Shown one piece after another: positions 1 to 64,000 of a stretch of 64,000 nucleotides of DNA (within the stretch, counting starts at the first letter, position 1; each line of letters opens with the position of its first letter). The stretch lies in NCBI GenBank assembly GCA_036343395.1, contig JAZASH010000002.1, forward strand, positions 12,425 through 76,424. The letters run 5' to 3'. The notes beneath the pieces were generated by a model. The model saw only the letters and a list, made by a program, of their open reading frames with translations, ran no database searches and was not told the origin of the DNA. Source of the stretch: Eubacterium sp. (lineage in GTDB: Bacteria > Bacillota > Clostridia > Lachnospirales > Lachnospiraceae). The position numbers and the translations under genes were made by a program.

Positions 1-1
1 A

Positions 2-1198
2 TTGCTTTTTGATAAGGCGCAGGATAATGTGCTTTACACGATCCATGAGCAGCTGGAGGTCAGTGACATCCGCAAGTATGACTATGTGTACGGGCGTGCG
101 GAGATCGGAGCCGGCAAAACGGCGCAGGATTATGCGGATGAGGCACCGAAGTTCCAGTCGACCAATCGTATCCTGGTATCGTACCAGGATCTGGTGGATG
201 CGGATGCGTCGCTTACGACGACGTTTGATCCGGCAGCTAAAGGGCCTGACGGTTCGTCGGTTGCCAGTGTGACGGGGCCGTATATCGTGTTTAAGGATAA
301 AGACGGTGATGAGTACATCAAAGAAGTAACGATCAAGCGGATTGCCGATGATATCGATACGTCTGTCACGCCACCGACAGGTACATACAATGAACACCTG
401 AATCCCGGGGCTGATGATGTCTATCTGATTCCGGAGACCGGCGAACTTGTATTTGGCGATAGCATCTATGACGTCATCCGAGGCGGCTCGGATCTCGGTA
501 TCACTTACCAGAAGAAAGAGTTTGATAAGAACGATATCAAGCCGGAGCATTACTTTGTATGTGAGACACTCGACGATAACGGTCTGAAGTACATCTATAA
601 CACGGACAGCGATAACCTCGGTGACACGGATATCTACAATAACTTCACGCCACGTCCTCAGGAGATCCAGTATCAGATCAACTTCAGCCAGACCATCCAG
701 GTTAATACGGAGGCGTATAAGGCAGTCGGGACGATCGTGGGGCGCAGCATCGAGGATATCAAGAACTCCTGTAATGAGCTGGATGTTATCGAAGCGAAGA
801 TGAGCGAAGTGGAGAAGCGGATCAAAGACCTCGACGAGGGAAGCCAGGCCGATGAGATTGCCAACCTCACCGAGCTGAAGAATCAGCTCCAGACGCAGAT
901 GGATCTGCAGAAGTCTGTTCTCGTAAAGGGGCTGGGCGCAATGATCACGACGATCCAGGGCGCAAAGGATAAGATCAATGTCGCTCTCGCCGATCACGGA
1001 TCGCGTTATAACCGTATGGTGATGACGAAAAACAAGATCGATGAGCTCGAGATCGATACCAATCAGGCAAAGTCGGATAATGAGGATGCGGACCTCGGTG
1101 AAGCGTATATCAACTTCACGGAAAGCAACCTTCTCTATCAGGCGACACTGAACGCGACCAGCAAGGTGCTGGGGCAGAGTTTGCTTGATTTTATATAA
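2..1198 (+). CDS. flgL: Flagellar hook-associated protein 3 (hook-filament junction), 5'-truncated by the window edge
   Basis: C-terminus ...DADLGEAYINFTESNLLYQATLNATSKVLGQSLLDFI is the typical FlgL flagellin_C-like end; followed by fliW-csrA. Confidence 0.9.
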   Translation: MLFDKAQDNVLYTIHEQLEVSDIRKYDYVYGRAEIGAGKTAQDYADEAPKFQSTNRILVSYQDLVDADASLTTTFDPAAKGPDGSSVASVTGPYIVFKDKDGDEYIKEVTIKRIADDIDTSVTPPTGTYNEHLNPGADDVYLIPETGELVFGDSIYDVIRGGSDLGITYQKKEFDKNDIKPEHYFVCETLDDNGLKYIYNTDSDNLGDTDIYNNFTPRPQEIQYQINFSQTIQVNTEAYKAVGTIVGRSIEDIKNSCNELDVIEAKMSEVEKRIKDLDEGSQADEIANLTELKNQLQTQMDLQKSVLVKGLGAMITTIQGAKDKINVALADHGSRYNRMVMTKNKIDELEIDTNQAKSDNEDADLGEAYINFTESNLLYQATLNATSKVLGQSLLDFI

Positions 1199-1213
1199 AA
1201 AATATGGTATAAT
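1185..1213 (+). promoter_or_regulatory. sigmaA promoter for fliW-csrA
   Basis: TTGATT(1185-1190)-17 nt-TATAAT(1208-1213), with extended -10 TG at 1205-1206. Confidence 0.7.
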
Positions 1214-1288
1214 ACACGTAGGTATGACCACATGGAAGTGATCCTTGTGGTCTTGCGTGATTTCATGAAGAATGAAAGGAGCTTAACT

Positions 1289-1750
1289 ATGAAAGTTCAG
1301 ACAAAGTTTTTTGGTGAGATCGACCTGCCGGAGGAGAAGATCATTCATTTGGAGAGAGGGTTGATCGGCCTGGAGCAGTACAAAGACTATACGATTCTTT
1401 ATGATGAGGAAAAACAGGACTCGAACATCTCCTGGTTCCAGAGCTGTGATGAGCCGACCCTGGCTCTGCCGGTCATCAAGCCGTGGCTCGTGATGGAGGA
1501 GTATAATCCGACTGTTGAGGATGAGCTCCTGAGGACGATCGGTGAGTTGACAGAGGAAAACCTCGTGATCCTGATCACGATGACAGTGCCGGAGGATATC
1601 ACCAAGATGACGGTCAATCTCAAGGCTCCGATCATCATCAATGCCGATACCCGCAAGGGCGCTCAGATCATCGCTGAGAATCCGGAATATGAGGTGAAGT
1701 ATAAGGTTTACGACCTGTTCAAAAAGAAGAATGAGGAAGCAGGAGTATAA
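1289..1750 (+). CDS. fliW: Flagellar assembly factor FliW (CsrA antagonist)
   Basis: MKVQTKFFGEI...GLIGLE...LALPVIKPW...TVNLKAPIIINA motifs; AGGAG RBS before ATG 1289 (ORF track starts at 1232). Confidence 0.93.
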   Translation: MKVQTKFFGEIDLPEEKIIHLERGLIGLEQYKDYTILYDEEKQDSNISWFQSCDEPTLALPVIKPWLVMEEYNPTVEDELLRTIGELTEENLVILITMTVPEDITKMTVNLKAPIIINADTRKGAQIIAENPEYEVKYKVYDLFKKKNEEAGV

Positions 1751-1782
1751 GATTTAGAGAATAATTGAACAGGAGGGAAACT

Positions 1783-2001
1783 ATGTTAGCATTAGCAAGA
1801 AAAGTAAATGAGTCTATCATAATCAATGATAATGTTGAGGTGACGGTGCTTGAGGTCAAGGGCGACCAGGTGAAGCTCGGTATCAACGCTCCGAAATCCG
1901 TACCGATCTACCGTCAGGAAATCTATAAGCAGATCCAGGAGGCAAACGCTACGGCGGCCGATATCAAGGATCCGAAGGCTCTGTCCGATCTGCTGGGATA
2001 A
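1783..2001 (+). CDS. csrA: Carbon storage regulator CsrA
   Basis: MLALARKVNESIIINDNVEVTVLEVKGDQVKLGINAPKSVPIYRQEIY; AGGAGG RBS. Confidence 0.96.
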   Translation: MLALARKVNESIIINDNVEVTVLEVKGDQVKLGINAPKSVPIYRQEIYKQIQEANATAADIKDPKALSDLLG

Positions 2002-2020
2002 AAAAGTTTCAAAAAGGGGT

Positions 2021-2046
2021 TAAGATATCTCTTTTTGTGACGATAT
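2021..2046 (+). promoter_or_regulatory. sigma28 promoter for flaG-fliD-fliS
   Basis: (GGGGT)TAAG-15 nt-ACGATAT, close to the SigD/FliA consensus TAAA-N15/16-CCGATAT. Confidence 0.7.
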
Positions 2047-2203
2047 AAGTAATGAAGTCTATGACCAGCATAGCGAACGATGGTGTGTTCGCTGTGCCAA
2101 CACAGGTTTATGTGCCTTCCGACACGGATGTCATGATAGAAGCATCCGGGCAGGGGTGTTTCTTTCGTCAGAGGGGGCATAAGAACACATGGAGGTGTGA
2201 ATC

Positions 2204-2644
2204 ATGAGTAAAGAAGCAATCGAAGGAATTGGTTCTGATTACGCCAGCCGTGAGAATCGTCCGAAGCCGCAGGAATATGAGAGCTATGACTCGATGTATC
2301 ATGTGGCTGAGAACGGATCCCGTACCGCAACTGCAGCACCTGTTGTGAAGAAAGAGAATGCAGGTGAAGGCGGCGGTCAGAGGCAGCAGGAGGACAGAGC
2401 CAAAGAAGAGCGCGAGAGAGTCGCGTCGGAAGCATCGATCAAGGAGGCTACGAACAGAGCCAACCGATCGATGGAGCGTACACGCTGCGAGTACTCCTAT
2501 CATAAGGAGACCAAGCGCGTGTCGATCAAGGTTATCGACAAGGACACAGACAAGGTAATCCGCGAGATCCCGCCGGAGAAGTCACTCGACATGCTCCAGA
2601 AGATGTGGGAGATGGCCGGTATCCTCGTCGACGAGAAGCGATAA
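2204..2644 (+). CDS. flaG: FlaG family protein
   Basis: C-terminal EYSYHKETKRVSIKVIDKDTDKVIREIPPEKSLDM...AGILVDEKR. Confidence 0.92.
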   Translation: MSKEAIEGIGSDYASRENRPKPQEYESYDSMYHVAENGSRTATAAPVVKKENAGEGGGQRQQEDRAKEERERVASEASIKEATNRANRSMERTRCEYSYHKETKRVSIKVIDKDTDKVIREIPPEKSLDMLQKMWEMAGILVDEKR

Positions 2645-2657
2645 AGGGGGTGAGCGT

Positions 2658-4244
2658 ATGCCAATGAGACTTAGCGGTATGATCTCCGGTATGGATACGG
2701 AGGCCGTTGTTGGTCAGCTTATGAGCGCTCAGAGCCTGAAAAAGAAAAAGGTGTCCGGTGCCAAGACTAAGTTGGAGTGGAAACAGGATGCTTGGAAGGA
2801 GCTGAACAAAAAACTTACGAGTTTATACAATAACTCTGTAAGCAAACTGAGATTGCCATCCAGTTACAACCTGAAGAAAGCTACTCTTTCCGATTCCAGT
2901 AAGGCGACTATTACGGCAGATGCAGGGGCGGTTATTGGCAACTACTCGATGGAGGTTAAAGATATCGCTTCCGCTCAGTTTTTGACCAGCGCAAAGACGT
3001 CTGTCACCTCGACCAGTCAGAAGTTGAGTGAGCTCGGAACGACAGATGAGAACGGCATCAATGATATGATCGGAAAAACCGTGACATTCACGGGGAAGAG
3101 TGGAACTAAGACGCTTACCATTGACGAGAATACGACGGTTGACGACTTCTTGAAAACCGCCAGAAGTGCCGGGATTAACGCTAATTATGATACGACCCAG
3201 AAAAAGTTTTTCTTCAGTAGTAAGGAGACCGGATCGGACAATGCGTTTTCCATTACGGATGGCATTGGGGATGCAGACGGTGGTGTTCTGAAAAAGCTTG
3301 GATTGGATGACGTACAGGCAACAACAGACGCCAAGGGGGCTGTGTCTTATTCCATCGGCGGTGGTGATAAGTTGGAGGATAGCAATTACACGGATCCGAA
3401 TACAGGAATGGCCCTAGTTGGAGCTAAGGACAGCAGAATTATTCTCAATGGGGCAGAATTGACATCTTCTTCTTCGGTAGTGAGCGCCAATGGACTAAAT
3501 ATCAGTCTGGTATCTAAGACGAAGCCGGATGAGCCAGTCAGTTTCTCCGTTTCCAATGATGTGGATGCTGTATATGATAACATCAAGAAGGCGCTCAGTG
3601 AGTACAACGAAGTGATGAAGGAGATGCATACGCTCTATAATGCGGCATCTTCGAAAGGCTATGAGCCACTGACGTCGGAGGAAAAACGAGAACTCTCTGA
3701 GGATGAAGTAGAGGAATGGGAAAAGAAAATCAAGGATTCTCTTTTCCGCCGAGACTCAACCTTGCAGGGAATTATGTCCGGCATGAGAGATTCATTGATG
3801 TCCACGACAACCGTGAATGGAAAAATGTATTCTCTGTCATCTTTTGGTATTATGACCTCGAAGAATTATCAGGAGGGTGGACTTCTCCACATCTTTGGCG
3901 ATGAAGATGATGAGGAGTACTCCGGAGAGGCAGATAAACTGAAAAAAGCCCTGATGGAGAATCCGGATGATACGATTTCAGCACTGACGGACATTTTTGA
4001 GAATCTTCGCTCTACGATGTTCAACAAGATGAAATCAACGGAGTATAGCAGTTCGCTGACGTTCTATAACGATAAGCAGATCGATAAGGATCTTGCAAAT
4101 TACAAGACAGAATTGAAGGAGTGGGATGACAAGTTAGCTGCCATGGAAGACGCTTATTTCAAGAAATTTGCGGCAATGGAGTCGGCTATGGCGAAGTTAC
4201 AGGCACAACAGAGCTCTTTGGGTAGCCTATTGGGTATGGGTTGA
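2658..4244 (+). CDS. fliD: Flagellar filament cap protein
   Basis: MPMRLSGMISGMDTEAVVGQLM N-terminus; C-terminal YFKKFAAMESAMAKLQAQQSSL. Confidence 0.95.
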   Translation: MPMRLSGMISGMDTEAVVGQLMSAQSLKKKKVSGAKTKLEWKQDAWKELNKKLTSLYNNSVSKLRLPSSYNLKKATLSDSSKATITADAGAVIGNYSMEVKDIASAQFLTSAKTSVTSTSQKLSELGTTDENGINDMIGKTVTFTGKSGTKTLTIDENTTVDDFLKTARSAGINANYDTTQKKFFFSSKETGSDNAFSITDGIGDADGGVLKKLGLDDVQATTDAKGAVSYSIGGGDKLEDSNYTDPNTGMALVGAKDSRIILNGAELTSSSSVVSANGLNISLVSKTKPDEPVSFSVSNDVDAVYDNIKKALSEYNEVMKEMHTLYNAASSKGYEPLTSEEKRELSEDEVEEWEKKIKDSLFRRDSTLQGIMSGMRDSLMSTTTVNGKMYSLSSFGIMTSKNYQEGGLLHIFGDEDDEEYSGEADKLKKALMENPDDTISALTDIFENLRSTMFNKMKSTEYSSSLTFYNDKQIDKDLANYKTELKEWDDKLAAMEDAYFKKFAAMESAMAKLQAQQSSLGSLLGMG

Positions 4245-4271
4245 TGTTGTGGTATTAGTATCATATAGAGA

Positions 4272-4305
4272 ATCCATCCGTCACGGTGCGCCTTGGCGGA
4301 TGGAT
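4272..4305 (+). other. Intergenic stem-loop between fliD and fliS
   Basis: ATCCATCCG(4272-4280)...CGGATGGAT(4297-4305) perfect 9-bp inverted repeat with no U tract. Confidence 0.4.
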
Positions 4306-4340
4306 ATACTGATAGAATATGACAGGAGCGGGGATGTAAT

Positions 4341-4718
4341 ATGAATCAAAACCGAATGAGTGATTACCAGCGAAATGCAATTTTGACAGCGACGCCGGCC
4401 GAGTTAACCCTGATGCTTTACGAGGGGGCTATCAAGTTTTGTAATATTGCGAAGATGGCCATCGAAAAGGGGGATGTTCAGAAAGCGCACGATAATATCA
4501 AGCGGGCGGAGGATATCATTACCGAGTTCCGCATTACGCTGGACCGCAAGTATCCGGTTTGGGAGGATTTTGAGCGGATATACGATTATATCTACCGAAA
4601 ACTAGTGGAAGCCAATATGCATAAGGATATCTCAACATTGGATGAGGCGTTAAAGTATATCCGAGAGATGCGAGATACATGGAAAGAAGTGATGCGTCTT
4701 GCAAAAGTTCAAGGCTGA
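4341..4718 (+). CDS. fliS: Flagellin export chaperone FliS
   Basis: YQRNAILTATPAELTLMLYEGAIKF...IYDYIYRKLVEAN. Confidence 0.95.
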   Translation: MNQNRMSDYQRNAILTATPAELTLMLYEGAIKFCNIAKMAIEKGDVQKAHDNIKRAEDIITEFRITLDRKYPVWEDFERIYDYIYRKLVEANMHKDISTLDEALKYIREMRDTWKEVMRLAKVQG

Positions 4719-4734
4719 TGATCGGGAGGATAGG

Positions 4735-5229
4735 ATGAGCAAGACGAGCGAAAACGATACCTATATCAGCATGATGGTGAAGGCGCTCCAGAAAAAGAAG
4801 ACTGTTCTGTCATCGCTTTATGAGCAGACGAAGGAGCAGGAGCAGCTGCTTTCTGAAGGTCAGATGGATGTGGATCGATTTGAAGATCTTTTAGAGGAAA
4901 AAGGAGTTGGGATCGGAGAGTTAAACCAGATCGATGCCGGATTTGATTCCCTATATAAGAAGTTAGAGGATGAATTGCTGGTAAATCAGGGCCTTTATCA
5001 AACTGAGATTGGCCTTATGAAAGAACTGATTCAGGATATTACGGAGCTTGGGACGCAGATACAAGTATTAGAAAAACGTAACTATGAAAGATTCCAGCAG
5101 TACATATCCGGAGAAAGAGGGAAACTACGGGCTGCCAATCGAAGTCAGCAGACGGCAACGACCTACGCCAGCAATATGGCGGGATCTCACAGAGAGGGGA
5201 ACTCGTATTTTTTGAACGAAGTCAAATAG
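4735..5229 (+). CDS. FlgN/FliT-like flagellar chaperone
   Basis: Helical protein directly after fliS (L..KK..L..L...T..Q pattern); start placed at the ATG after GGAGG. Confidence 0.65.
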   Translation: MSKTSENDTYISMMVKALQKKKTVLSSLYEQTKEQEQLLSEGQMDVDRFEDLLEEKGVGIGELNQIDAGFDSLYKKLEDELLVNQGLYQTEIGLMKELIQDITELGTQIQVLEKRNYERFQQYISGERGKLRAANRSQQTATTYASNMAGSHREGNSYFLNEVK

Positions 5230-5312
5230 TGTCTAAACCCCTATTTTATGGGCTTTTCGAGAAAATGAAAAATAAATATTGATTTTTTTCGAAAAATTTT
5301 GTAAAATGGGGT

Positions 5313-5339
5313 TAAGAAACATAAACATGGCACCGATAT
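5313..5339 (+). promoter_or_regulatory. sigma28 promoter of flagellin 1
   Basis: (GGGGT)TAAG-16 nt-CCGATAT, with an AT-rich UP-like region upstream. Confidence 0.85.
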
Positions 5340-5362
5340 ATAAGGTGTCAAAAACAAAGCAC

Positions 5363-5396
5363 CCTGCAAAAGGATTTGCAGGAAAATACAAGGAGG
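5363..5396 (+). promoter_or_regulatory. Putative CsrA binding sites in the flagellin 1 leader
   Basis: CCTGCAAA-AGGA-TTTGCAGG perfect hairpin with GGA in the loop, plus a second GGA in the SD (AGGAGG), as in the B. subtilis hag leader. Confidence 0.75.
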
Positions 5397-5403
5397 TATT
5401 ATT

Positions 5404-6216
5404 ATGGTAGTACAGCACAACATCACATCAATGAACGCCAACAGACAGCTTGGCATCGTAGGCAACAACGTAGCAAAGGCTACAGAGAAGCTTGCATCTG
5501 GTTACAGAGTTAACAAAGCAGCCGATGACGCAGCAGGTCTTTCGATCTCTGAGAAAATGCGTTCCCAGGTTCGCGGCTTGACAAGAGCTTCGGACAACGC
5601 ACAGGATGGTATCTCGGCTATCCAGACCGCAGAGGGCGCACTGGATGTTCAGCATCAGATTCTTCAGAGAACCCGTGAGCTGGTAGTACAGGCAGCAAAC
5701 AGCGCCGTACTCGACAGCGCATCCGGAGACTTCCAGAAGATTCAGGATGAGATCGATCAGCTTGCATCTGAGTTCAACCGTGTAAACAGCACAACTCAGT
5801 TCAACAAGAAGAACCTGTTGGATGGTACCTATACCAGCCAGTATCTGCAGGTAGGCGCAAACAAAGAGCAGGGTATCACGATCAATATCAAGAAGACAAG
5901 TATTACTGCAGTTGATGTTACAGGTGGAAACGGAAAGACGATTTCCGGACACCTGGAGACGATCGATAGCTGGATCAACACAGTATCTTCTAAGAGATCT
6001 ACTCTCGGTGCTCAGCAGAACCGTCTTGAGTACACCATCAAGGTGGATGACAATACGGCAGAGAATCTGCAGGCAGCAGAGAGCCGAATCCGTGATACTG
6101 ATATGGCTGAGGAGATGACGAGATTCTCCAAGGAGAACATCCTTCAGCAGGCAGCTACATCGATGCTTGCTCAGGCCAACCAGTCGAACCAGGGCGTTCT
6201 GTCCTTACTTGGATAA
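5404..6216 (+). CDS. fliC: Flagellin 1 (short, 270 aa)
   Basis: MVVQHN...KLASGYRVNKAADDAAGLSISEKMRSQ; C-terminal AESRIRDTDMAEEM...MLAQANQ. Confidence 0.97.
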   Translation: MVVQHNITSMNANRQLGIVGNNVAKATEKLASGYRVNKAADDAAGLSISEKMRSQVRGLTRASDNAQDGISAIQTAEGALDVQHQILQRTRELVVQAANSAVLDSASGDFQKIQDEIDQLASEFNRVNSTTQFNKKNLLDGTYTSQYLQVGANKEQGITINIKKTSITAVDVTGGNGKTISGHLETIDSWINTVSSKRSTLGAQQNRLEYTIKVDDNTAENLQAAESRIRDTDMAEEMTRFSKENILQQAATSMLAQANQSNQGVLSLLG

Positions 6217-6245
6217 TCTTTCCAAGCATAAGATGTTCCGTACGG

Positions 6246-6280
6246 GAGACCACCTCTTCGGAGGTGGTCTTCTTTTTTTT
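6246..6280 (+). terminator. Intrinsic terminator after flagellin 1
   Basis: GAGACCACCTC-TTCG-GAGGTGGTCTTC followed by a T run. Confidence 0.9.
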
Positions 6281-6399
6281 GTTATTATTACTATTATGTA
6301 ATGATAATAGTAATGCGTAGTTTCGTGCCGGCCGGCTGCTGGAAATAAACGATTTTTCGGTGTGCCTCGCCGGGTTTGATTTTTTTTTATTTTAGGGGT

Positions 6400-6425
6400 T
6401 AAGTATTTGAAAAGTGCTCCGATAT
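6400..6425 (+). promoter_or_regulatory. sigma28 promoter of flagellin 2
   Basis: (GGGGT)TAAG-15 nt-CCGATAT. Confidence 0.8.
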
Positions 6426-6541
6426 ATATGGTGTAAGGAGCAAGGGAATGCTTCTAATACCGGTAAGAAAGTTAGATAACAATCAAATAAACCAATTCCA
6501 CTCACAAGGATAGTGAGAGAAAGAAAAGAGAGGTAATCATT

Positions 6542-7357
6542 ATGGTAGTACAGCACAATATCACATCTATGAATGCAAACAGACAGCTTGGTATAGTTGG
6601 TAACAATGTTGCAAAAGCTACAGAGAAGTTGGCAAGTGGATACAGAGTTAACAAAGCAGCGGATGACGCGGCAGGTCTTTCAATCTCAGAGAAGATGAGA
6701 TCTCAGGTAAGAGGTCTTACCCGTGCATCGGACAACGCGCAGGATGGTATCTCAGCTATCCAGACCGCAGAGGGGGCGCTGGATGTACAGCATCAGATCC
6801 TCCAGAGAACCCGTGAGTTGGTTGTACAGGCGGCGAACAGCGCCGTATTGGATAGTGTATCCGGAGATTTCCAGAAGATTCAGGATGAGATTAACCAGCT
6901 TGCATCTGAGTTTAATCGTGTTAGCACGACAACTCAGTTCAACAAGAAAAACCTTTTGGATGGTACGTATACCAGTCAGTATTTGCAGGTAGGCGCAAAC
7001 AAAGAGCAGGGCATTTTAATCAATATCAAGAAAACAAGTATCACTGCAGTTGATGTCACAGGTGGAAACGGAAAGGAGATTTCCGGACATTTGGAGACGA
7101 TCGATAGTTGGATCAACGTCGTGTCTTCTAAGAGATCTACTCTCGGTGCTCAGCAGAATCGTCTCGAGTACACCATCAAGGTGGACGACAATACAGCAGA
7201 GAACCTGCAGGCAGCAGAGAGCCGGATCCGTGATACTGATATGGCTGAGGAGATGACGAGATACTCCAAGGAGAATATCCTCCAGCAGGCTGCAACATCG
7301 ATGTTGGCAACTGCAAATCAGTCTACACAGGGCGTGCTTTCACTTCTCAATGGATGA
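6542..7357 (+). CDS. fliC: Flagellin 2 (short, 271 aa), near-identical paralogue of flagellin 1
   Basis: Same flagellin N/C motifs; about 10 substitutions and 1 extra residue relative to flagellin 1. Confidence 0.97.
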   Translation: MVVQHNITSMNANRQLGIVGNNVAKATEKLASGYRVNKAADDAAGLSISEKMRSQVRGLTRASDNAQDGISAIQTAEGALDVQHQILQRTRELVVQAANSAVLDSVSGDFQKIQDEINQLASEFNRVSTTTQFNKKNLLDGTYTSQYLQVGANKEQGILINIKKTSITAVDVTGGNGKEISGHLETIDSWINVVSSKRSTLGAQQNRLEYTIKVDDNTAENLQAAESRIRDTDMAEEMTRYSKENILQQAATSMLATANQSTQGVLSLLNG

Positions 7358-7379
7358 TAGAAATAAAGCAATATTTGGC

Positions 7380-7410
7380 GAGAGGCACTGTAATGGTGCC
7401 TCTCTTTTTT
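7380..7410 (+). terminator. Intrinsic terminator after flagellin 2
   Basis: GAGAGGCAC-TGTAATG-GTGCCTCTC followed by TTTTTT. Confidence 0.85.
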
Positions 7411-7412
7411 AG

Positions 7413-7441
7413 TTGCAAATAACGGGGAAATGTAGTAAAAT
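7413..7441 (+). promoter_or_regulatory. sigmaA promoter for the first island operon
   Basis: TTGCAA-17 nt-TAAAAT upstream of the 7478 start. Confidence 0.55.
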
Positions 7442-7477
7442 AATATAAGTGGTGTTCGATAAAAACGGGAGGATAAA

Positions 7478-10099
7478 ATGAAGACGATTTTTCCGAAAGA
7501 GTACTTTTTGGATGAGGTACGTGATGGTTTCTATATTGATCCATTGATGAAGAAAAATTGGGCAATGTCTATCCATGCGTTGGAAACTCTGGAAGACCTG
7601 GCAGATCGATCAGGGTGGGTTGTATCCGTGATGTTCGGAACTTTGCTTGGTGTAGTACGTTATGGAGGATTTATCCCCTGGGATGATGATGTTGACGCGG
7701 AGATACTCCGTGACGCTCTCGAGGACCTGAGGGCTCGAGAAGAACGGTCGGATATTCCCGATGGATTTGAGTTTTGGGATTTTTATAAGACAGGAGACAG
7801 TAATTTTATTCGAAAATGGGTTGATACGGCCTTCTTGACAGACCATAGTCGGATGATCACGGAGAGATATGGATTTCCGTATATTACTAATATTGACCTA
7901 TTTGTGCTGGATTATGCCCCTCGTGACGAACGGGAATTTGATATATATACATCTGTGATTGGAACATTGGCGTATCTACGTTCTCTCCTTGAAGCTGTTG
8001 GTGAGAATGAGTCAATGTCTCTCTTTTTGGAGACATCAGAGGGACAAGAGTTTAATAAGAGTCTATCAAAGATTGAAGATCTGACGGGTACCGGTTTTGA
8101 TCGATCTAGTCGGATTGTTTTATTTAATCAGCTGATGAGGGTGATGGATCAGATATGTGGCAGGTATCGCTCGAATCAGAGTGATCGAATCCTATCTGTC
8201 CCCTATTATTTCAAGCCCTGCAAGGCGATTTTCCCCAAAAGCTTTTATGATGAGTATATCGATATGCCGTTTGAGAATACGGTGGTTAAGGTGCCGATCG
8301 GATATGATGGATTGTTGAGGAAATACTATGGAAACTATATGAAGCCATCGTTTGCGCAGTCTGCACATGGTTACCCGTATTATGACGGTTTGGAAGGAGA
8401 GATGGAGCGGCTCCTAGGGGTGAGATTGGTTCATTATCATCCGGATTTACGGCAGATCCGGGAAGATTTTCAAAATATTATCAAAAAAGAGTCTTTAAGA
8501 GAAACAGTGGAATCTGGATGTCTGTTACTCCGAGAGGCTCATCAGTATTTGTTGACGGGGATACAGGACGAGAATACTGATCTGGCTGGGCTTTCTGATC
8601 TTTTGATTCAGTGCCAGGATTTGGCAATACAGCTCGGGAACGCTATTGAGAAACGTGCAATCAGACCGTCTGAGTCCGTACAAATGCTGGAAGTATACTG
8701 TGAGTCGGTTTATGCTCTATATCAGCAAATGATTGATGGTGTTAGCCGAGATACACTGATGGATGGGGCTGCAAAGCTACAGACCAGGGGAAACGGCCTG
8801 ATTACCGCCATGTCTGACATTGGTCAGGAAAAGAAAACGGTTATCTTTGTATGTCGGTGTCCGGAAGACTGGAAGAGCATTCATACGTTATGGGAGTTAT
8901 ACGAACGTGACGGGATGTATGAAACCGTGGTGATTTCGGTTCCGTATTATTATCGCAATTATGACGGGAGTGTTTCCAGAGATGATATGGTCTGCGAAAC
9001 GGAAGGGTATCCCGAGGGGATCGTTTTGACTGCATATGATGCTTATGACTTTGAAAACGAGAGTCCGGACATCCTTTTTTTTCAGTTTCCTTATGATGAG
9101 TATCATGAGACGATATCGCTTCATCCATTTTATTATGCGAAGAGTCTTCGAAAATACGCGCAAAAACTGGTATTGATTCCTCCCTTTTTTTTACGTGAGG
9201 TAGGGGAGAACCAACGTGCGGCATATATGCTTCGACAGTATCTGAGGACGCCGGGATTTTTCTATGCTGACACGATAATTCTGCAATCTGATACAATGAG
9301 GGCATTTTTTGTAAAAGAACTGGATGGTTTTTTGGATGAATTGTCCGGGGCGGATGAAGAGATCAAGAAATGGTTCGACTTTGAAAACAGAGTGCTCGGA
9401 ACAGGATGCCCGCGTGCTGACTGGTTGAGCCGGGATCGATTGTTGTTCGGACTAACAGACGACGAGGATTCATTCATGGATAAAGCGGGGGATCGTGTCA
9501 GTATAACACCCTATGCTAGGGTGATACGGATCCCCGAGGAATGGATGACTTGTCTGCAAAGGCAGGATGGCAGCTTACGGAAAGTAATCGGGTTTTATAT
9601 CAGTGGAAGTATGCTGTTAGGATATGGCATAAAAGCGATTGAAAAGATGAAAACGGTCATGGAGTTATTTTGTTCCATGGATGATCTTGTACCGCTTTGG
9701 ATAGCAGATCCGTATGCCAAGAGAATACTGAGGAAACGTGATCCCGATGCGTGGAAGATGCTTCGTGCCTGGATGGATGATTATAGGGCTTCCGGGCGAG
9801 GAATCCTGGATGAGTCCGGAGAGATTGAAAGAGCGGCGGCGCTTTGTGATGGGTTCTATGGGGATGGATGTCAAACTATGAACCGGTGCCGTGAGATGAG
9901 AAAACCGGTCCTCTTTGATGCGCCATTAAAGCCTGTGGATACGAGTATGAGCCTCGAGGGAAAACGTTGGACAGACGGAATGACTGTCGAGGCTGAGGCA
10001 GACTGGAGAATCCCGGACTTTATTGATGCGGTAATTAATTACAGTCCGCGGGAACGAGAGGCTTCTGTCTCTGAGAACATCTATGATGCTTTGAAATGA
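7478..10099 (+). CDS. LicD-family phosphotransferase fused to a long C-terminal (TagF/GT-B-like) domain
   Basis: GTLLGVVRYGGFIPWDDDVD...IDLF LicD motifs; C-terminal domain shared with 12129, 14393 and 18632. Confidence 0.8.
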   Translation: MKTIFPKEYFLDEVRDGFYIDPLMKKNWAMSIHALETLEDLADRSGWVVSVMFGTLLGVVRYGGFIPWDDDVDAEILRDALEDLRAREERSDIPDGFEFWDFYKTGDSNFIRKWVDTAFLTDHSRMITERYGFPYITNIDLFVLDYAPRDEREFDIYTSVIGTLAYLRSLLEAVGENESMSLFLETSEGQEFNKSLSKIEDLTGTGFDRSSRIVLFNQLMRVMDQICGRYRSNQSDRILSVPYYFKPCKAIFPKSFYDEYIDMPFENTVVKVPIGYDGLLRKYYGNYMKPSFAQSAHGYPYYDGLEGEMERLLGVRLVHYHPDLRQIREDFQNIIKKESLRETVESGCLLLREAHQYLLTGIQDENTDLAGLSDLLIQCQDLAIQLGNAIEKRAIRPSESVQMLEVYCESVYALYQQMIDGVSRDTLMDGAAKLQTRGNGLITAMSDIGQEKKTVIFVCRCPEDWKSIHTLWELYERDGMYETVVISVPYYYRNYDGSVSRDDMVCETEGYPEGIVLTAYDAYDFENESPDILFFQFPYDEYHETISLHPFYYAKSLRKYAQKLVLIPPFFLREVGENQRAAYMLRQYLRTPGFFYADTIILQSDTMRAFFVKELDGFLDELSGADEEIKKWFDFENRVLGTGCPRADWLSRDRLLFGLTDDEDSFMDKAGDRVSITPYARVIRIPEEWMTCLQRQDGSLRKVIGFYISGSMLLGYGIKAIEKMKTVMELFCSMDDLVPLWIADPYAKRILRKRDPDAWKMLRAWMDDYRASGRGILDESGEIERAAALCDGFYGDGCQTMNRCREMRKPVLFDAPLKPVDTSMSLEGKRWTDGMTVEAEADWRIPDFIDAVINYSPREREASVSENIYDALK

Positions 10100-10131
10100 C
10101 GACATATGTTTACCAATAGAAATGGAGATTT

Positions 10132-11232
10132 ATGGAGATATCGGTTTGTATTATTACAAAGAATGAGAGAAAAAAGTTGGAACGATGCTTGACATGTCTG
10201 AAGCCTTCCGGCTTTGAACTCGTCGTGGTCGATACCGGCTCAGAGGATGGCTCAGTTGACATGGCTCGTGGATTCACAGACAGTGTCTTTGATTTTTGTT
10301 GGATCGATGATTTTGCCGCGGCTAAAAACTATGCGATTTCTAAGGCTAAGCATGATATGGTTTTGATTGTGGACAGCGATGAATACTGGATTGAAGGGCA
10401 GATTGAGCCCTTTTTGCAACAGGTTGAGAAATACAATGCTTATGTGGGACGGATCACACGTAGAGAGAGCTTTCGGACAGAAACCGGTGATAAAGGGGAA
10501 AGCATCGTCGGGGCAGAGAGAGTTTTCGATAGGAGACGATACCACTTTGCCGGGAGGATCCATGAACAGGTCGTCGAGGGTAGTGTTTTTGACGAAAACC
10601 GCGATGATACTCGAGATGCGATACGCAGGCAAAAATCTCCTGTCAAAGTCTATGATACAGGTCTTTTGTTCGACCATGACGGATATGATGGGACACAGGA
10701 AGACAGGAAGAAAAAGGCTGAGCGGAATCTTCGTTTGTTAATGGATGAGCATCGGCTGGTGCCTGAGGATGTTTACATCATCTACCAGATTGCGAAGAGT
10801 GTCTATTTCACGGATGGAGCTACCGAAGCGATCCGATGGTATGAAAAAGCATTGGATCACGGTGTGGATCCGGAAAAAGAATGGGGAGTCGATCTTATCA
10901 CCTGTTATGGGTACGCACTTTTGGAAGTACAGCAGTATGAACGAGCCACGAACCTCGAGCGATACTATGGCCCACTTAGTGAGCAGGCAGATTATCTGTT
11001 TCTGATGGGATTGATTTTTATGAATACAGCTCAGTTTGAGCGGGCGATAAACGAGTTTATACGCTGTACTCAGTTGTCAAATGCACGTGCTGCAGGGGTG
11101 GACTCGTATAAGGCATTTTACAACGCCGGTGTGATCGAGGAGTGCCTCGGACATCGAGAGATAGCGGCCTCGTACTATCAGAATGCCGGGGACTATGAAC
11201 CGGCAAGAAAAGGACTGGAACGAGTGAAATAG
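10132..11232 (+). CDS. GT2 glycosyltransferase with TPR-like C-terminus (candidate flagellin O-glycosyltransferase)
   Basis: ISVCIITKNE...VVVDTGSEDGS...DDFAAAKN...DSDE...GRIHEQ, then TPR-like helices. Confidence 0.85.
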   Translation: MEISVCIITKNERKKLERCLTCLKPSGFELVVVDTGSEDGSVDMARGFTDSVFDFCWIDDFAAAKNYAISKAKHDMVLIVDSDEYWIEGQIEPFLQQVEKYNAYVGRITRRESFRTETGDKGESIVGAERVFDRRRYHFAGRIHEQVVEGSVFDENRDDTRDAIRRQKSPVKVYDTGLLFDHDGYDGTQEDRKKKAERNLRLLMDEHRLVPEDVYIIYQIAKSVYFTDGATEAIRWYEKALDHGVDPEKEWGVDLITCYGYALLEVQQYERATNLERYYGPLSEQADYLFLMGLIFMNTAQFERAINEFIRCTQLSNARAAGVDSYKAFYNAGVIEECLGHREIAASYYQNAGDYEPARKGLERVK

Positions 11233-11242
11233 AGGAATGTGT

Positions 11243-12118
11243 ATGAAACCAGATAGTGATTTTTATAAGGAAGAATACCGGTCGGATCATCTGGTCACTG
11301 CAAAAATGAAACGGATTTGGGCAGTGGAGATGGAACTACTTGAAAAGTTTGATGAAGTCTGTCGCAAGCATGAAATACGGTATTATCTGGAATTCGGGTC
11401 TTTGCTGGGAGCCGTGAGACATCGAGGATTTGTTCCCTGGGATAATGATATCGATGTTTCTATGATGAGGCGGGATTATATGCGCTTTATGGAGGTGGCA
11501 AGAGGAGAGTTTCAGGAGCCCTATGTGTTGCAGGATGGAGCGAACGGGTACGGTTTCTTTCCGTTTGCAAAGCTTTTGAAATCCGGAACGACCGCATTGG
11601 AGATTCCTGATGCTCCTCCTGGTTATCATCAGGGAATTTTTATCGATATATTTCCTTTAGATGTGGTTCCGGATGGATCTGCCGAGAGTATAGCTATCTA
11701 TCAGGCGGAAGTCGAGCTTTGGACTACGATTGTCGATCCTATCGGTATGTGTGATCAGATTGATGAGGGGGTGCAGTATCGCATAGGAAATGACACCGTG
11801 ATCGATCTGGTACAGCGTCAGCCTGTGGAACGGTATCATGAATTTGAGCAGTTGTGTTTGGATTTTTCGGAGGAGAGCGAGAAGGTCAATGTTCTTCCTT
11901 TCCACATAAGGAAAGCAATCCGTGAGAGAAAGAGAGACTGGTACGGAGAACCGGTTTATCTACCGTTTGAGTGGCTGAACCTGCCATGCCCTTCGCATTA
12001 TCATGAAGTACTGACGGCGGAATACCGGGATTACATGACACCGATTAAAGGAAGGTCAGGTCACGAAAAGATTTTTTTTGACCCGGATCGGTCTTATCTG
12101 GAATACTTGAAACATTAG
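11243..12118 (+). CDS. Stand-alone LicD-family protein
   Basis: GSLLGAVRHRGFVPWDNDIDVSMMRRDY...GIFIDIFPLD. Confidence 0.85.
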   Translation: MKPDSDFYKEEYRSDHLVTAKMKRIWAVEMELLEKFDEVCRKHEIRYYLEFGSLLGAVRHRGFVPWDNDIDVSMMRRDYMRFMEVARGEFQEPYVLQDGANGYGFFPFAKLLKSGTTALEIPDAPPGYHQGIFIDIFPLDVVPDGSAESIAIYQAEVELWTTIVDPIGMCDQIDEGVQYRIGNDTVIDLVQRQPVERYHEFEQLCLDFSEESEKVNVLPFHIRKAIRERKRDWYGEPVYLPFEWLNLPCPSHYHEVLTAEYRDYMTPIKGRSGHEKIFFDPDRSYLEYLKH

Positions 12119-12128
12119 GAGAAACAAT

Positions 12129-14381
12129 ATGGAAATAACAGTATCACCAGAATATTTTTTGGATGAAGTGAGAGACGGATTTCTCGTTCCTACGATGATG
12201 AAAAAAGCCTGGGCGATCGATCTGAAGAATTATATGATTCTGGATGAGTTATGCCAACGGTTGGGGATTTCCTGTACAGTGATGTTTGGTACGTTGATGG
12301 GAGCGATACGTCACGGAGGATACATTCCATGGGATGATGACATCGACTGTGAGATTTTACGCACTGAGTACAGAAAGCTGAAGGAGTATGAGGAAAACGG
12401 ACAACTTCCGGAGGATTATCATATCCGAGATTATGAAAAGTCCGGAAATGACAATCTCGTCAGAAAGTGGATGGACTCTCCGGACTCTGTGAGGGACGCT
12501 GAGAAGTGGGAGAGCAGTTTTGGGTTTCCTTTCGCTAATAATGTGGATATTTTCCTGACGGATTATCTGCCGAGAGACCCAAAGGAGGAACAGTACTACC
12601 AGGATGTCGTGGATGTTATATCTCAGGTTAAATTGGTGACCGATGACATCATCGAACATCAGAGACGCGGCATACCGCTTGAAGAAAGCGCAGAGAAACT
12701 GGATGCGGTCGATCGGGAAGAGTATGCTTATAATCTGGATTTGCTTCAGCGTGTATTGAAGATCCAGTTTGACCTGAGAGGCCAAACTTCACTTATCGGA
12801 CAGCTATGGAAGGTAATGGAGGATTTTTGTGAGAAACAAGACAGGGGGCGCTGCGATCGTATCGTATCGCTACCTTACTACATGAAGGACAAAAAGAAAG
12901 CGTTTCCCAGAGAATTCTATGAGGATACGGTAGAGATGCCCTTTGAATTCGGTACTGTTCGTGTTCCAATCGGGTATGACGGAATACTGAGAAGATACTA
13001 TCGTAACTATGGTGTTCCGATCATCCAGTTATCGACCCATGCTTACCCCTTTTATACTCAGTTGGAGAAGGATATGCGTGAGAGGTTCGGAAGTGAACTT
13101 TTACGCTATCGTCCGAATTGGGATGAAGTTGAAGGGATGCAGGAACAAATTCGGATAAAACGTGATCAATACAGAAGAAACAGAGATGAAAACAGAAGCG
13201 ATGATCGAAAGCGCGAGGTTGTCTTCTTAGTAGATCGAGCCGTGAATTGGTGTGCCTACCATGCCCTGTGGGAGCAAGAAAGGAACAGGGAGGACACGGA
13301 TGTTGTTGTGATCACTGTTCCGTATTTTTGGTGCAAATTCAACGGTCAGTTTGATACTGAGCATATGATCATAGAGACGGAAGGATTTCCGGATGAGGTT
13401 ACTCTGACAGCCTTTGACAGTTATGATTTTGAGGAGAGACACCCGGACGCCATTTATTTTCTGAATCCATACGATGATTATAGTTATGCGATGTCGGTCC
13501 ATCCGTTTTTCTACTCGAGCAATATCGTTCAATATACGGATGAATTGGTCTTTGTCACACCGTTTCTGCTGCGGCCGATCCCGCCAAAAGATATGCGATC
13601 ACGGTATACGCTGGGAATTTATCTTCATAATCCCGGGATGGTGTATGCGGATCGGGTTCTCGTTCAATCTGCAGCGATACGAGAGGTTTGGATTGAATTG
13701 CTGAAAAAATTGGATCCGGACGGAGTAATCAACTGGGAAAGCAAAATCGAAGCAGTAACACTTCCGATCGCAGAATATGAAGTCCGAAAGCGAGTCTTGA
13801 TATCTCCGGAAAGGAGTCCCCGAGATACATGGGATGAAAACGGAGAATGCGTAATGCCGACTTTTTTTGATGTGGTTCATGAGGTACCTGAAGACTGGTT
13901 GAATCTTGTGCTGGATGAGAACAAAAGAAAAAGAAGAATAGCAGTAGTACACTTCAGTGCCGGAGTTCTTTTTGAGCATGGAGCCGGAAGCCTTGATAAA
14001 GCCCGTACGTTTTTTGATATAGCTGAAGAAGCAGGTTTTACGATCTGGTGGTTTTCTGACCGAAACATGAGACGCATCCTGCGGAAGAATAACCAGGAAG
14101 CATGGAGAGAATACCAAAGATTTTCTGATGAATTCCGGGGAGCTGGACGAGTTATCTGGGATGACAGCGGTAACGAGGTTCGGGCTGCTGATATCGGCGA
14201 TGTATTCTTTGGTGATGTGTCTACCTTGATGTCTGCCTTTCGTACACGTAAGAAACCTGTCCTGTGGGAAACGCCTGACGTGGAAACGCTGGCAGATACA
14301 GATGATACTGCAGTACGAGAGTGGAAAGGTGATATCGTAACAGAGGGAGATTGGACAGCAAAAGAGTTTGTGAGGCTATGA
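12129..14381 (+). CDS. LicD-family fusion protein
   Basis: GTLMGAIRHGGYIPWDDDID; C-terminal YDFEERHPD...NPYD...SVHPFFYS domain. Confidence 0.8.
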   Translation: MEITVSPEYFLDEVRDGFLVPTMMKKAWAIDLKNYMILDELCQRLGISCTVMFGTLMGAIRHGGYIPWDDDIDCEILRTEYRKLKEYEENGQLPEDYHIRDYEKSGNDNLVRKWMDSPDSVRDAEKWESSFGFPFANNVDIFLTDYLPRDPKEEQYYQDVVDVISQVKLVTDDIIEHQRRGIPLEESAEKLDAVDREEYAYNLDLLQRVLKIQFDLRGQTSLIGQLWKVMEDFCEKQDRGRCDRIVSLPYYMKDKKKAFPREFYEDTVEMPFEFGTVRVPIGYDGILRRYYRNYGVPIIQLSTHAYPFYTQLEKDMRERFGSELLRYRPNWDEVEGMQEQIRIKRDQYRRNRDENRSDDRKREVVFLVDRAVNWCAYHALWEQERNREDTDVVVITVPYFWCKFNGQFDTEHMIIETEGFPDEVTLTAFDSYDFEERHPDAIYFLNPYDDYSYAMSVHPFFYSSNIVQYTDELVFVTPFLLRPIPPKDMRSRYTLGIYLHNPGMVYADRVLVQSAAIREVWIELLKKLDPDGVINWESKIEAVTLPIAEYEVRKRVLISPERSPRDTWDENGECVMPTFFDVVHEVPEDWLNLVLDENKRKRRIAVVHFSAGVLFEHGAGSLDKARTFFDIAEEAGFTIWWFSDRNMRRILRKNNQEAWREYQRFSDEFRGAGRVIWDDSGNEVRAADIGDVFFGDVSTLMSAFRTRKKPVLWETPDVETLADTDDTAVREWKGDIVTEGDWTAKEFVRL

Positions 14382-14392
14382 GGAGATTCGAG

Positions 14393-17300
14393 ATGGAAAC
14401 AGTGGAGAATTCCTTTTTTGATGACGAGGTAAGAGATGGCTTTTTGATTCCCAGTATGATGAAGCGCATGTGGGCGAAAGAACTGAAGTCTTACTATGCG
14501 CTGGAGGATGTGTGTAAAGAACAGAATCTCCATGTGGCTGCGATGTGGGGGACTTTGCTTGGAGCCATACGGCACGGAGGCTTTATTCCGTGGGATGATG
14601 ATATTGATGCGGAAATGCTTCACAGCGAATACACCATCTTGGAAAGAAGGGCAAAGGGAAAAAACAATGGAGTTAAAAACGCCTTGCCGGAGGACTATTG
14701 GATTAGCGATTATACCTTTGACGAGAGAGAGAATCTGGTCAGGCGATGGATGAGTTCAAAGTCGTTAGTGGAACAATACGACTTATGGAAAGAAAACTAT
14801 GGGTTTCCATTTGTGGGAATCATAGATATTTTCCTCATGGAGTTCTTACCAATCCAAAAAGAAGATGAATCTCGGTATTGGGATGTATTACATGAGGCCG
14901 GAAACTTAAAAGAGCAAGCAAAACATTCAGTGGGTGTCGGCTCCGCAGAACTTGATTTAGGATTAAGGCAGTTGGAGAAAGTGTCCGGGTATCATTTTAG
15001 GAAAAACAGTAAAAGACCACTGTTTATCCAGATATTACAAGCGATGGATCAATTCTGCCTAAATTATTCTAAGGAGAACTGTGATTATGTGGCATTGCCG
15101 GCGTATTATGAGAAGAGAAATACTCTTTTTGCACACAAGTCTTTGTATGAGCATTATGTTGAAGTCTCGTTTGAGTATGGTCATATGACGGTTCCGGTTG
15201 GATATGATGGGATACTGAGGCGATACTTCGGAAACTATATGGTGCCACGTATGGTTGCCGGTGCACATGGATATCCGGCCTATGACGGTATGAATAAGGA
15301 TGCCCAAAAGCATACCGGCTTTGGCTTGAACGAGTATACGTATGATCCGGACGCAATCACAAAAGTAAAGAACGGGAGAGTTAGTAAACCGTCTCTGTAT
15401 GAAGAGATTAGTTCTACGATTGAATTACTTGTCGGAGCTCACGAGTTTTTATGTGAACGAATCGAGAGTAAATCCGTGGATGAGGAAGCGCTGGATGTGT
15501 TGGAGCAGTGCCAGAACCTGGCAATTACGCTTGGGACAGGCATAGAGAAGCGCGCTGTGGATTCGGCAGATGCAGTATCTGTACTGGAGCAGTATTGTGA
15601 ACATATGTATACATTGTATCAGCTTTTGGTGGGCGATAGAGCACCACAGAACATGACAGAAGCAATACAGATGATCCATGATGCAAACTGCTTTACGGAC
15701 TCGATGTATGGTATCAGAGATGCGATCCGAGAATGTCGGGAAGTAGTGTTTCTTGTCAAGAGAGCTGAAGATTGGAAGTCGCTTCATACGCTGTGGGAGG
15801 TTGCATGTACGGACTCTCGCTGGAGAGTTTATGTAATCGCTATCCCTTATTATTACCGAAAAGAAGACCAGCAGATCGATAAGGAATCAGTCAGAACAGA
15901 TGCGGGAGGGGTTCCCAGTATGGTCGAGTTGACAGCCTTTGATCAATACGACTTTGAAAACAGGCACCCTGCTATGATTATTCTTCAATCGCCCTACGAT
16001 GCATATGCCGGCGCGACACCGATTCATCCGTTTTTTTACGCAGAAAACCTGTATCGCTTTACAGATCGGATGGTGCTGATCCCACAGTTTCGCTTGAAGG
16101 AAAGCTTTTTGGATCGGGAGCAGGTGAGGTTTACGGTCGGTACATATCTAAAGACTCCGGGAGGTGTTCTGGCGGACAGACTTGTGGTGCAATCGTCGAA
16201 GATGAAAGAGGTATATATGGATATCTTTGACGAGTGGGAGAGTATGGATGAGACGGCCGAGATTTGCGATCGGATCGTTGCGTATGGACTTCCGCTTGAT
16301 GATTATACGGCCAGACTGGAAAAGAGTCGTGCAGAGGAGAAAAAAAGAGAATATCCTAAAAAAGTGGTCCTATATACACTTGGTGCCAGCATGCTGTATC
16401 AATATGGGATGAAAGGAATCGAAAAAGCGAAGAAAATATGCAAAATGGTTGAAGAATACTCAGATAAGGTCCAGCTTGTATGGTGTGAGGATCCGTATGC
16501 AGAGGAAATACTGATCTATGCGCCGAATATCCGGAAAGCCTATGAAGAAGTTAAGGACGGATTTGTCCAAAATGGTGGGGTCTTTGTTGATCTGAAGCGA
16601 GAAATGTGTGTCCGTAAAGCGGGCGAGTTGTGTGTTGTTCCTGCGAAGGGAGACAGAAGAGCGACGGAACGGGCGATGGCCGGCATGGCAGATGCTATGT
16701 ATGGAGACGGGGGTACACTGATGAATGAGTGCCGTATGCATGAGCTTCCTGTTATGCTTGAAACTCCTTGGGTCGACAGTCTGGAAGACAGTGAGACGGC
16801 GAAAAGCTGGAATCCTGCGGATATGGTTGTAATGGAGCAAACGCTCGGTAACGGGTGGACATTTCCTGAGTTTCTACAGACTGTTATCAGTAGTAAGATG
16901 CCGGAATCAGCGGGAGAGTGTAGTCGGCTGATATGGAAATCTATCTCCAGCCAGCAGAAGAAAATAGCTATTGTATATGAGCTTGATCGAGATGGAGAGA
17001 CAGCCCGTACTATCCAGAACGCCATAGCAGTTAGAGAGATGTATGATGCATTTCTATGTCCTTTGGATGCTTATCATGAGATCGGACGGTACTATGATGC
17101 GTGGTGGAAAGAGGGAATGCCGGAGATGATCCTGACGATTAATCTGGCCGGCTTTGAACTGAGAAACACCGGTGGAAACTCGATGTATTCGATGTATAAC
17201 GGAAATTGTGTTCATTATGTTGATCGAGATGTAGAAAATGAAAAGGAATTGTTGCGAGGCCTCCTGCCAATCACAATGAGATTTGTTACGGATACCAAGG

Positions 17301-17413
17301 AACGCTACGAGAGGATGAGGAATGATTATCGAAGGATCCATGAAATTGATGTCTCAGGACAGATAGCTGAGGATATATTTGGTATTATTGATTGTACGGA
17401 TTGGCGGATGTGA
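14393..17413 (+). CDS. LicD-family fusion protein with an additional C-terminal domain
   Basis: GTLLGAIRHGGFIPWDDDID; shared middle domain; extra ~150 aa C-terminus; start at the ATG after GAGGAG. Confidence 0.8.
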   Translation: METVENSFFDDEVRDGFLIPSMMKRMWAKELKSYYALEDVCKEQNLHVAAMWGTLLGAIRHGGFIPWDDDIDAEMLHSEYTILERRAKGKNNGVKNALPEDYWISDYTFDERENLVRRWMSSKSLVEQYDLWKENYGFPFVGIIDIFLMEFLPIQKEDESRYWDVLHEAGNLKEQAKHSVGVGSAELDLGLRQLEKVSGYHFRKNSKRPLFIQILQAMDQFCLNYSKENCDYVALPAYYEKRNTLFAHKSLYEHYVEVSFEYGHMTVPVGYDGILRRYFGNYMVPRMVAGAHGYPAYDGMNKDAQKHTGFGLNEYTYDPDAITKVKNGRVSKPSLYEEISSTIELLVGAHEFLCERIESKSVDEEALDVLEQCQNLAITLGTGIEKRAVDSADAVSVLEQYCEHMYTLYQLLVGDRAPQNMTEAIQMIHDANCFTDSMYGIRDAIRECREVVFLVKRAEDWKSLHTLWEVACTDSRWRVYVIAIPYYYRKEDQQIDKESVRTDAGGVPSMVELTAFDQYDFENRHPAMIILQSPYDAYAGATPIHPFFYAENLYRFTDRMVLIPQFRLKESFLDREQVRFTVGTYLKTPGGVLADRLVVQSSKMKEVYMDIFDEWESMDETAEICDRIVAYGLPLDDYTARLEKSRAEEKKREYPKKVVLYTLGASMLYQYGMKGIEKAKKICKMVEEYSDKVQLVWCEDPYAEEILIYAPNIRKAYEEVKDGFVQNGGVFVDLKREMCVRKAGELCVVPAKGDRRATERAMAGMADAMYGDGGTLMNECRMHELPVMLETPWVDSLEDSETAKSWNPADMVVMEQTLGNGWTFPEFLQTVISSKMPESAGECSRLIWKSISSQQKKIAIVYELDRDGETARTIQNAIAVREMYDAFLCPLDAYHEIGRYYDAWWKEGMPEMILTINLAGFELRNTGGNSMYSMYNGNCVHYVDRDVENEKELLRGLLPITMRFVTDTKERYERMRNDYRRIHEIDVSGQIAEDIFGIIDCTDWRM

Positions 17414-17422
17414 GGAGGGGAT

Positions 17423-18613
17423 ATGCGTTTTTTAATCTGTGAGTGGAGCGGATATATGCAGGACGATCTGGAGGATTGCCTGCACAGTCTTGGGATCGAC
17501 ACGGTCGAGTATGGCTATCGAATACTGAACTTCGACCGAGATGACTATTTTTATCGAAGGTTTGATCGGATTCTCGATGAAGAAACGGTGGATGCCGTAA
17601 TGATGATGAATTACATCGCGCCATTGGCTGAATTATGTGCGAAACATCAGATCCCGTATATTTCCTGGGTGTATGATTGTCCGTTTGGACTGAAGGAACC
17701 GGAAAAGACGCTCGGATTACCTACGAATCATATATTCTTCTTTGACAGAGAGCAGGCGGGACTCTATCAAAGGAAAGGATTTCAGACGGTCGACCATCTG
17801 CCGTTGGCTGTAAACGCAAACCGGATCGATGGACTTCTCAGAGAGGGAGTATCCGGGGAGGATCCGGGAATGGATTTTAAGGCGGAAGTATCTTTTGTTG
17901 GTATCTTGTATGATAACAAGTATCATACGGTCAAGGAACTGCTTCCGGATCAGCATAAAAAGGAGTTGGATGAGATTGTAGACAATCAGATAGGTGTCTA
18001 CACGGATTATCGTATCAAAGATCGGCTTCGGAGGGCTATGAATCCTGATTGGAGAGAGTTCTTCAAGGGTATATCGGACGTTAGTATGTTGGGTGAAGAA
18101 GCTTTCTATGACTGGATGGAGCATACATTAGCCAAAAAGGTGACAAGGGAAGAGAGAATACAGATCCTATCCGGGATTGGAGCAAAGCACAAAACAGCAT
18201 TGTACTCACCTGCCGGTGATGACAGGTTATCCGATGTGGAGTTTCGAGGAATCGTGTCTGCGTATGATACAGCACCGTTAGTCTATCACCATTCTAAGAT
18301 TAATCTTAATATCACGCTTAAAGATATCGTTTCGGGGATTTCCTTGCGGGTGTTTGAGATACTGGGTGCCGGTGGGTTTCTCCTGAGTAATCGACAACCT
18401 GAGATAGAGGAATACTTTAGAGATGGCGAAGAGGTTGTGCTATATGACAGCATAGAAGACTGTATCAATAAGGCATCCTACTATCTGGAGCATGAGGATG
18501 AGAGATGTTGTATCGCTGCTAAAGGAAGAAAAGCTGTTGAGAGATTTTCTTTTGAAAAACAGGTGGGAGAGATCATAAAAAGAGTTTTTGGAAAAGAAAT
18601 CATAGGATATTGA
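17423..18613 (+). CDS. DUF3880/CgeB-like GT-B glycosyltransferase
   Basis: YISWVYDCP...HLPLAVN...SKINLNIT...LRVFEILGAGGFLLSN...YFRDGEEVVLY. Confidence 0.8.
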   Translation: MRFLICEWSGYMQDDLEDCLHSLGIDTVEYGYRILNFDRDDYFYRRFDRILDEETVDAVMMMNYIAPLAELCAKHQIPYISWVYDCPFGLKEPEKTLGLPTNHIFFFDREQAGLYQRKGFQTVDHLPLAVNANRIDGLLREGVSGEDPGMDFKAEVSFVGILYDNKYHTVKELLPDQHKKELDEIVDNQIGVYTDYRIKDRLRRAMNPDWREFFKGISDVSMLGEEAFYDWMEHTLAKKVTREERIQILSGIGAKHKTALYSPAGDDRLSDVEFRGIVSAYDTAPLVYHHSKINLNITLKDIVSGISLRVFEILGAGGFLLSNRQPEIEEYFRDGEEVVLYDSIEDCINKASYYLEHEDERCCIAAKGRKAVERFSFEKQVGEIIKRVFGKEIIGY

Positions 18614-18631
18614 CAGTATGAGGAAGAACAA

Positions 18632-21013
18632 GTGCAGATAAACATACCGAGAGAATACTTTTTAGATGAAGTTAGAGATGGTTTTTTTGTACCTAGCATT
18701 ATGAAGAAGGCCTGGGCTGTCGGACTGTGCGCTTATAAACAGCTTGAAACAATATGCGATAGGCTGGAGATCCCCCTTTTTTTTATTTCCGGTAATCTGC
18801 TGGGGGCGATACGTCACAAAGGGTGTGTGCCATGGGATGATGATATTGATGTTGGGATGCTCCGTGAGGATTATCAAAAGCTATTAAAGTATATTGAGGA
18901 GAATGATCTCCCAGGGGATTATCAACTCCGTGATTATACAATCATGAAAACAGATAATCTGGTTAGAAAATGGATGGATGACCGGAATCCCGTAAAGAAC
19001 ATCGAAAAATGGAAGAATTATCATGGGTTTCCGTTTGTCGGTGTGGTGGACATTGTGTTGATTGATTATCTCCCGGAAGGGAAGGAAGCAATCCAAAGAT
19101 ATAAGGATAATCTTGATATCATACAGGAGGTTAAGGATTACGCTGATAAAAAAGAAGCTAACCAAAAGTATAATCATAGACGGTATCAGGAGGCTCTTTT
19201 TGCACTCGAAAAACTGACCGGGGAGACCTATGATGAGCATAGAGACGGAAAACTTTCTGTATGGGCGTGGAAGATGCTTGATACGTATTGCGGAAGCTTT
19301 GGACCAGATACCTGCAAGGTAGTGGTATTGCTGGTATACTATTTGCTACACGGCGCCAAACCGGTCCCGGATGACTATGTCAAGAACTGTATAGACATGC
19401 CGTTTGAATTCACGACAGTTCGTGTTCCGGCCGGCTATGACAGATACCTTAAGAATTTTTTTGGCAATTATATGTATCCTGTTTTAGATGGGTCGGCGCA
19501 CGCCTATCCCTATTATCGCAGACTTGAAGAGGCATTGGCTGACAACTATGGGATTGAATTACTGAAATACGTCTATGAGGCAGATACTGTCGAGGAGGTG
19601 TTATCTGAAAGAGAAAAAAAACGGACGGTGAAGGAGCAATTAACGGAAGCACTAGGACTTTTCTGCGATGCGCATCGTTTTATCCTTGAGTGGGAGCATG
19701 CGAATGAAGACACGAGTGAGTTGTCTGAAGTATTATCGACATGTCAGGAACTCGCAGTCTGGATAGGCGAAATGATAGAACGACGCATCACGGATACAGC
19801 CGATATCATACATACATTTGAAGAGTATTGTGAATCGGTTTATGAAGTGTTTAGCGCTGTTTGTGAGGGGGATTTGACTAAGGTCCGGCAAGATGATTTG
19901 AAGGAAGTGCTCGGTGGACTGGAGAGAGTGATAGACGATTTTTTGCAGGCTTCCAATGAAATCAAGGAACGAAAAGAAGTCCTGTTTCTCGCGACCACTC
20001 CAAAGGATTGGGAAAGCCTGCATACTATCTGGGAAGCGGCTATGAGAGATGAGGAGTATAGCGTCACGGTTGTTTCGGTTCCCTACTATTATCGAGACGG
20101 CGAAGGGAGAATCGACCCGAATGAAATGGTAATCCATAACGAAGGGTACCCGGAAGATGTCTTTATAATGGATTATAGTACATACGATGTCCCGGGGGTT
20201 CATCCGGATGTCATCGTGATGCAGTGTCCTTATGACGAATTTAGCGATATCATAATGACGGATCCAGGTTTTCATGCTAAAAACCTGGTAAAGTATACAG
20301 ATAAGCTAGTGCTTGTCCCTGCTTTCAAACTCTCCGAGATAGCAGATGATGATGAAAGATCTCGCTACACTCTCGCCAGATACGTTAGAAATCCCGGCTT
20401 TGTATATGCGGATGAGATCATCGTGCAGTCGAGAGGCATTAAGAAGGTGTTTGTTGAATTGCTGAACGATATGACGACGCATATTAACTGGGAGGCGAAG
20501 ATGTTACCGATCGGTACAGCTATAGATGATTGGAAATATGAGAAAAGAAACAGTGGAGATAATGTTAAGAATGTGGTGTACTATTTATCTCCGGGGATTG
20601 TTTATGAATACGGTGAGTCTGTGATCGTTGATTCAAGAGATATTTTGATGTATATTAACAATGAATACAGCGACAGAGTTCGAGTTGTATGGCGACTGGA
20701 TGAAATTACGGAAAGAGTTCTGGATGAGTATCATCCGGGGGTGAGAAATGTTTACAAAAGTGTTCAGGAGGAAGTCGGAGCCTGTGCTTGTGATGGGATT
20801 GATCGTATAGACGGATATATCGGTGATGGGTCACATGAGTATCTGACGTGTACACTAGAAGGGGTTCCGGCTCTGTTGCTGGAAAGAGAAAAGAGATTTG
20901 ATCGTGAAAGGATCGACACCTTTATCAACCGTTTGATGGAGGCGGCTCCGCGGAATAGTGTTAGTTTTGGTAGTAGGATTTGGGAGACGATAGCCACAGT
21001 AGATACAGATTGA
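18632..21013 (+). CDS. LicD-family fusion protein
   Basis: GNLLGAIRHKGCVPWDDDIDVGMLREDY; shared C-terminal domain. Confidence 0.8.
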   Translation: MQINIPREYFLDEVRDGFFVPSIMKKAWAVGLCAYKQLETICDRLEIPLFFISGNLLGAIRHKGCVPWDDDIDVGMLREDYQKLLKYIEENDLPGDYQLRDYTIMKTDNLVRKWMDDRNPVKNIEKWKNYHGFPFVGVVDIVLIDYLPEGKEAIQRYKDNLDIIQEVKDYADKKEANQKYNHRRYQEALFALEKLTGETYDEHRDGKLSVWAWKMLDTYCGSFGPDTCKVVVLLVYYLLHGAKPVPDDYVKNCIDMPFEFTTVRVPAGYDRYLKNFFGNYMYPVLDGSAHAYPYYRRLEEALADNYGIELLKYVYEADTVEEVLSEREKKRTVKEQLTEALGLFCDAHRFILEWEHANEDTSELSEVLSTCQELAVWIGEMIERRITDTADIIHTFEEYCESVYEVFSAVCEGDLTKVRQDDLKEVLGGLERVIDDFLQASNEIKERKEVLFLATTPKDWESLHTIWEAAMRDEEYSVTVVSVPYYYRDGEGRIDPNEMVIHNEGYPEDVFIMDYSTYDVPGVHPDVIVMQCPYDEFSDIIMTDPGFHAKNLVKYTDKLVLVPAFKLSEIADDDERSRYTLARYVRNPGFVYADEIIVQSRGIKKVFVELLNDMTTHINWEAKMLPIGTAIDDWKYEKRNSGDNVKNVVYYLSPGIVYEYGESVIVDSRDILMYINNEYSDRVRVVWRLDEITERVLDEYHPGVRNVYKSVQEEVGACACDGIDRIDGYIGDGSHEYLTCTLEGVPALLLEREKRFDRERIDTFINRLMEAAPRNSVSFGSRIWETIATVDTD

Positions 21014-21068
21014 AACTATGAGAAGGCCAAATCTACGATGCTCTACGCATAGATGGAGGATAGAAAAC

Positions 21069-22031
21069 ATGAAGGTGTCAGTGATCATACCCTGTTATAA
21101 TGTGGAAAACCGTGTCCGTGACTGCTTGGATTCATTGGTGAATCAGACCATAGGTACGGATAAGCTTGAGTTGATCCTTGTGGATGATGCATCGACGGAT
21201 GGTACGGTGAATGTACTAAAGGAGTATGAGAGTCGCTATCCGGATACGATTATGGTGATTCTATGTGAGAAAAACGGTCGCCAAGGGAGGGCGCGAAATA
21301 TCGGAATGAGCTATGCATCGGGAGACTGGATCAGCTTTGTTGATGCAGATGATATGATACATCACAGGATGTACGAGATTCTGTGTGGGATAGCAGAGGA
21401 AAGTGCAGCCGATCTGATCACGCTTTCGTATCGATCAGAACCGGATTTTTTGAACACCGAACCAAGCGAGTCGGAATGTGAATACCAAGTGTATGAATTT
21501 GCTTCGCCGGTGGAACGAAAGGAGTTTGTGTTACGTGGAGATCTGATCAATAATTCCTGCTGGCAGAAGTTTTACAGAGCAGATCTGCTTAGGCGTGCCG
21601 GATGCAATTATGCGGAGGGGGTCTGTTATGAGGAGCCACTCTTTACCTATCCGCTGCGATACTTTGCTGAAAGGGTTGCGGTGACGAAGATTCCGCTGTA
21701 TTACTATCACCTGAACCCAGACGGAACCATCAATCAGACGATGTCTGATCCGTCAACGATCCAGGATCACCTGTCGGTACAGCTGCAACTCCTGGAATTT
21801 ATGAGAAAACAGGACTTTTATGGGATTTATAAAGAAGAAATCGAGCTCAATTTCCTACATTGCTTTATGTATGAGCCTTATGCTTTTCTGCATAATAGAG
21901 GATTTGAATTGCCGGAAAGCCTTATCGGAAAGATTCGTGATATGGTAGATCGACATGTACCGAATTGGCATGAAAACTCGTATCTGGATAGGATCCCTGA
22001 GCTGGAGAGGGAGTACATACTGGGCATATAG
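21069..22031 (+). CDS. GT2 family glycosyltransferase
   Basis: KVSVIIPCYNVE...LVDDASTDGT...GRARNIG...FVDADD...YEEPLF. Confidence 0.9.
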   Translation: MKVSVIIPCYNVENRVRDCLDSLVNQTIGTDKLELILVDDASTDGTVNVLKEYESRYPDTIMVILCEKNGRQGRARNIGMSYASGDWISFVDADDMIHHRMYEILCGIAEESAADLITLSYRSEPDFLNTEPSESECEYQVYEFASPVERKEFVLRGDLINNSCWQKFYRADLLRRAGCNYAEGVCYEEPLFTYPLRYFAERVAVTKIPLYYYHLNPDGTINQTMSDPSTIQDHLSVQLQLLEFMRKQDFYGIYKEEIELNFLHCFMYEPYAFLHNRGFELPESLIGKIRDMVDRHVPNWHENSYLDRIPELEREYILGI

Positions 22032-22065
22032 AGATTAGTTGACGTGCAAGGATGGAGGATTGCTC

Positions 22066-23118
22066 TTGAGTGAGTTGATTGTTGATAAAGAATTCTGTAT
22101 GAGCTCATACCTTATGTATCGATATGTGTATGATCCGTCACGATGCTTTTATGTAGATAGACCATGTCGTCAGGCGAGTTTGGCGTTCAATCGTACCCCG
22201 GTCGGAACCGTAGATGAGCTTTTGGAGGTGTTGAAGAGAATAACCGATGACGCTTATTCGAAAAAAAGCTGTGCTTTGGCACTGAGTGGTGGCATCGATT
22301 CTGCTATTTTGGCATCGCTCGTACCAAAGGGAACAAAGGCATACACCTTTCGATGTGTGGTGCCGGGAGTATCGGTGACAGATGAGTCGGAGACGGCAGC
22401 GGTGTGGGCAAAGATCAACATGCTGGATCACGAGGTGATCGATATCAATTGGGATGATTTGTGTCGTGCTGCAGAAAAATGTATGATGCACAAAAATGCG
22501 CCGATTCATTCGATAGAGGGTCAAATCTATCTGGCAGCGGAAAAAGCGGCAGCAGATGGTATTGGGGGTATAGTTTTCGGTGAAAATGCCGATATTATTT
22601 ATGGCGGAATGGATGGACTCCTGGCAAAAGACTGGACGTACGGAGAGTTTGTGGATCGATATACATATGTGATGCCGTACAAGGTTTTACGATGGTTTAA
22701 AATGCCGATGGAGCCGTACAGAACGTTGTGCGAGGGTGGATGTATTGATGGATATGACTTTACCAATGTGTATTTCCGACAGGAGGCATTGGGAACCTAC
22801 GTGAACGCATGTGAAACGGCAGGGGTGGAGTTTGTTGGACCATATTCACAAACGATGCTTCAAGGTGGGCTCGATCTGGGCCGAGTCCGAAATGGTGACA
22901 CAAAGTATCTGGTCAGGGAACTCTTTTCTAAGTTGTATCCGGATTATACGGCACCTACGAAGATTCCGATGCCTCGTCCGATGGATCAGTGGTTGGGAGT
23001 GTGGGAAGGTCCGAAGAGACCAGAGTTTATCGAGAATTGTGTGAAAGGTATGTCCGGAGATCAGCGATGGATGATCTGGAGTCTAGAACGATATTTGGAT
23101 ATGATGGAGGGAGAATGA
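22066..23118 (+). CDS. Asparagine-synthase-like PP-loop ATP pyrophosphatase (no glutaminase domain)
   Basis: ALALSGGIDSAILA PP-loop; FGENAD and TKYLVRELF motifs; TTG start after GGAGG. Confidence 0.7.
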   Translation: MSELIVDKEFCMSSYLMYRYVYDPSRCFYVDRPCRQASLAFNRTPVGTVDELLEVLKRITDDAYSKKSCALALSGGIDSAILASLVPKGTKAYTFRCVVPGVSVTDESETAAVWAKINMLDHEVIDINWDDLCRAAEKCMMHKNAPIHSIEGQIYLAAEKAAADGIGGIVFGENADIIYGGMDGLLAKDWTYGEFVDRYTYVMPYKVLRWFKMPMEPYRTLCEGGCIDGYDFTNVYFRQEALGTYVNACETAGVEFVGPYSQTMLQGGLDLGRVRNGDTKYLVRELFSKLYPDYTAPTKIPMPRPMDQWLGVWEGPKRPEFIENCVKGMSGDQRWMIWSLERYLDMMEGE

Positions 23119-23119
23119 G

Positions 23120-23530
23120 ATGGTAATCGGCTACACAGCTGGTGTTTTTGATTTATTTCATATTGGGCATCTGAATCTACTCAAAAATGCGAGAGGAATG
23201 TGTGATCGACTAATCGTCGGCGTGACAGTGGATGAACTGGTGATTAACAAAGGCAAACATGCTTTAATCCCTTTTGAGGACAGGATTGAGATCGTGAGGA
23301 GTATCCGCTATGTGGATGCGGTGGTGCCACAGAGAGATATGGACAAAGTGACGATGTGCAAAAAGGTCGGGGCATCTGTCCTTTTTGTTGGGGATGACTG
23401 GTATGGGACGGACAAGTGGAAGCAATACGAGGAGGAATGTGAGAGGACCGGTATCCGAATCGTTTATTTCCCATATACAAAGGGAGTATCTTCGACTTTG
23501 ATTTCCAAGACGTTGAAACAAATGAGATGA
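23120..23530 (+). CDS. tagD: Glycerol-3-phosphate cytidylyltransferase-like (TagD family)
   Basis: GYTAGVFDLFHIGHLNLL...FVGDDWYG...YFPYTKGVSST. Confidence 0.8.
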   Translation: MVIGYTAGVFDLFHIGHLNLLKNARGMCDRLIVGVTVDELVINKGKHALIPFEDRIEIVRSIRYVDAVVPQRDMDKVTMCKKVGASVLFVGDDWYGTDKWKQYEEECERTGIRIVYFPYTKGVSSTLISKTLKQMR

Positions 23531-23574
23531 AACGAGTCCACTGATACCATGTGAGGAATAGTAGGAGGATGGGA

Positions 23575-25011
23575 ATGGATTTGGAACAGCATTTTCAGAA
23601 ATTGCTTAATGAATTGATAGATGGGATCGACAGGGGAGATTTCGACTCGAATGTCGGCATGTCTGATCGCTATACCTATGATCATCTTCGAGCCTTATTT
23701 GCGTATCGTGAAGATCTGGATGGGGCAAAAGACCTTTATGAACAGATTTTTGATCGCGCAGTCGACTATGGGACGAAATATGTGTGCGGAAGGATACGGA
23801 AGGGGGAGAAGGTACGTGTTCGCTTTTTGACGTACTCTGCGGCACAGTGGCAGGCAGAAAAACTATATTGTTTGCTGGCAGAGGATGAGAGGTTTGATGT
23901 TGGTGTAGTTGTAACCGCTTTGATGGAGCGGAGCGCGACGCTGAGGAAGCAGGCATATGACCAGACACTCGACTTTTTTAAGACAAGAGAGTATAAGGTG
24001 TATGGAGGCCACGATACGGATATCGATAAACCGAGGGATTGGGATGAACTGGGTGGCGTACCGGATATACTCATCTGGCTTTCGTCGTGGGTGGAGTCCA
24101 CAGCTCCGGCTTTTCAGGTGTGGAATATGCCTCTGAGGTGCCTGAATATTTATATTCCGTACGGGATATCTCTCGCTGAGAACACAGAAGGCACCTATAA
24201 ACAGGTGTTTACCTACAATAAACCATTTTGTAATGTGATGTGGCGTCTATACACAGATTCCAAGATAAACCTGGAAGGGTATGAAATCCACGAGTTTTTG
24301 CGCGGGAAAAACGTCCGATATTCCGGATTCCCTAAGATGGATAAGCTTTATGAAAAGCGTGATTACTCGGAAAGTGAGATTGTCGAACTGTGGCCGTCGC
24401 CAAAGGACTCCGGGTTACGCAAGAGAGTGATCATAGCTCCCCATTACAGTGTGTTTAAAAACGGTATTGTGCTCCTGTCAACCTTTCATCACAACCTTTG
24501 GTTTTTACTGTATTTGGCAGAAAAGTACGCCGATCAGGTCTCTTTCGTGTTTAAACCTCATCCAAATCTCAAACTGTATGCGGTATCGGCAGGACTATTT
24601 GAGTCGGATGAAGCGTATGATGTCTATATCGGGAAATGGGAGTCGCTTCCAAACGCGAGAGTCGTGCAGGAGGGGGATTACCTCGATCATTTTGCCACAT
24701 CAGATGGTATGATCATGGATAGCGGCTCGTTTGTCGGAGAATACCTGTACACACAGAAGCCGTGCCTGTTTCTGACACGACCGGAACAGCGCTTCAACAA
24801 GCTTGGAGAGACGTGTGTAAATACCTATTACCATGCAGACGGCAGGGACTATGCTAAAATCGAGGCGTTTTTACAGAATGTGATCCTTGATGGCGAGGAT
24901 GAGATGAGGGCATTGAGAAGAGCTGTCTTTGATGAGGCACTGGATTACCGAAAAGAGAACGGGGTGCTGGCAAGCGAGTATATCTATCGGGATATCACCC
25001 GTGAGATGTAG
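23575..25011 (+). CDS. CDP-glycerol glycerophosphotransferase (TagF-like) family protein
   Basis: SGFPKMD...VIIAPHYS...FKPHP...SDGMIMDSGSFVGEYLYTQKP. Confidence 0.75.
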   Translation: MDLEQHFQKLLNELIDGIDRGDFDSNVGMSDRYTYDHLRALFAYREDLDGAKDLYEQIFDRAVDYGTKYVCGRIRKGEKVRVRFLTYSAAQWQAEKLYCLLAEDERFDVGVVVTALMERSATLRKQAYDQTLDFFKTREYKVYGGHDTDIDKPRDWDELGGVPDILIWLSSWVESTAPAFQVWNMPLRCLNIYIPYGISLAENTEGTYKQVFTYNKPFCNVMWRLYTDSKINLEGYEIHEFLRGKNVRYSGFPKMDKLYEKRDYSESEIVELWPSPKDSGLRKRVIIAPHYSVFKNGIVLLSTFHHNLWFLLYLAEKYADQVSFVFKPHPNLKLYAVSAGLFESDEAYDVYIGKWESLPNARVVQEGDYLDHFATSDGMIMDSGSFVGEYLYTQKPCLFLTRPEQRFNKLGETCVNTYYHADGRDYAKIEAFLQNVILDGEDEMRALRRAVFDEALDYRKENGVLASEYIYRDITREM

Positions 25012-25074
25012 CCGCTAACATACGTAAACATTTATCAATGCCTGCACATATAATATCACTATGAGGTGAGCTGC

Positions 25075-26127
25075 ATGAGTAGATATGATGATGAATACAT
25101 CTTTCGATTGGCTACGGTAAATGATATTGAAGATATCATGGCATTTTATGATGCTTATTGGCCAGGGAACAAGATTATGGGGAAGGACAGAAGATATGTC
25201 GAGTGGCAATTTGGGTTGAAGGATTCGGATGCGATATGTGTTTTGCTGGCATTATCGAAACTGGATGGCGATATTATCGGTGCGAAAGGGTTTGTTTCCG
25301 GATCCCCGGTTTTGGAAGGGGCCGATATCTGGGGATGCAGTATCTTAATCAACTCAAATCGTGCTTTGCCCATGCTTGGAATGGAGCTCGATCGCAGAGC
25401 AAGAACAATCATCCCCTACCGAACGCATCTGACTCTTGGAATGAGATCAAATACACTTGCTCTTGCACAGACTGTTTTTGGCAAAAAAACGGGTCGGCTG
25501 GCACATTACTACAGGATTAATCCGAATATAGATGAGTATAGGCTTGCTCTGGTCAATAATACAAACAGCAGTTGCAAGTGCATTTCCAGAGGAAATGCAG
25601 CCCGTATTAGGCTGTATGATAATGCTGATTGGATGGAACAATCCTATGGTGGGGGAGATCCAGATGCAATCCCGTTCAAATCAAAATGGTATATTAGACA
25701 TCATTATTATGAACACCCTATTTATCATTATGATGTGTACGGTATTGAGCGGAACTCAGTGTGCGACGCATTGTTTGTGACAAGAACCATAGAGCATAAA
25801 GGGGCGAGTGCGTTGCGTGTAGTTGATTATATTGGTGATAGAAGTGTACTTTCTTCGGTTGGCACGGGATGGTGTGACATTCTGACAGCGTCTGGGGCTG
25901 AATATATGGATTTTTACGCATATGGTTTTGATGATAGTGTTCTGTCCAAAATCGGATTTTCACGTAGGACGGATGAAGACACCAATATTATTCCGAATTG
26001 GTATGAACCTTTCGTTAGGGAAAACAAAGATATCGCATACGGACTTGAGACGGATGATGATGTAATTCTATGTAAGGCAGATGGTGACATGGACAAGCCG
26101 AATTGGGGATACTACCCGGAAGTGTAG
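25075..26127 (+). CDS. GNAT/FemAB-like fold putative acyltransferase (paralogue of 28669)
   Basis: FRLATVNDIEDIM GNAT-like start; C-terminal IIPNWYEPF...KADGDMDKPN shared with 28669. Confidence 0.5.
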   Translation: MSRYDDEYIFRLATVNDIEDIMAFYDAYWPGNKIMGKDRRYVEWQFGLKDSDAICVLLALSKLDGDIIGAKGFVSGSPVLEGADIWGCSILINSNRALPMLGMELDRRARTIIPYRTHLTLGMRSNTLALAQTVFGKKTGRLAHYYRINPNIDEYRLALVNNTNSSCKCISRGNAARIRLYDNADWMEQSYGGGDPDAIPFKSKWYIRHHYYEHPIYHYDVYGIERNSVCDALFVTRTIEHKGASALRVVDYIGDRSVLSSVGTGWCDILTASGAEYMDFYAYGFDDSVLSKIGFSRRTDEDTNIIPNWYEPFVRENKDIAYGLETDDDVILCKADGDMDKPNWGYYPEV

Positions 26128-26202
26128 TTTGTCATAGGAGGGCATTGCCAGGTCATATCAATCACATAATCAGATAGCATATAAAAAAGTGAGCAAACGA
26201 CT

Positions 26203-26229
26203 TAATATTCGATTGAATCCTGCCGATAT
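26203..26229 (+). promoter_or_regulatory. sigma28 promoter upstream of neuC
   Basis: TAAT-15 nt-GCCGATAT in the intergenic region. Confidence 0.65.
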
Positions 26230-26280
26230 AATTACAAGGAATACGCGCTTGCAAAGCAACTTGATTTGCCGGATTGGTTC

Positions 26281-26309
26281 TTGACAATCCTAAGGAATTG
26301 TAGTAGAAT
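26281..26309 (+). promoter_or_regulatory. sigmaA promoter upstream of neuC
   Basis: TTGACA-17 nt-TAGAAT. Confidence 0.7.
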
Positions 26310-26367
26310 GACAACGATAGCATTGGATAAACGTTCGTAGGGGGTATCCCTACGATAGAGGGAGATT

Positions 26368-27525
26368 ATGAAGGTTCAGAAGGACAGAAAACGAGTTCTT
26401 TTCATTACGGGAACTCGCGCTGACTACGGAAAGATTAAATCTCTCATGAAGCACATGGACGTGCTGGATCAATATGATGTCTATATCTATGTATCTGGGA
26501 TGCATCTTCTCCCGAAGTATGGGAGCACGTACAAGGAAGTACTGAAAGATGGCTATCAAAACGTCTATGTTGCTTTTGGTCAACAGATTTCCGATAACAT
26601 GAGTCTGAATTTGGGAAGCATCCTTACGAGCATGACTTCTTATATTCAGCATATAGAGCCGGATATGATTGTGGTACACGGCGATAGGATAGATGCGCTA
26701 GCAGGCGCTATTGCCGGGGCATTAAATAATATCCTTGTAGCGCACATTGAAGGAGGAGAACTGTCGGGCACGATTGATGATTCGATCCGTCACTCTATTT
26801 CGAAGTTTGCGCATATCCATTTCGTTTGCAATGAGGAGGCGAAAAAGAGAATTATCCAGCTCGGAGAGGATGAGAGCCGCATATTTATCATAGGATCTCC
26901 GGACATTGATGTGATGCTTGGTGACGGACTTCCGAAATTGTCATATTCCAAACTGTATTATGAGATATTTTTTGAAAAATATGGGATCTTCATGTATCAT
27001 CCTGTGACAACGGAATTATATGAGCTTGCATCCCACACCAGTATAGTTGTCGATGCCTTAAAGGAATCGGGAAGGAATTACATAGTCGTATATCCCAACA
27101 ACGATCTGGGAACGGAAATTGTTTTGGAAGCCATTCATGACTTGGAAAACGATGAACATTTCAGAGTGTTTCCGTCCATTCGGTTTGAGCATTTTCTGAC
27201 ATTACTGAAAAATGCGGACTTTATCATAGGAAACTCGAGCGCAGGAATCAGGGAAAGCGGTGTATACGGAGTGCCGGCAATTGATATCGGGAGCAGGCAG
27301 CAGGGCAGGTATGATATACAAGCGTTAAAGAATATTATACATGTTGATGAAGATAAGGATGAGATTCTGTCGGCGATTAATGATGTTGACAGTTATCGGA
27401 TAAAGCAATCTGCATTTGGCAAGGGTGACAGTACAGAACAGTTTATGAGTGTTCTGAATGACGCTACCATATGGAAAAGCCAGATTCAAAAGAGTTTTAA
27501 GGATATTTCCGAAGTTGTAGTTTAG
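26368..27525 (+). CDS. neuC: UDP-GlcNAc 2-epimerase (hydrolysing)
   Basis: FITGTRADYGKIK...GMHLLPKYGSTY...VHGDRIDAL...HIEGGELSGTIDDSIRHSISK...GNSSAGIRE. Confidence 0.92.
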   Translation: MKVQKDRKRVLFITGTRADYGKIKSLMKHMDVLDQYDVYIYVSGMHLLPKYGSTYKEVLKDGYQNVYVAFGQQISDNMSLNLGSILTSMTSYIQHIEPDMIVVHGDRIDALAGAIAGALNNILVAHIEGGELSGTIDDSIRHSISKFAHIHFVCNEEAKKRIIQLGEDESRIFIIGSPDIDVMLGDGLPKLSYSKLYYEIFFEKYGIFMYHPVTTELYELASHTSIVVDALKESGRNYIVVYPNNDLGTEIVLEAIHDLENDEHFRVFPSIRFEHFLTLLKNADFIIGNSSAGIRESGVYGVPAIDIGSRQQGRYDIQALKNIIHVDEDKDEILSAINDVDSYRIKQSAFGKGDSTEQFMSVLNDATIWKSQIQKSFKDISEVVV

Positions 27526-27546
27526 CTTTTGGAAGCGGAGGCGCGT

Positions 27547-28662
27547 ATGGTATATGACGTATCATCGGCTGAAGAGTTTGAATGTGTATTTCGCGAAATT
27601 GTATCCGAAAATGTGTACATAGTCGGGGCCGGTGTGAATGGTGATTTACTTGGACAGTATCTCAACTATTCAGGACATGAATGGTGCGGATATGTCGACG
27701 GGAAAAGAACGAATGTAATGAATGACAAGCCGTGCGTTCATTATTCAGACGAGACTATTGTTCGAGATGCAGTGTTTATTGTTTCGTCCATCGAGTTTGG
27801 CGGATTGATGATTCGAGATCTGGTGAGCAATGGTTTGGGAGATAATAACATCATTCGAATCAGAAAATCGGAATTGGTATATGATCTTTTTGATAAAGCT
27901 ACACATTACCGTGTGTATACGGATAGATTAAAAAGATTCAAGGATATCCATTCCGGCGGACGATGTTTCGTGATTGGGAATGGACCGAGCCTCGCACCCG
28001 GTGACCTGGATCAGATAAGCAATGAGATAACGATAGCCAGCAATTCGGTTTATGCTATTTATCCCTATACCAGTTGGCGGCCCACGTATTATACGACATT
28101 CGATGAAAACTTTTTATTCAGTATTTACTCTAAGCCTGAAAAAAGAGGGATGCTATCGGAGAATTGTCGGGAATTATTTACTGCGGCTAACAGAATGGGC
28201 TTCCAATACAGAAATGAGGAGACGCTGAAGAACGTCAATTATTTTCTGTTTAGCCCCGGGTATCTTACATCGGAGCCGCTTTTTTCCGATGACATCTCGA
28301 AGATAGTGTATGATATGGCGATGGTCACCTATATAAATCTGCAGTTGGCTTGTTACATGGGGATCAAGGAAATATATTTTCTGGGAGTTGATTATTCGTA
28401 CTCGATTGTGTCTGACTCGTCCGGAAAAGTTACAAGAAGGGAAGGATCGGATTATAACGAGATTCTACAGACGGCTGCCAGAGAAGTAATCTGGAAAAAT
28501 CACTATATAACGCGGGAAGATCGACAACTCGAAGGTTTCTTTGCGGCAAAAAAATATGCTGATTCGCATGGGATCAAGATATACAATGCTACGCGTGGAG
28601 GGAAGCTGGAGGTGTTTGAGAGGGTGAAGTTGGATGATATAACAGGATTACATAGGAATTAA
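27547..28662 (+). CDS. Maf/DUF115 (MptE-like) protein, candidate nonulosonic acid flagellin transferase
   Basis: RCFVIGNGPSL...IASNS...EIYFLGVDYSY...IKIYNATRGGKLEVFERV; N-terminal VYIVGAG module. Confidence 0.8.
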   Translation: MVYDVSSAEEFECVFREIVSENVYIVGAGVNGDLLGQYLNYSGHEWCGYVDGKRTNVMNDKPCVHYSDETIVRDAVFIVSSIEFGGLMIRDLVSNGLGDNNIIRIRKSELVYDLFDKATHYRVYTDRLKRFKDIHSGGRCFVIGNGPSLAPGDLDQISNEITIASNSVYAIYPYTSWRPTYYTTFDENFLFSIYSKPEKRGMLSENCRELFTAANRMGFQYRNEETLKNVNYFLFSPGYLTSEPLFSDDISKIVYDMAMVTYINLQLACYMGIKEIYFLGVDYSYSIVSDSSGKVTRREGSDYNEILQTAAREVIWKNHYITREDRQLEGFFAAKKYADSHGIKIYNATRGGKLEVFERVKLDDITGLHRN

Positions 28663-28668
28663 AAAAAT

Positions 28669-29658
28669 ATGACAATACGATTTGCCCGTTATGAAGATAT
28701 TGATAGAGTGATGCGCTTTTACGGCGAAGTTTGGCGCGCTGACCATCCAATGGCTAGATATCGTGAGCTCATGGAGTATCAGCATTATGTCAACGGAGAA
28801 TTCAGATATGTAATAGCGGAGGATAGTGACGGTATATCCGGAGTTGTTGGATATATACAGTACAATGAATCCGCAACACCCGATATATCCTCGACCATGA
28901 TTTGCGTTAGGCCGGGGGCGGATGGACTCCTTAGTTTTGAAATGGTGGATTTCCTGGAGACGGAGACTCATTGCGAGAATCATTTTGGTTTGGGACTTGC
29001 GCCTGATAAAGGAGGTTTATTAGTACGCGCCAGAGGCTGTACGATGAAGCGGGTGAGTCACTTCTACAGGTTGAATAATTTGGATTGTTACCATGTTGCC
29101 AGGATTACAGATAAGCGAATATGTGAAGTGAATGCTGACGAAATAAAAGAACTGAGAGTACTTGAAAGCCCGGCAGATCTTTCGGATTTATTCCTGGAGG
29201 ATTATCTCAAGAGTAAAGTGCCATACAAGGATATCTCGTATTATACGCACAGGTACTTTGATCATCCCGTGTTCCGATATCATCTGTGGCAGTGGAACAA
29301 CGGAGTTATGGTTGGGAGAATCCAGGAGCTTGGTGAATACAGAGTTTTGAGGTTGGTTGATTGGATCGGAGATGATGATGATATAGCTGGAATCGGAGCG
29401 GGACTTGACACATTTATGAGGGAGGAGTCCCTGGAATACTGCGATTTGTATTGCTATGGGTTACCAGCGGATTGTATGAAAGCCGCCGGGTTTGAAGAAA
29501 GGTCAGAGGATGACGTGAACATCATTCCCAACTATTTTGAACCCTATGAACAGAGAAATGTTGAGTTGTTCTTCTCTCTCGGAGATAAGAATAAGGATTT
29601 GATTCACGTATTTAAGGGGGACAGCGACCAGGACAGACCCAATCGGCTTATGCTATAG
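28669..29658 (+). CDS. GNAT/FemAB-like fold putative acyltransferase
   Basis: MTIRFARYEDIDRVM; IIPNYFEPY...FKGDSDQDRPN; paralogue of 25075. Confidence 0.5.
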   Translation: MTIRFARYEDIDRVMRFYGEVWRADHPMARYRELMEYQHYVNGEFRYVIAEDSDGISGVVGYIQYNESATPDISSTMICVRPGADGLLSFEMVDFLETETHCENHFGLGLAPDKGGLLVRARGCTMKRVSHFYRLNNLDCYHVARITDKRICEVNADEIKELRVLESPADLSDLFLEDYLKSKVPYKDISYYTHRYFDHPVFRYHLWQWNNGVMVGRIQELGEYRVLRLVDWIGDDDDIAGIGAGLDTFMREESLEYCDLYCYGLPADCMKAAGFEERSEDDVNIIPNYFEPYEQRNVELFFSLGDKNKDLIHVFKGDSDQDRPNRLML

Positions 29659-29744
29659 GCATCTAAATGCCAGAGTATAATAAAAATGATTCTAGGTAAT
29701 TTATAAGAAACTAATGATAATAAGTTTCGGAATGGAGGGTGAAA

Positions 29745-29963
29745 ATGTCAACAGAAGAAAAAATCGAATTGTTAGAGGAAATCTTTGAAATGGACGAGGG
29801 GGAGCTTGATTTGGATGCCAATCTCGACGATGTTGAGGAATGGGATTCTCTCAGCAAACTCGCGCTGATGGCGGAGGTACGCACCAGAATGGGTGTTGCA
29901 CTGAGCGTTGAGAATGTGAAAAGTTTCAAGACGGTTCAGGATATTGTTGATTTCTTGAAGTGA
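29745..29963 (+). CDS. Acyl carrier protein 1
   Basis: 72 aa acidic protein; WDSLSKL phosphopantetheine Ser motif. Confidence 0.88.
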   Translation: MSTEEKIELLEEIFEMDEGELDLDANLDDVEEWDSLSKLALMAEVRTRMGVALSVENVKSFKTVQDIVDFLK

Positions 29964-29984
29964 TACGATCTGAGGGAACTCATT

Positions 29985-31016
29985 ATGGAAGCAGTATTTA
30001 AGGATATCAGTATCGAAGGAATTGCAGCTGTAGTGCCGGACAGGGTCGAAGAAAACAGCCGATGGGAAGACCTGATCGGGACCAAAAGACTTAAGCGACA
30101 GATTCGAATCACGGGAGTGGAACGACGCCATCTTCCGAAGGAGGGACAATCGGCAGCAGCTACATGTATGGAAGCGGCGAGATTGCTTTTCTCAGAGCTG
30201 AAGTGGGAGCCGAATTCTTTGGATTACCTGATTTTTGTTACACAGTTTCCCTCTTTTTTGTACCCGTCTACAGCATTCTATATCCACAAAAAATTGGGAT
30301 TGTCTAAGAAATGTGTAGTTTTCGATGTCAATCTGGGATGTTCTGGATTCACTGCCGGCATTCAGATTCTGTCTTCGCTAATGAGAAACATGGGTGACCG
30401 AGGTATGCTCTTGGCCGGGGATGCTGAGTACCGAACGGAGGATCAGAAGAATCGAGAAGACTATATTGAGCATGTCTGTGAGGATATGCTTTTCGGAGTA
30501 GCAGGATCTGCTGTGGCGCTGGAAAGGAAGCCGCATTCCCCGTTGTATGCAACACAGTATGCCGATGGAAACGGATATGATGTTATTCTGAGGACCGGCG
30601 AATATACAAAAATGAACGGCAGCGCAGTCTATGATTTTTCGATGGATGTGGTAGCTCCGAGTATCACGGAGTTTAAGAAAAAGTATTCATTGGCAGATGA
30701 AGATGTAGATTATTATGTATTTCATCAAGCACAAGGGCTGATTGTCAATGGAATCGGAGAAGTGTGTGGGATACCTGTTGAGCGAAATCTGACTTGCTTG
30801 AAAGATTACGGCAATACATCGAGTTCGTCTATTCCGTTGGCACTTTGCGTGAATAGAGATCGTTTGATTGAAAGCAAGACGGTGAGATTGGTTATGTGTG
30901 GATTTGGTATCGGCCTTTCATGGGCGACGCTTTATGCTGAAATGGATCCGAGACGAATCTACCCGGTAAAGATCAGTGAATGGACCCCGGAAGAGGAGGA
31001 CTGGCGTTATGATTGA
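29985..31016 (+). CDS. 3-oxoacyl-ACP synthase III (FabH-like)
   Basis: Intact triad: DVNLGCSG, VFHQAQ, YGNTSS; GFGIGLSW. Confidence 0.9.
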   Translation: MEAVFKDISIEGIAAVVPDRVEENSRWEDLIGTKRLKRQIRITGVERRHLPKEGQSAAATCMEAARLLFSELKWEPNSLDYLIFVTQFPSFLYPSTAFYIHKKLGLSKKCVVFDVNLGCSGFTAGIQILSSLMRNMGDRGMLLAGDAEYRTEDQKNREDYIEHVCEDMLFGVAGSAVALERKPHSPLYATQYADGNGYDVILRTGEYTKMNGSAVYDFSMDVVAPSITEFKKKYSLADEDVDYYVFHQAQGLIVNGIGEVCGIPVERNLTCLKDYGNTSSSSIPLALCVNRDRLIESKTVRLVMCGFGIGLSWATLYAEMDPRRIYPVKISEWTPEEEDWRYD

Positions 31017-31752
31017 TACAGGATTGGATGAAAAACTGATCATAGTGGCCGGTGCAACCGGCGGGATTGGGAGCGGAGTAGCGCGAAGGCTGGATCAAAC
31101 CGGGGCAAGATTGCTACTAGTGGGAAGAAGTGCAGAGAAGTTGGAAGAATTGAATCAGTCTCTCGATCAGGATGCTCTGACATATGTTGTTGATTTTGAG
31201 AAGACTGATGAACTAAAGAATGTATTTGTTTTTTTAAAAGAACACGGACTGAAGGCTGATGGGTTGGTGTTTACCGCTGGTGTGTGCGCGGATATCCCTA
31301 TTAAAGCAGTTTCTCCGGATGAGATGGAGAGAAACATGAGGGTAAACTATTTTGCATTTGTTGAATTGAGTCGACATTTTGCAAGCAAGAGGTACTCGAA
31401 TGATGATGGCAGTATTGTTGTAATGTCATCGATTGCTTCGTTGATGTGTGAAAAATCCATGAGCCAGTACGCAGCATCAAAGGCGGCAGTCAATGCAGTA
31501 ACCAGTACTATGGCGAAAGAGTTTGCAACGCGCCATATTCGTGTTAATGCACTTGCACCGGCTTTTGTTGATACCGAGATGGCATGGGGGACGGCGGAAT
31601 CGATGGATAACTTCGAAGAATACCTCAACAGACGAATGCCGTATGGGGTTATTCCGGTTGAAGAGATTGCTATGTGGACGGAGTTTTTGCTATCGGATGT
31701 TTCCGGGCATATTACCGGAGAAACCATTCGAATATCCGGTGGCATGTACTGA
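31009..31752 (+). CDS. SDR oxidoreductase (FabG-like)
   Basis: GATGGIG; YAASK; VNALAPAFVDT. Confidence 0.9.
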   Translation: MIDTGLDEKLIIVAGATGGIGSGVARRLDQTGARLLLVGRSAEKLEELNQSLDQDALTYVVDFEKTDELKNVFVFLKEHGLKADGLVFTAGVCADIPIKAVSPDEMERNMRVNYFAFVELSRHFASKRYSNDDGSIVVMSSIASLMCEKSMSQYAASKAAVNAVTSTMAKEFATRHIRVNALAPAFVDTEMAWGTAESMDNFEEYLNRRMPYGVIPVEEIAMWTEFLLSDVSGHITGETIRISGGMY

Positions 31753-31772
31753 TCAAAAGAAAGGATAAGACT

Positions 31773-32012
31773 ATGGATATGATTGAAAAATACAGAAATA
31801 CGTTTAAAAAGGCGTTTTCACTTGATGATGATTTTGACGTTGAGTCGTTACAGTTTAATGGCATTCCGGAGTGGGATAGCGTTGGCCATATGGATTTGGT
31901 GGCTGAGATTGAGGATGCCTTTGACATTATGCTTGAGACAGAAGAGATAATTGGGTTGGATTCGTATGCAAAAGGATTAGAAGTGTTGAGGGCTCATGAT
32001 GTATCAATATGA
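31773..32012 (+). CDS. Acyl carrier protein 2
   Basis: WDSVGHMDLV motif; 79 aa acidic protein. Confidence 0.88.
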   Translation: MDMIEKYRNTFKKAFSLDDDFDVESLQFNGIPEWDSVGHMDLVAEIEDAFDIMLETEEIIGLDSYAKGLEVLRAHDVSI

Positions 32013-33672
32013 TGCAATCAGGATTCGGGGGATTGTTTCTGCTATCCCGGATCAAGTACTGAACAATGCGGATTTGGCTAAGGGAGAAGATGAAAAAAGT
32101 GTTCTCCGGCAGATTCGAGTTACGGGTATAAAGAATCGTGTTGTGTGTCGCGATGGACAACGCGCGGCGGACCTGTGCATTCATGCTGCTGAGCGTCTTA
32201 TGGAGCGCTTGGGGTGGTCAGGAGATGATGTTACATGCCTTGTGTTTGTGACATCTTATGCCAGTTATCGGATTCCGTCCACTGCCTTTTTTATGAAAAA
32301 AGAACTAGGGTTGAAGGACGGTTGCCTTGCGTACGATGTTAATCTCGCATGCTCCGGATTTATTGTCGGGTTACAGACAATCGGTGCACTGTTTGAAGGG
32401 CGTGAGGAGGGCAGCAGGGCATTGCTCCTGGTTTCGGATACCACATCCGAGTCTGTAGATGGCAAGGATCCTGCTACGCGGATTCTGTTTGGTGATGCCG
32501 GCGTGGCAATTGCAGTTGAGAAGAATAACGGTTATCCACTCCGGTTTTTACAGATGTCCGATGGAAGAGGATATCGCGATATCATTCGTGAGGATGGAGA
32601 TCATGATTTCATAATGGATGGAATGTCGGTGTTCAATTTTTCTCTCGGGGATGTTGTTGAGACCATTAAGCAGTTTTTGAATGGAATCCGTGAAGAACGG
32701 ATAGAGGTTGATTACTATTATCTGCACCAGGCGCAGAAGTTCATTGTCGATAAGGTTGCAGATTTATCGGGTATTGGAAAAGAAAACGTTTCTGTGACCT
32801 ATGATCGGTATGGTAATACCGGGTGTGCGTCTATACCATTGACAATGTGTGAAACCAGTGGACGGTTTGTTGGCTCTATGAAGACGGTTTTTGCATGCGG
32901 GTTTGGAGCCGGACACTCATGGGGATGTGCATCGATGGTTATTGCCCCGGACACATACTTTGAAGTAATATCCTCCGGAGCAATCTATGATGATGGGATA
33001 CGGGAAGATGTAAGAGCTCTGAACAAGCTGGAATTAAATGGAGTAGAATCAAAGGATCTATGCGAGTCATCAATTTATCAAGGATATATTATCGAGAAGG
33101 CCGGGCTTGATTATAGTGGTGTGGGAGAGTTGACGGAAACCGTTAAGGCTTCTGCATGTGAAGCAATTGAAGGATATGATAAGAAGCGGATCAAGATCCT
33201 GATTTTGGTGACACAGGATGAGGAGTTCCTGTTCCCGTCGACAGCTTTTCGCATTCAGAAGGAGTTGGATATACCAAATGAATGTGTTGTCTATGATATC
33301 AATCTTGGAGCAGATGGCATGTTGACCGGAATTGAGACTGCAATGGGTCTGCTTAAACCGTATTCAGATGAAGATAAGGCACTTGTGATAGCGGCGGACC
33401 GGGAAGAATCTGTGTCGGTGATCGTTGGCAAAGATACTGTCGGACATGCTCGCTTTATGCATCTCAGTCGAGTCGATGACTGGGATATCACACATATAAG
33501 ACGTTTTGCAAAAAGAGTGGATCACCAATCTGAAATCGCCGGATCACCGGTTCCTATTGCGAGGCGATTAGTAGATGCGGTGAATTGCCCGGATGGTATT
33601 CATGCAGAATTGTCTGCGTACGGATCGGGGGGGAGTTTTACCCGTATGGAGTATTTATATGGAACTGAATGA
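31996..33672 (+). CDS. FabH-like synthase fused to a degenerate second KAS III domain
   Basis: Domain 1: DVNLACSG, YLHQAQ, YGNTG. Domain 2: FLFPSTAF...YDINLGADG (catalytic Cys replaced by Ala). Confidence 0.8.
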   Translation: MMYQYDAIRIRGIVSAIPDQVLNNADLAKGEDEKSVLRQIRVTGIKNRVVCRDGQRAADLCIHAAERLMERLGWSGDDVTCLVFVTSYASYRIPSTAFFMKKELGLKDGCLAYDVNLACSGFIVGLQTIGALFEGREEGSRALLLVSDTTSESVDGKDPATRILFGDAGVAIAVEKNNGYPLRFLQMSDGRGYRDIIREDGDHDFIMDGMSVFNFSLGDVVETIKQFLNGIREERIEVDYYYLHQAQKFIVDKVADLSGIGKENVSVTYDRYGNTGCASIPLTMCETSGRFVGSMKTVFACGFGAGHSWGCASMVIAPDTYFEVISSGAIYDDGIREDVRALNKLELNGVESKDLCESSIYQGYIIEKAGLDYSGVGELTETVKASACEAIEGYDKKRIKILILVTQDEEFLFPSTAFRIQKELDIPNECVVYDINLGADGMLTGIETAMGLLKPYSDEDKALVIAADREESVSVIVGKDTVGHARFMHLSRVDDWDITHIRRFAKRVDHQSEIAGSPVPIARRLVDAVNCPDGIHAELSAYGSGGSFTRMEYLYGTE

Positions 33673-34480
33673 GATAACGAAAAACTGCCATAAGATGAGA
33701 CGCCTGATTCTGGATATGGGTTATATTGCCCCACTTGGAGCTCATTTTGGAGCTGCATTGTCAGCTGTTGAGATATTTGCTGTTTTATATGGTGGGGTTA
33801 TGAATTTCTCAACGAAAATGTCGGTTTCCGAAAGGGATATTCTCGTTGTAGGGAAGGGGCATTGTGTACTATCATATTATGCGGCCCTTATGACCTATGG
33901 TTTTATGGATGAAGCTTTAGCTGAGACATTTGATCAGGATGGATCTAATCTTCAAGGACATCCGGCTATGGACGAAGGAGTTGGCATTGAGTTTTCCGCT
34001 GGAAGCCTGGGAATGGCATTGTCGCAGGGGGTCGGGGTGGCGCTCTCAAGGAAGATGAGGAATCACGATTCACGAGTGTATGTTATTCTTGGAGATGGAG
34101 AATGCCAGGAGGGAGCTATATGGGAAGCGGCTATGTCTGCTGCACACTTTAAACTTGATAACCTGGTTGTTGTTGTGGATCGAAATCACCTTCAGTATGA
34201 TGGTAATACTGAGAATGTGATGAGTTTGGGGGTATTTGACGATAAGTGGACGGCATTTGGATTCGAAGTGAGAAGAGTGGATGGTCATGATGTCAATGCG
34301 TTGTGTTCGGCATTGGCGAATAATCTGAAAAATGATAAACCGCTATGTGTGATTGCTGATACGGTCAAGGGGAAAGGTGTATCATTCATGGAGGGGAATC
34401 CAATCTGGCACAATCGTAAACTCCAGCAGAGAGAATACGAGCAAGCACTGGAAGAATGGAGGGAGGAAGATGCAGTTTGA
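33659..34480 (+). CDS. Transketolase N-terminal subunit
   Basis: HFGAALS...RDILVVGKGH...GSLGMALSQGVG...GDGECQEG...WHNR. Confidence 0.9.
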   Translation: MELNEITKNCHKMRRLILDMGYIAPLGAHFGAALSAVEIFAVLYGGVMNFSTKMSVSERDILVVGKGHCVLSYYAALMTYGFMDEALAETFDQDGSNLQGHPAMDEGVGIEFSAGSLGMALSQGVGVALSRKMRNHDSRVYVILGDGECQEGAIWEAAMSAAHFKLDNLVVVVDRNHLQYDGNTENVMSLGVFDDKWTAFGFEVRRVDGHDVNALCSALANNLKNDKPLCVIADTVKGKGVSFMEGNPIWHNRKLQQREYEQALEEWREEDAV

Positions 34481-35444
34481 CAAGAGAACAGCACGCAAAC
34501 TCTCTATGCTTGGATCGCGAGGAGCCTGTGCCAAGGGATTGGAAGAGATCCTGGATGAGGATGATAGAGCAGTCATATTGGCTGCAGATGTGATCCGTTT
34601 TTCCGGGTTGGAGGCAGCACAAGAAACACATCCCGATCGAGTAATCAATGTTGGAATCGCTGAACAAAACATGATTGGAATCGCTGCCGGTCTTGCGAAA
34701 GACGGTTGGCATGTATATGCCACGACTTATGCGAATTTCCTTGTGATGCGCGCGTTCGAGCAGGTGAGGATAAATGTTGGATACATGGGGTTCCCTATTC
34801 GGTTGATTGGCAGCTGCGGCGGAGTTGGGATGGGGAATCTGGGGTATACCCACTTTGCTGTTGAAGATATCGCGTTAATGCGAACGATACCTGGAATGAC
34901 TATTCTATCTCCCGCAGATGGGTGGGAAACATATAAGGCAACAAAAGCACTTAAAGATTACGACAAGCCGACATATTTGAGATTGTCGGGTGAGATGAAT
35001 ATGCCAATTGTATACAGAGAGGATTATGATTATCAAATTGGCAAAAATGTTTGTTTACGAGAGGGAAAAGATGTAGTTATTTTTGCGACAGGATCGATGG
35101 TGGCAACGGCGCTTGAGGTAGCAGAAAGGCTAGAGAAGGATTTGATTCAAACTGCGGTAATGGATATTCATACTATTTCCCCATTGGATGAGGAATTTGT
35201 TAGAAAATCTATTTGTGGCAGAAGCCTTTGTGTAACAATTGAGGAGCATAGTCTGATTAACGGGGTGGGAGACAAACTGTTTGGTGTGCTCGGACATGGA
35301 ACTGAATCAAAATTTATTCAAATTGGGTTTTCGAATGATGTAAAAAAAGCGGATACGCAAAATGCTGTTTTACAAAAATGTGGAATGGGGACAGAGGCTA
35401 TTTGTTCTAGAATTCTTTGTGAGATCAGAGAAGATACTGAATGA
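34470..35444 (+). CDS. Transketolase C-terminal subunit
   Basis: NVGIAEQNMIGIAAGLA...THFAVEDIALMRTIPGM...TIEEHS. Confidence 0.9.
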   Translation: MQFDKRTARKLSMLGSRGACAKGLEEILDEDDRAVILAADVIRFSGLEAAQETHPDRVINVGIAEQNMIGIAAGLAKDGWHVYATTYANFLVMRAFEQVRINVGYMGFPIRLIGSCGGVGMGNLGYTHFAVEDIALMRTIPGMTILSPADGWETYKATKALKDYDKPTYLRLSGEMNMPIVYREDYDYQIGKNVCLREGKDVVIFATGSMVATALEVAERLEKDLIQTAVMDIHTISPLDEEFVRKSICGRSLCVTIEEHSLINGVGDKLFGVLGHGTESKFIQIGFSNDVKKADTQNAVLQKCGMGTEAICSRILCEIREDTE

Positions 35445-35462
35445 ATTGAAGAGGAAAGTGAT

Positions 35463-37418
35463 ATGAAAGAAAAAGTGGTGAAGAATAAAAAAGTTAGAAG
35501 ACCTATGTACTATTTTCCGTACGATGAAATGCCACGCAATTCAAGACTCGTAATTTATGGTGCGAGTGGGTATTCATCTTTTTTAAGAGTGATGAATGAA
35601 GTTGAAAACTACTATAACATTATTTATTATGTAGATATAAAACACGAATTGTATGAGTCGATTAAGGAGATAGACGTTTATTCGCCCGAAACGCTTCTTG
35701 TTATGAATGATTATGATTATGTTGTAATATCTTCAGTGAGTCATGCAGAGGAAATCCAAAGAAAATTGTTTGATTTGTCTGTTCCTAAAGACAAGATTAA
35801 AACAATCTGTGGCGAAGATAGATTAGATGTCAGTAGATACTTAAATGATTTTAGTAATAAGATCTGTGATTATTATAAGAAATGTTTTAGTTATGGGGCG
35901 CGAGAATATGTGCCATATTTGGACGTAAACTCTAAGGAATATATCGATTTGAAACATTTTTTTTTAGAAAACGTCAAAAATGACAAGAACAATGCTGGAC
36001 TAAAAATGCGTGCGATACGATTTTTGGTGATGATGAAGGAGGACTCTGCAGAATTATATGATCAATTCTGCCGCCTGGTATCGAACGAAATACCGGATAA
36101 TGAACTTGATGGATTTTGTTTAGATTTTGCCCTTTGGAATTGGGAACATAGAGAGTGCATAAACCGAGACTATTTCAGGGAATCTCAAAATGCTCATATA
36201 AGGTTTGTTCGTTCTTTGCTAGATTCGCATGGGCATGTTGAGGAAGTCCTTAGTTTAAATCATAAGAATAATTCAAATAATGTTGTTGTAATAGTCTACC
36301 ATTTTTCTATCTATGATGGGATTATGGATGGGCCAACACGTGCTGCTGTTGAAACGTGCCATATGTTGAGTGAGCTGTGTGGCTATGATGTTGATCTGTT
36401 TGTGGAAGATACGCTTTCATTTGAATGGGATGAGGTCTCATATTATAGCTCAGAAAGAAAAGATTATGTATTTCAGTATTACAACCCGTTGTCGATAGAA
36501 CTAGTTAACGATGAGGATGTTGCATCTATTGAAAAATACGGATTTAACGTACATTTTCCAAGGATAAAGAATAGAAGAAAACGCATGATGAATCAGATTG
36601 CTGAGATATTTGCGTTGAATCCTAAAGCGGTTGTAAACCTATGTGGAGAGTATTCAATGGTTTCATTTGCGTTTATAAAAAAGATTCCGTTAATTAATGC
36701 TCCGTTATCTGGATGTCTTGTTTCGCTTCCTGCTGATGTGACAGTTGGTTCATTTGGGGTGGAGGATGTAGAAAAAGAGGTTTCTCAATATAACCTTGAT
36801 ACTTCTGTAAATTATCACAGTATACCGGTTTGGCCGCCGGGGTTTAGGATTCCGAATGGGACATATAAAAAAACAGATTATGGTATTAACGAGAATACAT
36901 TTTTAATGATAACTGTTGGAGTTGATCTTTCCAGATTGATTCCGGATGGTTTTATGGAGATGATGGAGAAGCTACTTGAAAACACTGATGATATTTGTTG
37001 GATGATAGTTGGACCGGATCATTTAAGAATAGACAAACGCTTGGTGGAAAACAAAAAGGTGATTCATATATATAGTGAGCCGAATTTGGGTGAGTTATAT
37101 CAAATGGCAGACATATATTTAAATATTCCCAGAAAAGGAGGCGGGTTGGGAATTGCTGAGGCGATTATCAATGAATTGCCCATACTTATGAATACGTATG
37201 AATCTGATGGGATGATGTGGATGGGAAAAGAAAACACTGTTCCTGGAGATGAATTGGACCTTAGAAACGAAATCATGCTGATACATGATGATAAAAACGT
37301 ATATAACAAATACAAAGAAATGATCAAGAAAAGAAAAGAATATTTGCTAGGCAACAAAAAAAAGGCGGCAGAGATGTGGAAGAGCATTATTGAAGGAATG
37401 GTCGGGGGATTAGGATGA
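35463..37418 (+). CDS. Putative GT-B glycosyltransferase with N-terminal Rossmann-like module
   Basis: YFPYDEMPRNSRLVIYGASG N-terminus; C-terminal WMIVGP...ADIYLNIPRKGGGLGIAEAIINELPIL (GT4-like). Confidence 0.6.
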   Translation: MKEKVVKNKKVRRPMYYFPYDEMPRNSRLVIYGASGYSSFLRVMNEVENYYNIIYYVDIKHELYESIKEIDVYSPETLLVMNDYDYVVISSVSHAEEIQRKLFDLSVPKDKIKTICGEDRLDVSRYLNDFSNKICDYYKKCFSYGAREYVPYLDVNSKEYIDLKHFFLENVKNDKNNAGLKMRAIRFLVMMKEDSAELYDQFCRLVSNEIPDNELDGFCLDFALWNWEHRECINRDYFRESQNAHIRFVRSLLDSHGHVEEVLSLNHKNNSNNVVVIVYHFSIYDGIMDGPTRAAVETCHMLSELCGYDVDLFVEDTLSFEWDEVSYYSSERKDYVFQYYNPLSIELVNDEDVASIEKYGFNVHFPRIKNRRKRMMNQIAEIFALNPKAVVNLCGEYSMVSFAFIKKIPLINAPLSGCLVSLPADVTVGSFGVEDVEKEVSQYNLDTSVNYHSIPVWPPGFRIPNGTYKKTDYGINENTFLMITVGVDLSRLIPDGFMEMMEKLLENTDDICWMIVGPDHLRIDKRLVENKKVIHIYSEPNLGELYQMADIYLNIPRKGGGLGIAEAIINELPILMNTYESDGMMWMGKENTVPGDELDLRNEIMLIHDDKNVYNKYKEMIKKRKEYLLGNKKKAAEMWKSIIEGMVGGLG

Positions 37419-38137
37419 ATATTGTCGATGCAATCTGGGAAAAGAGAAATCTGGGATGCCAATGTAAGGAGATTCTATTTGACAATAAGGATTCTTTAGA
37501 ATCTGTGGAATCTCAGCTAAATGTGATTGATTCTGTCCCTTATTTAGTATTAAGGGTGCCGGTGAATAGACCTGATATCGTTTCTTTTGTTCAGAAGATC
37601 GGGTTTAGGTACATAGAGTGTATTTTTCATTTTTCATACAGGTTGAGCCAGATTGTTCAGGGTGAAAAAAGATTTGATTTTGATTCCTTGTGCGATTGGA
37701 GAGAGATGAATCAAAATGACTTAGAGAGATTACAGAGTGAGATCAGGGCTGGGATGTTTGGTACAGATAGGGTGGCACTGGATCCGGTATTTTCTGCTGA
37801 AATTTCAGCCACAAGGTACATCAATTGGATTAATGATTTGTGTGAAAAGGGGATCATGCCAAACGTTGTGTTGTTTGATAATAAAGAGATTGGGTTTTTC
37901 ATTAACGAGCCCAAAAGCAAAGATGTTATTGATGGAATTCTAATAGGTATATACAACGATTTTAAGGGACTCGGGTATTATTTGCATATTGCATCACTTG
38001 TGGATAGTTACAATAAAGGATATAAGAAGTTGACAGGGAGAGTATCTAGCAATAACCCTGAGCAACTTCGCCTGATGTTTGAGACTGGTCAAAAGATTAG
38101 AAGGATTGATCAGGTGTTCATAAAGCATTGTGTATGA
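37415..38137 (+). CDS. WecD/RffC-like dTDP-fucosamine acetyltransferase (GNAT)
   Basis: FGTDRVALDPVF...RYINW...GRVSSNNP; adjacent to wecE. Confidence 0.65.
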   Translation: MNIVDAIWEKRNLGCQCKEILFDNKDSLESVESQLNVIDSVPYLVLRVPVNRPDIVSFVQKIGFRYIECIFHFSYRLSQIVQGEKRFDFDSLCDWREMNQNDLERLQSEIRAGMFGTDRVALDPVFSAEISATRYINWINDLCEKGIMPNVVLFDNKEIGFFINEPKSKDVIDGILIGIYNDFKGLGYYLHIASLVDSYNKGYKKLTGRVSSNNPEQLRLMFETGQKIRRIDQVFIKHCV

Positions 38138-38266
38138 ACCTGGAGACTTAAGGGATTTTGATTCAATTGGTATTATGTTCAGTTGGCTTGATGGCTTACA
38201 AACTACTTGTGCTTATAGTTGAACTTTGTTTCTAACTGATATTATAAATCTGATGAAAGGTGTAGT

Positions 38267-39412
38267 ATGATTAGATCGATTCCGTTTAACACGCCAACAT
38301 TGTCTGAAAAAGGGTTTTCCTATATTGGTGATGCTGTAAAAATCAATAAAAGACTAAATGGGGACGGACCGTTTACGCGGATGTGTACAGAATGGTTTGA
38401 GGAAAGACTCAGTACAAAAGTTCTTCTCACAACATCCTGTACACATGCTCTCGAGATGGCTTCGGTGTTATCTGATATTCAACCTGGTGATGAGGTGATT
38501 ATGCCATCTTTTACATTTGTTTCTACAGCAAATCCGTTTGTTATCAGAGGGGCGAAGGTGGTTTTTGTTGATATTCGTCCAGATACAATGAATATTGATG
38601 AAGATTTCATTGAGTGTGCCATTACAAACAAAACCAAAGCTATCGTCCCCGTTCACTATGCTGGAGTATCTTGTGAGATGGATAAGATTCTTGATATTGC
38701 TCATAGACATAATCTGCTAGTGATAGAGGATGCTGCCCAGGGAATGATGTCAAGATATAAAGATAGAGATTTGGGGACGATGGGAGACTTTGGAGCGTAT
38801 AGTTTTCATGAAACCAAAAACTATACAATGGGTGAAGGTGGTTTGTGTTTAATTAATAATGAAGCATACACGGCTCGGGCTGAGATTATTCGTGAAAAAG
38901 GGACGAATCGATCTCAGTTTTTCAGAGGTGAAGTGGATAAATATAGTTGGGTAGATGTTGGTTCCTCATATCTTCCCAGTGAGATGAATGCTGCGTATCT
39001 TTACGCTCAACTAGAGTTTGCTGAAGAGATTAATAAGAAAAGATTATCTTTATGGGAAAGATACTACAATGGCTTAAGAGCATTGAAAGACGATGGATAT
39101 ATAGAATTACCTCATGTCCCAGAAGGATGTGTGCATAATGCTCATATGTTCTATATCAAGGTGAGGGATTTAGATGAGAGGACCAAACTGATCGCATTTC
39201 TTAAAGACAGGGGGATAGGTGCTGTTTTCCATTATGTTCCATTACATTCATCTATCGCAGGAAGAAAATTTGGCATTTTCTGTGGAGAGGATGTGTACAC
39301 CACTAAGGAGAGCGAGAGATTGTTAAGATTGCCTATGTTCCATGATCTTACTCTGGAAGATGTAGATTATGTGGTTAAAGAAATCGCGTCTTTTTTCGGC
39401 GTTAAGTTTTGA
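38267..39412 (+). CDS. wecE: dTDP-4-amino-4,6-dideoxygalactose transaminase
   Basis: GDGPFT...LLTTSCTHALEM...SFHETKNYTMGEGG...EKGTNRSQFFRGEVDKYSWVDVGSSYLPSE. Confidence 0.93.
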   Translation: MIRSIPFNTPTLSEKGFSYIGDAVKINKRLNGDGPFTRMCTEWFEERLSTKVLLTTSCTHALEMASVLSDIQPGDEVIMPSFTFVSTANPFVIRGAKVVFVDIRPDTMNIDEDFIECAITNKTKAIVPVHYAGVSCEMDKILDIAHRHNLLVIEDAAQGMMSRYKDRDLGTMGDFGAYSFHETKNYTMGEGGLCLINNEAYTARAEIIREKGTNRSQFFRGEVDKYSWVDVGSSYLPSEMNAAYLYAQLEFAEEINKKRLSLWERYYNGLRALKDDGYIELPHVPEGCVHNAHMFYIKVRDLDERTKLIAFLKDRGIGAVFHYVPLHSSIAGRKFGIFCGEDVYTTKESERLLRLPMFHDLTLEDVDYVVKEIASFFGVKF

Positions 39413-39438
39413 CGATTCTTTGGGGAGGAAGGAACAAT

Positions 39439-40824
39439 ATGATTCAAGATAAGGACTTGCATTTTTTAAATAAAGTATTAAATGTGGGGGGGGTTGACAT
39501 TCCTATTTATATTTTTGGTGCAGGGCAGTCAGGGGATAAGGTTTATTCATATCTCACAAGTTTGAACTTAGTTCGTTGTGTTAGAGGGTTTATAGATAAT
39601 GATATTTCACTTCAGGGTGTAAAGAAAAATGGTGGTCTCGTATATTCGCTTGATGAAGTAATTGAGAAGCACGGCAAGGAAGACGTATTTATAATAATTG
39701 CATCTCTATATCACGGGTTAGATATATCTAAACAACTGGCTTCGAAAGGGGTTTTGTTCTACTATGATGCAAAGGATTTGATTTCACCTACAAGTGATAA
39801 ACTGATAAAACAATTCAACAAAAAACCTATTGTAGGGAAATACTGTCTTGTCCCTTTTGACAATATGTGGCTGTATAGAAACCAGGCTCTTACGTGTTGT
39901 CCGCAGTATATCAATTATATTCCGATCGGAAACCCTCAGATTCAGTCGCTGGACGAAATCTGGAATTCGCCTATGGCACGTCAGATTAGGCAATCAATTA
40001 TAGACGGAACTTACTGTTTTTGTAATTTCGATTTATGTAGCGGACGCAAGTTGGTAGATTATGAGGAGTTGGATGATGAGCACAAGGATATAATAGACAA
40101 AGAAAAAACAATTATGGATAGAGCGCCGAAGTCTTTACACACCGGGGTTGATCCATCATGTAATCTTCGTTGCAAGATGTGTCGACCGGAAAGCATTCAT
40201 TCTTCAAAAGAAAGAGATATTCTAAACATTTATGATCAATTGTGTAAGAAGAGATGGGATGGGTTAGAACTAATTAGTGCAAATGGTGCAGGGGAATTAT
40301 TCTTTGGTGATAACGATTTAAGACTTCTTGAGAGTATTGATGAGGATCGTTTTCCAGACTTAAAAACGGTTCGTTTAGCGTCAAATGGAGTTCTGTTTAC
40401 TGAGGAAAAATGGAATAGGATTGATCGTTTAGCGGATAAATACAAGATTTATGTAGCAATTTCTGTTGACGCGACCACGAGAGAAACATACGATAAAATT
40501 AGAATTGGAGGGTCGTTTGAATCCTTGAAAAAAAACCTTGAAATGTTATCAGTTAAGCGGATTGAAGGTAGGATTACGTATCTGGAGTGGCGGTTTTGTG
40601 TTCAAAAAGACAATTGGAAAGAGATGAAAAGCTTTGCAGAATGGGGAAAAAGACTTCAAGTGGATAGGGTTTGGTTCCAAATTTTACAAGGCGGTACAGT
40701 GGATGAAAACGTCAGTGATGTTAACAATAGTGAATATGAAAACTTGAAAACGATCTTAGAAGATCCTATTTTTCATGAGGATTTTGTGGATATAGAACAA
40801 CTTAGACCTGTTTGGGATAACTAG
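39439..40824 (+). CDS. Radical SAM protein with N-terminal Rossmann-like and SPASM-like segments
   Basis: CNLRCKMC motif; GAGELF; upstream C..PF...CC...IGN...SLDEIWNS...C..C..C segment. Confidence 0.8.
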   Translation: MIQDKDLHFLNKVLNVGGVDIPIYIFGAGQSGDKVYSYLTSLNLVRCVRGFIDNDISLQGVKKNGGLVYSLDEVIEKHGKEDVFIIIASLYHGLDISKQLASKGVLFYYDAKDLISPTSDKLIKQFNKKPIVGKYCLVPFDNMWLYRNQALTCCPQYINYIPIGNPQIQSLDEIWNSPMARQIRQSIIDGTYCFCNFDLCSGRKLVDYEELDDEHKDIIDKEKTIMDRAPKSLHTGVDPSCNLRCKMCRPESIHSSKERDILNIYDQLCKKRWDGLELISANGAGELFFGDNDLRLLESIDEDRFPDLKTVRLASNGVLFTEEKWNRIDRLADKYKIYVAISVDATTRETYDKIRIGGSFESLKKNLEMLSVKRIEGRITYLEWRFCVQKDNWKEMKSFAEWGKRLQVDRVWFQILQGGTVDENVSDVNNSEYENLKTILEDPIFHEDFVDIEQLRPVWDN

Positions 40825-40848
40825 AATAATTGCTCCTAAGGAGAAGGT

Positions 40849-42693
40849 ATGGATATAGAAGAAAAGATTGAAAATGTCACAAATAAAGTGTATGAAGTTC
40901 TCGGTATTGATAATAAGCGGAAAAGGGTCTTTTCTGTCATTGGTGATATTGTACATTCTGTTTGCGCTAAGTATAGTAAAATTGGTATCTTTGGTACCGG
41001 TGAACACACTCGTGAACTGTTTCAAAGGTTTCAAGTTGAAAATGTAATTCTTTTTATTGATAAAAACCCCGATATTGAGTCGTGCTTTGAAATGCCTGTT
41101 GTAAGGCCGAATGATAATCTGGTTTTTGGATTAGAATGTATAATAATTTCAAGCTATATGTATCGAAAGGAAATGGTGTTCGCGCTTGTTTCCCAGGGGT
41201 ATAAAGGATATATTCTTGACATTTACGATGAGGCCGAAAGAAGAGGTGTGTTTCTGGATCGCGTTTTTTATCAAACCCCATTTCCTGGCTTTAGCGAGAT
41301 ATTCTTGGCTCTAAATGGTTTGCAGTTTGCGGAAAGCATTGAACGAAAAAGCGAACTAATGGGAACAGCCATAGTATCTTTTCTGGAAGTCAGAGACTTT
41401 CAGAGTGCAATAAAGTATATGGAATTGTACGTTGAGAACGAATACGACAATTATGTTTCATTAAAAGGTATATGCGATTCGTTCAAAAAGGTTTTGAGTG
41501 ATATCAAGAAAAGGATCCAGAATAGGAAGAAGAAAGATATCATTATCCATTGGATAGATGGCCTTGGGAATGATACGGAAGCGATGCCCTTTTTGCAAGA
41601 CGAAATCGCCTCTGGGATTATGTTTAATAATGCTTTTACTGTTGTTCCGTGGACTTCATCCGTGATCGAGAATCTTTGCTTTGGAGAATTAAACATTGAA
41701 GGGAAACTGTTCGATAAAGATTTGCCTTTTTCAAATAGTCCACTAATTAAAGAGGCTGAAGCAAATGGATATCGTTTTGTATATGCTGGGGCGCCGGATC
41801 GTGCCCTAAGATTCTTTGGAGACAACAGTGTCTACAGTATGAAAAGGTTTCAGACTAGAGTTTACTCATTACCGTCTACGATAATAAGGTGGGAGGCGAT
41901 AAAGGCCCTGTATGAGGCTGACACTCCCTTGGTGTTACTTATCCATTCACTTTATGAGACGCATGAATTTGTTTCCCCCTATGGTTGTTTGTCTTTACTC
42001 TATGATACAAACGATTGCTGTGCCCGCGGAATAGTTGATGTCAATTCGTTGGATGACGAGAGACACAAGGCAAATAATTATGCAGATAAGCAAATGAAGT
42101 GGTTTTCAGATTTTCTTTCAGAAGACAGCATACGAATATATTTTAGTGATCATGGCCCGATTTACGGGTGGCAGTATCCTTTCGAAGATGTGCGTTCCAG
42201 AGTGTTTTTATGCATAAACAGTACGGATATCAATTCGATGGTATATGATGGTTTGTTTTCTCTTGTGAACTTTCGGGATGTATTAAAGCACATATATAGT
42301 TGTGATTATAACTTTGACGATGTAGTGTCAGACTATATTCGCCTTCAGGGATATGATATGTATTCAAAAGAAAACGTGATCGCGATGTTGGAGGGGTGTT
42401 ATGCAAATGCGGATATTTCAATAATGCAATACCGTGGAATTCGTTCGTGTGAGGATAAGTATGTTCGATATATTGATGGCAGGGAGTTTTATTTCAGGTT
42501 TCCGGATGAGAAAACCAACCTGATTAATGATAAGAAATACCGGAATAGAATTTCCTTGCTTCGTGATTTGAACGGTACAAATTATATTGACGTTTTCAAG
42601 TATGACAAGTTTATCGCGACGGTTTTGCTGTATCAGAAGTTGAAATTAAATATCGAGTTTGATGAAGATGGTGAACATGTATTCTTCGAATGA
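40849..42693 (+). CDS. Alkaline-phosphatase/sulfatase-fold protein A
   Basis: IIHWIDGLG...NAFTVVPWTSS...HSLYETHEF...YFSDHG. Confidence 0.65.
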   Translation: MDIEEKIENVTNKVYEVLGIDNKRKRVFSVIGDIVHSVCAKYSKIGIFGTGEHTRELFQRFQVENVILFIDKNPDIESCFEMPVVRPNDNLVFGLECIIISSYMYRKEMVFALVSQGYKGYILDIYDEAERRGVFLDRVFYQTPFPGFSEIFLALNGLQFAESIERKSELMGTAIVSFLEVRDFQSAIKYMELYVENEYDNYVSLKGICDSFKKVLSDIKKRIQNRKKKDIIIHWIDGLGNDTEAMPFLQDEIASGIMFNNAFTVVPWTSSVIENLCFGELNIEGKLFDKDLPFSNSPLIKEAEANGYRFVYAGAPDRALRFFGDNSVYSMKRFQTRVYSLPSTIIRWEAIKALYEADTPLVLLIHSLYETHEFVSPYGCLSLLYDTNDCCARGIVDVNSLDDERHKANNYADKQMKWFSDFLSEDSIRIYFSDHGPIYGWQYPFEDVRSRVFLCINSTDINSMVYDGLFSLVNFRDVLKHIYSCDYNFDDVVSDYIRLQGYDMYSKENVIAMLEGCYANADISIMQYRGIRSCEDKYVRYIDGREFYFRFPDEKTNLINDKKYRNRISLLRDLNGTNYIDVFKYDKFIATVLLYQKLKLNIEFDEDGEHVFFE

Positions 42694-42739
42694 ACGCAAT
42701 ATGGATGCAGGTTATAGTTGTACAAAAAAAGGAGGAAAG

Positions 42740-43249
42740 ATGATTCTTTGGTTAATTGGAATATCCGGTGCTGGAAAAACCACTTTGGGAAGAAAACTGG
42801 AAAAACACTTCAATGATATTGGAAAGAAGTGCTATCTTCTTGACGGGGACGAAGTTCGTGACCTTTTTGATCGTGATTTGGGGTATACAGATACGGATCG
42901 GGAGGCGAATATAAAGCGTATAATCTTAGGGGCTTATTTGCTTGACAGGAACGATATTGTTGGGATAATCTGTAATATTGCTCCGATTGAGAGACTACGA
43001 CAGCTTGCTCGTAAGAAGATTACTGGATATAACGAGATCTATTTGAGAAAAGACATTCAAGTGAGTATTAAAAATGATGTGAAGAATGTTTACAGGGACA
43101 ATATGGGTAAGACACAGATTGTCGGATTGGATACATCTTTTGATGAGCCGCAGTCACCGGATTTAGTTATTGATGTAGATGAGGAATCTGAAGAGGAGAG
43201 TTATAATCGTATTCTTGACTATATTCATAAGAAGTATGGGGAGGATTGA
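42740..43249 (+). CDS. cysC: Adenylyl-sulfate kinase
   Basis: WLIGISGAGKTT...LLDGDEVR...FDEPQSPDL; adjacent to sat. Confidence 0.82.
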   Translation: MILWLIGISGAGKTTLGRKLEKHFNDIGKKCYLLDGDEVRDLFDRDLGYTDTDREANIKRIILGAYLLDRNDIVGIICNIAPIERLRQLARKKITGYNEIYLRKDIQVSIKNDVKNVYRDNMGKTQIVGLDTSFDEPQSPDLVIDVDEESEEESYNRILDYIHKKYGED

Positions 43250-43253
43250 TCAG

Positions 43254-44315
43254 ATGAGGTACAGCGTAACGATAGATCAGGAAACACTTCAGGACGTGAT
43301 CAATATAGAAACAGGTCTTTTGTATCCTCTTGATGGATTTATGGGGAAAGATGATTTTGAGTCTGTTGTTTCTGATTGTATATTGTCAGATGGGAAGGTC
43401 TTTACTATTCCCGTCACGTTGGATGTGCCGAAAGAAATCTATGATTCTGTCAAGACAGGAGATACAGTTGATCTGTTATTTTGGGAGGATATTGTTGCAA
43501 GTATAGTAGTAGATTCTTGGTTTGAAATGACAGATCAAGCGTTGAAAATGGTTTTCAAGACCCTTGATTTGGCGCATCCAGGCGTGAAGAAAGAAAAGGA
43601 AAGAAGTCCTTATCGAATAGGTGGCAAGACCGAACTTATAAAAAAAGAGCTTTTGGAAGATGCTCTTAAGCCGGAAGACACAAGAAAAGTATTTGCAAAT
43701 AATGGTTGGAGAACGGTTGTTGGATTTCAAACCAGAAATCCCATACATAAGGCGCACGAGCATATTCAACGTCTTGGGCTAGATGTATGTGATGGACTTT
43801 TTATAAATCCGATAACCGGTTGGAAAAAGAAGGGTGATTTTTCGGAGGAGGCTGTTATAGCTGCCTATGAGACTATGATATCTGAGTTTTATCCGAAAAA
43901 TCGGGTGTATTTGGCAGGTCTTCGTACACAGATGCGATATGCAGGACCTAGGGAGGCTGTCTTTCATGCTATTATTCGACGGAATCTTGGTTGTACGCAC
44001 TTTATTATTGGACGGGATCATGCTGGAGTTGGTGGGTATTATGGAGCATATGATGCTCATGCACTTGCGAGAGAACTATCAGAAAAGTATGATCTTGGAA
44101 TAGAACTTCTATTGACTAGAGAACCTTATTATTGTAAGAAATGTAAACAAGTTGTAACGGATCATACCTGCTCTCACTATAATACTCACAGAGTTGAGAT
44201 AAGCGGAACAATTATTCGCGGATATATAAGTGATGGTCATATTCCGGATGAACTTATGCTGCGCAAGGAGATTTTTGATGCGATTTGCTCCTGTAAATCG
44301 ATTTTTGTTGAGTGA
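43254..44315 (+). CDS. sat: Sulfate adenylyltransferase
   Basis: PLDGFM...FQTRNPIHKAHE...MRYAGPREA...GCTHFIIGRDHAGVG. Confidence 0.95.
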   Translation: MRYSVTIDQETLQDVINIETGLLYPLDGFMGKDDFESVVSDCILSDGKVFTIPVTLDVPKEIYDSVKTGDTVDLLFWEDIVASIVVDSWFEMTDQALKMVFKTLDLAHPGVKKEKERSPYRIGGKTELIKKELLEDALKPEDTRKVFANNGWRTVVGFQTRNPIHKAHEHIQRLGLDVCDGLFINPITGWKKKGDFSEEAVIAAYETMISEFYPKNRVYLAGLRTQMRYAGPREAVFHAIIRRNLGCTHFIIGRDHAGVGGYYGAYDAHALARELSEKYDLGIELLLTREPYYCKKCKQVVTDHTCSHYNTHRVEISGTIIRGYISDGHIPDELMLRKEIFDAICSCKSIFVE

Positions 44316-44323
44316 GGTTTTAT

Positions 44324-44575
44324 ATGACTTCTCATAAATCATTAGATATTTTAAGAGAGATTGTGGGAGATGAAAAGTTTTATGAGATATCGGAAGCGTT
44401 ATCCGGACAGACGGTGTATTTCCCCTTTGATTATGAATGGAATGATAAAGAGATGAGAAACATGAAACTTCGTGAGGACTATTACAGCGGTATGTATGAG
44501 GTTACGGATTTGGCTAATAAGTATAAACTGAGCATTTCCCGAGTGTATAAGATTATCCAGCAAGTCGGTCGTTGA
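44324..44575 (+). CDS. Small Mor/CD3324-like HTH protein
   Basis: GQTVYFP...RN..LREDY...LANKYKLSISRVYKII. Confidence 0.7.
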   Translation: MTSHKSLDILREIVGDEKFYEISEALSGQTVYFPFDYEWNDKEMRNMKLREDYYSGMYEVTDLANKYKLSISRVYKIIQQVGR

Positions 44576-44715
44576 TTTTCTCTTTTTCTTGGATGATAAC
44601 TATTTCTCATTTTTATCCTTTCTCTTAGAAAGAGGATAAAGAAGCTGTTAGATAGTTGATATAATGCGTATTCTTTGATAGGGTTAAGGCATTAATAATA
44701 GGAGGTTGAGTCGAG

Positions 44716-45981
44716 ATGTCATTGAAAACCTTGTCAGAAAACGAAATTGTCATTACATTAATTGCCCTTGCATTGTTACTGCTCTTTGCCTATGGAGTAG
44801 GGACGTTGATGGAAAAGATTAAGGCTCCGCGTGTTGTGGGAGAGATTACAGGTGGTATTCTGCTGGGTGGGACATGCTTGTATTTCTTTTTTCCTGATTT
44901 CATTGACGGTATTTTTTCAGGGTATCCTGAAGAAGGGAAAGTTCTGAATGCTTTCTATCAACTTGGCCTGATTTATTTGATGTTTCTTTCGGGATATAAT
45001 ACCAAACTTGAAATAGACAAGAGTAATGCACGTACGATAAGTTGTGTGTTTGTTGGAGCAACTATTCTTCCGATGGCGGGTGCGATTCCATTTATTCCGA
45101 TTTTTGAGGATTATTTCAAGGGGCCTTCCGGCGGAAGCATTTCTTTTGGATTAGTGTTTGCTATAGGTATTGCGATTACATCGATACCAGTGATCTCAAA
45201 GATATTCTTTGACATGGGGATAATGAATACGAAGTTTTCCAACACGGTACTCACGGTATCTACATTTCAGGATTTGTGTTTGTGGATTCTTTTGAATACC
45301 GCTACTAGAATTGCCTCCACCGGCGAGTTGGAAATACCGGACATGCTTATTGTGGTTGGATGCACTATTGGCTTGTTTGTTGTTGCAAAGCTGATTTCCA
45401 GTTATATGAAAGTGAAAGAACTTGATTTGAAACCGATTACATTCTACTCGGTTAGTTTTGTGATTCTGCTGTTGGTGTGTGCTGGGTTATATACAGTGGG
45501 GATCAACATTATGTATGCAGCATTTCTTGTTGGCTATCTAGTCAAGTCTTTCGTTGGCGACCGTCCCGAGAGTGATGCGAAAAAACGTATGGAGTCACTC
45601 GGTAACTTTGCTTTTTCCTTTTTTGTGCCAATATATTTCGCATTGGTCGGAATTCAGTTAAATCTGATTCATAATTTCTCACCTTGGAGATTTTTGCTTT
45701 TCTTTGTAGTGGCATTTGGTTTAGAAGCGATTGGGACGCTTGTTATGCTTCAATTCTCCAATCTAAATCGCCAGACAAAGATTAATTTTGCTGTTACTAT
45801 GAATGCGCGTGGTGGCCCTGGAATTGTATTAGCTACGGTTGCGTATTCCTATGAGATTATTAGCATTGAGTTTTTTACTGTTTTGATACTAACTACGATG
45901 CTGTCTTCCCTGATTGCGGGGTACTGGTTAAGAAGGCAGCAAAAAAAGGATGAGAGTATTTTTATGATTCTTACAAAATAA
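44716..45981 (+). CDS. Cation:proton antiporter (CPA2 family)
   Basis: About 12 hydrophobic segments; PRVVGEITGGILLG, TSIPVISKI, FFVPIYFALVG, MNARG. Confidence 0.88.
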   Translation: MSLKTLSENEIVITLIALALLLLFAYGVGTLMEKIKAPRVVGEITGGILLGGTCLYFFFPDFIDGIFSGYPEEGKVLNAFYQLGLIYLMFLSGYNTKLEIDKSNARTISCVFVGATILPMAGAIPFIPIFEDYFKGPSGGSISFGLVFAIGIAITSIPVISKIFFDMGIMNTKFSNTVLTVSTFQDLCLWILLNTATRIASTGELEIPDMLIVVGCTIGLFVVAKLISSYMKVKELDLKPITFYSVSFVILLLVCAGLYTVGINIMYAAFLVGYLVKSFVGDRPESDAKKRMESLGNFAFSFFVPIYFALVGIQLNLIHNFSPWRFLLFFVVAFGLEAIGTLVMLQFSNLNRQTKINFAVTMNARGGPGIVLATVAYSYEIISIEFFTVLILTTMLSSLIAGYWLRRQQKKDESIFMILTK

Positions 45982-46030
45982 TGATAACGACCTATTATTA
46001 AGGGTGGTTGATTAAAGAAAGGAGAATCTT

Positions 46031-47002
46031 ATGCGACGTTTTATTCTGACTACAGGACCGGCACTTCTTCATGAGGTACCTTTGAGTGAGGTGCATGACT
46101 CCAGAAATATTTATAGGATTAATGGAGCACATGGGGGTATTACTGATATCGAGAATTATATTAAGGAGATACGTCGACAGGAACCCGACGCAGATATTCT
46201 AATGGATCTTCCGGGCAATAAAGTGCGTACCAAAGAACTTCCAAATGGTGGTGTTGAAGTTGAGGTTGGGAAGCAGTTTTCTATTCCTTCTGAGTGCTTT
46301 AACTATTCCGGTTTTTGGAAACATCTTAGGCCGGGGATGATTGCGTGGGCAAATGATAGCGTGTTTGAATTTGAGGTAATTTCGTCGGACGAAAAGAATA
46401 TCGTGTTCTTGTCAAAGTCGGATGGCGTTCTGATCAACAATAAGGGGGTTCATGTTCGTGGAATACATGATAGTATGCCGTTTCTGTTTGAAAAGGACAA
46501 GAAACTGATTGAACTTGCGAATAAATGGGCACTTTCGTTTGTTGGGTTATCCTTTGTACGTAAAGCGGAGGATGTGAGTGAAGCCAGGGGGTTGCTATCG
46601 AAAAACACCGAGATTATCACTAAGATTGAAACTTTGGATGCGGTAAACAATATAAACGATATTTTGCCTTTGACGAGGTATATCCTTATAGACCGTGGCG
46701 ATTTGTCTACCGATGTTGGAGTTGATCGTATTCCTAGATTTCAAGATTTTATTATTAGACGGGCTCATTTTTATGATGTGAGAGTTTTTTTGGCTACACA
46801 AGTCTTGAAAAGCATGGAGACTAAGCCACTTCCGACGATCGGAGAGGTTGAAGCGCTTTATAATATCTATAAAGCGGGTGTATATGGCGTCCAGATGTCA
46901 GAAGAGACAGCAGTTGGGCAGTATGTAGTAAAGTGTGTTGAAAAACTAAGAGAGATGGAAGAAGAGGTGCTCTCGGAATCGATTACACTTCATAAGGCAT
47001 GA
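46031..47002 (+). CDS. Divergent, C-terminally truncated pyruvate-kinase-like protein
   Basis: TTGPA, RINGAHG, DLPGNKVRT, LSFVRKAEDV, KIE, RGDL, ATQVLKSM, SEETAVG; lacks the C domain. Confidence 0.75.
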   Translation: MRRFILTTGPALLHEVPLSEVHDSRNIYRINGAHGGITDIENYIKEIRRQEPDADILMDLPGNKVRTKELPNGGVEVEVGKQFSIPSECFNYSGFWKHLRPGMIAWANDSVFEFEVISSDEKNIVFLSKSDGVLINNKGVHVRGIHDSMPFLFEKDKKLIELANKWALSFVGLSFVRKAEDVSEARGLLSKNTEIITKIETLDAVNNINDILPLTRYILIDRGDLSTDVGVDRIPRFQDFIIRRAHFYDVRVFLATQVLKSMETKPLPTIGEVEALYNIYKAGVYGVQMSEETAVGQYVVKCVEKLREMEEEVLSESITLHKA

Positions 47003-47021
47003 TTGATATTGAGGATGAAAA

Positions 47022-48836
47022 ATGGATATTCAAAAAGAGTATGATGATATCGTTGATGAATTCTATCGCTGTTTTAGTTTGAAAAATATTAAAAAAGAAG
47101 AATGTGAGTTCATAACTGAACTTCTAAAGAAACAGTGCGATGGTAAGAGAATTGGTGTGTATGGAACAGGACTACATACAGAAAAACTTGGAGAATTATA
47201 CAGTCTTGATGATATTATGTTTTATATCGATTCAAGTCGAAACAGCGGTGAATATAATGGGAAAAGGGTTATCTCGCCATATAATGAGCATATTAAGTGG
47301 CTGGATGTTATCATCATTTCTAGTTTTGTTCACAGAAAGGAAATGGAAGAAAAGCTTTATGAGGTTGGGTTTTGCGGCAAAGTGATTGACATATATGATG
47401 AAATTAATGCTGAGTTTTCTGATGTTTACAATTCCACATTTGTTTCTTTTTTTGATGAATATGTACCTGCAAATGATGAATTATATCGCCTGCTGATCAA
47501 CTATAAAAGATTTGGCGGGGAAAACGACATCCAGTTATTCATTATAGGATTGCTTAAAATATATGACTTTAAGAATGCTCTTTCATATTTAGATGAATAT
47601 TGCGAGATATATGGAAGACAAAATGAGGGAAAAGGGGCAAGTATTCTAAAAGCGGTTGACAGATTGACCAATTTGCTAAACCGGATCAAAAGTGAGATAC
47701 AGTCCAGGCCGTACAAGGATATAATTATTAATTGGGTCGACAATATTGGCGTTGATTTCAAAGAAATGCGGTTTCTGTCCAGCATAGTTGAAAAATCTGT
47801 TGTATACAAAGATGCATATACTGTAATTCCATATACTTCTTCTGTGATTGAGACCATTAATTATGGAGAGAACAATATTGATGCGAGGTTGTTTGAGAAA
47901 AGAAAAGACAAGTCGGATTCTCGGCTGGTAGAGGCATGTAAAAAGCATCATTATGAGTTTAAGCATCTGGCAATGAAATCTTACACGTCAGGTTATCCGG
48001 AAGGATGCGAAGAGTATCAAAGAAAAGTATTTCGGAATACACGAATTCCTTCGACTGTGCATCAATGGGAGGCACTGCGATTATTAACATCTGTAAACGA
48101 ACCATTGGTAATAATTATTCATAATCTATGGGAAACTCATCAACCGTTTTGCAGTCCTTTTACTCCTAGATATACGTGGAATTATTATGAGTATACAGAG
48201 TATTGGAACGAGCATCCGGAAATGCATTCTAAGCTTGAAGTAAACAGAATCAATTGCAGATACTATTTAGATGAACAGCTTGAATGGTATTATTCTTTTT
48301 TGAATGGGAATAGCATTAAAATATATTTTAGTGACCATGGGTTTCGGTATAATAATTATTATGAAGAATCCAGATCTAGAATTCTTTTCTCGGTTATGTC
48401 TGACAGTCTCCAGCCGAGATGTATTGATAAAGGAGTGTTTAGTTTAAATAGATTTATAGATGTATTGGATTTGTTAATGAGTGGTGGGACCGAATTAGAA
48501 AGGCTAACGGATGATTTTGCACCTCTTCAGAATTATGATACGTATATGATATTGTATGTTCTTTGGGCTTTGGATGGAAAACAGAATAAGAGATTATCGT
48601 TGCAGTATCGAGGCGGTACAGACGGTAAATACAAGTATATACGATTTGTAGATGGTAAAGAATATTTTTTTGTTTTGCCGGATGAGGATACAAACTATAT
48701 AGATGATAAGTCATATGCGGATGATATAGAAAGATTGAAACGAAATTCCGGAGATGACTTTATTGATGTGTTTGAAGAAGATTTTTTTATCCGGTCTCGG
48801 ATTCTATATGATTATTGGGGGTTATCATGTCATTAA
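47022..48836 (+). CDS. Alkaline-phosphatase/sulfatase-fold protein B (paralogue of 40849)
   Basis: IIINWVDNIG...DAYTVIPYTSS...HNLWETHQP...YFSDHG. Confidence 0.65.
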   Translation: MDIQKEYDDIVDEFYRCFSLKNIKKEECEFITELLKKQCDGKRIGVYGTGLHTEKLGELYSLDDIMFYIDSSRNSGEYNGKRVISPYNEHIKWLDVIIISSFVHRKEMEEKLYEVGFCGKVIDIYDEINAEFSDVYNSTFVSFFDEYVPANDELYRLLINYKRFGGENDIQLFIIGLLKIYDFKNALSYLDEYCEIYGRQNEGKGASILKAVDRLTNLLNRIKSEIQSRPYKDIIINWVDNIGVDFKEMRFLSSIVEKSVVYKDAYTVIPYTSSVIETINYGENNIDARLFEKRKDKSDSRLVEACKKHHYEFKHLAMKSYTSGYPEGCEEYQRKVFRNTRIPSTVHQWEALRLLTSVNEPLVIIIHNLWETHQPFCSPFTPRYTWNYYEYTEYWNEHPEMHSKLEVNRINCRYYLDEQLEWYYSFLNGNSIKIYFSDHGFRYNNYYEESRSRILFSVMSDSLQPRCIDKGVFSLNRFIDVLDLLMSGGTELERLTDDFAPLQNYDTYMILYVLWALDGKQNKRLSLQYRGGTDGKYKYIRFVDGKEYFFVLPDEDTNYIDDKSYADDIERLKRNSGDDFIDVFEEDFFIRSRILYDYWGLSCH

Positions 48837-49816
48837 CTATCATCATGTACCACTATGTGAGAGACATAGACCGAAGCCGATATCCTCATATAAAGGGTGT
48901 TGAGAGAGATGTTTTTGAGGAACAGGTAAAATATATACGTGATCACTTCACGCCGGTCAGGATGGAGGATGTTTTGGAGGCAGCGCAGTTTGGTGTAAGT
49001 TACAAACTGCCGGAGGATGCTGCGTTGCTTACCTTTGATGACGGATACATCGATCACTACACGGTTGCATTTCCGATTCTCAAGAGGTACGGGATGCAAG
49101 GGGCTTTTTTTCCTGTGACTATGGCGGTGAGGGAGCATAAGCTGTTGGATGTGAATAAGGTTCACTTTATCCTCGCAGAGGCTGAAAACAAAGGAGATGC
49201 CGGGATCAAGTGTTTGGTGAAAGATTGTTATGACTTGATCGATAAGTATAGAGTGGATGGCAGGGTGTCGGAAACGGCGGATGAGCTCTATGAGGAGCTC
49301 GCTGTGGCAAATCGATGGGATCCTGGTGAGATCATATTTGTTAAAAGACTTCTGCAGAACCGACTGGCCGGAGATGTTCGAAGTGAGATGGCTTCAACTC
49401 TTTTCGACAGGTATGTCGGGGTTGACGAGGAGACTTTTGCCGGAGAGCTATATATGAACCCGGATCAGATGAAGGTGATGAAGGATGGAGGGATGTTCTT
49501 TGGAATACATGGGAGCGGCCACATATGGATGAACAAGACGGATATTGAAGTGGTTGAGCAGGATGTATCGGAAGCAGTAGCTTATTTTTCATCGGATGAG
49601 TTTGGTGCAGATGGCGGATTGATTGATCCTGATTGCTGGGTGGTAAATTATCCGTTCGGCGGGGTGAATGATGAAGTCGTGAGGATTGCGAAGTCTCTGG
49701 GAGCGGCACTTGGACTTACCTGCGAGGCCAGAGATGCTGATATAGGTAGAGATGATCCATATCTGCTTCCCCGGTGGGATACGAACGATCTGTATCCCAG
49801 AGGAAAAAACAGATAA
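48827..49816 (+). CDS. Polysaccharide deacetylase family protein
   Basis: IIMYHYVR...LLTFDDGYIDHY...GIHGSGH...NYPFGG. Confidence 0.85.
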   Translation: MSLTIIMYHYVRDIDRSRYPHIKGVERDVFEEQVKYIRDHFTPVRMEDVLEAAQFGVSYKLPEDAALLTFDDGYIDHYTVAFPILKRYGMQGAFFPVTMAVREHKLLDVNKVHFILAEAENKGDAGIKCLVKDCYDLIDKYRVDGRVSETADELYEELAVANRWDPGEIIFVKRLLQNRLAGDVRSEMASTLFDRYVGVDEETFAGELYMNPDQMKVMKDGGMFFGIHGSGHIWMNKTDIEVVEQDVSEAVAYFSSDEFGADGGLIDPDCWVVNYPFGGVNDEVVRIAKSLGAALGLTCEARDADIGRDDPYLLPRWDTNDLYPRGKNR

Positions 49817-49839
49817 TGGCCTGATGTGAGGAGCCGGAT

Positions 49840-50544
49840 ATGATAGAAGGGAAAAAAGCAATAGCAATCATTCCTGCCAGGGGCGGAAGCAAGGGGATAC
49901 CCGGGAAAAACGTGGTGGATGTTGCCGGCAGACCGCTGATTGCATACACCATAGCGGCAGCTACCAATTGTGATGAGATAGACAGAGTGGTTGTGTCTAC
50001 GGATGATACAGATATTGCAGGTATAGCAATCCGGGAAGGAGCAGAGGTGCCATGGCTGCGCCCGGCTGAGCTGGCATCCGACACGTCTAAAACCATCGAT
50101 GCCGTGATATATACGTTGGAGCGTATCCGGTCGGAGGAAGGTGAGAAGTATGATCTGCTTGTCCTCCTGCAGCCAACCAGTCCTTTGAGGCGTGAAGTAG
50201 ACATCAAGGTTGCCATCCGTGCGGCTGTAGATACCGGTGAGGATGTAGTGACGATCAGTGAGATCAATGATCCGCCCGTGCTGATGAGAGAATACGAAGA
50301 GATATCGGACGGTGTAGGGAGGGTAAAGAATTACATAGATACTTCCTCTACGATTCGAAGGCAGGATATGAAAAAAATGTACCGGGTAAATGGTGCTGTC
50401 TATGTTAACCATGTGGATCGGCTCAGCTTGGATACAAGTCTGAATGACAATCCAGTTGGGGTTTTGATGCCCAAAGAAAGAAGTATTGATGTTGATGATG
50501 AGACAGATTTGTTCATGGTCAGGGCATTGATCACGAGTGAATAA
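49840..50544 (+). CDS. neuA: CMP-N-acetylneuraminate synthetase
   Basis: IIPARGGSKGIPGKN...VVSTDD...LLQPTSPLR...NGAVY...SIDVDDETD. Confidence 0.92.
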   Translation: MIEGKKAIAIIPARGGSKGIPGKNVVDVAGRPLIAYTIAAATNCDEIDRVVVSTDDTDIAGIAIREGAEVPWLRPAELASDTSKTIDAVIYTLERIRSEEGEKYDLLVLLQPTSPLRREVDIKVAIRAAVDTGEDVVTISEINDPPVLMREYEEISDGVGRVKNYIDTSSTIRRQDMKKMYRVNGAVYVNHVDRLSLDTSLNDNPVGVLMPKERSIDVDDETDLFMVRALITSE

Positions 50545-50567
50545 TCTGACAGAGGGAGTTGGACGCG

Positions 50568-51602
50568 ATGTCATTTTTAATGGGAGAGATTGAGGTGAGT
50601 TCGGATTCTCCGGTTCTGGTTATACCGGAAATAGGAATCAATCATGCAGGCAGTCTGAGCGTGGCGAAAGAGATGGCGGCATCGGCACATAGAGCAGGCG
50701 CAAGGCTGATCAAGCACCAGACACATATTTGCGAGGATGAGATGAGTGGTGCTGCCAGGAGTGTGGTTCCAGGGAATTCTGATAGATCGATATACGATAT
50801 CATGGAGTCATGTGCCCTGGATGAGGAGGAAGAACGCGCTTTCAAGGATTATGTAGAATCACTGGGGATGATGTTTATCAGTACGCCATTCTCCCGAGCT
50901 GCTGCGGAGAGACTTGAGCGGCTGGGAGTCGGGGCCTATAAGATCGGATCCGGTGAGTGCAACAACTATCCGCTGGTGGAGCATATCGCTGAATATGGAA
51001 AACCAATGATTATTTCTACCGGGATGAATGATTTGCCATCTATAGAGAAAACGGTCAGCATTCTGGAAAGGTATGGTGTGACGTACGCGCTGATGCACAC
51101 GACCAATTTGTATCCGACCAAGCCGGAATGGGTGAGACTTGGGGCGATGAGAGAGTTGATGGAGGCATTTCCCGGTGTGGAGATAGGATTGTCTGATCAT
51201 ACCCTGAACAACAATGCTTGTATTGCCGCGATGGGACTCGGTGCTACTCTGGTCGAGAGACATTATACAGACAGGATGGATCGGATCGGACCGGATATCA
51301 TATGTTCTATGGATGAGGTGGCTCTCGGAGAGCTGCTGAAGGCGGCCGGTGAGATTCCGCAGATGAGAGGCGGGAGCAAGTGTGCTATCCCTGAAGAAAA
51401 AGTGACGATAGATTTTGCGTTTGCTACGGTGGTTACGATAAAGGATGTTCGTGTAGGCGAGACCTTCACGAAGGATAACCTGTGGGTGAAGCGTCCTGGG
51501 ACCGGTGAGTTCCCTGCAGCGGAGTATGACAATATCCTCGGAAGGGTTGCAAATACCGATATATCTGCGGATACACAACTGAGCCGAGAGATGATTCGGT
51601 AG
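50568..51602 (+). CDS. neuB: N-acetylneuraminate synthase
   Basis: EIGINHAGS...KHQTHICEDEMS...PGNSDRSIYDIM...GLSDHT, C-terminal SAF domain KRPGTGE. Confidence 0.93.
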   Translation: MSFLMGEIEVSSDSPVLVIPEIGINHAGSLSVAKEMAASAHRAGARLIKHQTHICEDEMSGAARSVVPGNSDRSIYDIMESCALDEEEERAFKDYVESLGMMFISTPFSRAAAERLERLGVGAYKIGSGECNNYPLVEHIAEYGKPMIISTGMNDLPSIEKTVSILERYGVTYALMHTTNLYPTKPEWVRLGAMRELMEAFPGVEIGLSDHTLNNNACIAAMGLGATLVERHYTDRMDRIGPDIICSMDEVALGELLKAAGEIPQMRGGSKCAIPEEKVTIDFAFATVVTIKDVRVGETFTKDNLWVKRPGTGEFPAAEYDNILGRVANTDISADTQLSREMIR

Positions 51603-51615
51603 CGGGCCGGCGCTC

Positions 51616-51663
51616 TTGACAGCCTAGGTGATTTATGCGATAATGGGAGCCAGAGATGGCTCC
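51616..51663 (+). promoter_or_regulatory. sigmaA promoter plus inverted repeat for the SDR...pepM operon
   Basis: TTGACA-17-GATAAT (TG extended), immediately followed by GGAGCCA-GAGA-TGGCTCC. Confidence 0.65.
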
Positions 51664-51730
51664 TGTTTGTTGTTTTGAAGATGAAGTGGAAAAACGCTGA
51701 TGTAGAAGGGAAGCCGGGAGGTTTTTTAAT

Positions 51731-52474
51731 ATGCCAATGCATGGGAAAACTGTTATCATTACGGGCTGTAACAGGGGGATCGGAAAGGCGATTTTGGAAG
51801 GGATGGCTAGGAGAGGAACGGACATCATCGCGATCATCAGGGATAAAAAGCCGGATTTTGAACAATTTAGTGAAGAAATGGCACGTGAATGCGATGTTAG
51901 TATTCGTATGGTATATGCGGATTTTTCGGATGAAGAGGCTGTCAAGGCGGCTGCAAAGCAGATTATTCAGATGAAATGCCCGATTGACGCGATTGTCCAT
52001 AATACTGCTGTGGCGAATGAGTCGAGATCCTATATGATGACCGGCGTTGATGAGATGAAGCGTGTTTTCCAGATCAATTTTTTCTCACCGATTCTGTTGA
52101 CACAGCTACTGGGGCGCCAGATGATCAGGGCAAAGAAAGGGAGTATCGTTTTTATTGCGTCTGCCGCGATTTATGACGCGTGGGGAAATCTGGAGTATAC
52201 CGCCAGTAAGGCGGCAGTGGCGGGAGCCGTGAAGAGGCTTGCCAGAGAGATGGGGGCTTACGGTGTAAGGGTTAATGCTGTTGCACCCACGCTGACCGAG
52301 ACGGAGATGGCGGAGAAGATGAGCAAGGAGGATCAGGATGTGATCCTTTCGAGAAATATCATGCATCGGATGGGAAAGCCGGAGGAGATAGCAGATGCCG
52401 TTGCCTATCTGACGTCGGATGAGTCTGGGTTTATAACCGGACAGATTCTCCGTGTAGACGGTGGCTTGTTGTAA
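51731..52474 (+). CDS. SDR oxidoreductase
   Basis: TGCNRGIG; YTASK; VNAVAPTLTET; LRVDGG. Confidence 0.9.
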   Translation: MPMHGKTVIITGCNRGIGKAILEGMARRGTDIIAIIRDKKPDFEQFSEEMARECDVSIRMVYADFSDEEAVKAAAKQIIQMKCPIDAIVHNTAVANESRSYMMTGVDEMKRVFQINFFSPILLTQLLGRQMIRAKKGSIVFIASAAIYDAWGNLEYTASKAAVAGAVKRLAREMGAYGVRVNAVAPTLTETEMAEKMSKEDQDVILSRNIMHRMGKPEEIADAVAYLTSDESGFITGQILRVDGGLL

Positions 52475-52487
52475 TCGGAGGGAACAG

Positions 52488-54278
52488 ATGATTCGAGTTG
52501 TTGATTATATCGTGAAGCGCCTGAAAGAGCAGGGAATAGATCATGTTTTTTTTGTTCCCGGCGTGGGATGTATGTATCTGACGGATGCGTTGGCAAAGGA
52601 TAAGGAGATTACGGCCGTGTCGGTGCATCACGAACAGGCGGCTGCAATGGCTGCACTGGCCTATGCACAACAGAAAGAGGGACTGGGTGCGTGTTTTCTG
52701 ACAACGGGGTGTGGCGGGACAAATGCTATTACCGGTGTCCTCCATGCGTGGCAGGATGGAATCCCGTGTATCATCATATCCGGTCAGGTCAAACAGGAAG
52801 ATAGTATCGATGGCTGCGGTGCGGATGTGAGACAGGTGGGAAGACAGGAGGCGGATGTCTACCCCATGATAAAGGGAATTACTAAGTACGCGTCTGTCGT
52901 ACGTAATGCTTCGCAGATTGGTGCGGAGATGGATAAGGCGATTTATCATTCTGTCAACGGGAGACAGGGACCGTCCTGGCTCATTCTGCCGTTGGATGTG
53001 CAGGCGGGGATGGTAGATGAGGATTCACTGGATTCGTGGAGGCCGGAAACGAAACCGGAAGATACGGTAGATAGAGATGCGGAGGAGATCAGTGAATGGA
53101 TCCGGAGCGTCTCGAGACCTCTTCTTCTGGTTGGAAGCGGGATCCGGGCGGCCGGAGCTGTGGGAATACTGCAGTCGTTCCTGGACAAGACAGGAATGCC
53201 GGTCGTGTGTGCGAGAACGGGAGTCGATCTGATCGATGGTGACAGAGCCTATGCGATAGGGGTGACCGGGACATTGGGGGTCAACAGGGCTGCGAACTTT
53301 GCCGTGGCTAACTGTGATCTGCTTTTGGTCGTAGGCCACAGGATGAGCCGTGATACGGTTGGTGATGCAAATAAATATGCAAGAGAAGCCAGAATATGTA
53401 TGATCGATATTGACCCGGAGGAGATGAATAAAAACACCATACGTGTCGATAAAAAGATATGTGCGGATGCCGGTTCATTTTTGCATAAACTGTCGGAAAG
53501 AGTGTCTTCCGATGATATCGACAAAAACTGGAAAGATAAGTGTATGCATTGGAAATGTGTTTTTCCCAAAAAAGATGCTTTGTGTGTATCGGAGGAGAAA
53601 AGTGTACCGGATCTGTATACGTTTTTGGATGCACTATCAAAGGTGATGCCGGAGAAAACGACGTTGCTCAGTGATGCCGGCTCCGTATGGCAACTGGTGC
53701 CATCCGTGGTCGGATATGATGGCATGACACAGCGTAGTATTCATGCTTATGCGCAGGGAGAAATGGGGTTTTCGATACCCGGTGGTATAGGGGCTGCCTA
53801 TGCGAATCCGGATGGAGTCACGGTGGCCATCACCGGTGATGGCTCTGCCATGATGAATATCCAGGAACTGGCTACCATCCATCACAGAAGTATACCGGTC
53901 AAGATCATCGTAATCAATAATAAAGGTTATGCCACGATCAAGACCACACAGAAGGATGCCTTTCGAAGGACCATTGGAACCGGGTTGGAGGATGGACTGG
54001 GGATGCCGGAGTACAGTTGTCTGGCGGAAGCATTCGGAATCTGTTACATGAGTATCGATACTACCGATCATCTGGAAGAGAGTATTCGTGAGGTGTTGGA
54101 TACGGAAGGGCCGGTGTTGTGTGAGGTGTTCTGTGAAGACAGGACGCGGACTCTCATGACTTCCTTTGCCATGACAAAGGAAAGACGGATGGTGATGAGG
54201 CCAATCGAGGATTTGTCACCGTTTCTTGACAGAGAGTTGTTCCTGAGCGAAATGATAATAGACCCAATCGATCAATGA
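52488..54278 (+). CDS. ThDP-dependent acetolactate-synthase-like enzyme
   Basis: HHEQAAAMAA...TTGCGGTNA...GDGSAMMNIQEL...NN ThDP motif; no small subunit nearby. Confidence 0.85.
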   Translation: MIRVVDYIVKRLKEQGIDHVFFVPGVGCMYLTDALAKDKEITAVSVHHEQAAAMAALAYAQQKEGLGACFLTTGCGGTNAITGVLHAWQDGIPCIIISGQVKQEDSIDGCGADVRQVGRQEADVYPMIKGITKYASVVRNASQIGAEMDKAIYHSVNGRQGPSWLILPLDVQAGMVDEDSLDSWRPETKPEDTVDRDAEEISEWIRSVSRPLLLVGSGIRAAGAVGILQSFLDKTGMPVVCARTGVDLIDGDRAYAIGVTGTLGVNRAANFAVANCDLLLVVGHRMSRDTVGDANKYAREARICMIDIDPEEMNKNTIRVDKKICADAGSFLHKLSERVSSDDIDKNWKDKCMHWKCVFPKKDALCVSEEKSVPDLYTFLDALSKVMPEKTTLLSDAGSVWQLVPSVVGYDGMTQRSIHAYAQGEMGFSIPGGIGAAYANPDGVTVAITGDGSAMMNIQELATIHHRSIPVKIIVINNKGYATIKTTQKDAFRRTIGTGLEDGLGMPEYSCLAEAFGICYMSIDTTDHLEESIREVLDTEGPVLCEVFCEDRTRTLMTSFAMTKERRMVMRPIEDLSPFLDRELFLSEMIIDPIDQ

Positions 54279-54291
54279 GGAGGGATTGTTC

Positions 54292-54531
54292 ATGACTAAT
54301 CTTGAGAAATATGATGCGGCGTTCCGGCAGGCGTTGGCACTTGATGATGAATATGATGTCACAGGTCTACGATACCAGGCGATTCCGTCGTGGGATTCCG
54401 TGGGACATATGGGATTGGTTGCCTGCCTGGAGGACAGCTTTGGATTCGTGTTTGATGTCGATGATATGATAGACTTGGACTCTTATGAGAAGGGGATTGA
54501 GCTACTGAAAAAATACGACATTGAGATTTGA
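54292..54531 (+). CDS. Acyl carrier protein 3
   Basis: WDSVGHMGLV motif; similar to ACP 2. Confidence 0.88.
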   Translation: MTNLEKYDAAFRQALALDDEYDVTGLRYQAIPSWDSVGHMGLVACLEDSFGFVFDVDDMIDLDSYEKGIELLKKYDIEI

Positions 54532-54550
54532 TATCGGCAGGGAGGCATAG

Positions 54551-55153
54551 ATGACGGACTATGAATATGTCACGATCTCTCCACCTGACAGAGATCAAGG
54601 AAGAAGACTGAGTTATGACGGTTTTTCTCTCCTGGACCGTGTTGTCGATGTTGAGGTAAAGAGTACCCAGGTTCAGGGATTGAATCGGTATCGGTTTACC
54701 ATTTCAAAGGAGTCGGTGTCAGAAAAAAAGGAAGAGATGCTCGCCATTTGTTCCGAGGCGTATGTCAATGATTACAGGTTCTATGTTTCAGGCGAAAGAT
54801 CGGATCCAGATGCAGTGGCTCGAATGAGGGATTTGATCGGTCAGTTAGAGCATCCGGGAACGATCCTTTTGTGGGTGGAATATCGCGAAAACGGAATAGG
54901 GTTTCTGGCGCTGACATCGGAGGAGGATGCAATGCGAATCACATTGGCAGCAGTCCTTCCGAAATATCAGGGAAGCGGAGTGGCTCTTGAGTTGTATACG
55001 AAAGGGATACTGGTAGCCGCTGAGGCTGGGATGAACCGGGTTATCGGTCGGATATCCACGACAAACACCGCAGTGATGAATCTGTATTCGCATCTGGGGG
55101 CCAAGTTTACTTCTCCGATGGATGTCTACGTCAGGAAACAGGAAGGAAAGTGA
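54551..55153 (+). CDS. GNAT family acyltransferase
   Basis: ITLAAVLPKYQGSGVA...ISTTNTAVMNLYSHLG. Confidence 0.8.
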   Translation: MTDYEYVTISPPDRDQGRRLSYDGFSLLDRVVDVEVKSTQVQGLNRYRFTISKESVSEKKEEMLAICSEAYVNDYRFYVSGERSDPDAVARMRDLIGQLEHPGTILLWVEYRENGIGFLALTSEEDAMRITLAAVLPKYQGSGVALELYTKGILVAAEAGMNRVIGRISTTNTAVMNLYSHLGAKFTSPMDVYVRKQEGK

Positions 55154-55159
55154 AAGAAA

Positions 55160-56236
55160 ATGAAGCTGGATGACTGGTTTGAACTGGATCCGTATGGGCT
55201 GGAACAGGGAGAAAAGGGAGTAAAGACTGCGGATTATATGAGGGAGTTGTGCCGCTATCACTATGAAGCCTGTCCGGAGTATAAAGCAATTCTGGACACA
55301 CTGGGTGTAGATATAGAGGAAATCGATTCACCGGAAATGGTTCCCTATGTACCGGTTCGATTATTTAAAAACCATTATCTGCACAGTGTGCCCGAGGAGG
55401 AGATCACCCGTGTGATGACATCGTCGGGGACGACCGGACAACAGGTTTCACGTATAGCTTTGAGCGCGGACAATGCCAAGGCGCAGCAGAAGGCGCTGTC
55501 CAGGATCGTGGCTTCCTATGTTGGGGAAAACCGGTTGCCACTCATGATTCTTGATTCTAAGAGAGCCATCAAGGATCGCAAGATGTTTTCGGCAAGGGGG
55601 GCGGGAATCCTCGGCTTTTCCATATTTGGTAAGGATACTACATATGCGCTTGATGAGGATATGAAGCCGGATTTGGGAGTAATCGAGGAGTTTCTGAAAA
55701 AGCACGGTGATGAGCCAATCCTTTTATTCGGGTATACCTATATGATCTGGAAGGAGTTTTATCTCAACCTGAAGGAAGCGGGACAAAAAGTCGACTTTGG
55801 GAAAGGATCAAGACTATTTCATGTAGGCGGATGGAAAAAACTACAGGATCTGGCCGTGGATAAGGATGAATATGCAGGCAGTCTCAGGGAACAGTGTGGG
55901 ATTGAGTTTGTTCATAACTATTATGGAATGGCGGAACAGCTGGGGTCTATTTTTGTTGAATGTGAAGAGGGACATCTGCACACCAGTATCTATTCTGATG
56001 TGATCATCCGGGATTCGGAGGATTTTTCTGAGGTATCGGACGGAGAGGCTGGATTGATGGAGGTGATGTCTGTATTGCCGACATCCTATCCGGGGCATGC
56101 TATCCTGACCGAGGATAAGGGAAGAATCCTGGGAGTTGACGACTGTCCCTGTGGAAGGAAAGGGAAATACTTTGAGATATTGGGCAGGATCGCACGAGCA
56201 GAGGTGAGAGGCTGCAGCGATACTTATCAAGGATGA
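55160..56236 (+). CDS. Acyl-protein synthetase (LuxE family)
   Basis: TSSGTTG...HVGGWKK...YYGMAEQ...YPGHAILTEDKG...GRIARAEVRGCS. Confidence 0.88.
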   Translation: MKLDDWFELDPYGLEQGEKGVKTADYMRELCRYHYEACPEYKAILDTLGVDIEEIDSPEMVPYVPVRLFKNHYLHSVPEEEITRVMTSSGTTGQQVSRIALSADNAKAQQKALSRIVASYVGENRLPLMILDSKRAIKDRKMFSARGAGILGFSIFGKDTTYALDEDMKPDLGVIEEFLKKHGDEPILLFGYTYMIWKEFYLNLKEAGQKVDFGKGSRLFHVGGWKKLQDLAVDKDEYAGSLREQCGIEFVHNYYGMAEQLGSIFVECEEGHLHTSIYSDVIIRDSEDFSEVSDGEAGLMEVMSVLPTSYPGHAILTEDKGRILGVDDCPCGRKGKYFEILGRIARAEVRGCSDTYQG

Positions 56237-56255
56237 TTGTCAAGGAGGAGCACGT

Positions 56256-57434
56256 ATGGATATATTGGCCGGTGTTAAGCCGGAGGAGATTGTTGTAAAA
56301 CCGTTAAGACCGTATTGCGATATAGTTTGTGATTTTTTTAATGATTGGAGCCGGTTGATGAGATCTCATCCTGAGGGAAGACGCCTTGGTGATGTGGTTT
56401 CTTTTGCTTTTTTTTGCCGAAAAGGAAATCTAGAGCGTTTGAGGGAAGAGGCGCATATTGAGGACTTGCGGATGGGACGAGGGTTGTGCTTCCATATCGC
56501 ACCGTCCAATATTCCGGTTAATTTTGCGTTTAGTTATGCATTTGGTCTCCTTGCGGGGAATGCCAATATCGTCAGAGTTTCGAGCAAGGCTTTTTCTCAG
56601 GTGGATATCATATGTGATACTTTAAATAAGTTGTTTGAGGATGATAGGTATGAGGCGATTCGCCGTATGACATCCATCGTGAGATATGACCACGATTCGG
56701 AAATTACGGACAGGCTTTCCGGTATGTGTGACATACGATTGATATGGGGAGGTGACGAGACGATAGCTGCTATACGAAGGTCTATTCTCAAACCGGGAAG
56801 CACTGAGATCACCTTTGCGGATAGGTATTCGATTGCGGTTATCGATGGGAAAACGGTTCGTAGTGCATCGGAGGAGGAACTGGAGAAGTTGGCCGGTGAG
56901 TTCTACAACGATACATATATGATGGATCAAAATGCTTGTTCATCACCTCAGATGATATACTGGATCGGAGCGGAGAAGGCGGACAAAGACAGGTTCTGGG
57001 ATGCAGTTAGTCAAACCATAGAGGGGTATGATGTAAGTGAGTTCATTGCCAGTGAGAAATATACTATGCTTTGTGATGATGCGATCGTTCAGCAGGGAGT
57101 GGGAAGACTGAAAAAGTATCAAAACAAACTGTATGTTGTTGATATTCCTGCGAATGCTGACGTGGATATGCTGGATGGTTGTCACGGGAAATACGGCCTT
57201 TTTTGCGAACAGGAGATCGATGGTATTTTGGAAATACTGGATTCAATCGACCGCAAGGTTCAGACCTGCACTTACTATGGAGTGGATGCAAGGGGGCTTG
57301 CCGAGCAGGTTTTGGACCAGGGTGTGACGGGGATCGATCGAATCGTGCCAATAGGGAAAGCGTTGGATATTGGAGTGTACTGGGATGGATATGATCTGGT
57401 CAGACAGATGAGTCGGAGGATAGAGGTAGTATGA
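56256..57434 (+). CDS. Acyl-CoA reductase (LuxC family)
   Basis: HIAPSNIPVNFAFS...GLLAGNANIVRVSS...DQNACSSP...GIDRIVPIG. Confidence 0.88.
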   Translation: MDILAGVKPEEIVVKPLRPYCDIVCDFFNDWSRLMRSHPEGRRLGDVVSFAFFCRKGNLERLREEAHIEDLRMGRGLCFHIAPSNIPVNFAFSYAFGLLAGNANIVRVSSKAFSQVDIICDTLNKLFEDDRYEAIRRMTSIVRYDHDSEITDRLSGMCDIRLIWGGDETIAAIRRSILKPGSTEITFADRYSIAVIDGKTVRSASEEELEKLAGEFYNDTYMMDQNACSSPQMIYWIGAEKADKDRFWDAVSQTIEGYDVSEFIASEKYTMLCDDAIVQQGVGRLKKYQNKLYVVDIPANADVDMLDGCHGKYGLFCEQEIDGILEILDSIDRKVQTCTYYGVDARGLAEQVLDQGVTGIDRIVPIGKALDIGVYWDGYDLVRQMSRRIEVV

Positions 57435-58198
57435 ATAGCATTAAAAGGCAATTATTGGATTCTCTGAGAAAACTGGAAGAGTATCATGGCGTGGAGGCAA
57501 TAAAGGCAGAGTTTGAGGCGGAGGGTTCTCGACTCGACGAGCTTATCATGTTGAACGAGGTTGTTTTTCGGGCGGATATGGAGCTGATTATCAAAATCGG
57601 CGGATGTGAGGCTGTGAGAGATTTGGACCAGTGCAAGCTGCTCGGGGCATCAGGGGTGATGGTACCGATGATCGAGACGCCATTTGCCATGGAAAAGTTT
57701 ATCGGTGCGTATCACAAGGTGTACGGGGAGGAGACTTCGGCTGAAAGGATTATCAATGCGGAGACGATTACCTGCCTGGAAAACTATGATGAGATACTTA
57801 GCCGGGGGAAGGGATTCCTTACCGGTGCTACCGTGGGACGGAGTGATCTGTCTGCGTCTATGGGGATAGATAAATCGGATATCGAAAGCGATGCGGTTTT
57901 TGATGCCACGATGGAGTTTGTCAAGAAATCAAGGAATGCGGGTTTAGTTACGAATTTCGGCGGTGGAATCGGAGTAGAATCGATTCCGTTTATCATAAGG
58001 ATGAGTCCATTTATCGACCGTTTTGAAACCAGAAAGGTTGTGATCCGATCCAGCGAAGATTCGGATTGGTTGAAGAAAACGATACAGGAGGCGTTGCGAT
58101 TTGAATTGCTGTACCTTGAATACAAAGCCAGCTATTATGATGCAATGTCGAAGGAGGATTCAAAGAGAATGAAACGGTTGAAAGGGCAGCTTAACTAA
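57431..58198 (+). CDS. HpcH/HpaI aldolase/citrate lyase family protein
   Basis: KAEFEAEG...KIGGCEA...VPMIET...INAET...GRSDLSASMG. Confidence 0.75.
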   Translation: MNSIKRQLLDSLRKLEEYHGVEAIKAEFEAEGSRLDELIMLNEVVFRADMELIIKIGGCEAVRDLDQCKLLGASGVMVPMIETPFAMEKFIGAYHKVYGEETSAERIINAETITCLENYDEILSRGKGFLTGATVGRSDLSASMGIDKSDIESDAVFDATMEFVKKSRNAGLVTNFGGGIGVESIPFIIRMSPFIDRFETRKVVIRSSEDSDWLKKTIQEALRFELLYLEYKASYYDAMSKEDSKRMKRLKGQLN

Positions 58199-58254
58199 CG
58201 CGGATGGCTATTGGAAAAGATGCAAAAACTCTTGCAGAAATGAGGACAGTATAG

Positions 58255-59550
58255 ATGAAGACAATTTATACCTGCTTTTGTACAGATATTATCCATGAGG
58301 GACATATGAACATCCTTCGTGAGGCGGCAAAGTATGGTCGTGTTGTGGTTGGTGTACTTTCGTCGTCTCAGATGATGCTCTATAACCGTTTCCCGACGAA
58401 GACAACTGTGGAGAGGGTTGAGATGATCCGCGCGATTGATCTAGTGGCTGAGGTGATTGTTCAGAAGACGATCATGTATGATGATGTGATCGGTGAACTG
58501 CATCCGGACTACGTGATCCATGGTGATAACTGGAATGGAGAGTGGATGGAGAGGATTCGTCAGAATATCGTCTCGCTACTTGAACCATATGGTGGAAAAC
58601 TTATTGAGGTTTCTTTTACCAGAAGCCCTGAGATTACACGTATCGATCGGTTGATGGAGCAGAAACTGGCTATGCCGGAGTTTCGTAGACATCGTTTGCG
58701 CCGCGTGATGGAGTTGACACCGATCGTAAAGACGATTGAGGTACATTCGGGATTGACCGGGTTGATCGCGGAGCACACGCAGGTGGTTGATGAGAAATCG
58801 ATCGCTCAGTATGATGCAATGTGGATTTCATCGCTCTGTGACTCGACGGCAAAGGGAAAACCGGATATCGAACTGGTTGATATGACGTCGCGTTTTCATA
58901 CCATTGATGAGGTAATGGAGGTTACGACGAAGCCAATCATTTTTGACGGTGATACCGGTGGTTTGACAGAGCACTTTGTCTATACAGTGAGGACGTTGGA
59001 GCGGATGGGAGTTTCGGCGGTGATTATTGAGGATAAGATTGGGTTGAAGAAGAATAGTCTCTACGGAACAGAAGCGGGGCAGACTCAGGCGTCGGTTGAA
59101 GAGTTCTGTGAGAAACTTCGCGCCGGGAAGAATGCACAACTGTCGGATGACTTTATGATCATCGCTCGCGTGGAGTCTCTGATCTTGGAACGGGGGATGG
59201 CGGATGCGCTTTCTCGTGCTTTTGCATATCGAGATGCTGGTGCGGACGGTATCATGATACACAGCCGTCAGAAGTCGCCGGATGAGATATTGGAGTTTTG
59301 CGATAAGTTTAGAGAGTTCGATAAGGATACACCGTTGGTTGTTGTTCCGTCGTCGTATAATACCGTTACGGAGGACGAGTTGGCAGTTCATGGGGTGAAT
59401 ATCGTGATTTACGCAAATCAGCTTCTTCGTGCAGCGTTCCCGGCGATGAAGAAGGTGGCGCAGAGTATCCTCAAGTATCATAGAGGGGCAGAAGCGGATG
59501 AGGATCTGATGCCCATTGATGAGATCTTGGGATTGATTGAGCAGTTGTGA
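58255..59550 (+). CDS. pepM: Cytidylyltransferase-phosphoenolpyruvate phosphomutase fusion (AepX type)
   Basis: N-terminal DIIHEGH; PepM motifs W.SSL.DS..KGKPD, DGDTGG, EDKIGLKKNSL, ARVESLI, YANQLLRA. Confidence 0.93.
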   Translation: MKTIYTCFCTDIIHEGHMNILREAAKYGRVVVGVLSSSQMMLYNRFPTKTTVERVEMIRAIDLVAEVIVQKTIMYDDVIGELHPDYVIHGDNWNGEWMERIRQNIVSLLEPYGGKLIEVSFTRSPEITRIDRLMEQKLAMPEFRRHRLRRVMELTPIVKTIEVHSGLTGLIAEHTQVVDEKSIAQYDAMWISSLCDSTAKGKPDIELVDMTSRFHTIDEVMEVTTKPIIFDGDTGGLTEHFVYTVRTLERMGVSAVIIEDKIGLKKNSLYGTEAGQTQASVEEFCEKLRAGKNAQLSDDFMIIARVESLILERGMADALSRAFAYRDAGADGIMIHSRQKSPDEILEFCDKFREFDKDTPLVVVPSSYNTVTEDELAVHGVNIVIYANQLLRAAFPAMKKVAQSILKYHRGAEADEDLMPIDEILGLIEQL

Positions 59551-59565
59551 TGGAGAGATGGGAGG

Positions 59566-60306
59566 TCAAATCACAGTTAGGGCCTGTAGTTCTTCCGGGG
59601 TGTCGACTTCATAGAGGTCGTCATTGCCTACGGGGAAGATGGTTAGGTTCAGTTTGTCGAGGTTTTGATTTACGACATCATCCCAGAAGAGGTTCTCGGT
59701 TCCTGGGGTATTATATGATTCTATGATAGCATCGGCTAATACGGTGCTATCGTTTTTATTGAAGTAGGAGAGGCCGACCATCATGTGGGTGTCCATGCCG
59801 GATTTGCCAACGCGGGTGATGCGGCCGGTTTTGTCCGTGTCAAAGCACCAGTCGTCGGTGGGACCGGCGTGATACTTGGCAAAGTAGCCGGAGATGCGAT
59901 CACGCTTGGTTGTCACATGAGCAGAGTGGTCGTCCTCCGCATGCTTAGCGGTAGCATATGATAGGATGTTTTGCTTCTTGATGTAAAGGTCTGCTTCGCA
60001 TATGAAACAATCCTCACCTCGGAGCGTGTCTACAGCGACGTAGAGGGAGGAGAGATTGTTTTTTGTCTCGTATTCTGGGTTGTGGACAAGATGGACCTCT
60101 TGGTGTTTTTCTGTGAGTGTGGCGAATTGGTCTGCTTTGTACCCTGTCACGATGTAGATGTCTGTGACGCCGTAGTTTTCGAGAGCGGATATGACGGTCT
60201 CGATGAGCATCGTGTCGCCGACTTTAAGAAGGGGCTTTGCTGTGGTTTCTGTGAGTGGGCGCATGCGCATGCCCATGCCGGCAGCGAGCAGGATTCCGAT
60301 AGCCAT
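59566..60306 (-). CDS. LicC/PntC-like nucleotidyltransferase (candidate CMP-phosphonate synthase)
   Basis: ILLAAGMGMRMRPLT...PKPLL-like KPLLKV...NNLSSL...FWDDVV...EVDTPEEL; co-transcribed with the AEP transaminase. Confidence 0.8.
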   Translation of the reverse strand: MAIGILLAAGMGMRMRPLTETTAKPLLKVGDTMLIETVISALENYGVTDIYIVTGYKADQFATLTEKHQEVHLVHNPEYETKNNLSSLYVAVDTLRGEDCFICEADLYIKKQNILSYATAKHAEDDHSAHVTTKRDRISGYFAKYHAGPTDDWCFDTDKTGRITRVGKSGMDTHMMVGLSYFNKNDSTVLADAIIESYNTPGTENLFWDDVVNQNLDKLNLTIFPVGNDDLYEVDTPEELQALTVI

Positions 60307-60307
60307 A

Positions 60308-61459
60308 TTATTCCTCCGTATACTTTGCGGGTATCTGAACCCTGTTTTCTTTTAGCGCAGCTTCGAACACTTCCCAGAAGTTTTCTATATCGGGGGCGTC
60401 TATCGCTCCAAGGGCGCAAAGGCGGAATGAGCCAGTGTTTTCCAGCTTTCCCGGATAGATGGTGAAGCCGCGTTCGTAGCAGTAGTCGTGTACTTTGTCA
60501 AAATCCCAATTCGGATCGTCGGGATAGCGAATCGCCGAGACGAGTCCGGACTGGTTCTTTCTGTCGAGCAGTTCTCTGAATCCAAGTCGATCGACGCCGG
60601 CGCGGATGGCGTTGATGATGCGCTGGTGACGCGACCATTTTTCTGACTCCCCTTCGGCGAAGTATTCGTCGAGAGCCTGGCGTGCGGCGTAGATGGTCTG
60701 CACCGGTGGTGTGAAGTGCATCTGGCCGGTTTTCTCGAAAAACTCGTACTGCAGATAGAGGTTGCAGTAGTAGGAGCGAGTCGGGTTTTGCTTCGACTTC
60801 TCGATGAGGTCGGTGCGACCGATGATGTAGGACAGACCGGTCATGCCCTGGATGCCTTTTTGCGCAGATGCCATGCAGAAGTCGATGTTGTCTTTTTCGA
60901 TATCTATGGGGATCATCGCGTAGGATGATGTAGTGTCGGTGATGAAAACTGCGTCGTGTTCGTGCGCAATGCGGCCGATCTCTCGGATTGGATTGAGGAG
61001 ACCGGAGCCGGTCTCGTGGTGTGTGGCGTAGACAACAGCGATGTCGTTTTTCTTAGTAAGAATGTGCTCGAGCTCGGCGAGATTCGGGGGCTTGTAAAGG
61101 GACTGCACCCAATCGACGTATGGGATATGGTAGGCGTCCAAGATTTCGCAGGCGCGCTCGGAGTAGGCGCCGTTGTGGATGACAAGGGCGCGGGGCGTGC
61201 CGTCGGGTGAGTCCGGTACCAGGGAGTTTAGCACGATGTCCATGCAGATGGTGCCGGAGCCGCAGAATGGGACAGCGGTGTAGGTTTCCGGGTCGCCGTG
61301 GACGATCTTGACGAGATCGTCGCGGATATTTTTCATAAGGAAAGCGAACTCCTCCTCGCGTGGACAGATGTCGGGGACGATCTGAGCGGCTTTTACCGTA
61401 TCGGTCGTCGTGGACGGGCCCGGGTTTAGAAGGATGTTGCGTTTGATCGGTGTGGTCAT
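60308..61459 (-). CDS. phnW: 2-aminoethylphosphonate aminotransferase
   Basis: ILLNPGPSTT...DICPRE...GSGT...HHETGSGLLNP...DTTSSY...SAQKGIQG...HFTPP; GAGGTG RBS before ATG 61459. Confidence 0.9.
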   Translation of the reverse strand: MTTPIKRNILLNPGPSTTTDTVKAAQIVPDICPREEEFAFLMKNIRDDLVKIVHGDPETYTAVPFCGSGTICMDIVLNSLVPDSPDGTPRALVIHNGAYSERACEILDAYHIPYVDWVQSLYKPPNLAELEHILTKKNDIAVVYATHHETGSGLLNPIREIGRIAHEHDAVFITDTTSSYAMIPIDIEKDNIDFCMASAQKGIQGMTGLSYIIGRTDLIEKSKQNPTRSYYCNLYLQYEFFEKTGQMHFTPPVQTIYAARQALDEYFAEGESEKWSRHQRIINAIRAGVDRLGFRELLDRKNQSGLVSAIRYPDDPNWDFDKVHDYCYERGFTIYPGKLENTGSFRLCALGAIDAPDIENFWEVFEAALKENRVQIPAKYTEE

Positions 61460-61496
61460 GTGGGTCACCTCGGTTTTATAGTTCTTTATAGTTTTT

Positions 61497-61525
61497 ATAA
61501 TATAACCATTGTTTGGTGTTGTCAA
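61497..61525 (-). promoter_or_regulatory. sigmaA promoter of the phnW/aepZ-nucleotidyltransferase unit
   Basis: Minus strand TTGACA-17 nt-TATTAT. Confidence 0.7.
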
Positions 61526-61592
61526 GCGGAGCCATCTGGTGGTCTATTTTTGAACACCTGTGATGACTTGAAATGCTATTTCGATGTTTCTT

Positions 61593-62888
61593 TCATATAA
61601 ACATTGCCATATAAAGTGGAAGAGTATCCACGGTATCGTTAGAGGATAGATTCTTAGATGAGAGCTTGATACCATGTTTTACTCCATGATTCTGTATGAT
61701 GCTTGTCATAGATTTTGATGTGTTCTTTTCTGAAGATTTTACTTCTACAGCGGTTAATTGTTTGTTGTAGCGGATGATAAAATCCATTTCCAGTTTGGAA
61801 TCTTTTTCGTAGTAGTAGAGCTTTTTCTCTGATTTGGTGAAGATGTCGGCAACGATGTTTTCGTAGATGGCGCCCTTGTAGATGCCAAGGTTTCCGTCGA
61901 GGATATCCTCGACAGAACCTTCTTCGAGCATGGCTGTTAAAAGCCCGGTGTCTCGCATATATACCTTGAAACAATCGCTTTTTGCATTTCCTTCCAGAGG
62001 TAATTCGAGATTTGCCAGATTGTAGCAAAAGGATATGATTCCGGCATCAGCAAGCCACTCCAAGCTACCTCCGAATTTTCTGTAAGTGCCTTTTGCCTCG
62101 ATCAGGCTGTATCGGAACTTTTTATAGTCTTTAGCTAGATGCTTTGGGATAGACAGAAAGCAAGCACGCGCCTTGGTTTTTTCTGCGCCGGTGGCGTATT
62201 TTGCGATGTCATCGAGGTAGTCTGAAAGTATTTCGTTTTGAATGCGAAAAACCTTGGAAAAGTCGTTATGATCGACAAAGTCTTGCACAACATAAGGCAT
62301 GCCGCCGATTACGATGTATTTACGGAAGAGTTTCATATACTCTTCATGCATCGAGTCGGGAAGTGGCTCCCTGTTTTCGTAGTGTTCGCGAAGTGTTTGG
62401 ATGTTTTCTTCCGTGATTCCGCATGCCCATAGGAATTCTTCAAAGTCAAGTGAGTGCATATCAATGTAGTCCACATATCCTACCGGATAAGAGGGCATGC
62501 TTTTGTGGTGGATTCCAAGCATGGATCCGGAAGCGATCACGTCATATCGGTCATCCATGGAAAAAAACTTGAGGGCGGCCCTAGCTTCCGGGCATTCTTG
62601 AATCTCGTCCAGGAAGATGAGGGTCTCATGTGGGACTAATTCGACATCCCTTACGCGGAATGATATTTGCATCAGGATATCGTCGACACTGAGGGATTCT
62701 TTGAAGATTTCCTTGTAGGTAGGTTTTTCCACGAAGTTGATAGTGATATGGTGTTTGTAGTTTTCGCGGGCAAACTTCTCTATGACGTAGGTTTTGCCTA
62801 CCTGTCTGGCACCACGGATCATGAGTGAACGGGTGGTGCGATCATCTTTCCATTTTATGAGTTTTTCTTCGACTTTTCTCGTGAGCAT
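61593..62888 (-). CDS. AAA+ ATPase with DUF4143-type C-terminus
   Basis: GARQVGKT Walker A; FLDEIQ Walker B; IASGS; GGMP; YMRDTGLL; AVEVKS. Confidence 0.88.
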   Translation of the reverse strand: MLTRKVEEKLIKWKDDRTTRSLMIRGARQVGKTYVIEKFARENYKHHITINFVEKPTYKEIFKESLSVDDILMQISFRVRDVELVPHETLIFLDEIQECPEARAALKFFSMDDRYDVIASGSMLGIHHKSMPSYPVGYVDYIDMHSLDFEEFLWACGITEENIQTLREHYENREPLPDSMHEEYMKLFRKYIVIGGMPYVVQDFVDHNDFSKVFRIQNEILSDYLDDIAKYATGAEKTKARACFLSIPKHLAKDYKKFRYSLIEAKGTYRKFGGSLEWLADAGIISFCYNLANLELPLEGNAKSDCFKVYMRDTGLLTAMLEEGSVEDILDGNLGIYKGAIYENIVADIFTKSEKKLYYYEKDSKLEMDFIIRYNKQLTAVEVKSSEKNTSKSMTSIIQNHGVKHGIKLSSKNLSSNDTVDTLPLYMAMFI

Positions 62889-62910
62889 GGCATTACCCTC
62901 CTATGATGCT

Positions 62911-62939
62911 ATTATCCTACGTTTGTTGGGAATTGTCAA
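62911..62939 (-). promoter_or_regulatory. sigmaA promoter of the AAA ATPase gene
   Basis: Minus strand TTGACA-17 nt-GATAAT. Confidence 0.6.
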
Positions 62940-62940
62940 G

Positions 62941-63037
62941 TGAAAATGCAGATTTACCCCACGACTTTTGGTGTGAAAATGCAGATTTACCCCAAGACTT
63001 TTGACATGAAAATGCAGATTTTCCCCACGAGATTGTG
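62941..63037. repeat. 33-bp tandem repeat array, 3 copies
   Basis: TGAAAATGCAGATTTACCCCACGACTTTTG(N3) units starting at 62941, 62974 and 63007. Confidence 0.92.
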
Positions 63038-63165
63038 TTTTTGACAAAAAATATTGTCAAGTATACTCGACGAAAAATCAGTTTTTAAATAGATCCCTAA
63101 AAACCCTATACAGATTCGGAGTGGAACTCCGAAAAAAACTAGAACAATAAAGGCGAGTTGGTCGG

Positions 63166-63217
63166 ATGTATATACATATTGACAATGATATCCAGATAGT
63201 ATATACTTGTATATACA
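63166..63217 (+). promoter_or_regulatory. sigmaA promoter overlapped by three GTATATAC palindromes
   Basis: TTGACA(63179)-17-TATACT(63202); palindromes at 63166-63177, 63198-63207 and 63208-63217. Confidence 0.75.
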
Positions 63218-63277
63218 TAATGCAAGTATATCGCGGGGAGTTTTTATGTGATTTTTCAGAAAGTGAGGGTGAAATAT

Positions 63278-63790
63278 ATGAAAACACAGTTGAGAACCTG
63301 GGGGAACAGCAGGGCGGTGAGGCTTCCGGCCAAGGCGATACAGATGTCGGGTTTGAGTGAGGAAGATGAGCTTGACGTAATGGTTGAGGATGGGGAGATC
63401 ATCCTGTCGAAGAACGGAGATAGAGGGGAGGAGTCTTTAAAAAGGGCTTTGTTATATAGAGATGGACTTTGCGGTCTGTCGGATATTATCGTTGCTTCCG
63501 ATGTTCGGAAAGAGGCAGAGGAAGTCTGTGAGGAGATCGGGTTATCGTTGCAGGTGGCAATCGGAGTGTTCTTGCAGAAGGTCAGAAGAGAGAAAAGAAT
63601 TCCGTTTGAGCTGACTGCGGGAGATGAGATCAGGGGGAGGTATGCCTCTGGGGAGAAGGTCGATTGCAGTTCGCTGTATCCGAAGGAGTCTTTTGAGTTT
63701 TTCGGATCGGGGAGTGAGTTGGGGTTTGATGTGGAGCCGGAGGATCCTGTGGAGGATATTCATGCGATAAAGAGGGAGACCGTGGGATGA
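63278..63790 (+). CDS. AbrB/MazE plus RelB/DinJ double-antitoxin-domain protein
   Basis: TWGNSRAVRLPAKAI...EDGEIILSK (MazE-like), then RKEAEEVCEEIGLSLQVAIGVFLQKVRREKRIPFEL (RelB/DinJ-like). Confidence 0.75.
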   Translation: MKTQLRTWGNSRAVRLPAKAIQMSGLSEEDELDVMVEDGEIILSKNGDRGEESLKRALLYRDGLCGLSDIIVASDVRKEAEEVCEEIGLSLQVAIGVFLQKVRREKRIPFELTAGDEIRGRYASGEKVDCSSLYPKESFEFFGSGSELGFDVEPEDPVEDIHAIKRETVG

Positions 63791-63832
63791 GATATTATTT
63801 GGACACAAATATAATCATATATCGAAAATCGG

Positions 63833-63896
63833 CCAAAATGCAGATTTACCCCACGACTTTTGATATGAAAATGCAGATTTACCCCACGAGATTGTG
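63833..63896. repeat. 33-bp tandem repeat array, 2 copies (same unit as 62941-63037)
   Basis: AAAATGCAGATTTACCCCACGAC/G units at about 63833 and 63866. Confidence 0.92.
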
Positions 63897-63902
63897 ATTT
63901 TT

Positions 63903-63957
63903 TTGACTTTTTGTCGGTTTTGTGAGATAATAGGAGCCAGAGATGGTTCCTTTTTTT
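63903..63957 (+). promoter_or_regulatory. sigmaA promoter plus GGAGCCA-N4-TGGTTCC inverted repeat (for a gene beyond the window)
   Basis: TTGACT-17-GATAAT (TG extended), then AGGAGCCA-GAGA-TGGTTCCT and a T run; near copy of 51616-51663. Confidence 0.6.
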
Positions 63958-64000
63958 GACGTGAAAGAGCGTATAGGAGATTGCGTCTTTAACCTAAACG

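Follow-up and report, generated by a model that had tools for sequence, protein, structure and literature searches.

The 64,000 nucleotides of Eubacterium sp. DNA analysed here (the window), taken together with the contig just beyond their end, probably carry a complete and canonical route to CMP-2-aminoethylphosphonate (CMP-AEP), encoded by a rearranged operon, and the gene content of the region suggests that a LicD-family transferase passes the AEP group on to flagellin. The preliminary description of this DNA had reported a phosphonate pathway lacking a canonical decarboxylase, and for the window itself this holds, as no phosphonopyruvate decarboxylase gene (ppd) was found within its 64,000 bases; a canonical ppd, however, begins at window-equivalent position 64013, and the supposed lack is a window-edge artefact. 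The supposedly missing gene begins only 13 bases beyond the window's end, which makes the pathway an ordinary and complete one. The search with model TIGR03297 that the same description had proposed finds this gene on the contig, and the suggested 'distant ppd' was right in that the gene exists elsewhere, but it is adjacent, lying on the same contig and strand as pepM and 4.5 kb downstream of it. The genes concerned are:

58255-59550, + strand: pepM, a fusion of a cytidylyltransferase-like domain with PEP mutase, 431 aa (TIGR02320 and PF01467)
59566-60306, - strand: pntC, a LicC-like nucleotidyltransferase (PF00483, PF12804)
60308-61459, - strand: aepZ, a 2-aminoethylphosphonate aminotransferase of the PhnW/AepZ type, 383 aa from ATG (TIGR03301)
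61497-61525, - strand: near-consensus promoter of aepZ-pntC (TTGACA-17-TATTAT, 11 of 12 matches)
64013-65311 in window-equivalent numbering (L007:12438-13736), + strand, outside the window: ppd (TIGR03297)

The chemistry proposed earlier, leading from PepM via Ppd and an AEP transaminase to a PntC-type enzyme and CMP-AEP, fits the genes found. The PepM domain would convert PEP to phosphonopyruvate, and the canonical two-domain ThDP enzyme Ppd would turn this into phosphonoacetaldehyde and pull the unfavourable equilibrium forward; AepZ would then transaminate phosphonoacetaldehyde to AEP, which the LicC-like nucleotidyltransferase would activate as CMP-AEP. [quoted passage not shown] Matches in the PDB are 5UNC and 1M1B for the PEP mutase domain and 5X3D, the cytidylyltransferase domain of Fom1, for the N-terminal domain (E 1.3e-23), and a whole-genome search found a single copy of pepM. 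Ppd reaches 440.4 bits on TIGR03297 (curated cut-off 312.5), consists of the two Pfam domains TPP_enzyme_N and TPP_enzyme_C without a central domain, and keeps the ThDP-binding GDG...NN motif (IDGDGAALMHMG...VINNGAHE).

The preliminary description had also offered a version without Ppd, in which PepM would be pulled by an acetolactate synthase (ALS)-like ThDP enzyme, by an aldolase or by an SDR. All three share an operon with pepM, being encoded in an acyl module that is co-transcribed upstream of it:

51616-51663, + strand: promoter TTGACA-17-GATAAT with palindrome GGGAGCCAGAGATGGCTCC, preceding the SDR-to-pepM operon
51731-58198, + strand: acyl module comprising SDR, ALS-like ThDP enzyme, ACP-like ORF, GNAT, LuxE-like, LuxC-like and HpcH-like aldolase genes (Pfam, NCBIfam)
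52461/52488-54278, + strand: the ALS-like ThDP enzyme, with three domains including TPP_enzyme_M

The ACP-like ORF gave no Pfam or NCBIfam match of its own. The best models for the ALS-like enzyme are acetolactate synthases, each of them below its own cut-off, and as a candidate Ppd it was rejected, with three domains and 31.9 bits on TIGR03297 (C2:66160-66576) against the cut-off of 312.5. At L188-L190, which carry related modules (ACP, AMP-ligase, LuxE, LuxC, SDR, ThDP), no pepM occurs within 9 kb, and in three out of three sampled contexts the family of this enzyme occurs with such partners and without pepM. Conversely, HpcH-like, SDR, LuxE and LuxC genes adjoin pepM in none of the 80 related pepM loci that form our comparison set (neighbours scanned within 5.5 kb of pepM), where a ThDP gene of this kind was matched beside pepM once, at 35% identity. 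With a canonical ppd 4.5 kb downstream, we give practically no credence to a pathway drained by one of these enzymes; the acyl module is, as far as its relatives indicate, a separate and widespread unit outside the phosphonate pathway.

The earlier account was accurate in stating that the fusion gene faces a separately promoted AEP transaminase and a LicC/PntC-like gene. AepZ scores 437.5 bits on TIGR03301 (curated cut-off 360.8); its gene can be read as a longer ORF (60308-61525), and in the Logan assembly it is called as the 383 aa version. The PntC-like enzyme is full-length, its top match in the PDB being LicC (1JYK, E 9.6e-25), while Tde-PntC (6PD1) is found at E 1.5e-8. The preference of PntC for AEP over phosphocholine stems from a smaller head-group pocket, with Glu at positions 104 and 196 of Tde-PntC. 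The enzyme described here has Glu104 as in Tde-PntC, but Asp209 at the position of LicC D192 and Tde E196. Because it is closer to LicC than to Tde-PntC and carries Asp at the D192 position, its specificity for AEP rests on gene context: orthologues with 43-50% identity are found within pepM-aepZ-pntC-ppd operons, and on these grounds we assign it as a putative AEP cytidylyltransferase, PntC. It should also be noted that Ari-PntC is likewise LicC-like.

In the comparison set, Ppd is encoded within 5.5 kb of pepM at 69 of the 80 loci, AepZ at 59 and PntC at 55, nearly all of them co-directional, and in the closest loci (L012, L015) the order is pepM-aepZ-pntC-ppd. A single inversion of aepZ-pntC turns this order into that of the window. 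No inverted repeats flanking aepZ-pntC were found, and the pair appears, from gene order, to have been inverted in place. The phosphonate genes would accordingly derive, by rearrangement, from a compact co-directional operon that is widespread in anaerobes of the gut and rumen. Between aepZ and ppd, the following elements occur:

61593-62888, - strand: AAA_14/DUF4143 ATPase gene (Pfam)
62943-63900 (genes 63248-63790), + strand: AbrB/MazE and RelB-like small gene(s), flanked by tandem repeats
63903-64000, + strand: ppd promoter TTGACT-17-GATAAT with upstream TG, palindrome AGGAGCCAGAGATGGTTCCT followed by a T-run, and leader

The compact operons of the relatives lack the ATPase gene, and the 33-nt tandem repeats on both sides of the small gene(s) (62943-63041 and 63835-63900) were not found elsewhere in the genome. 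A 25-nt element (GATAATRGGAGCCAGAGATGGYTCC) has exactly two copies in the genome, one before the SDR-to-pepM operon and the other before ppd. The same gene arrangement is seen in a separate Logan assembly (run SRR13433999). We envisage that, along with the inversion, an ATPase/antitoxin-like cassette was inserted before ppd, and that aepZ and ppd each acquired a promoter of their own, ppd having a promoter-palindrome element in common with the operon that ends in pepM.

Such rearrangement might mark a module in decay, in which the inversion, the cassette and a repeat inserted into Ppd have broken the coupling between the genes and little or no AEP is made. The operon is indeed split into three transcription units, and the stop codons of the convergent pepM and pntC are 15 nt apart, which leaves no room for a terminator and might impair expression. 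Ppd is, moreover, the longest among 70 relatives because of two lineage-specific insertions, one of them an unusual stretch of approximately 50 aa that stems from a 33-nt tandem repeat. Nevertheless, none of the four ORFs is disrupted and all of them exceed curated cut-offs, a near-consensus promoter precedes each displaced unit, and Ppd retains 132 of 132 invariant columns in an alignment with 30 relatives (A2, 31 sequences). The core of its AlphaFold2 model is confident, with disorder confined to the two insertions, both of which are predicted to sit in loops. We consider decay of the module improbable and a rearranged but complete route to CMP-AEP the better reading.

The phosphonate segment, set within the unrelated acyl module (ThDP, LuxE, LuxC, AMP-ligase), lies at the far end of a predicted flagellin glycosylation island of about 60 kb, which also contains these genes:

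5404-7357, + strand: two short flagellin genes, 270 and 271 aa (Flagellin_N and Flagellin_C domains)
7478-21013, + strand: five LicD-family phosphotransferase genes, 873, 293, 750, 1020 and 793 aa (PF04991)

The flagellin and LicD context described previously is confirmed by domain matches. FlgL-like, FliW, FliD and FlgN genes lie upstream of the flagellin genes, a layout shared with the sister species, and the LicD array is interleaved with GT2-TPR and GT1-like glycosyltransferase genes. Further glycan genes, almost all on the + strand, include a Maf-like MptE (27529), a CMP-sugar synthetase (49840) and NeuB (50559); with glycan and transfer genes contiguous with the flagellins, the gene content is that expected of a flagellin glycosylation island. 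The LicD proteins are candidate acceptor-side transferases for CMP-AEP, and at least one of those encoded after the flagellin genes would move the AEP group from CMP-AEP to a flagellin O-glycan.

However, pepM is some 37 kb away from the nearest LicD gene and some 51 kb away from flagellin, and many other pathways occupy the interval, so that the acceptor could be another glycan. A complete AEP pathway may serve a different surface polymer (a wall teichoic acid-like polymer, capsule or S-layer glycan), the module having landed at a mobile distal end of the island. Mobile-type genes (DUF4143 ATPase, antitoxin-like, Fic) flank the module, 79 of the 80 closest pepM loci have no flagellin gene within 10 kb of pepM, many related operons belong to non-flagellated hosts such as Ruminococcus and Methanobrevibacter, and cell-wall glycans have been proposed as the usual targets (Rice et al. 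2019, PMC6697681). Against this, genes for flagellin, long LicDs and AEP synthesis are recurrently found linked. In L083, a Eubacterium MAG, one uninterrupted run comprises the 3' end of a flagellin gene, three genes for long LicDs, and aepZ, pntC, ppd and pepM, and L147 carries flagellin, LicD, Ppd and PepM. Full-length LicD relatives are encoded directly downstream of flagellin (L083, L191, L192, L109, L117-L122) as well as beside pepM (L083, L099/L100, L110), and in same-genus genomes a long LicD gene abuts pepM. In 10 metagenome loci and two sister species, flagellin genes come immediately before related LicD arrays, and LicD is linked to flagellin or pepM in L147, L099/L100, L103, L110 and L182. 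Within the present locus, the promoter element is common to ppd and the island operon, and ppd is followed by FliB-like, AMP-ligase and Fic genes, of which the FliB-like one, co-transcribed with ppd, matches the flagellin lysine N-methylase model NF038110 (107.9 bits, cut-off 85). The earlier proposal that a CMP-phosphonate feeds the LicD array and ends up on flagellin hence draws support from L083, L147 and further loci, this support being synteny throughout. We regard another polymer as a less probable acceptor, though one to be taken seriously; the island position, seen again in other gut bacteria, suggests that AEP is attached to the flagellum.

Comparable phosphonyl-tailoring (Pnt) clusters, known from Atopobium rimae, Olsenella uli and Treponema denticola, also encode Ppm, Ppd, an AEP transaminase and a LicC-like PntC, can hold a Ppm-fused nucleotidyltransferase and a separate PntC in one cluster, and have LicD-like transferases nearby, with CMP-AEP for surface decoration as the predicted product (PMC6697681). 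Unlike in these clusters, the genes described here are distributed over three transcription units, split by inversion and insertion, and are located in a flagellin glycosylation island, where the long LicDs directly after the flagellins are the candidate transferases. The fusion protein has the same cytidylyltransferase-PepM architecture as Fom1 of fosfomycin biosynthesis in Streptomyces wedmorensis. Fom1 cytidylylates hydroxyethylphosphonate in an antibiotic pathway. Family scans of our cluster revealed neither an Fe-ADH nor a Fom3-type gene; in their place it has an AEP transaminase and PntC. Overall, fusions of PF01467 with Ppm account for 23.6% of Ppm proteins (PMC6697681). The combination of a LicC-like cytidylyltransferase with LicD phosphotransferases and a CDP/CMP-activated head group also recalls the LicC/LicD phosphocholine pathway of Streptococcus pneumoniae, from which the present system differs in that relatives have the cytidylyltransferase gene in one operon with those for AEP synthesis and that a flagellin glycan, instead of teichoic acid, is the likely acceptor; neither a choline kinase nor a transporter is apparent within the window. 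On GlcNAc of the type A flagellin glycan of Clostridioides difficile 630, 2-AEP has been identified chemically (Claushuis et al. 2022, PMC8861647). Both systems involve a short clostridial-type flagellin with an O-glycan that carries, or here is predicted to carry, phospho-linked substituents. C. difficile bears AEP on flagellin but has no pepM, whereas here the biosynthetic genes are present and the system is known from its genes.

The notion of a PepM pathway operating without a decarboxylase is untrue, and the locus gives no reason to expect new phosphonate chemistry: the AEP pathway itself is known, and its genomic context is new. A CMP-AEP module of the standard kind is linked physically to LicDs encoded next to flagellin, in this genome as in several unrelated genomes from gut and rumen. 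AEP on a flagellin glycan has been reported in a single study, in an organism unable to make AEP, and flagella go unmentioned in the two phosphonate gene-cluster surveys considered here ('flagell' has zero occurrences in the text of Rice et al. 2019, PMC6697681). Whether Lachnospiraceae-type bacteria of the gut and rumen possess a dedicated flagellin phosphonylation, carried out by long LicDs with CMP-AEP from the pepM-ppd-aepZ-pntC module, we judge to be evenly balanced. If true, the flagellin O-glycan would carry a C-P-bonded, phosphatase-resistant zwitterionic group, flagella would be a source of AEP in the gut, and the genetic basis so far missing for flagellin glycans with AEP, for example that of C. 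difficile, would be at hand. With pepM, pntC and the long LicD genes, the loci supply definite candidates for the question of flagellar phosphonylation, which in turn raises that of its effect on motility, immune recognition or phage attachment.

A whole-genome search with the TIGR03297 profile, as suggested in the preliminary description, returned a single match above the cut-off, at C2:76470-77720 in contig numbering, where the window ends at C2:76424. The corresponding gene, ppd, encodes a canonical phosphonopyruvate decarboxylase (Ppd), begins 13 nt beyond the window's last base and lies on the same contig, 4.46 kb past the stop codon of pepM; the reported lack of a decarboxylase in this phosphonate pathway was thus an artefact of the window edge. 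In other respects, the gene identifications and coordinates given previously were borne out by our ORF listing and family scans, which describe the window as one long flagellar locus, nearly all on the + strand:

Features of the flagellar locus and of its continuation past the window end (L007, the fetched continuation of the same contig; L007 position + 51575 = window position)
Window start, before the flagellins: FlgL-like, FliW, FliD and FlgN genes (family scans)
5404-7357: two flagellin genes, 270-aa (family scans)
7478-21013: five LicD-family genes, with GT2-TPR and GT1-like glycosyltransferase (family scans)
51731-52474: SDR, heading the operon that ends in pepM
52461/52488-54278: ALS-like ThDP enzyme, three-domain
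Between ThDP enzyme and pepM, among others: small ACP-like ORF and GNAT; LuxE-like and LuxC-like genes
57431-58198: HpcH-like aldolase
58255-59550, + strand: 431-aa fusion of a PF01467 cytidylyltransferase-like domain and PEP mutase (PepM; TIGR02320, 403.5 bits, cut-off 319.55; motif EDKIGLKKNS)
59566-60306, minus strand: LicC-like nucleotidyltransferase
60308-61459, minus strand: PhnW-AepZ aminotransferase (TIGR03301, 437.5 bits, cut-off 360.8)
61525-61497, minus strand: aepZ's own promoter, near-consensus TTGACA-17-TATTAT
64013-65311 (window-equivalent; L007:12438-13736), + strand: ppd (TIGR03297, 440.4 bits, cut-off 312.5)
65045-65157 (window-equivalent; L007:13470-13582): 33-nt tandem repeat inside ppd, encoding GSEVARMRSVD-like units
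After ppd: FliB-like gene (flagellin lysine-N-methylase model NF038110, 107.9 bits, cut-off 85, N-terminal 165 residues only)
L007:15090-16703, downstream of ppd and the FliB-like gene: AMP-dependent ligase
Downstream of ppd: Fic-domain gene

Downstream of the LicD array, genes for sugar and acyl biosynthesis occupy about 35 kb (Maf-like, NeuC/NeuB-type, CMP-sugar synthetase, KAS III/ACP, split transketolase, sulfate-activation and others). Within this flagellin glycosylation island, APS kinase and ATP sulfurylase genes (42659-44315) are flanked by two unassigned proteins of about 600 aa, a pair that hints at sulfated or other activated-anion decoration besides 2-aminoethylphosphonate (AEP).

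Ppd shows the two-domain architecture and the GDG...NN ThDP motif, and in a 31-sequence alignment with the Ppds of related pepM loci all 132 of 132 invariant columns are kept. With 432 aa (372-405 in relatives) it is the longest among 70, the extra length being due to two lineage-specific insertions, one Gly/Ala-rich of 10 aa, the other of about 50 aa arising from 3.4 copies of the 33-nt coding repeat and found in none of its relatives. An AlphaFold2 model (mean pLDDT 76) has a confident core and places both insertions as low-confidence loops between regular secondary-structure elements; the longer one is predicted to be disordered.

The ALS-like ThDP enzyme had been put forward as a non-canonical decarboxylase. 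It scores 31.9 bits on TIGR03297, contains a central TPP_enzyme_M domain absent from Ppd and has thousands of family members at 43-47% identity. At each of the three loci sampled (L188, L189 and L190) its homologues are accompanied by ACP, AMP-ligase, LuxE-like, LuxC-like and SDR genes among NeuB/DegT-type sugar genes, with no pepM within 9 kb, and only one of the 80 loci carrying the closest relatives of the cytidylyltransferase-PepM fusion has a homologue, at 35% identity. The ppd gene, the poor score on the Ppd model and the occurrence in pepM-free modules together rule out a surrogate role. The HpcH-like aldolase and the SDR, proposed as alternative sinks for phosphonopyruvate, can be dismissed as well, since neither adjoins pepM in any of the 80 related loci, from which LuxE, LuxC and GNAT genes are equally absent. 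In L188, ThDP, LuxE, LuxC and AMP-ligase genes are followed by a minus-strand MBL-fold gene; in the genome studied here the orthologous AMP-ligase (64% identity) and MBL-fold gene come after ppd and the FliB-like gene. Because the AMP-ligase, usually beside LuxE/LuxC (L188-L190), is displaced 8.5 kb downstream, past these two genes, the simplest reading would be that a phosphonate segment spanning pepM to the FliB-like gene entered a conserved ACP/AMP-ligase/LuxE/LuxC/SDR/ThDP module.

Within this segment pepM and the LicC-like gene are convergent, their stop codons separated by 15 nt. Among the 80 loci, Ppd, AepZ and PntC genes are found within 5.5 kb of pepM in 69, 59 and 55, respectively, nearly all co-directional with it, and the two Lachnospiraceae loci whose PepM, AepZ and PntC are most similar (L012, L015) have the order pepM-aepZ-pntC-ppd. 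One in-place inversion of aepZ-pntC would turn this order into that of the window (pepM on the + strand, pntC and aepZ on the minus strand); as no convincing inverted repeats mark the breakpoints, gene order is what points to such an event. A misassembly is rejected as the source of the convergent layout, since in a separate Logan assembly a 70.7-kb contig repeats the order pepM, pntC, aepZ, ATPase, antitoxin-like, ppd, including the Ppd insertion. As the run may be the MAG's own sample, this counts as an independent assembler, not as an independent sample. Two same-genus genomes (G008 and G019, loci L099 and L100) show a further non-co-directional layout, with a long LicD gene convergent on pepM and aepZ divergent from it, and rearrangement of module genes seems to be common.

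Two insertions that the relatives lack separate aepZ from ppd, a DUF4143 ATPase gene and an AbrB/MazE plus RelB-like cassette. The latter is bordered by 33-nt tandem repeats (consensus AAAATGCAGATTTACCCCACGACTTTTGRYRTG; three copies upstream, 62943-63041, and two downstream, 63835-63900), each set followed by GAGATTGTG and a -35 box. The repeat has no other occurrence in the genome and could represent iteron-like regulator sites or a cassette-insertion scar. The ppd promoter, TTGACT-17-GATAAT, is directly followed by the palindrome AGGAGCCAGAGATGGTTCCT, and an identical 25-nt promoter-plus-palindrome element precedes the SDR gene heading the pepM operon. As these are the only two sites in the 2.48-Mb assembly with up to 3 mismatches allowed, the element argues for a putative co-regulation of ppd and pepM despite their separation.

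The closest PepM fusions (65-72% identity) are scattered over rumen and gut MAGs and isolates of Lachnospiraceae, Ruminococcus, other Clostridia, Treponema, Selenomonadales and Methanobrevibacter bins, and only 7 of 24 other genomes of the genus contain pepM, at no more than 68% identity. On this distribution the phosphonate module is judged to be horizontally mobile. In the isolate Roseburia sp. 1XD42-69 (L025), pepM-ppd is located close to NeuB. Four Methanobrevibacter-binned contigs (L008, L011, L013, L018) carry cytidylyltransferase-PepM fusions 69-71% identical to that of the window, accompanied in three cases by a neighbouring Ppd gene, reflecting either transfer of the module between bacteria and archaea or mis-binning.

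Sequence alone does not decide the specificity of the stand-alone nucleotidyltransferase. It aligns over its full length with Streptococcus pneumoniae LicC (1JYK, E 9.6e-25) and by its N-terminal half alone with Treponema denticola PntC (6PD1, E 1.5e-8); its Glu104 corresponds to Glu104 of Tde-PntC, where LicC has Asp105, and Asp209 occupies the position of LicC Asp192 and Tde-PntC Glu196. The AEP-specific PntC of A. rimae is likewise closer to LicC (Rice et al., PMC6697681). Orthologues of the window's enzyme are located within the AEP operons of relatives, and on this gene context we assign it as a putative PntC. The domain fused to PepM contains an HxGH motif and resembles the cytidylyltransferase domain of Fom1 (5X3D, E 1.3e-23); fusions of the PF01467-Ppm type account for 23.6% of Ppm proteins, and some known clusters have a stand-alone nucleotidyltransferase in addition to the fused one (PMC6697681). 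A fusion of nucleotidyltransferase and class I/II aminotransferase (about 600 aa) was found beside flagellin in L147 (2608-4416) and in the related sugar island L188 (17501-19315); its domain order is similar to that of the Tde1415 PntC-AEPT fusion, whereas the aminotransferase class differs.

We infer, with comparative support, that AEP would be destined for flagellin. L083, from an uncultured Eubacterium MAG, opens with the final 44 codons of a flagellin gene, followed without interruption on one strand by three long LicD genes (31-34% full-length identity to the LicDs of the window), aepZ, pntC, ppd and the cytidylyltransferase-pepM fusion. Scanning metagenomes with a long-LicD alignment, followed by tblastn, revealed 10 loci in which flagellin immediately precedes a related LicD array; the order is FliW-FliD-flagellin-LicD in three (L109, L118, L126). 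In the same scan PepM and Ppd occurred beside LicD genes in L110, L147, L177 and L182, L147 uniting flagellin, three LicD genes, a TagF-like gene, Ppd and PepM. The window's layout of flagellin, GT2-TPR and long LicD recurs in two sister species, whose FliD proteins are 70-73% identical; the one close relative of FliD that carries a name belongs to a Lachnospiraceae MAG. In addition, pepM is abutted by a long LicD in L099 and L100 and has a LicD gene beside it in a same-order genome (L103). This linkage favours the earlier proposal that CMP-AEP feeds the LicD array and flagellin; against it, a distance of 37-51 kb separates pepM here from the LicD and flagellin genes, most of the related pepM operons have no flagellin close by, and several occur in non-motile hosts. 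In Clostridioides difficile, which lacks pepM, mass spectrometry has demonstrated AEP on the GlcNAc of the flagellin type A glycan (PMC8861647). The long LicD proteins (7478-21013) share a C-terminal domain that has no Pfam match even at E 0.5; it aligns with the N-terminal part of the TagF-like (PF04464) protein of L147 (12942-14189; BLASTP, 33% identity, E 2e-23), and the long LicD proteins may be two-headed phosphotransferases.

All testable defining features of PepM, Ppd and AepZ were found, and the pathway follows the known Ppm-Ppd-AEPT-PntC phosphonyl-tailoring logic (PMC6697681; PMC8942020). Neither Rice et al. (PMC6697681) nor the inventory of Li and Horsman mentions flagella, and the literature searched contains no link between pepM clusters and flagellin loci. 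What we describe is a known pathway in a flagellin-locus context that recurs among Firmicutes of gut and rumen and is new to that literature.
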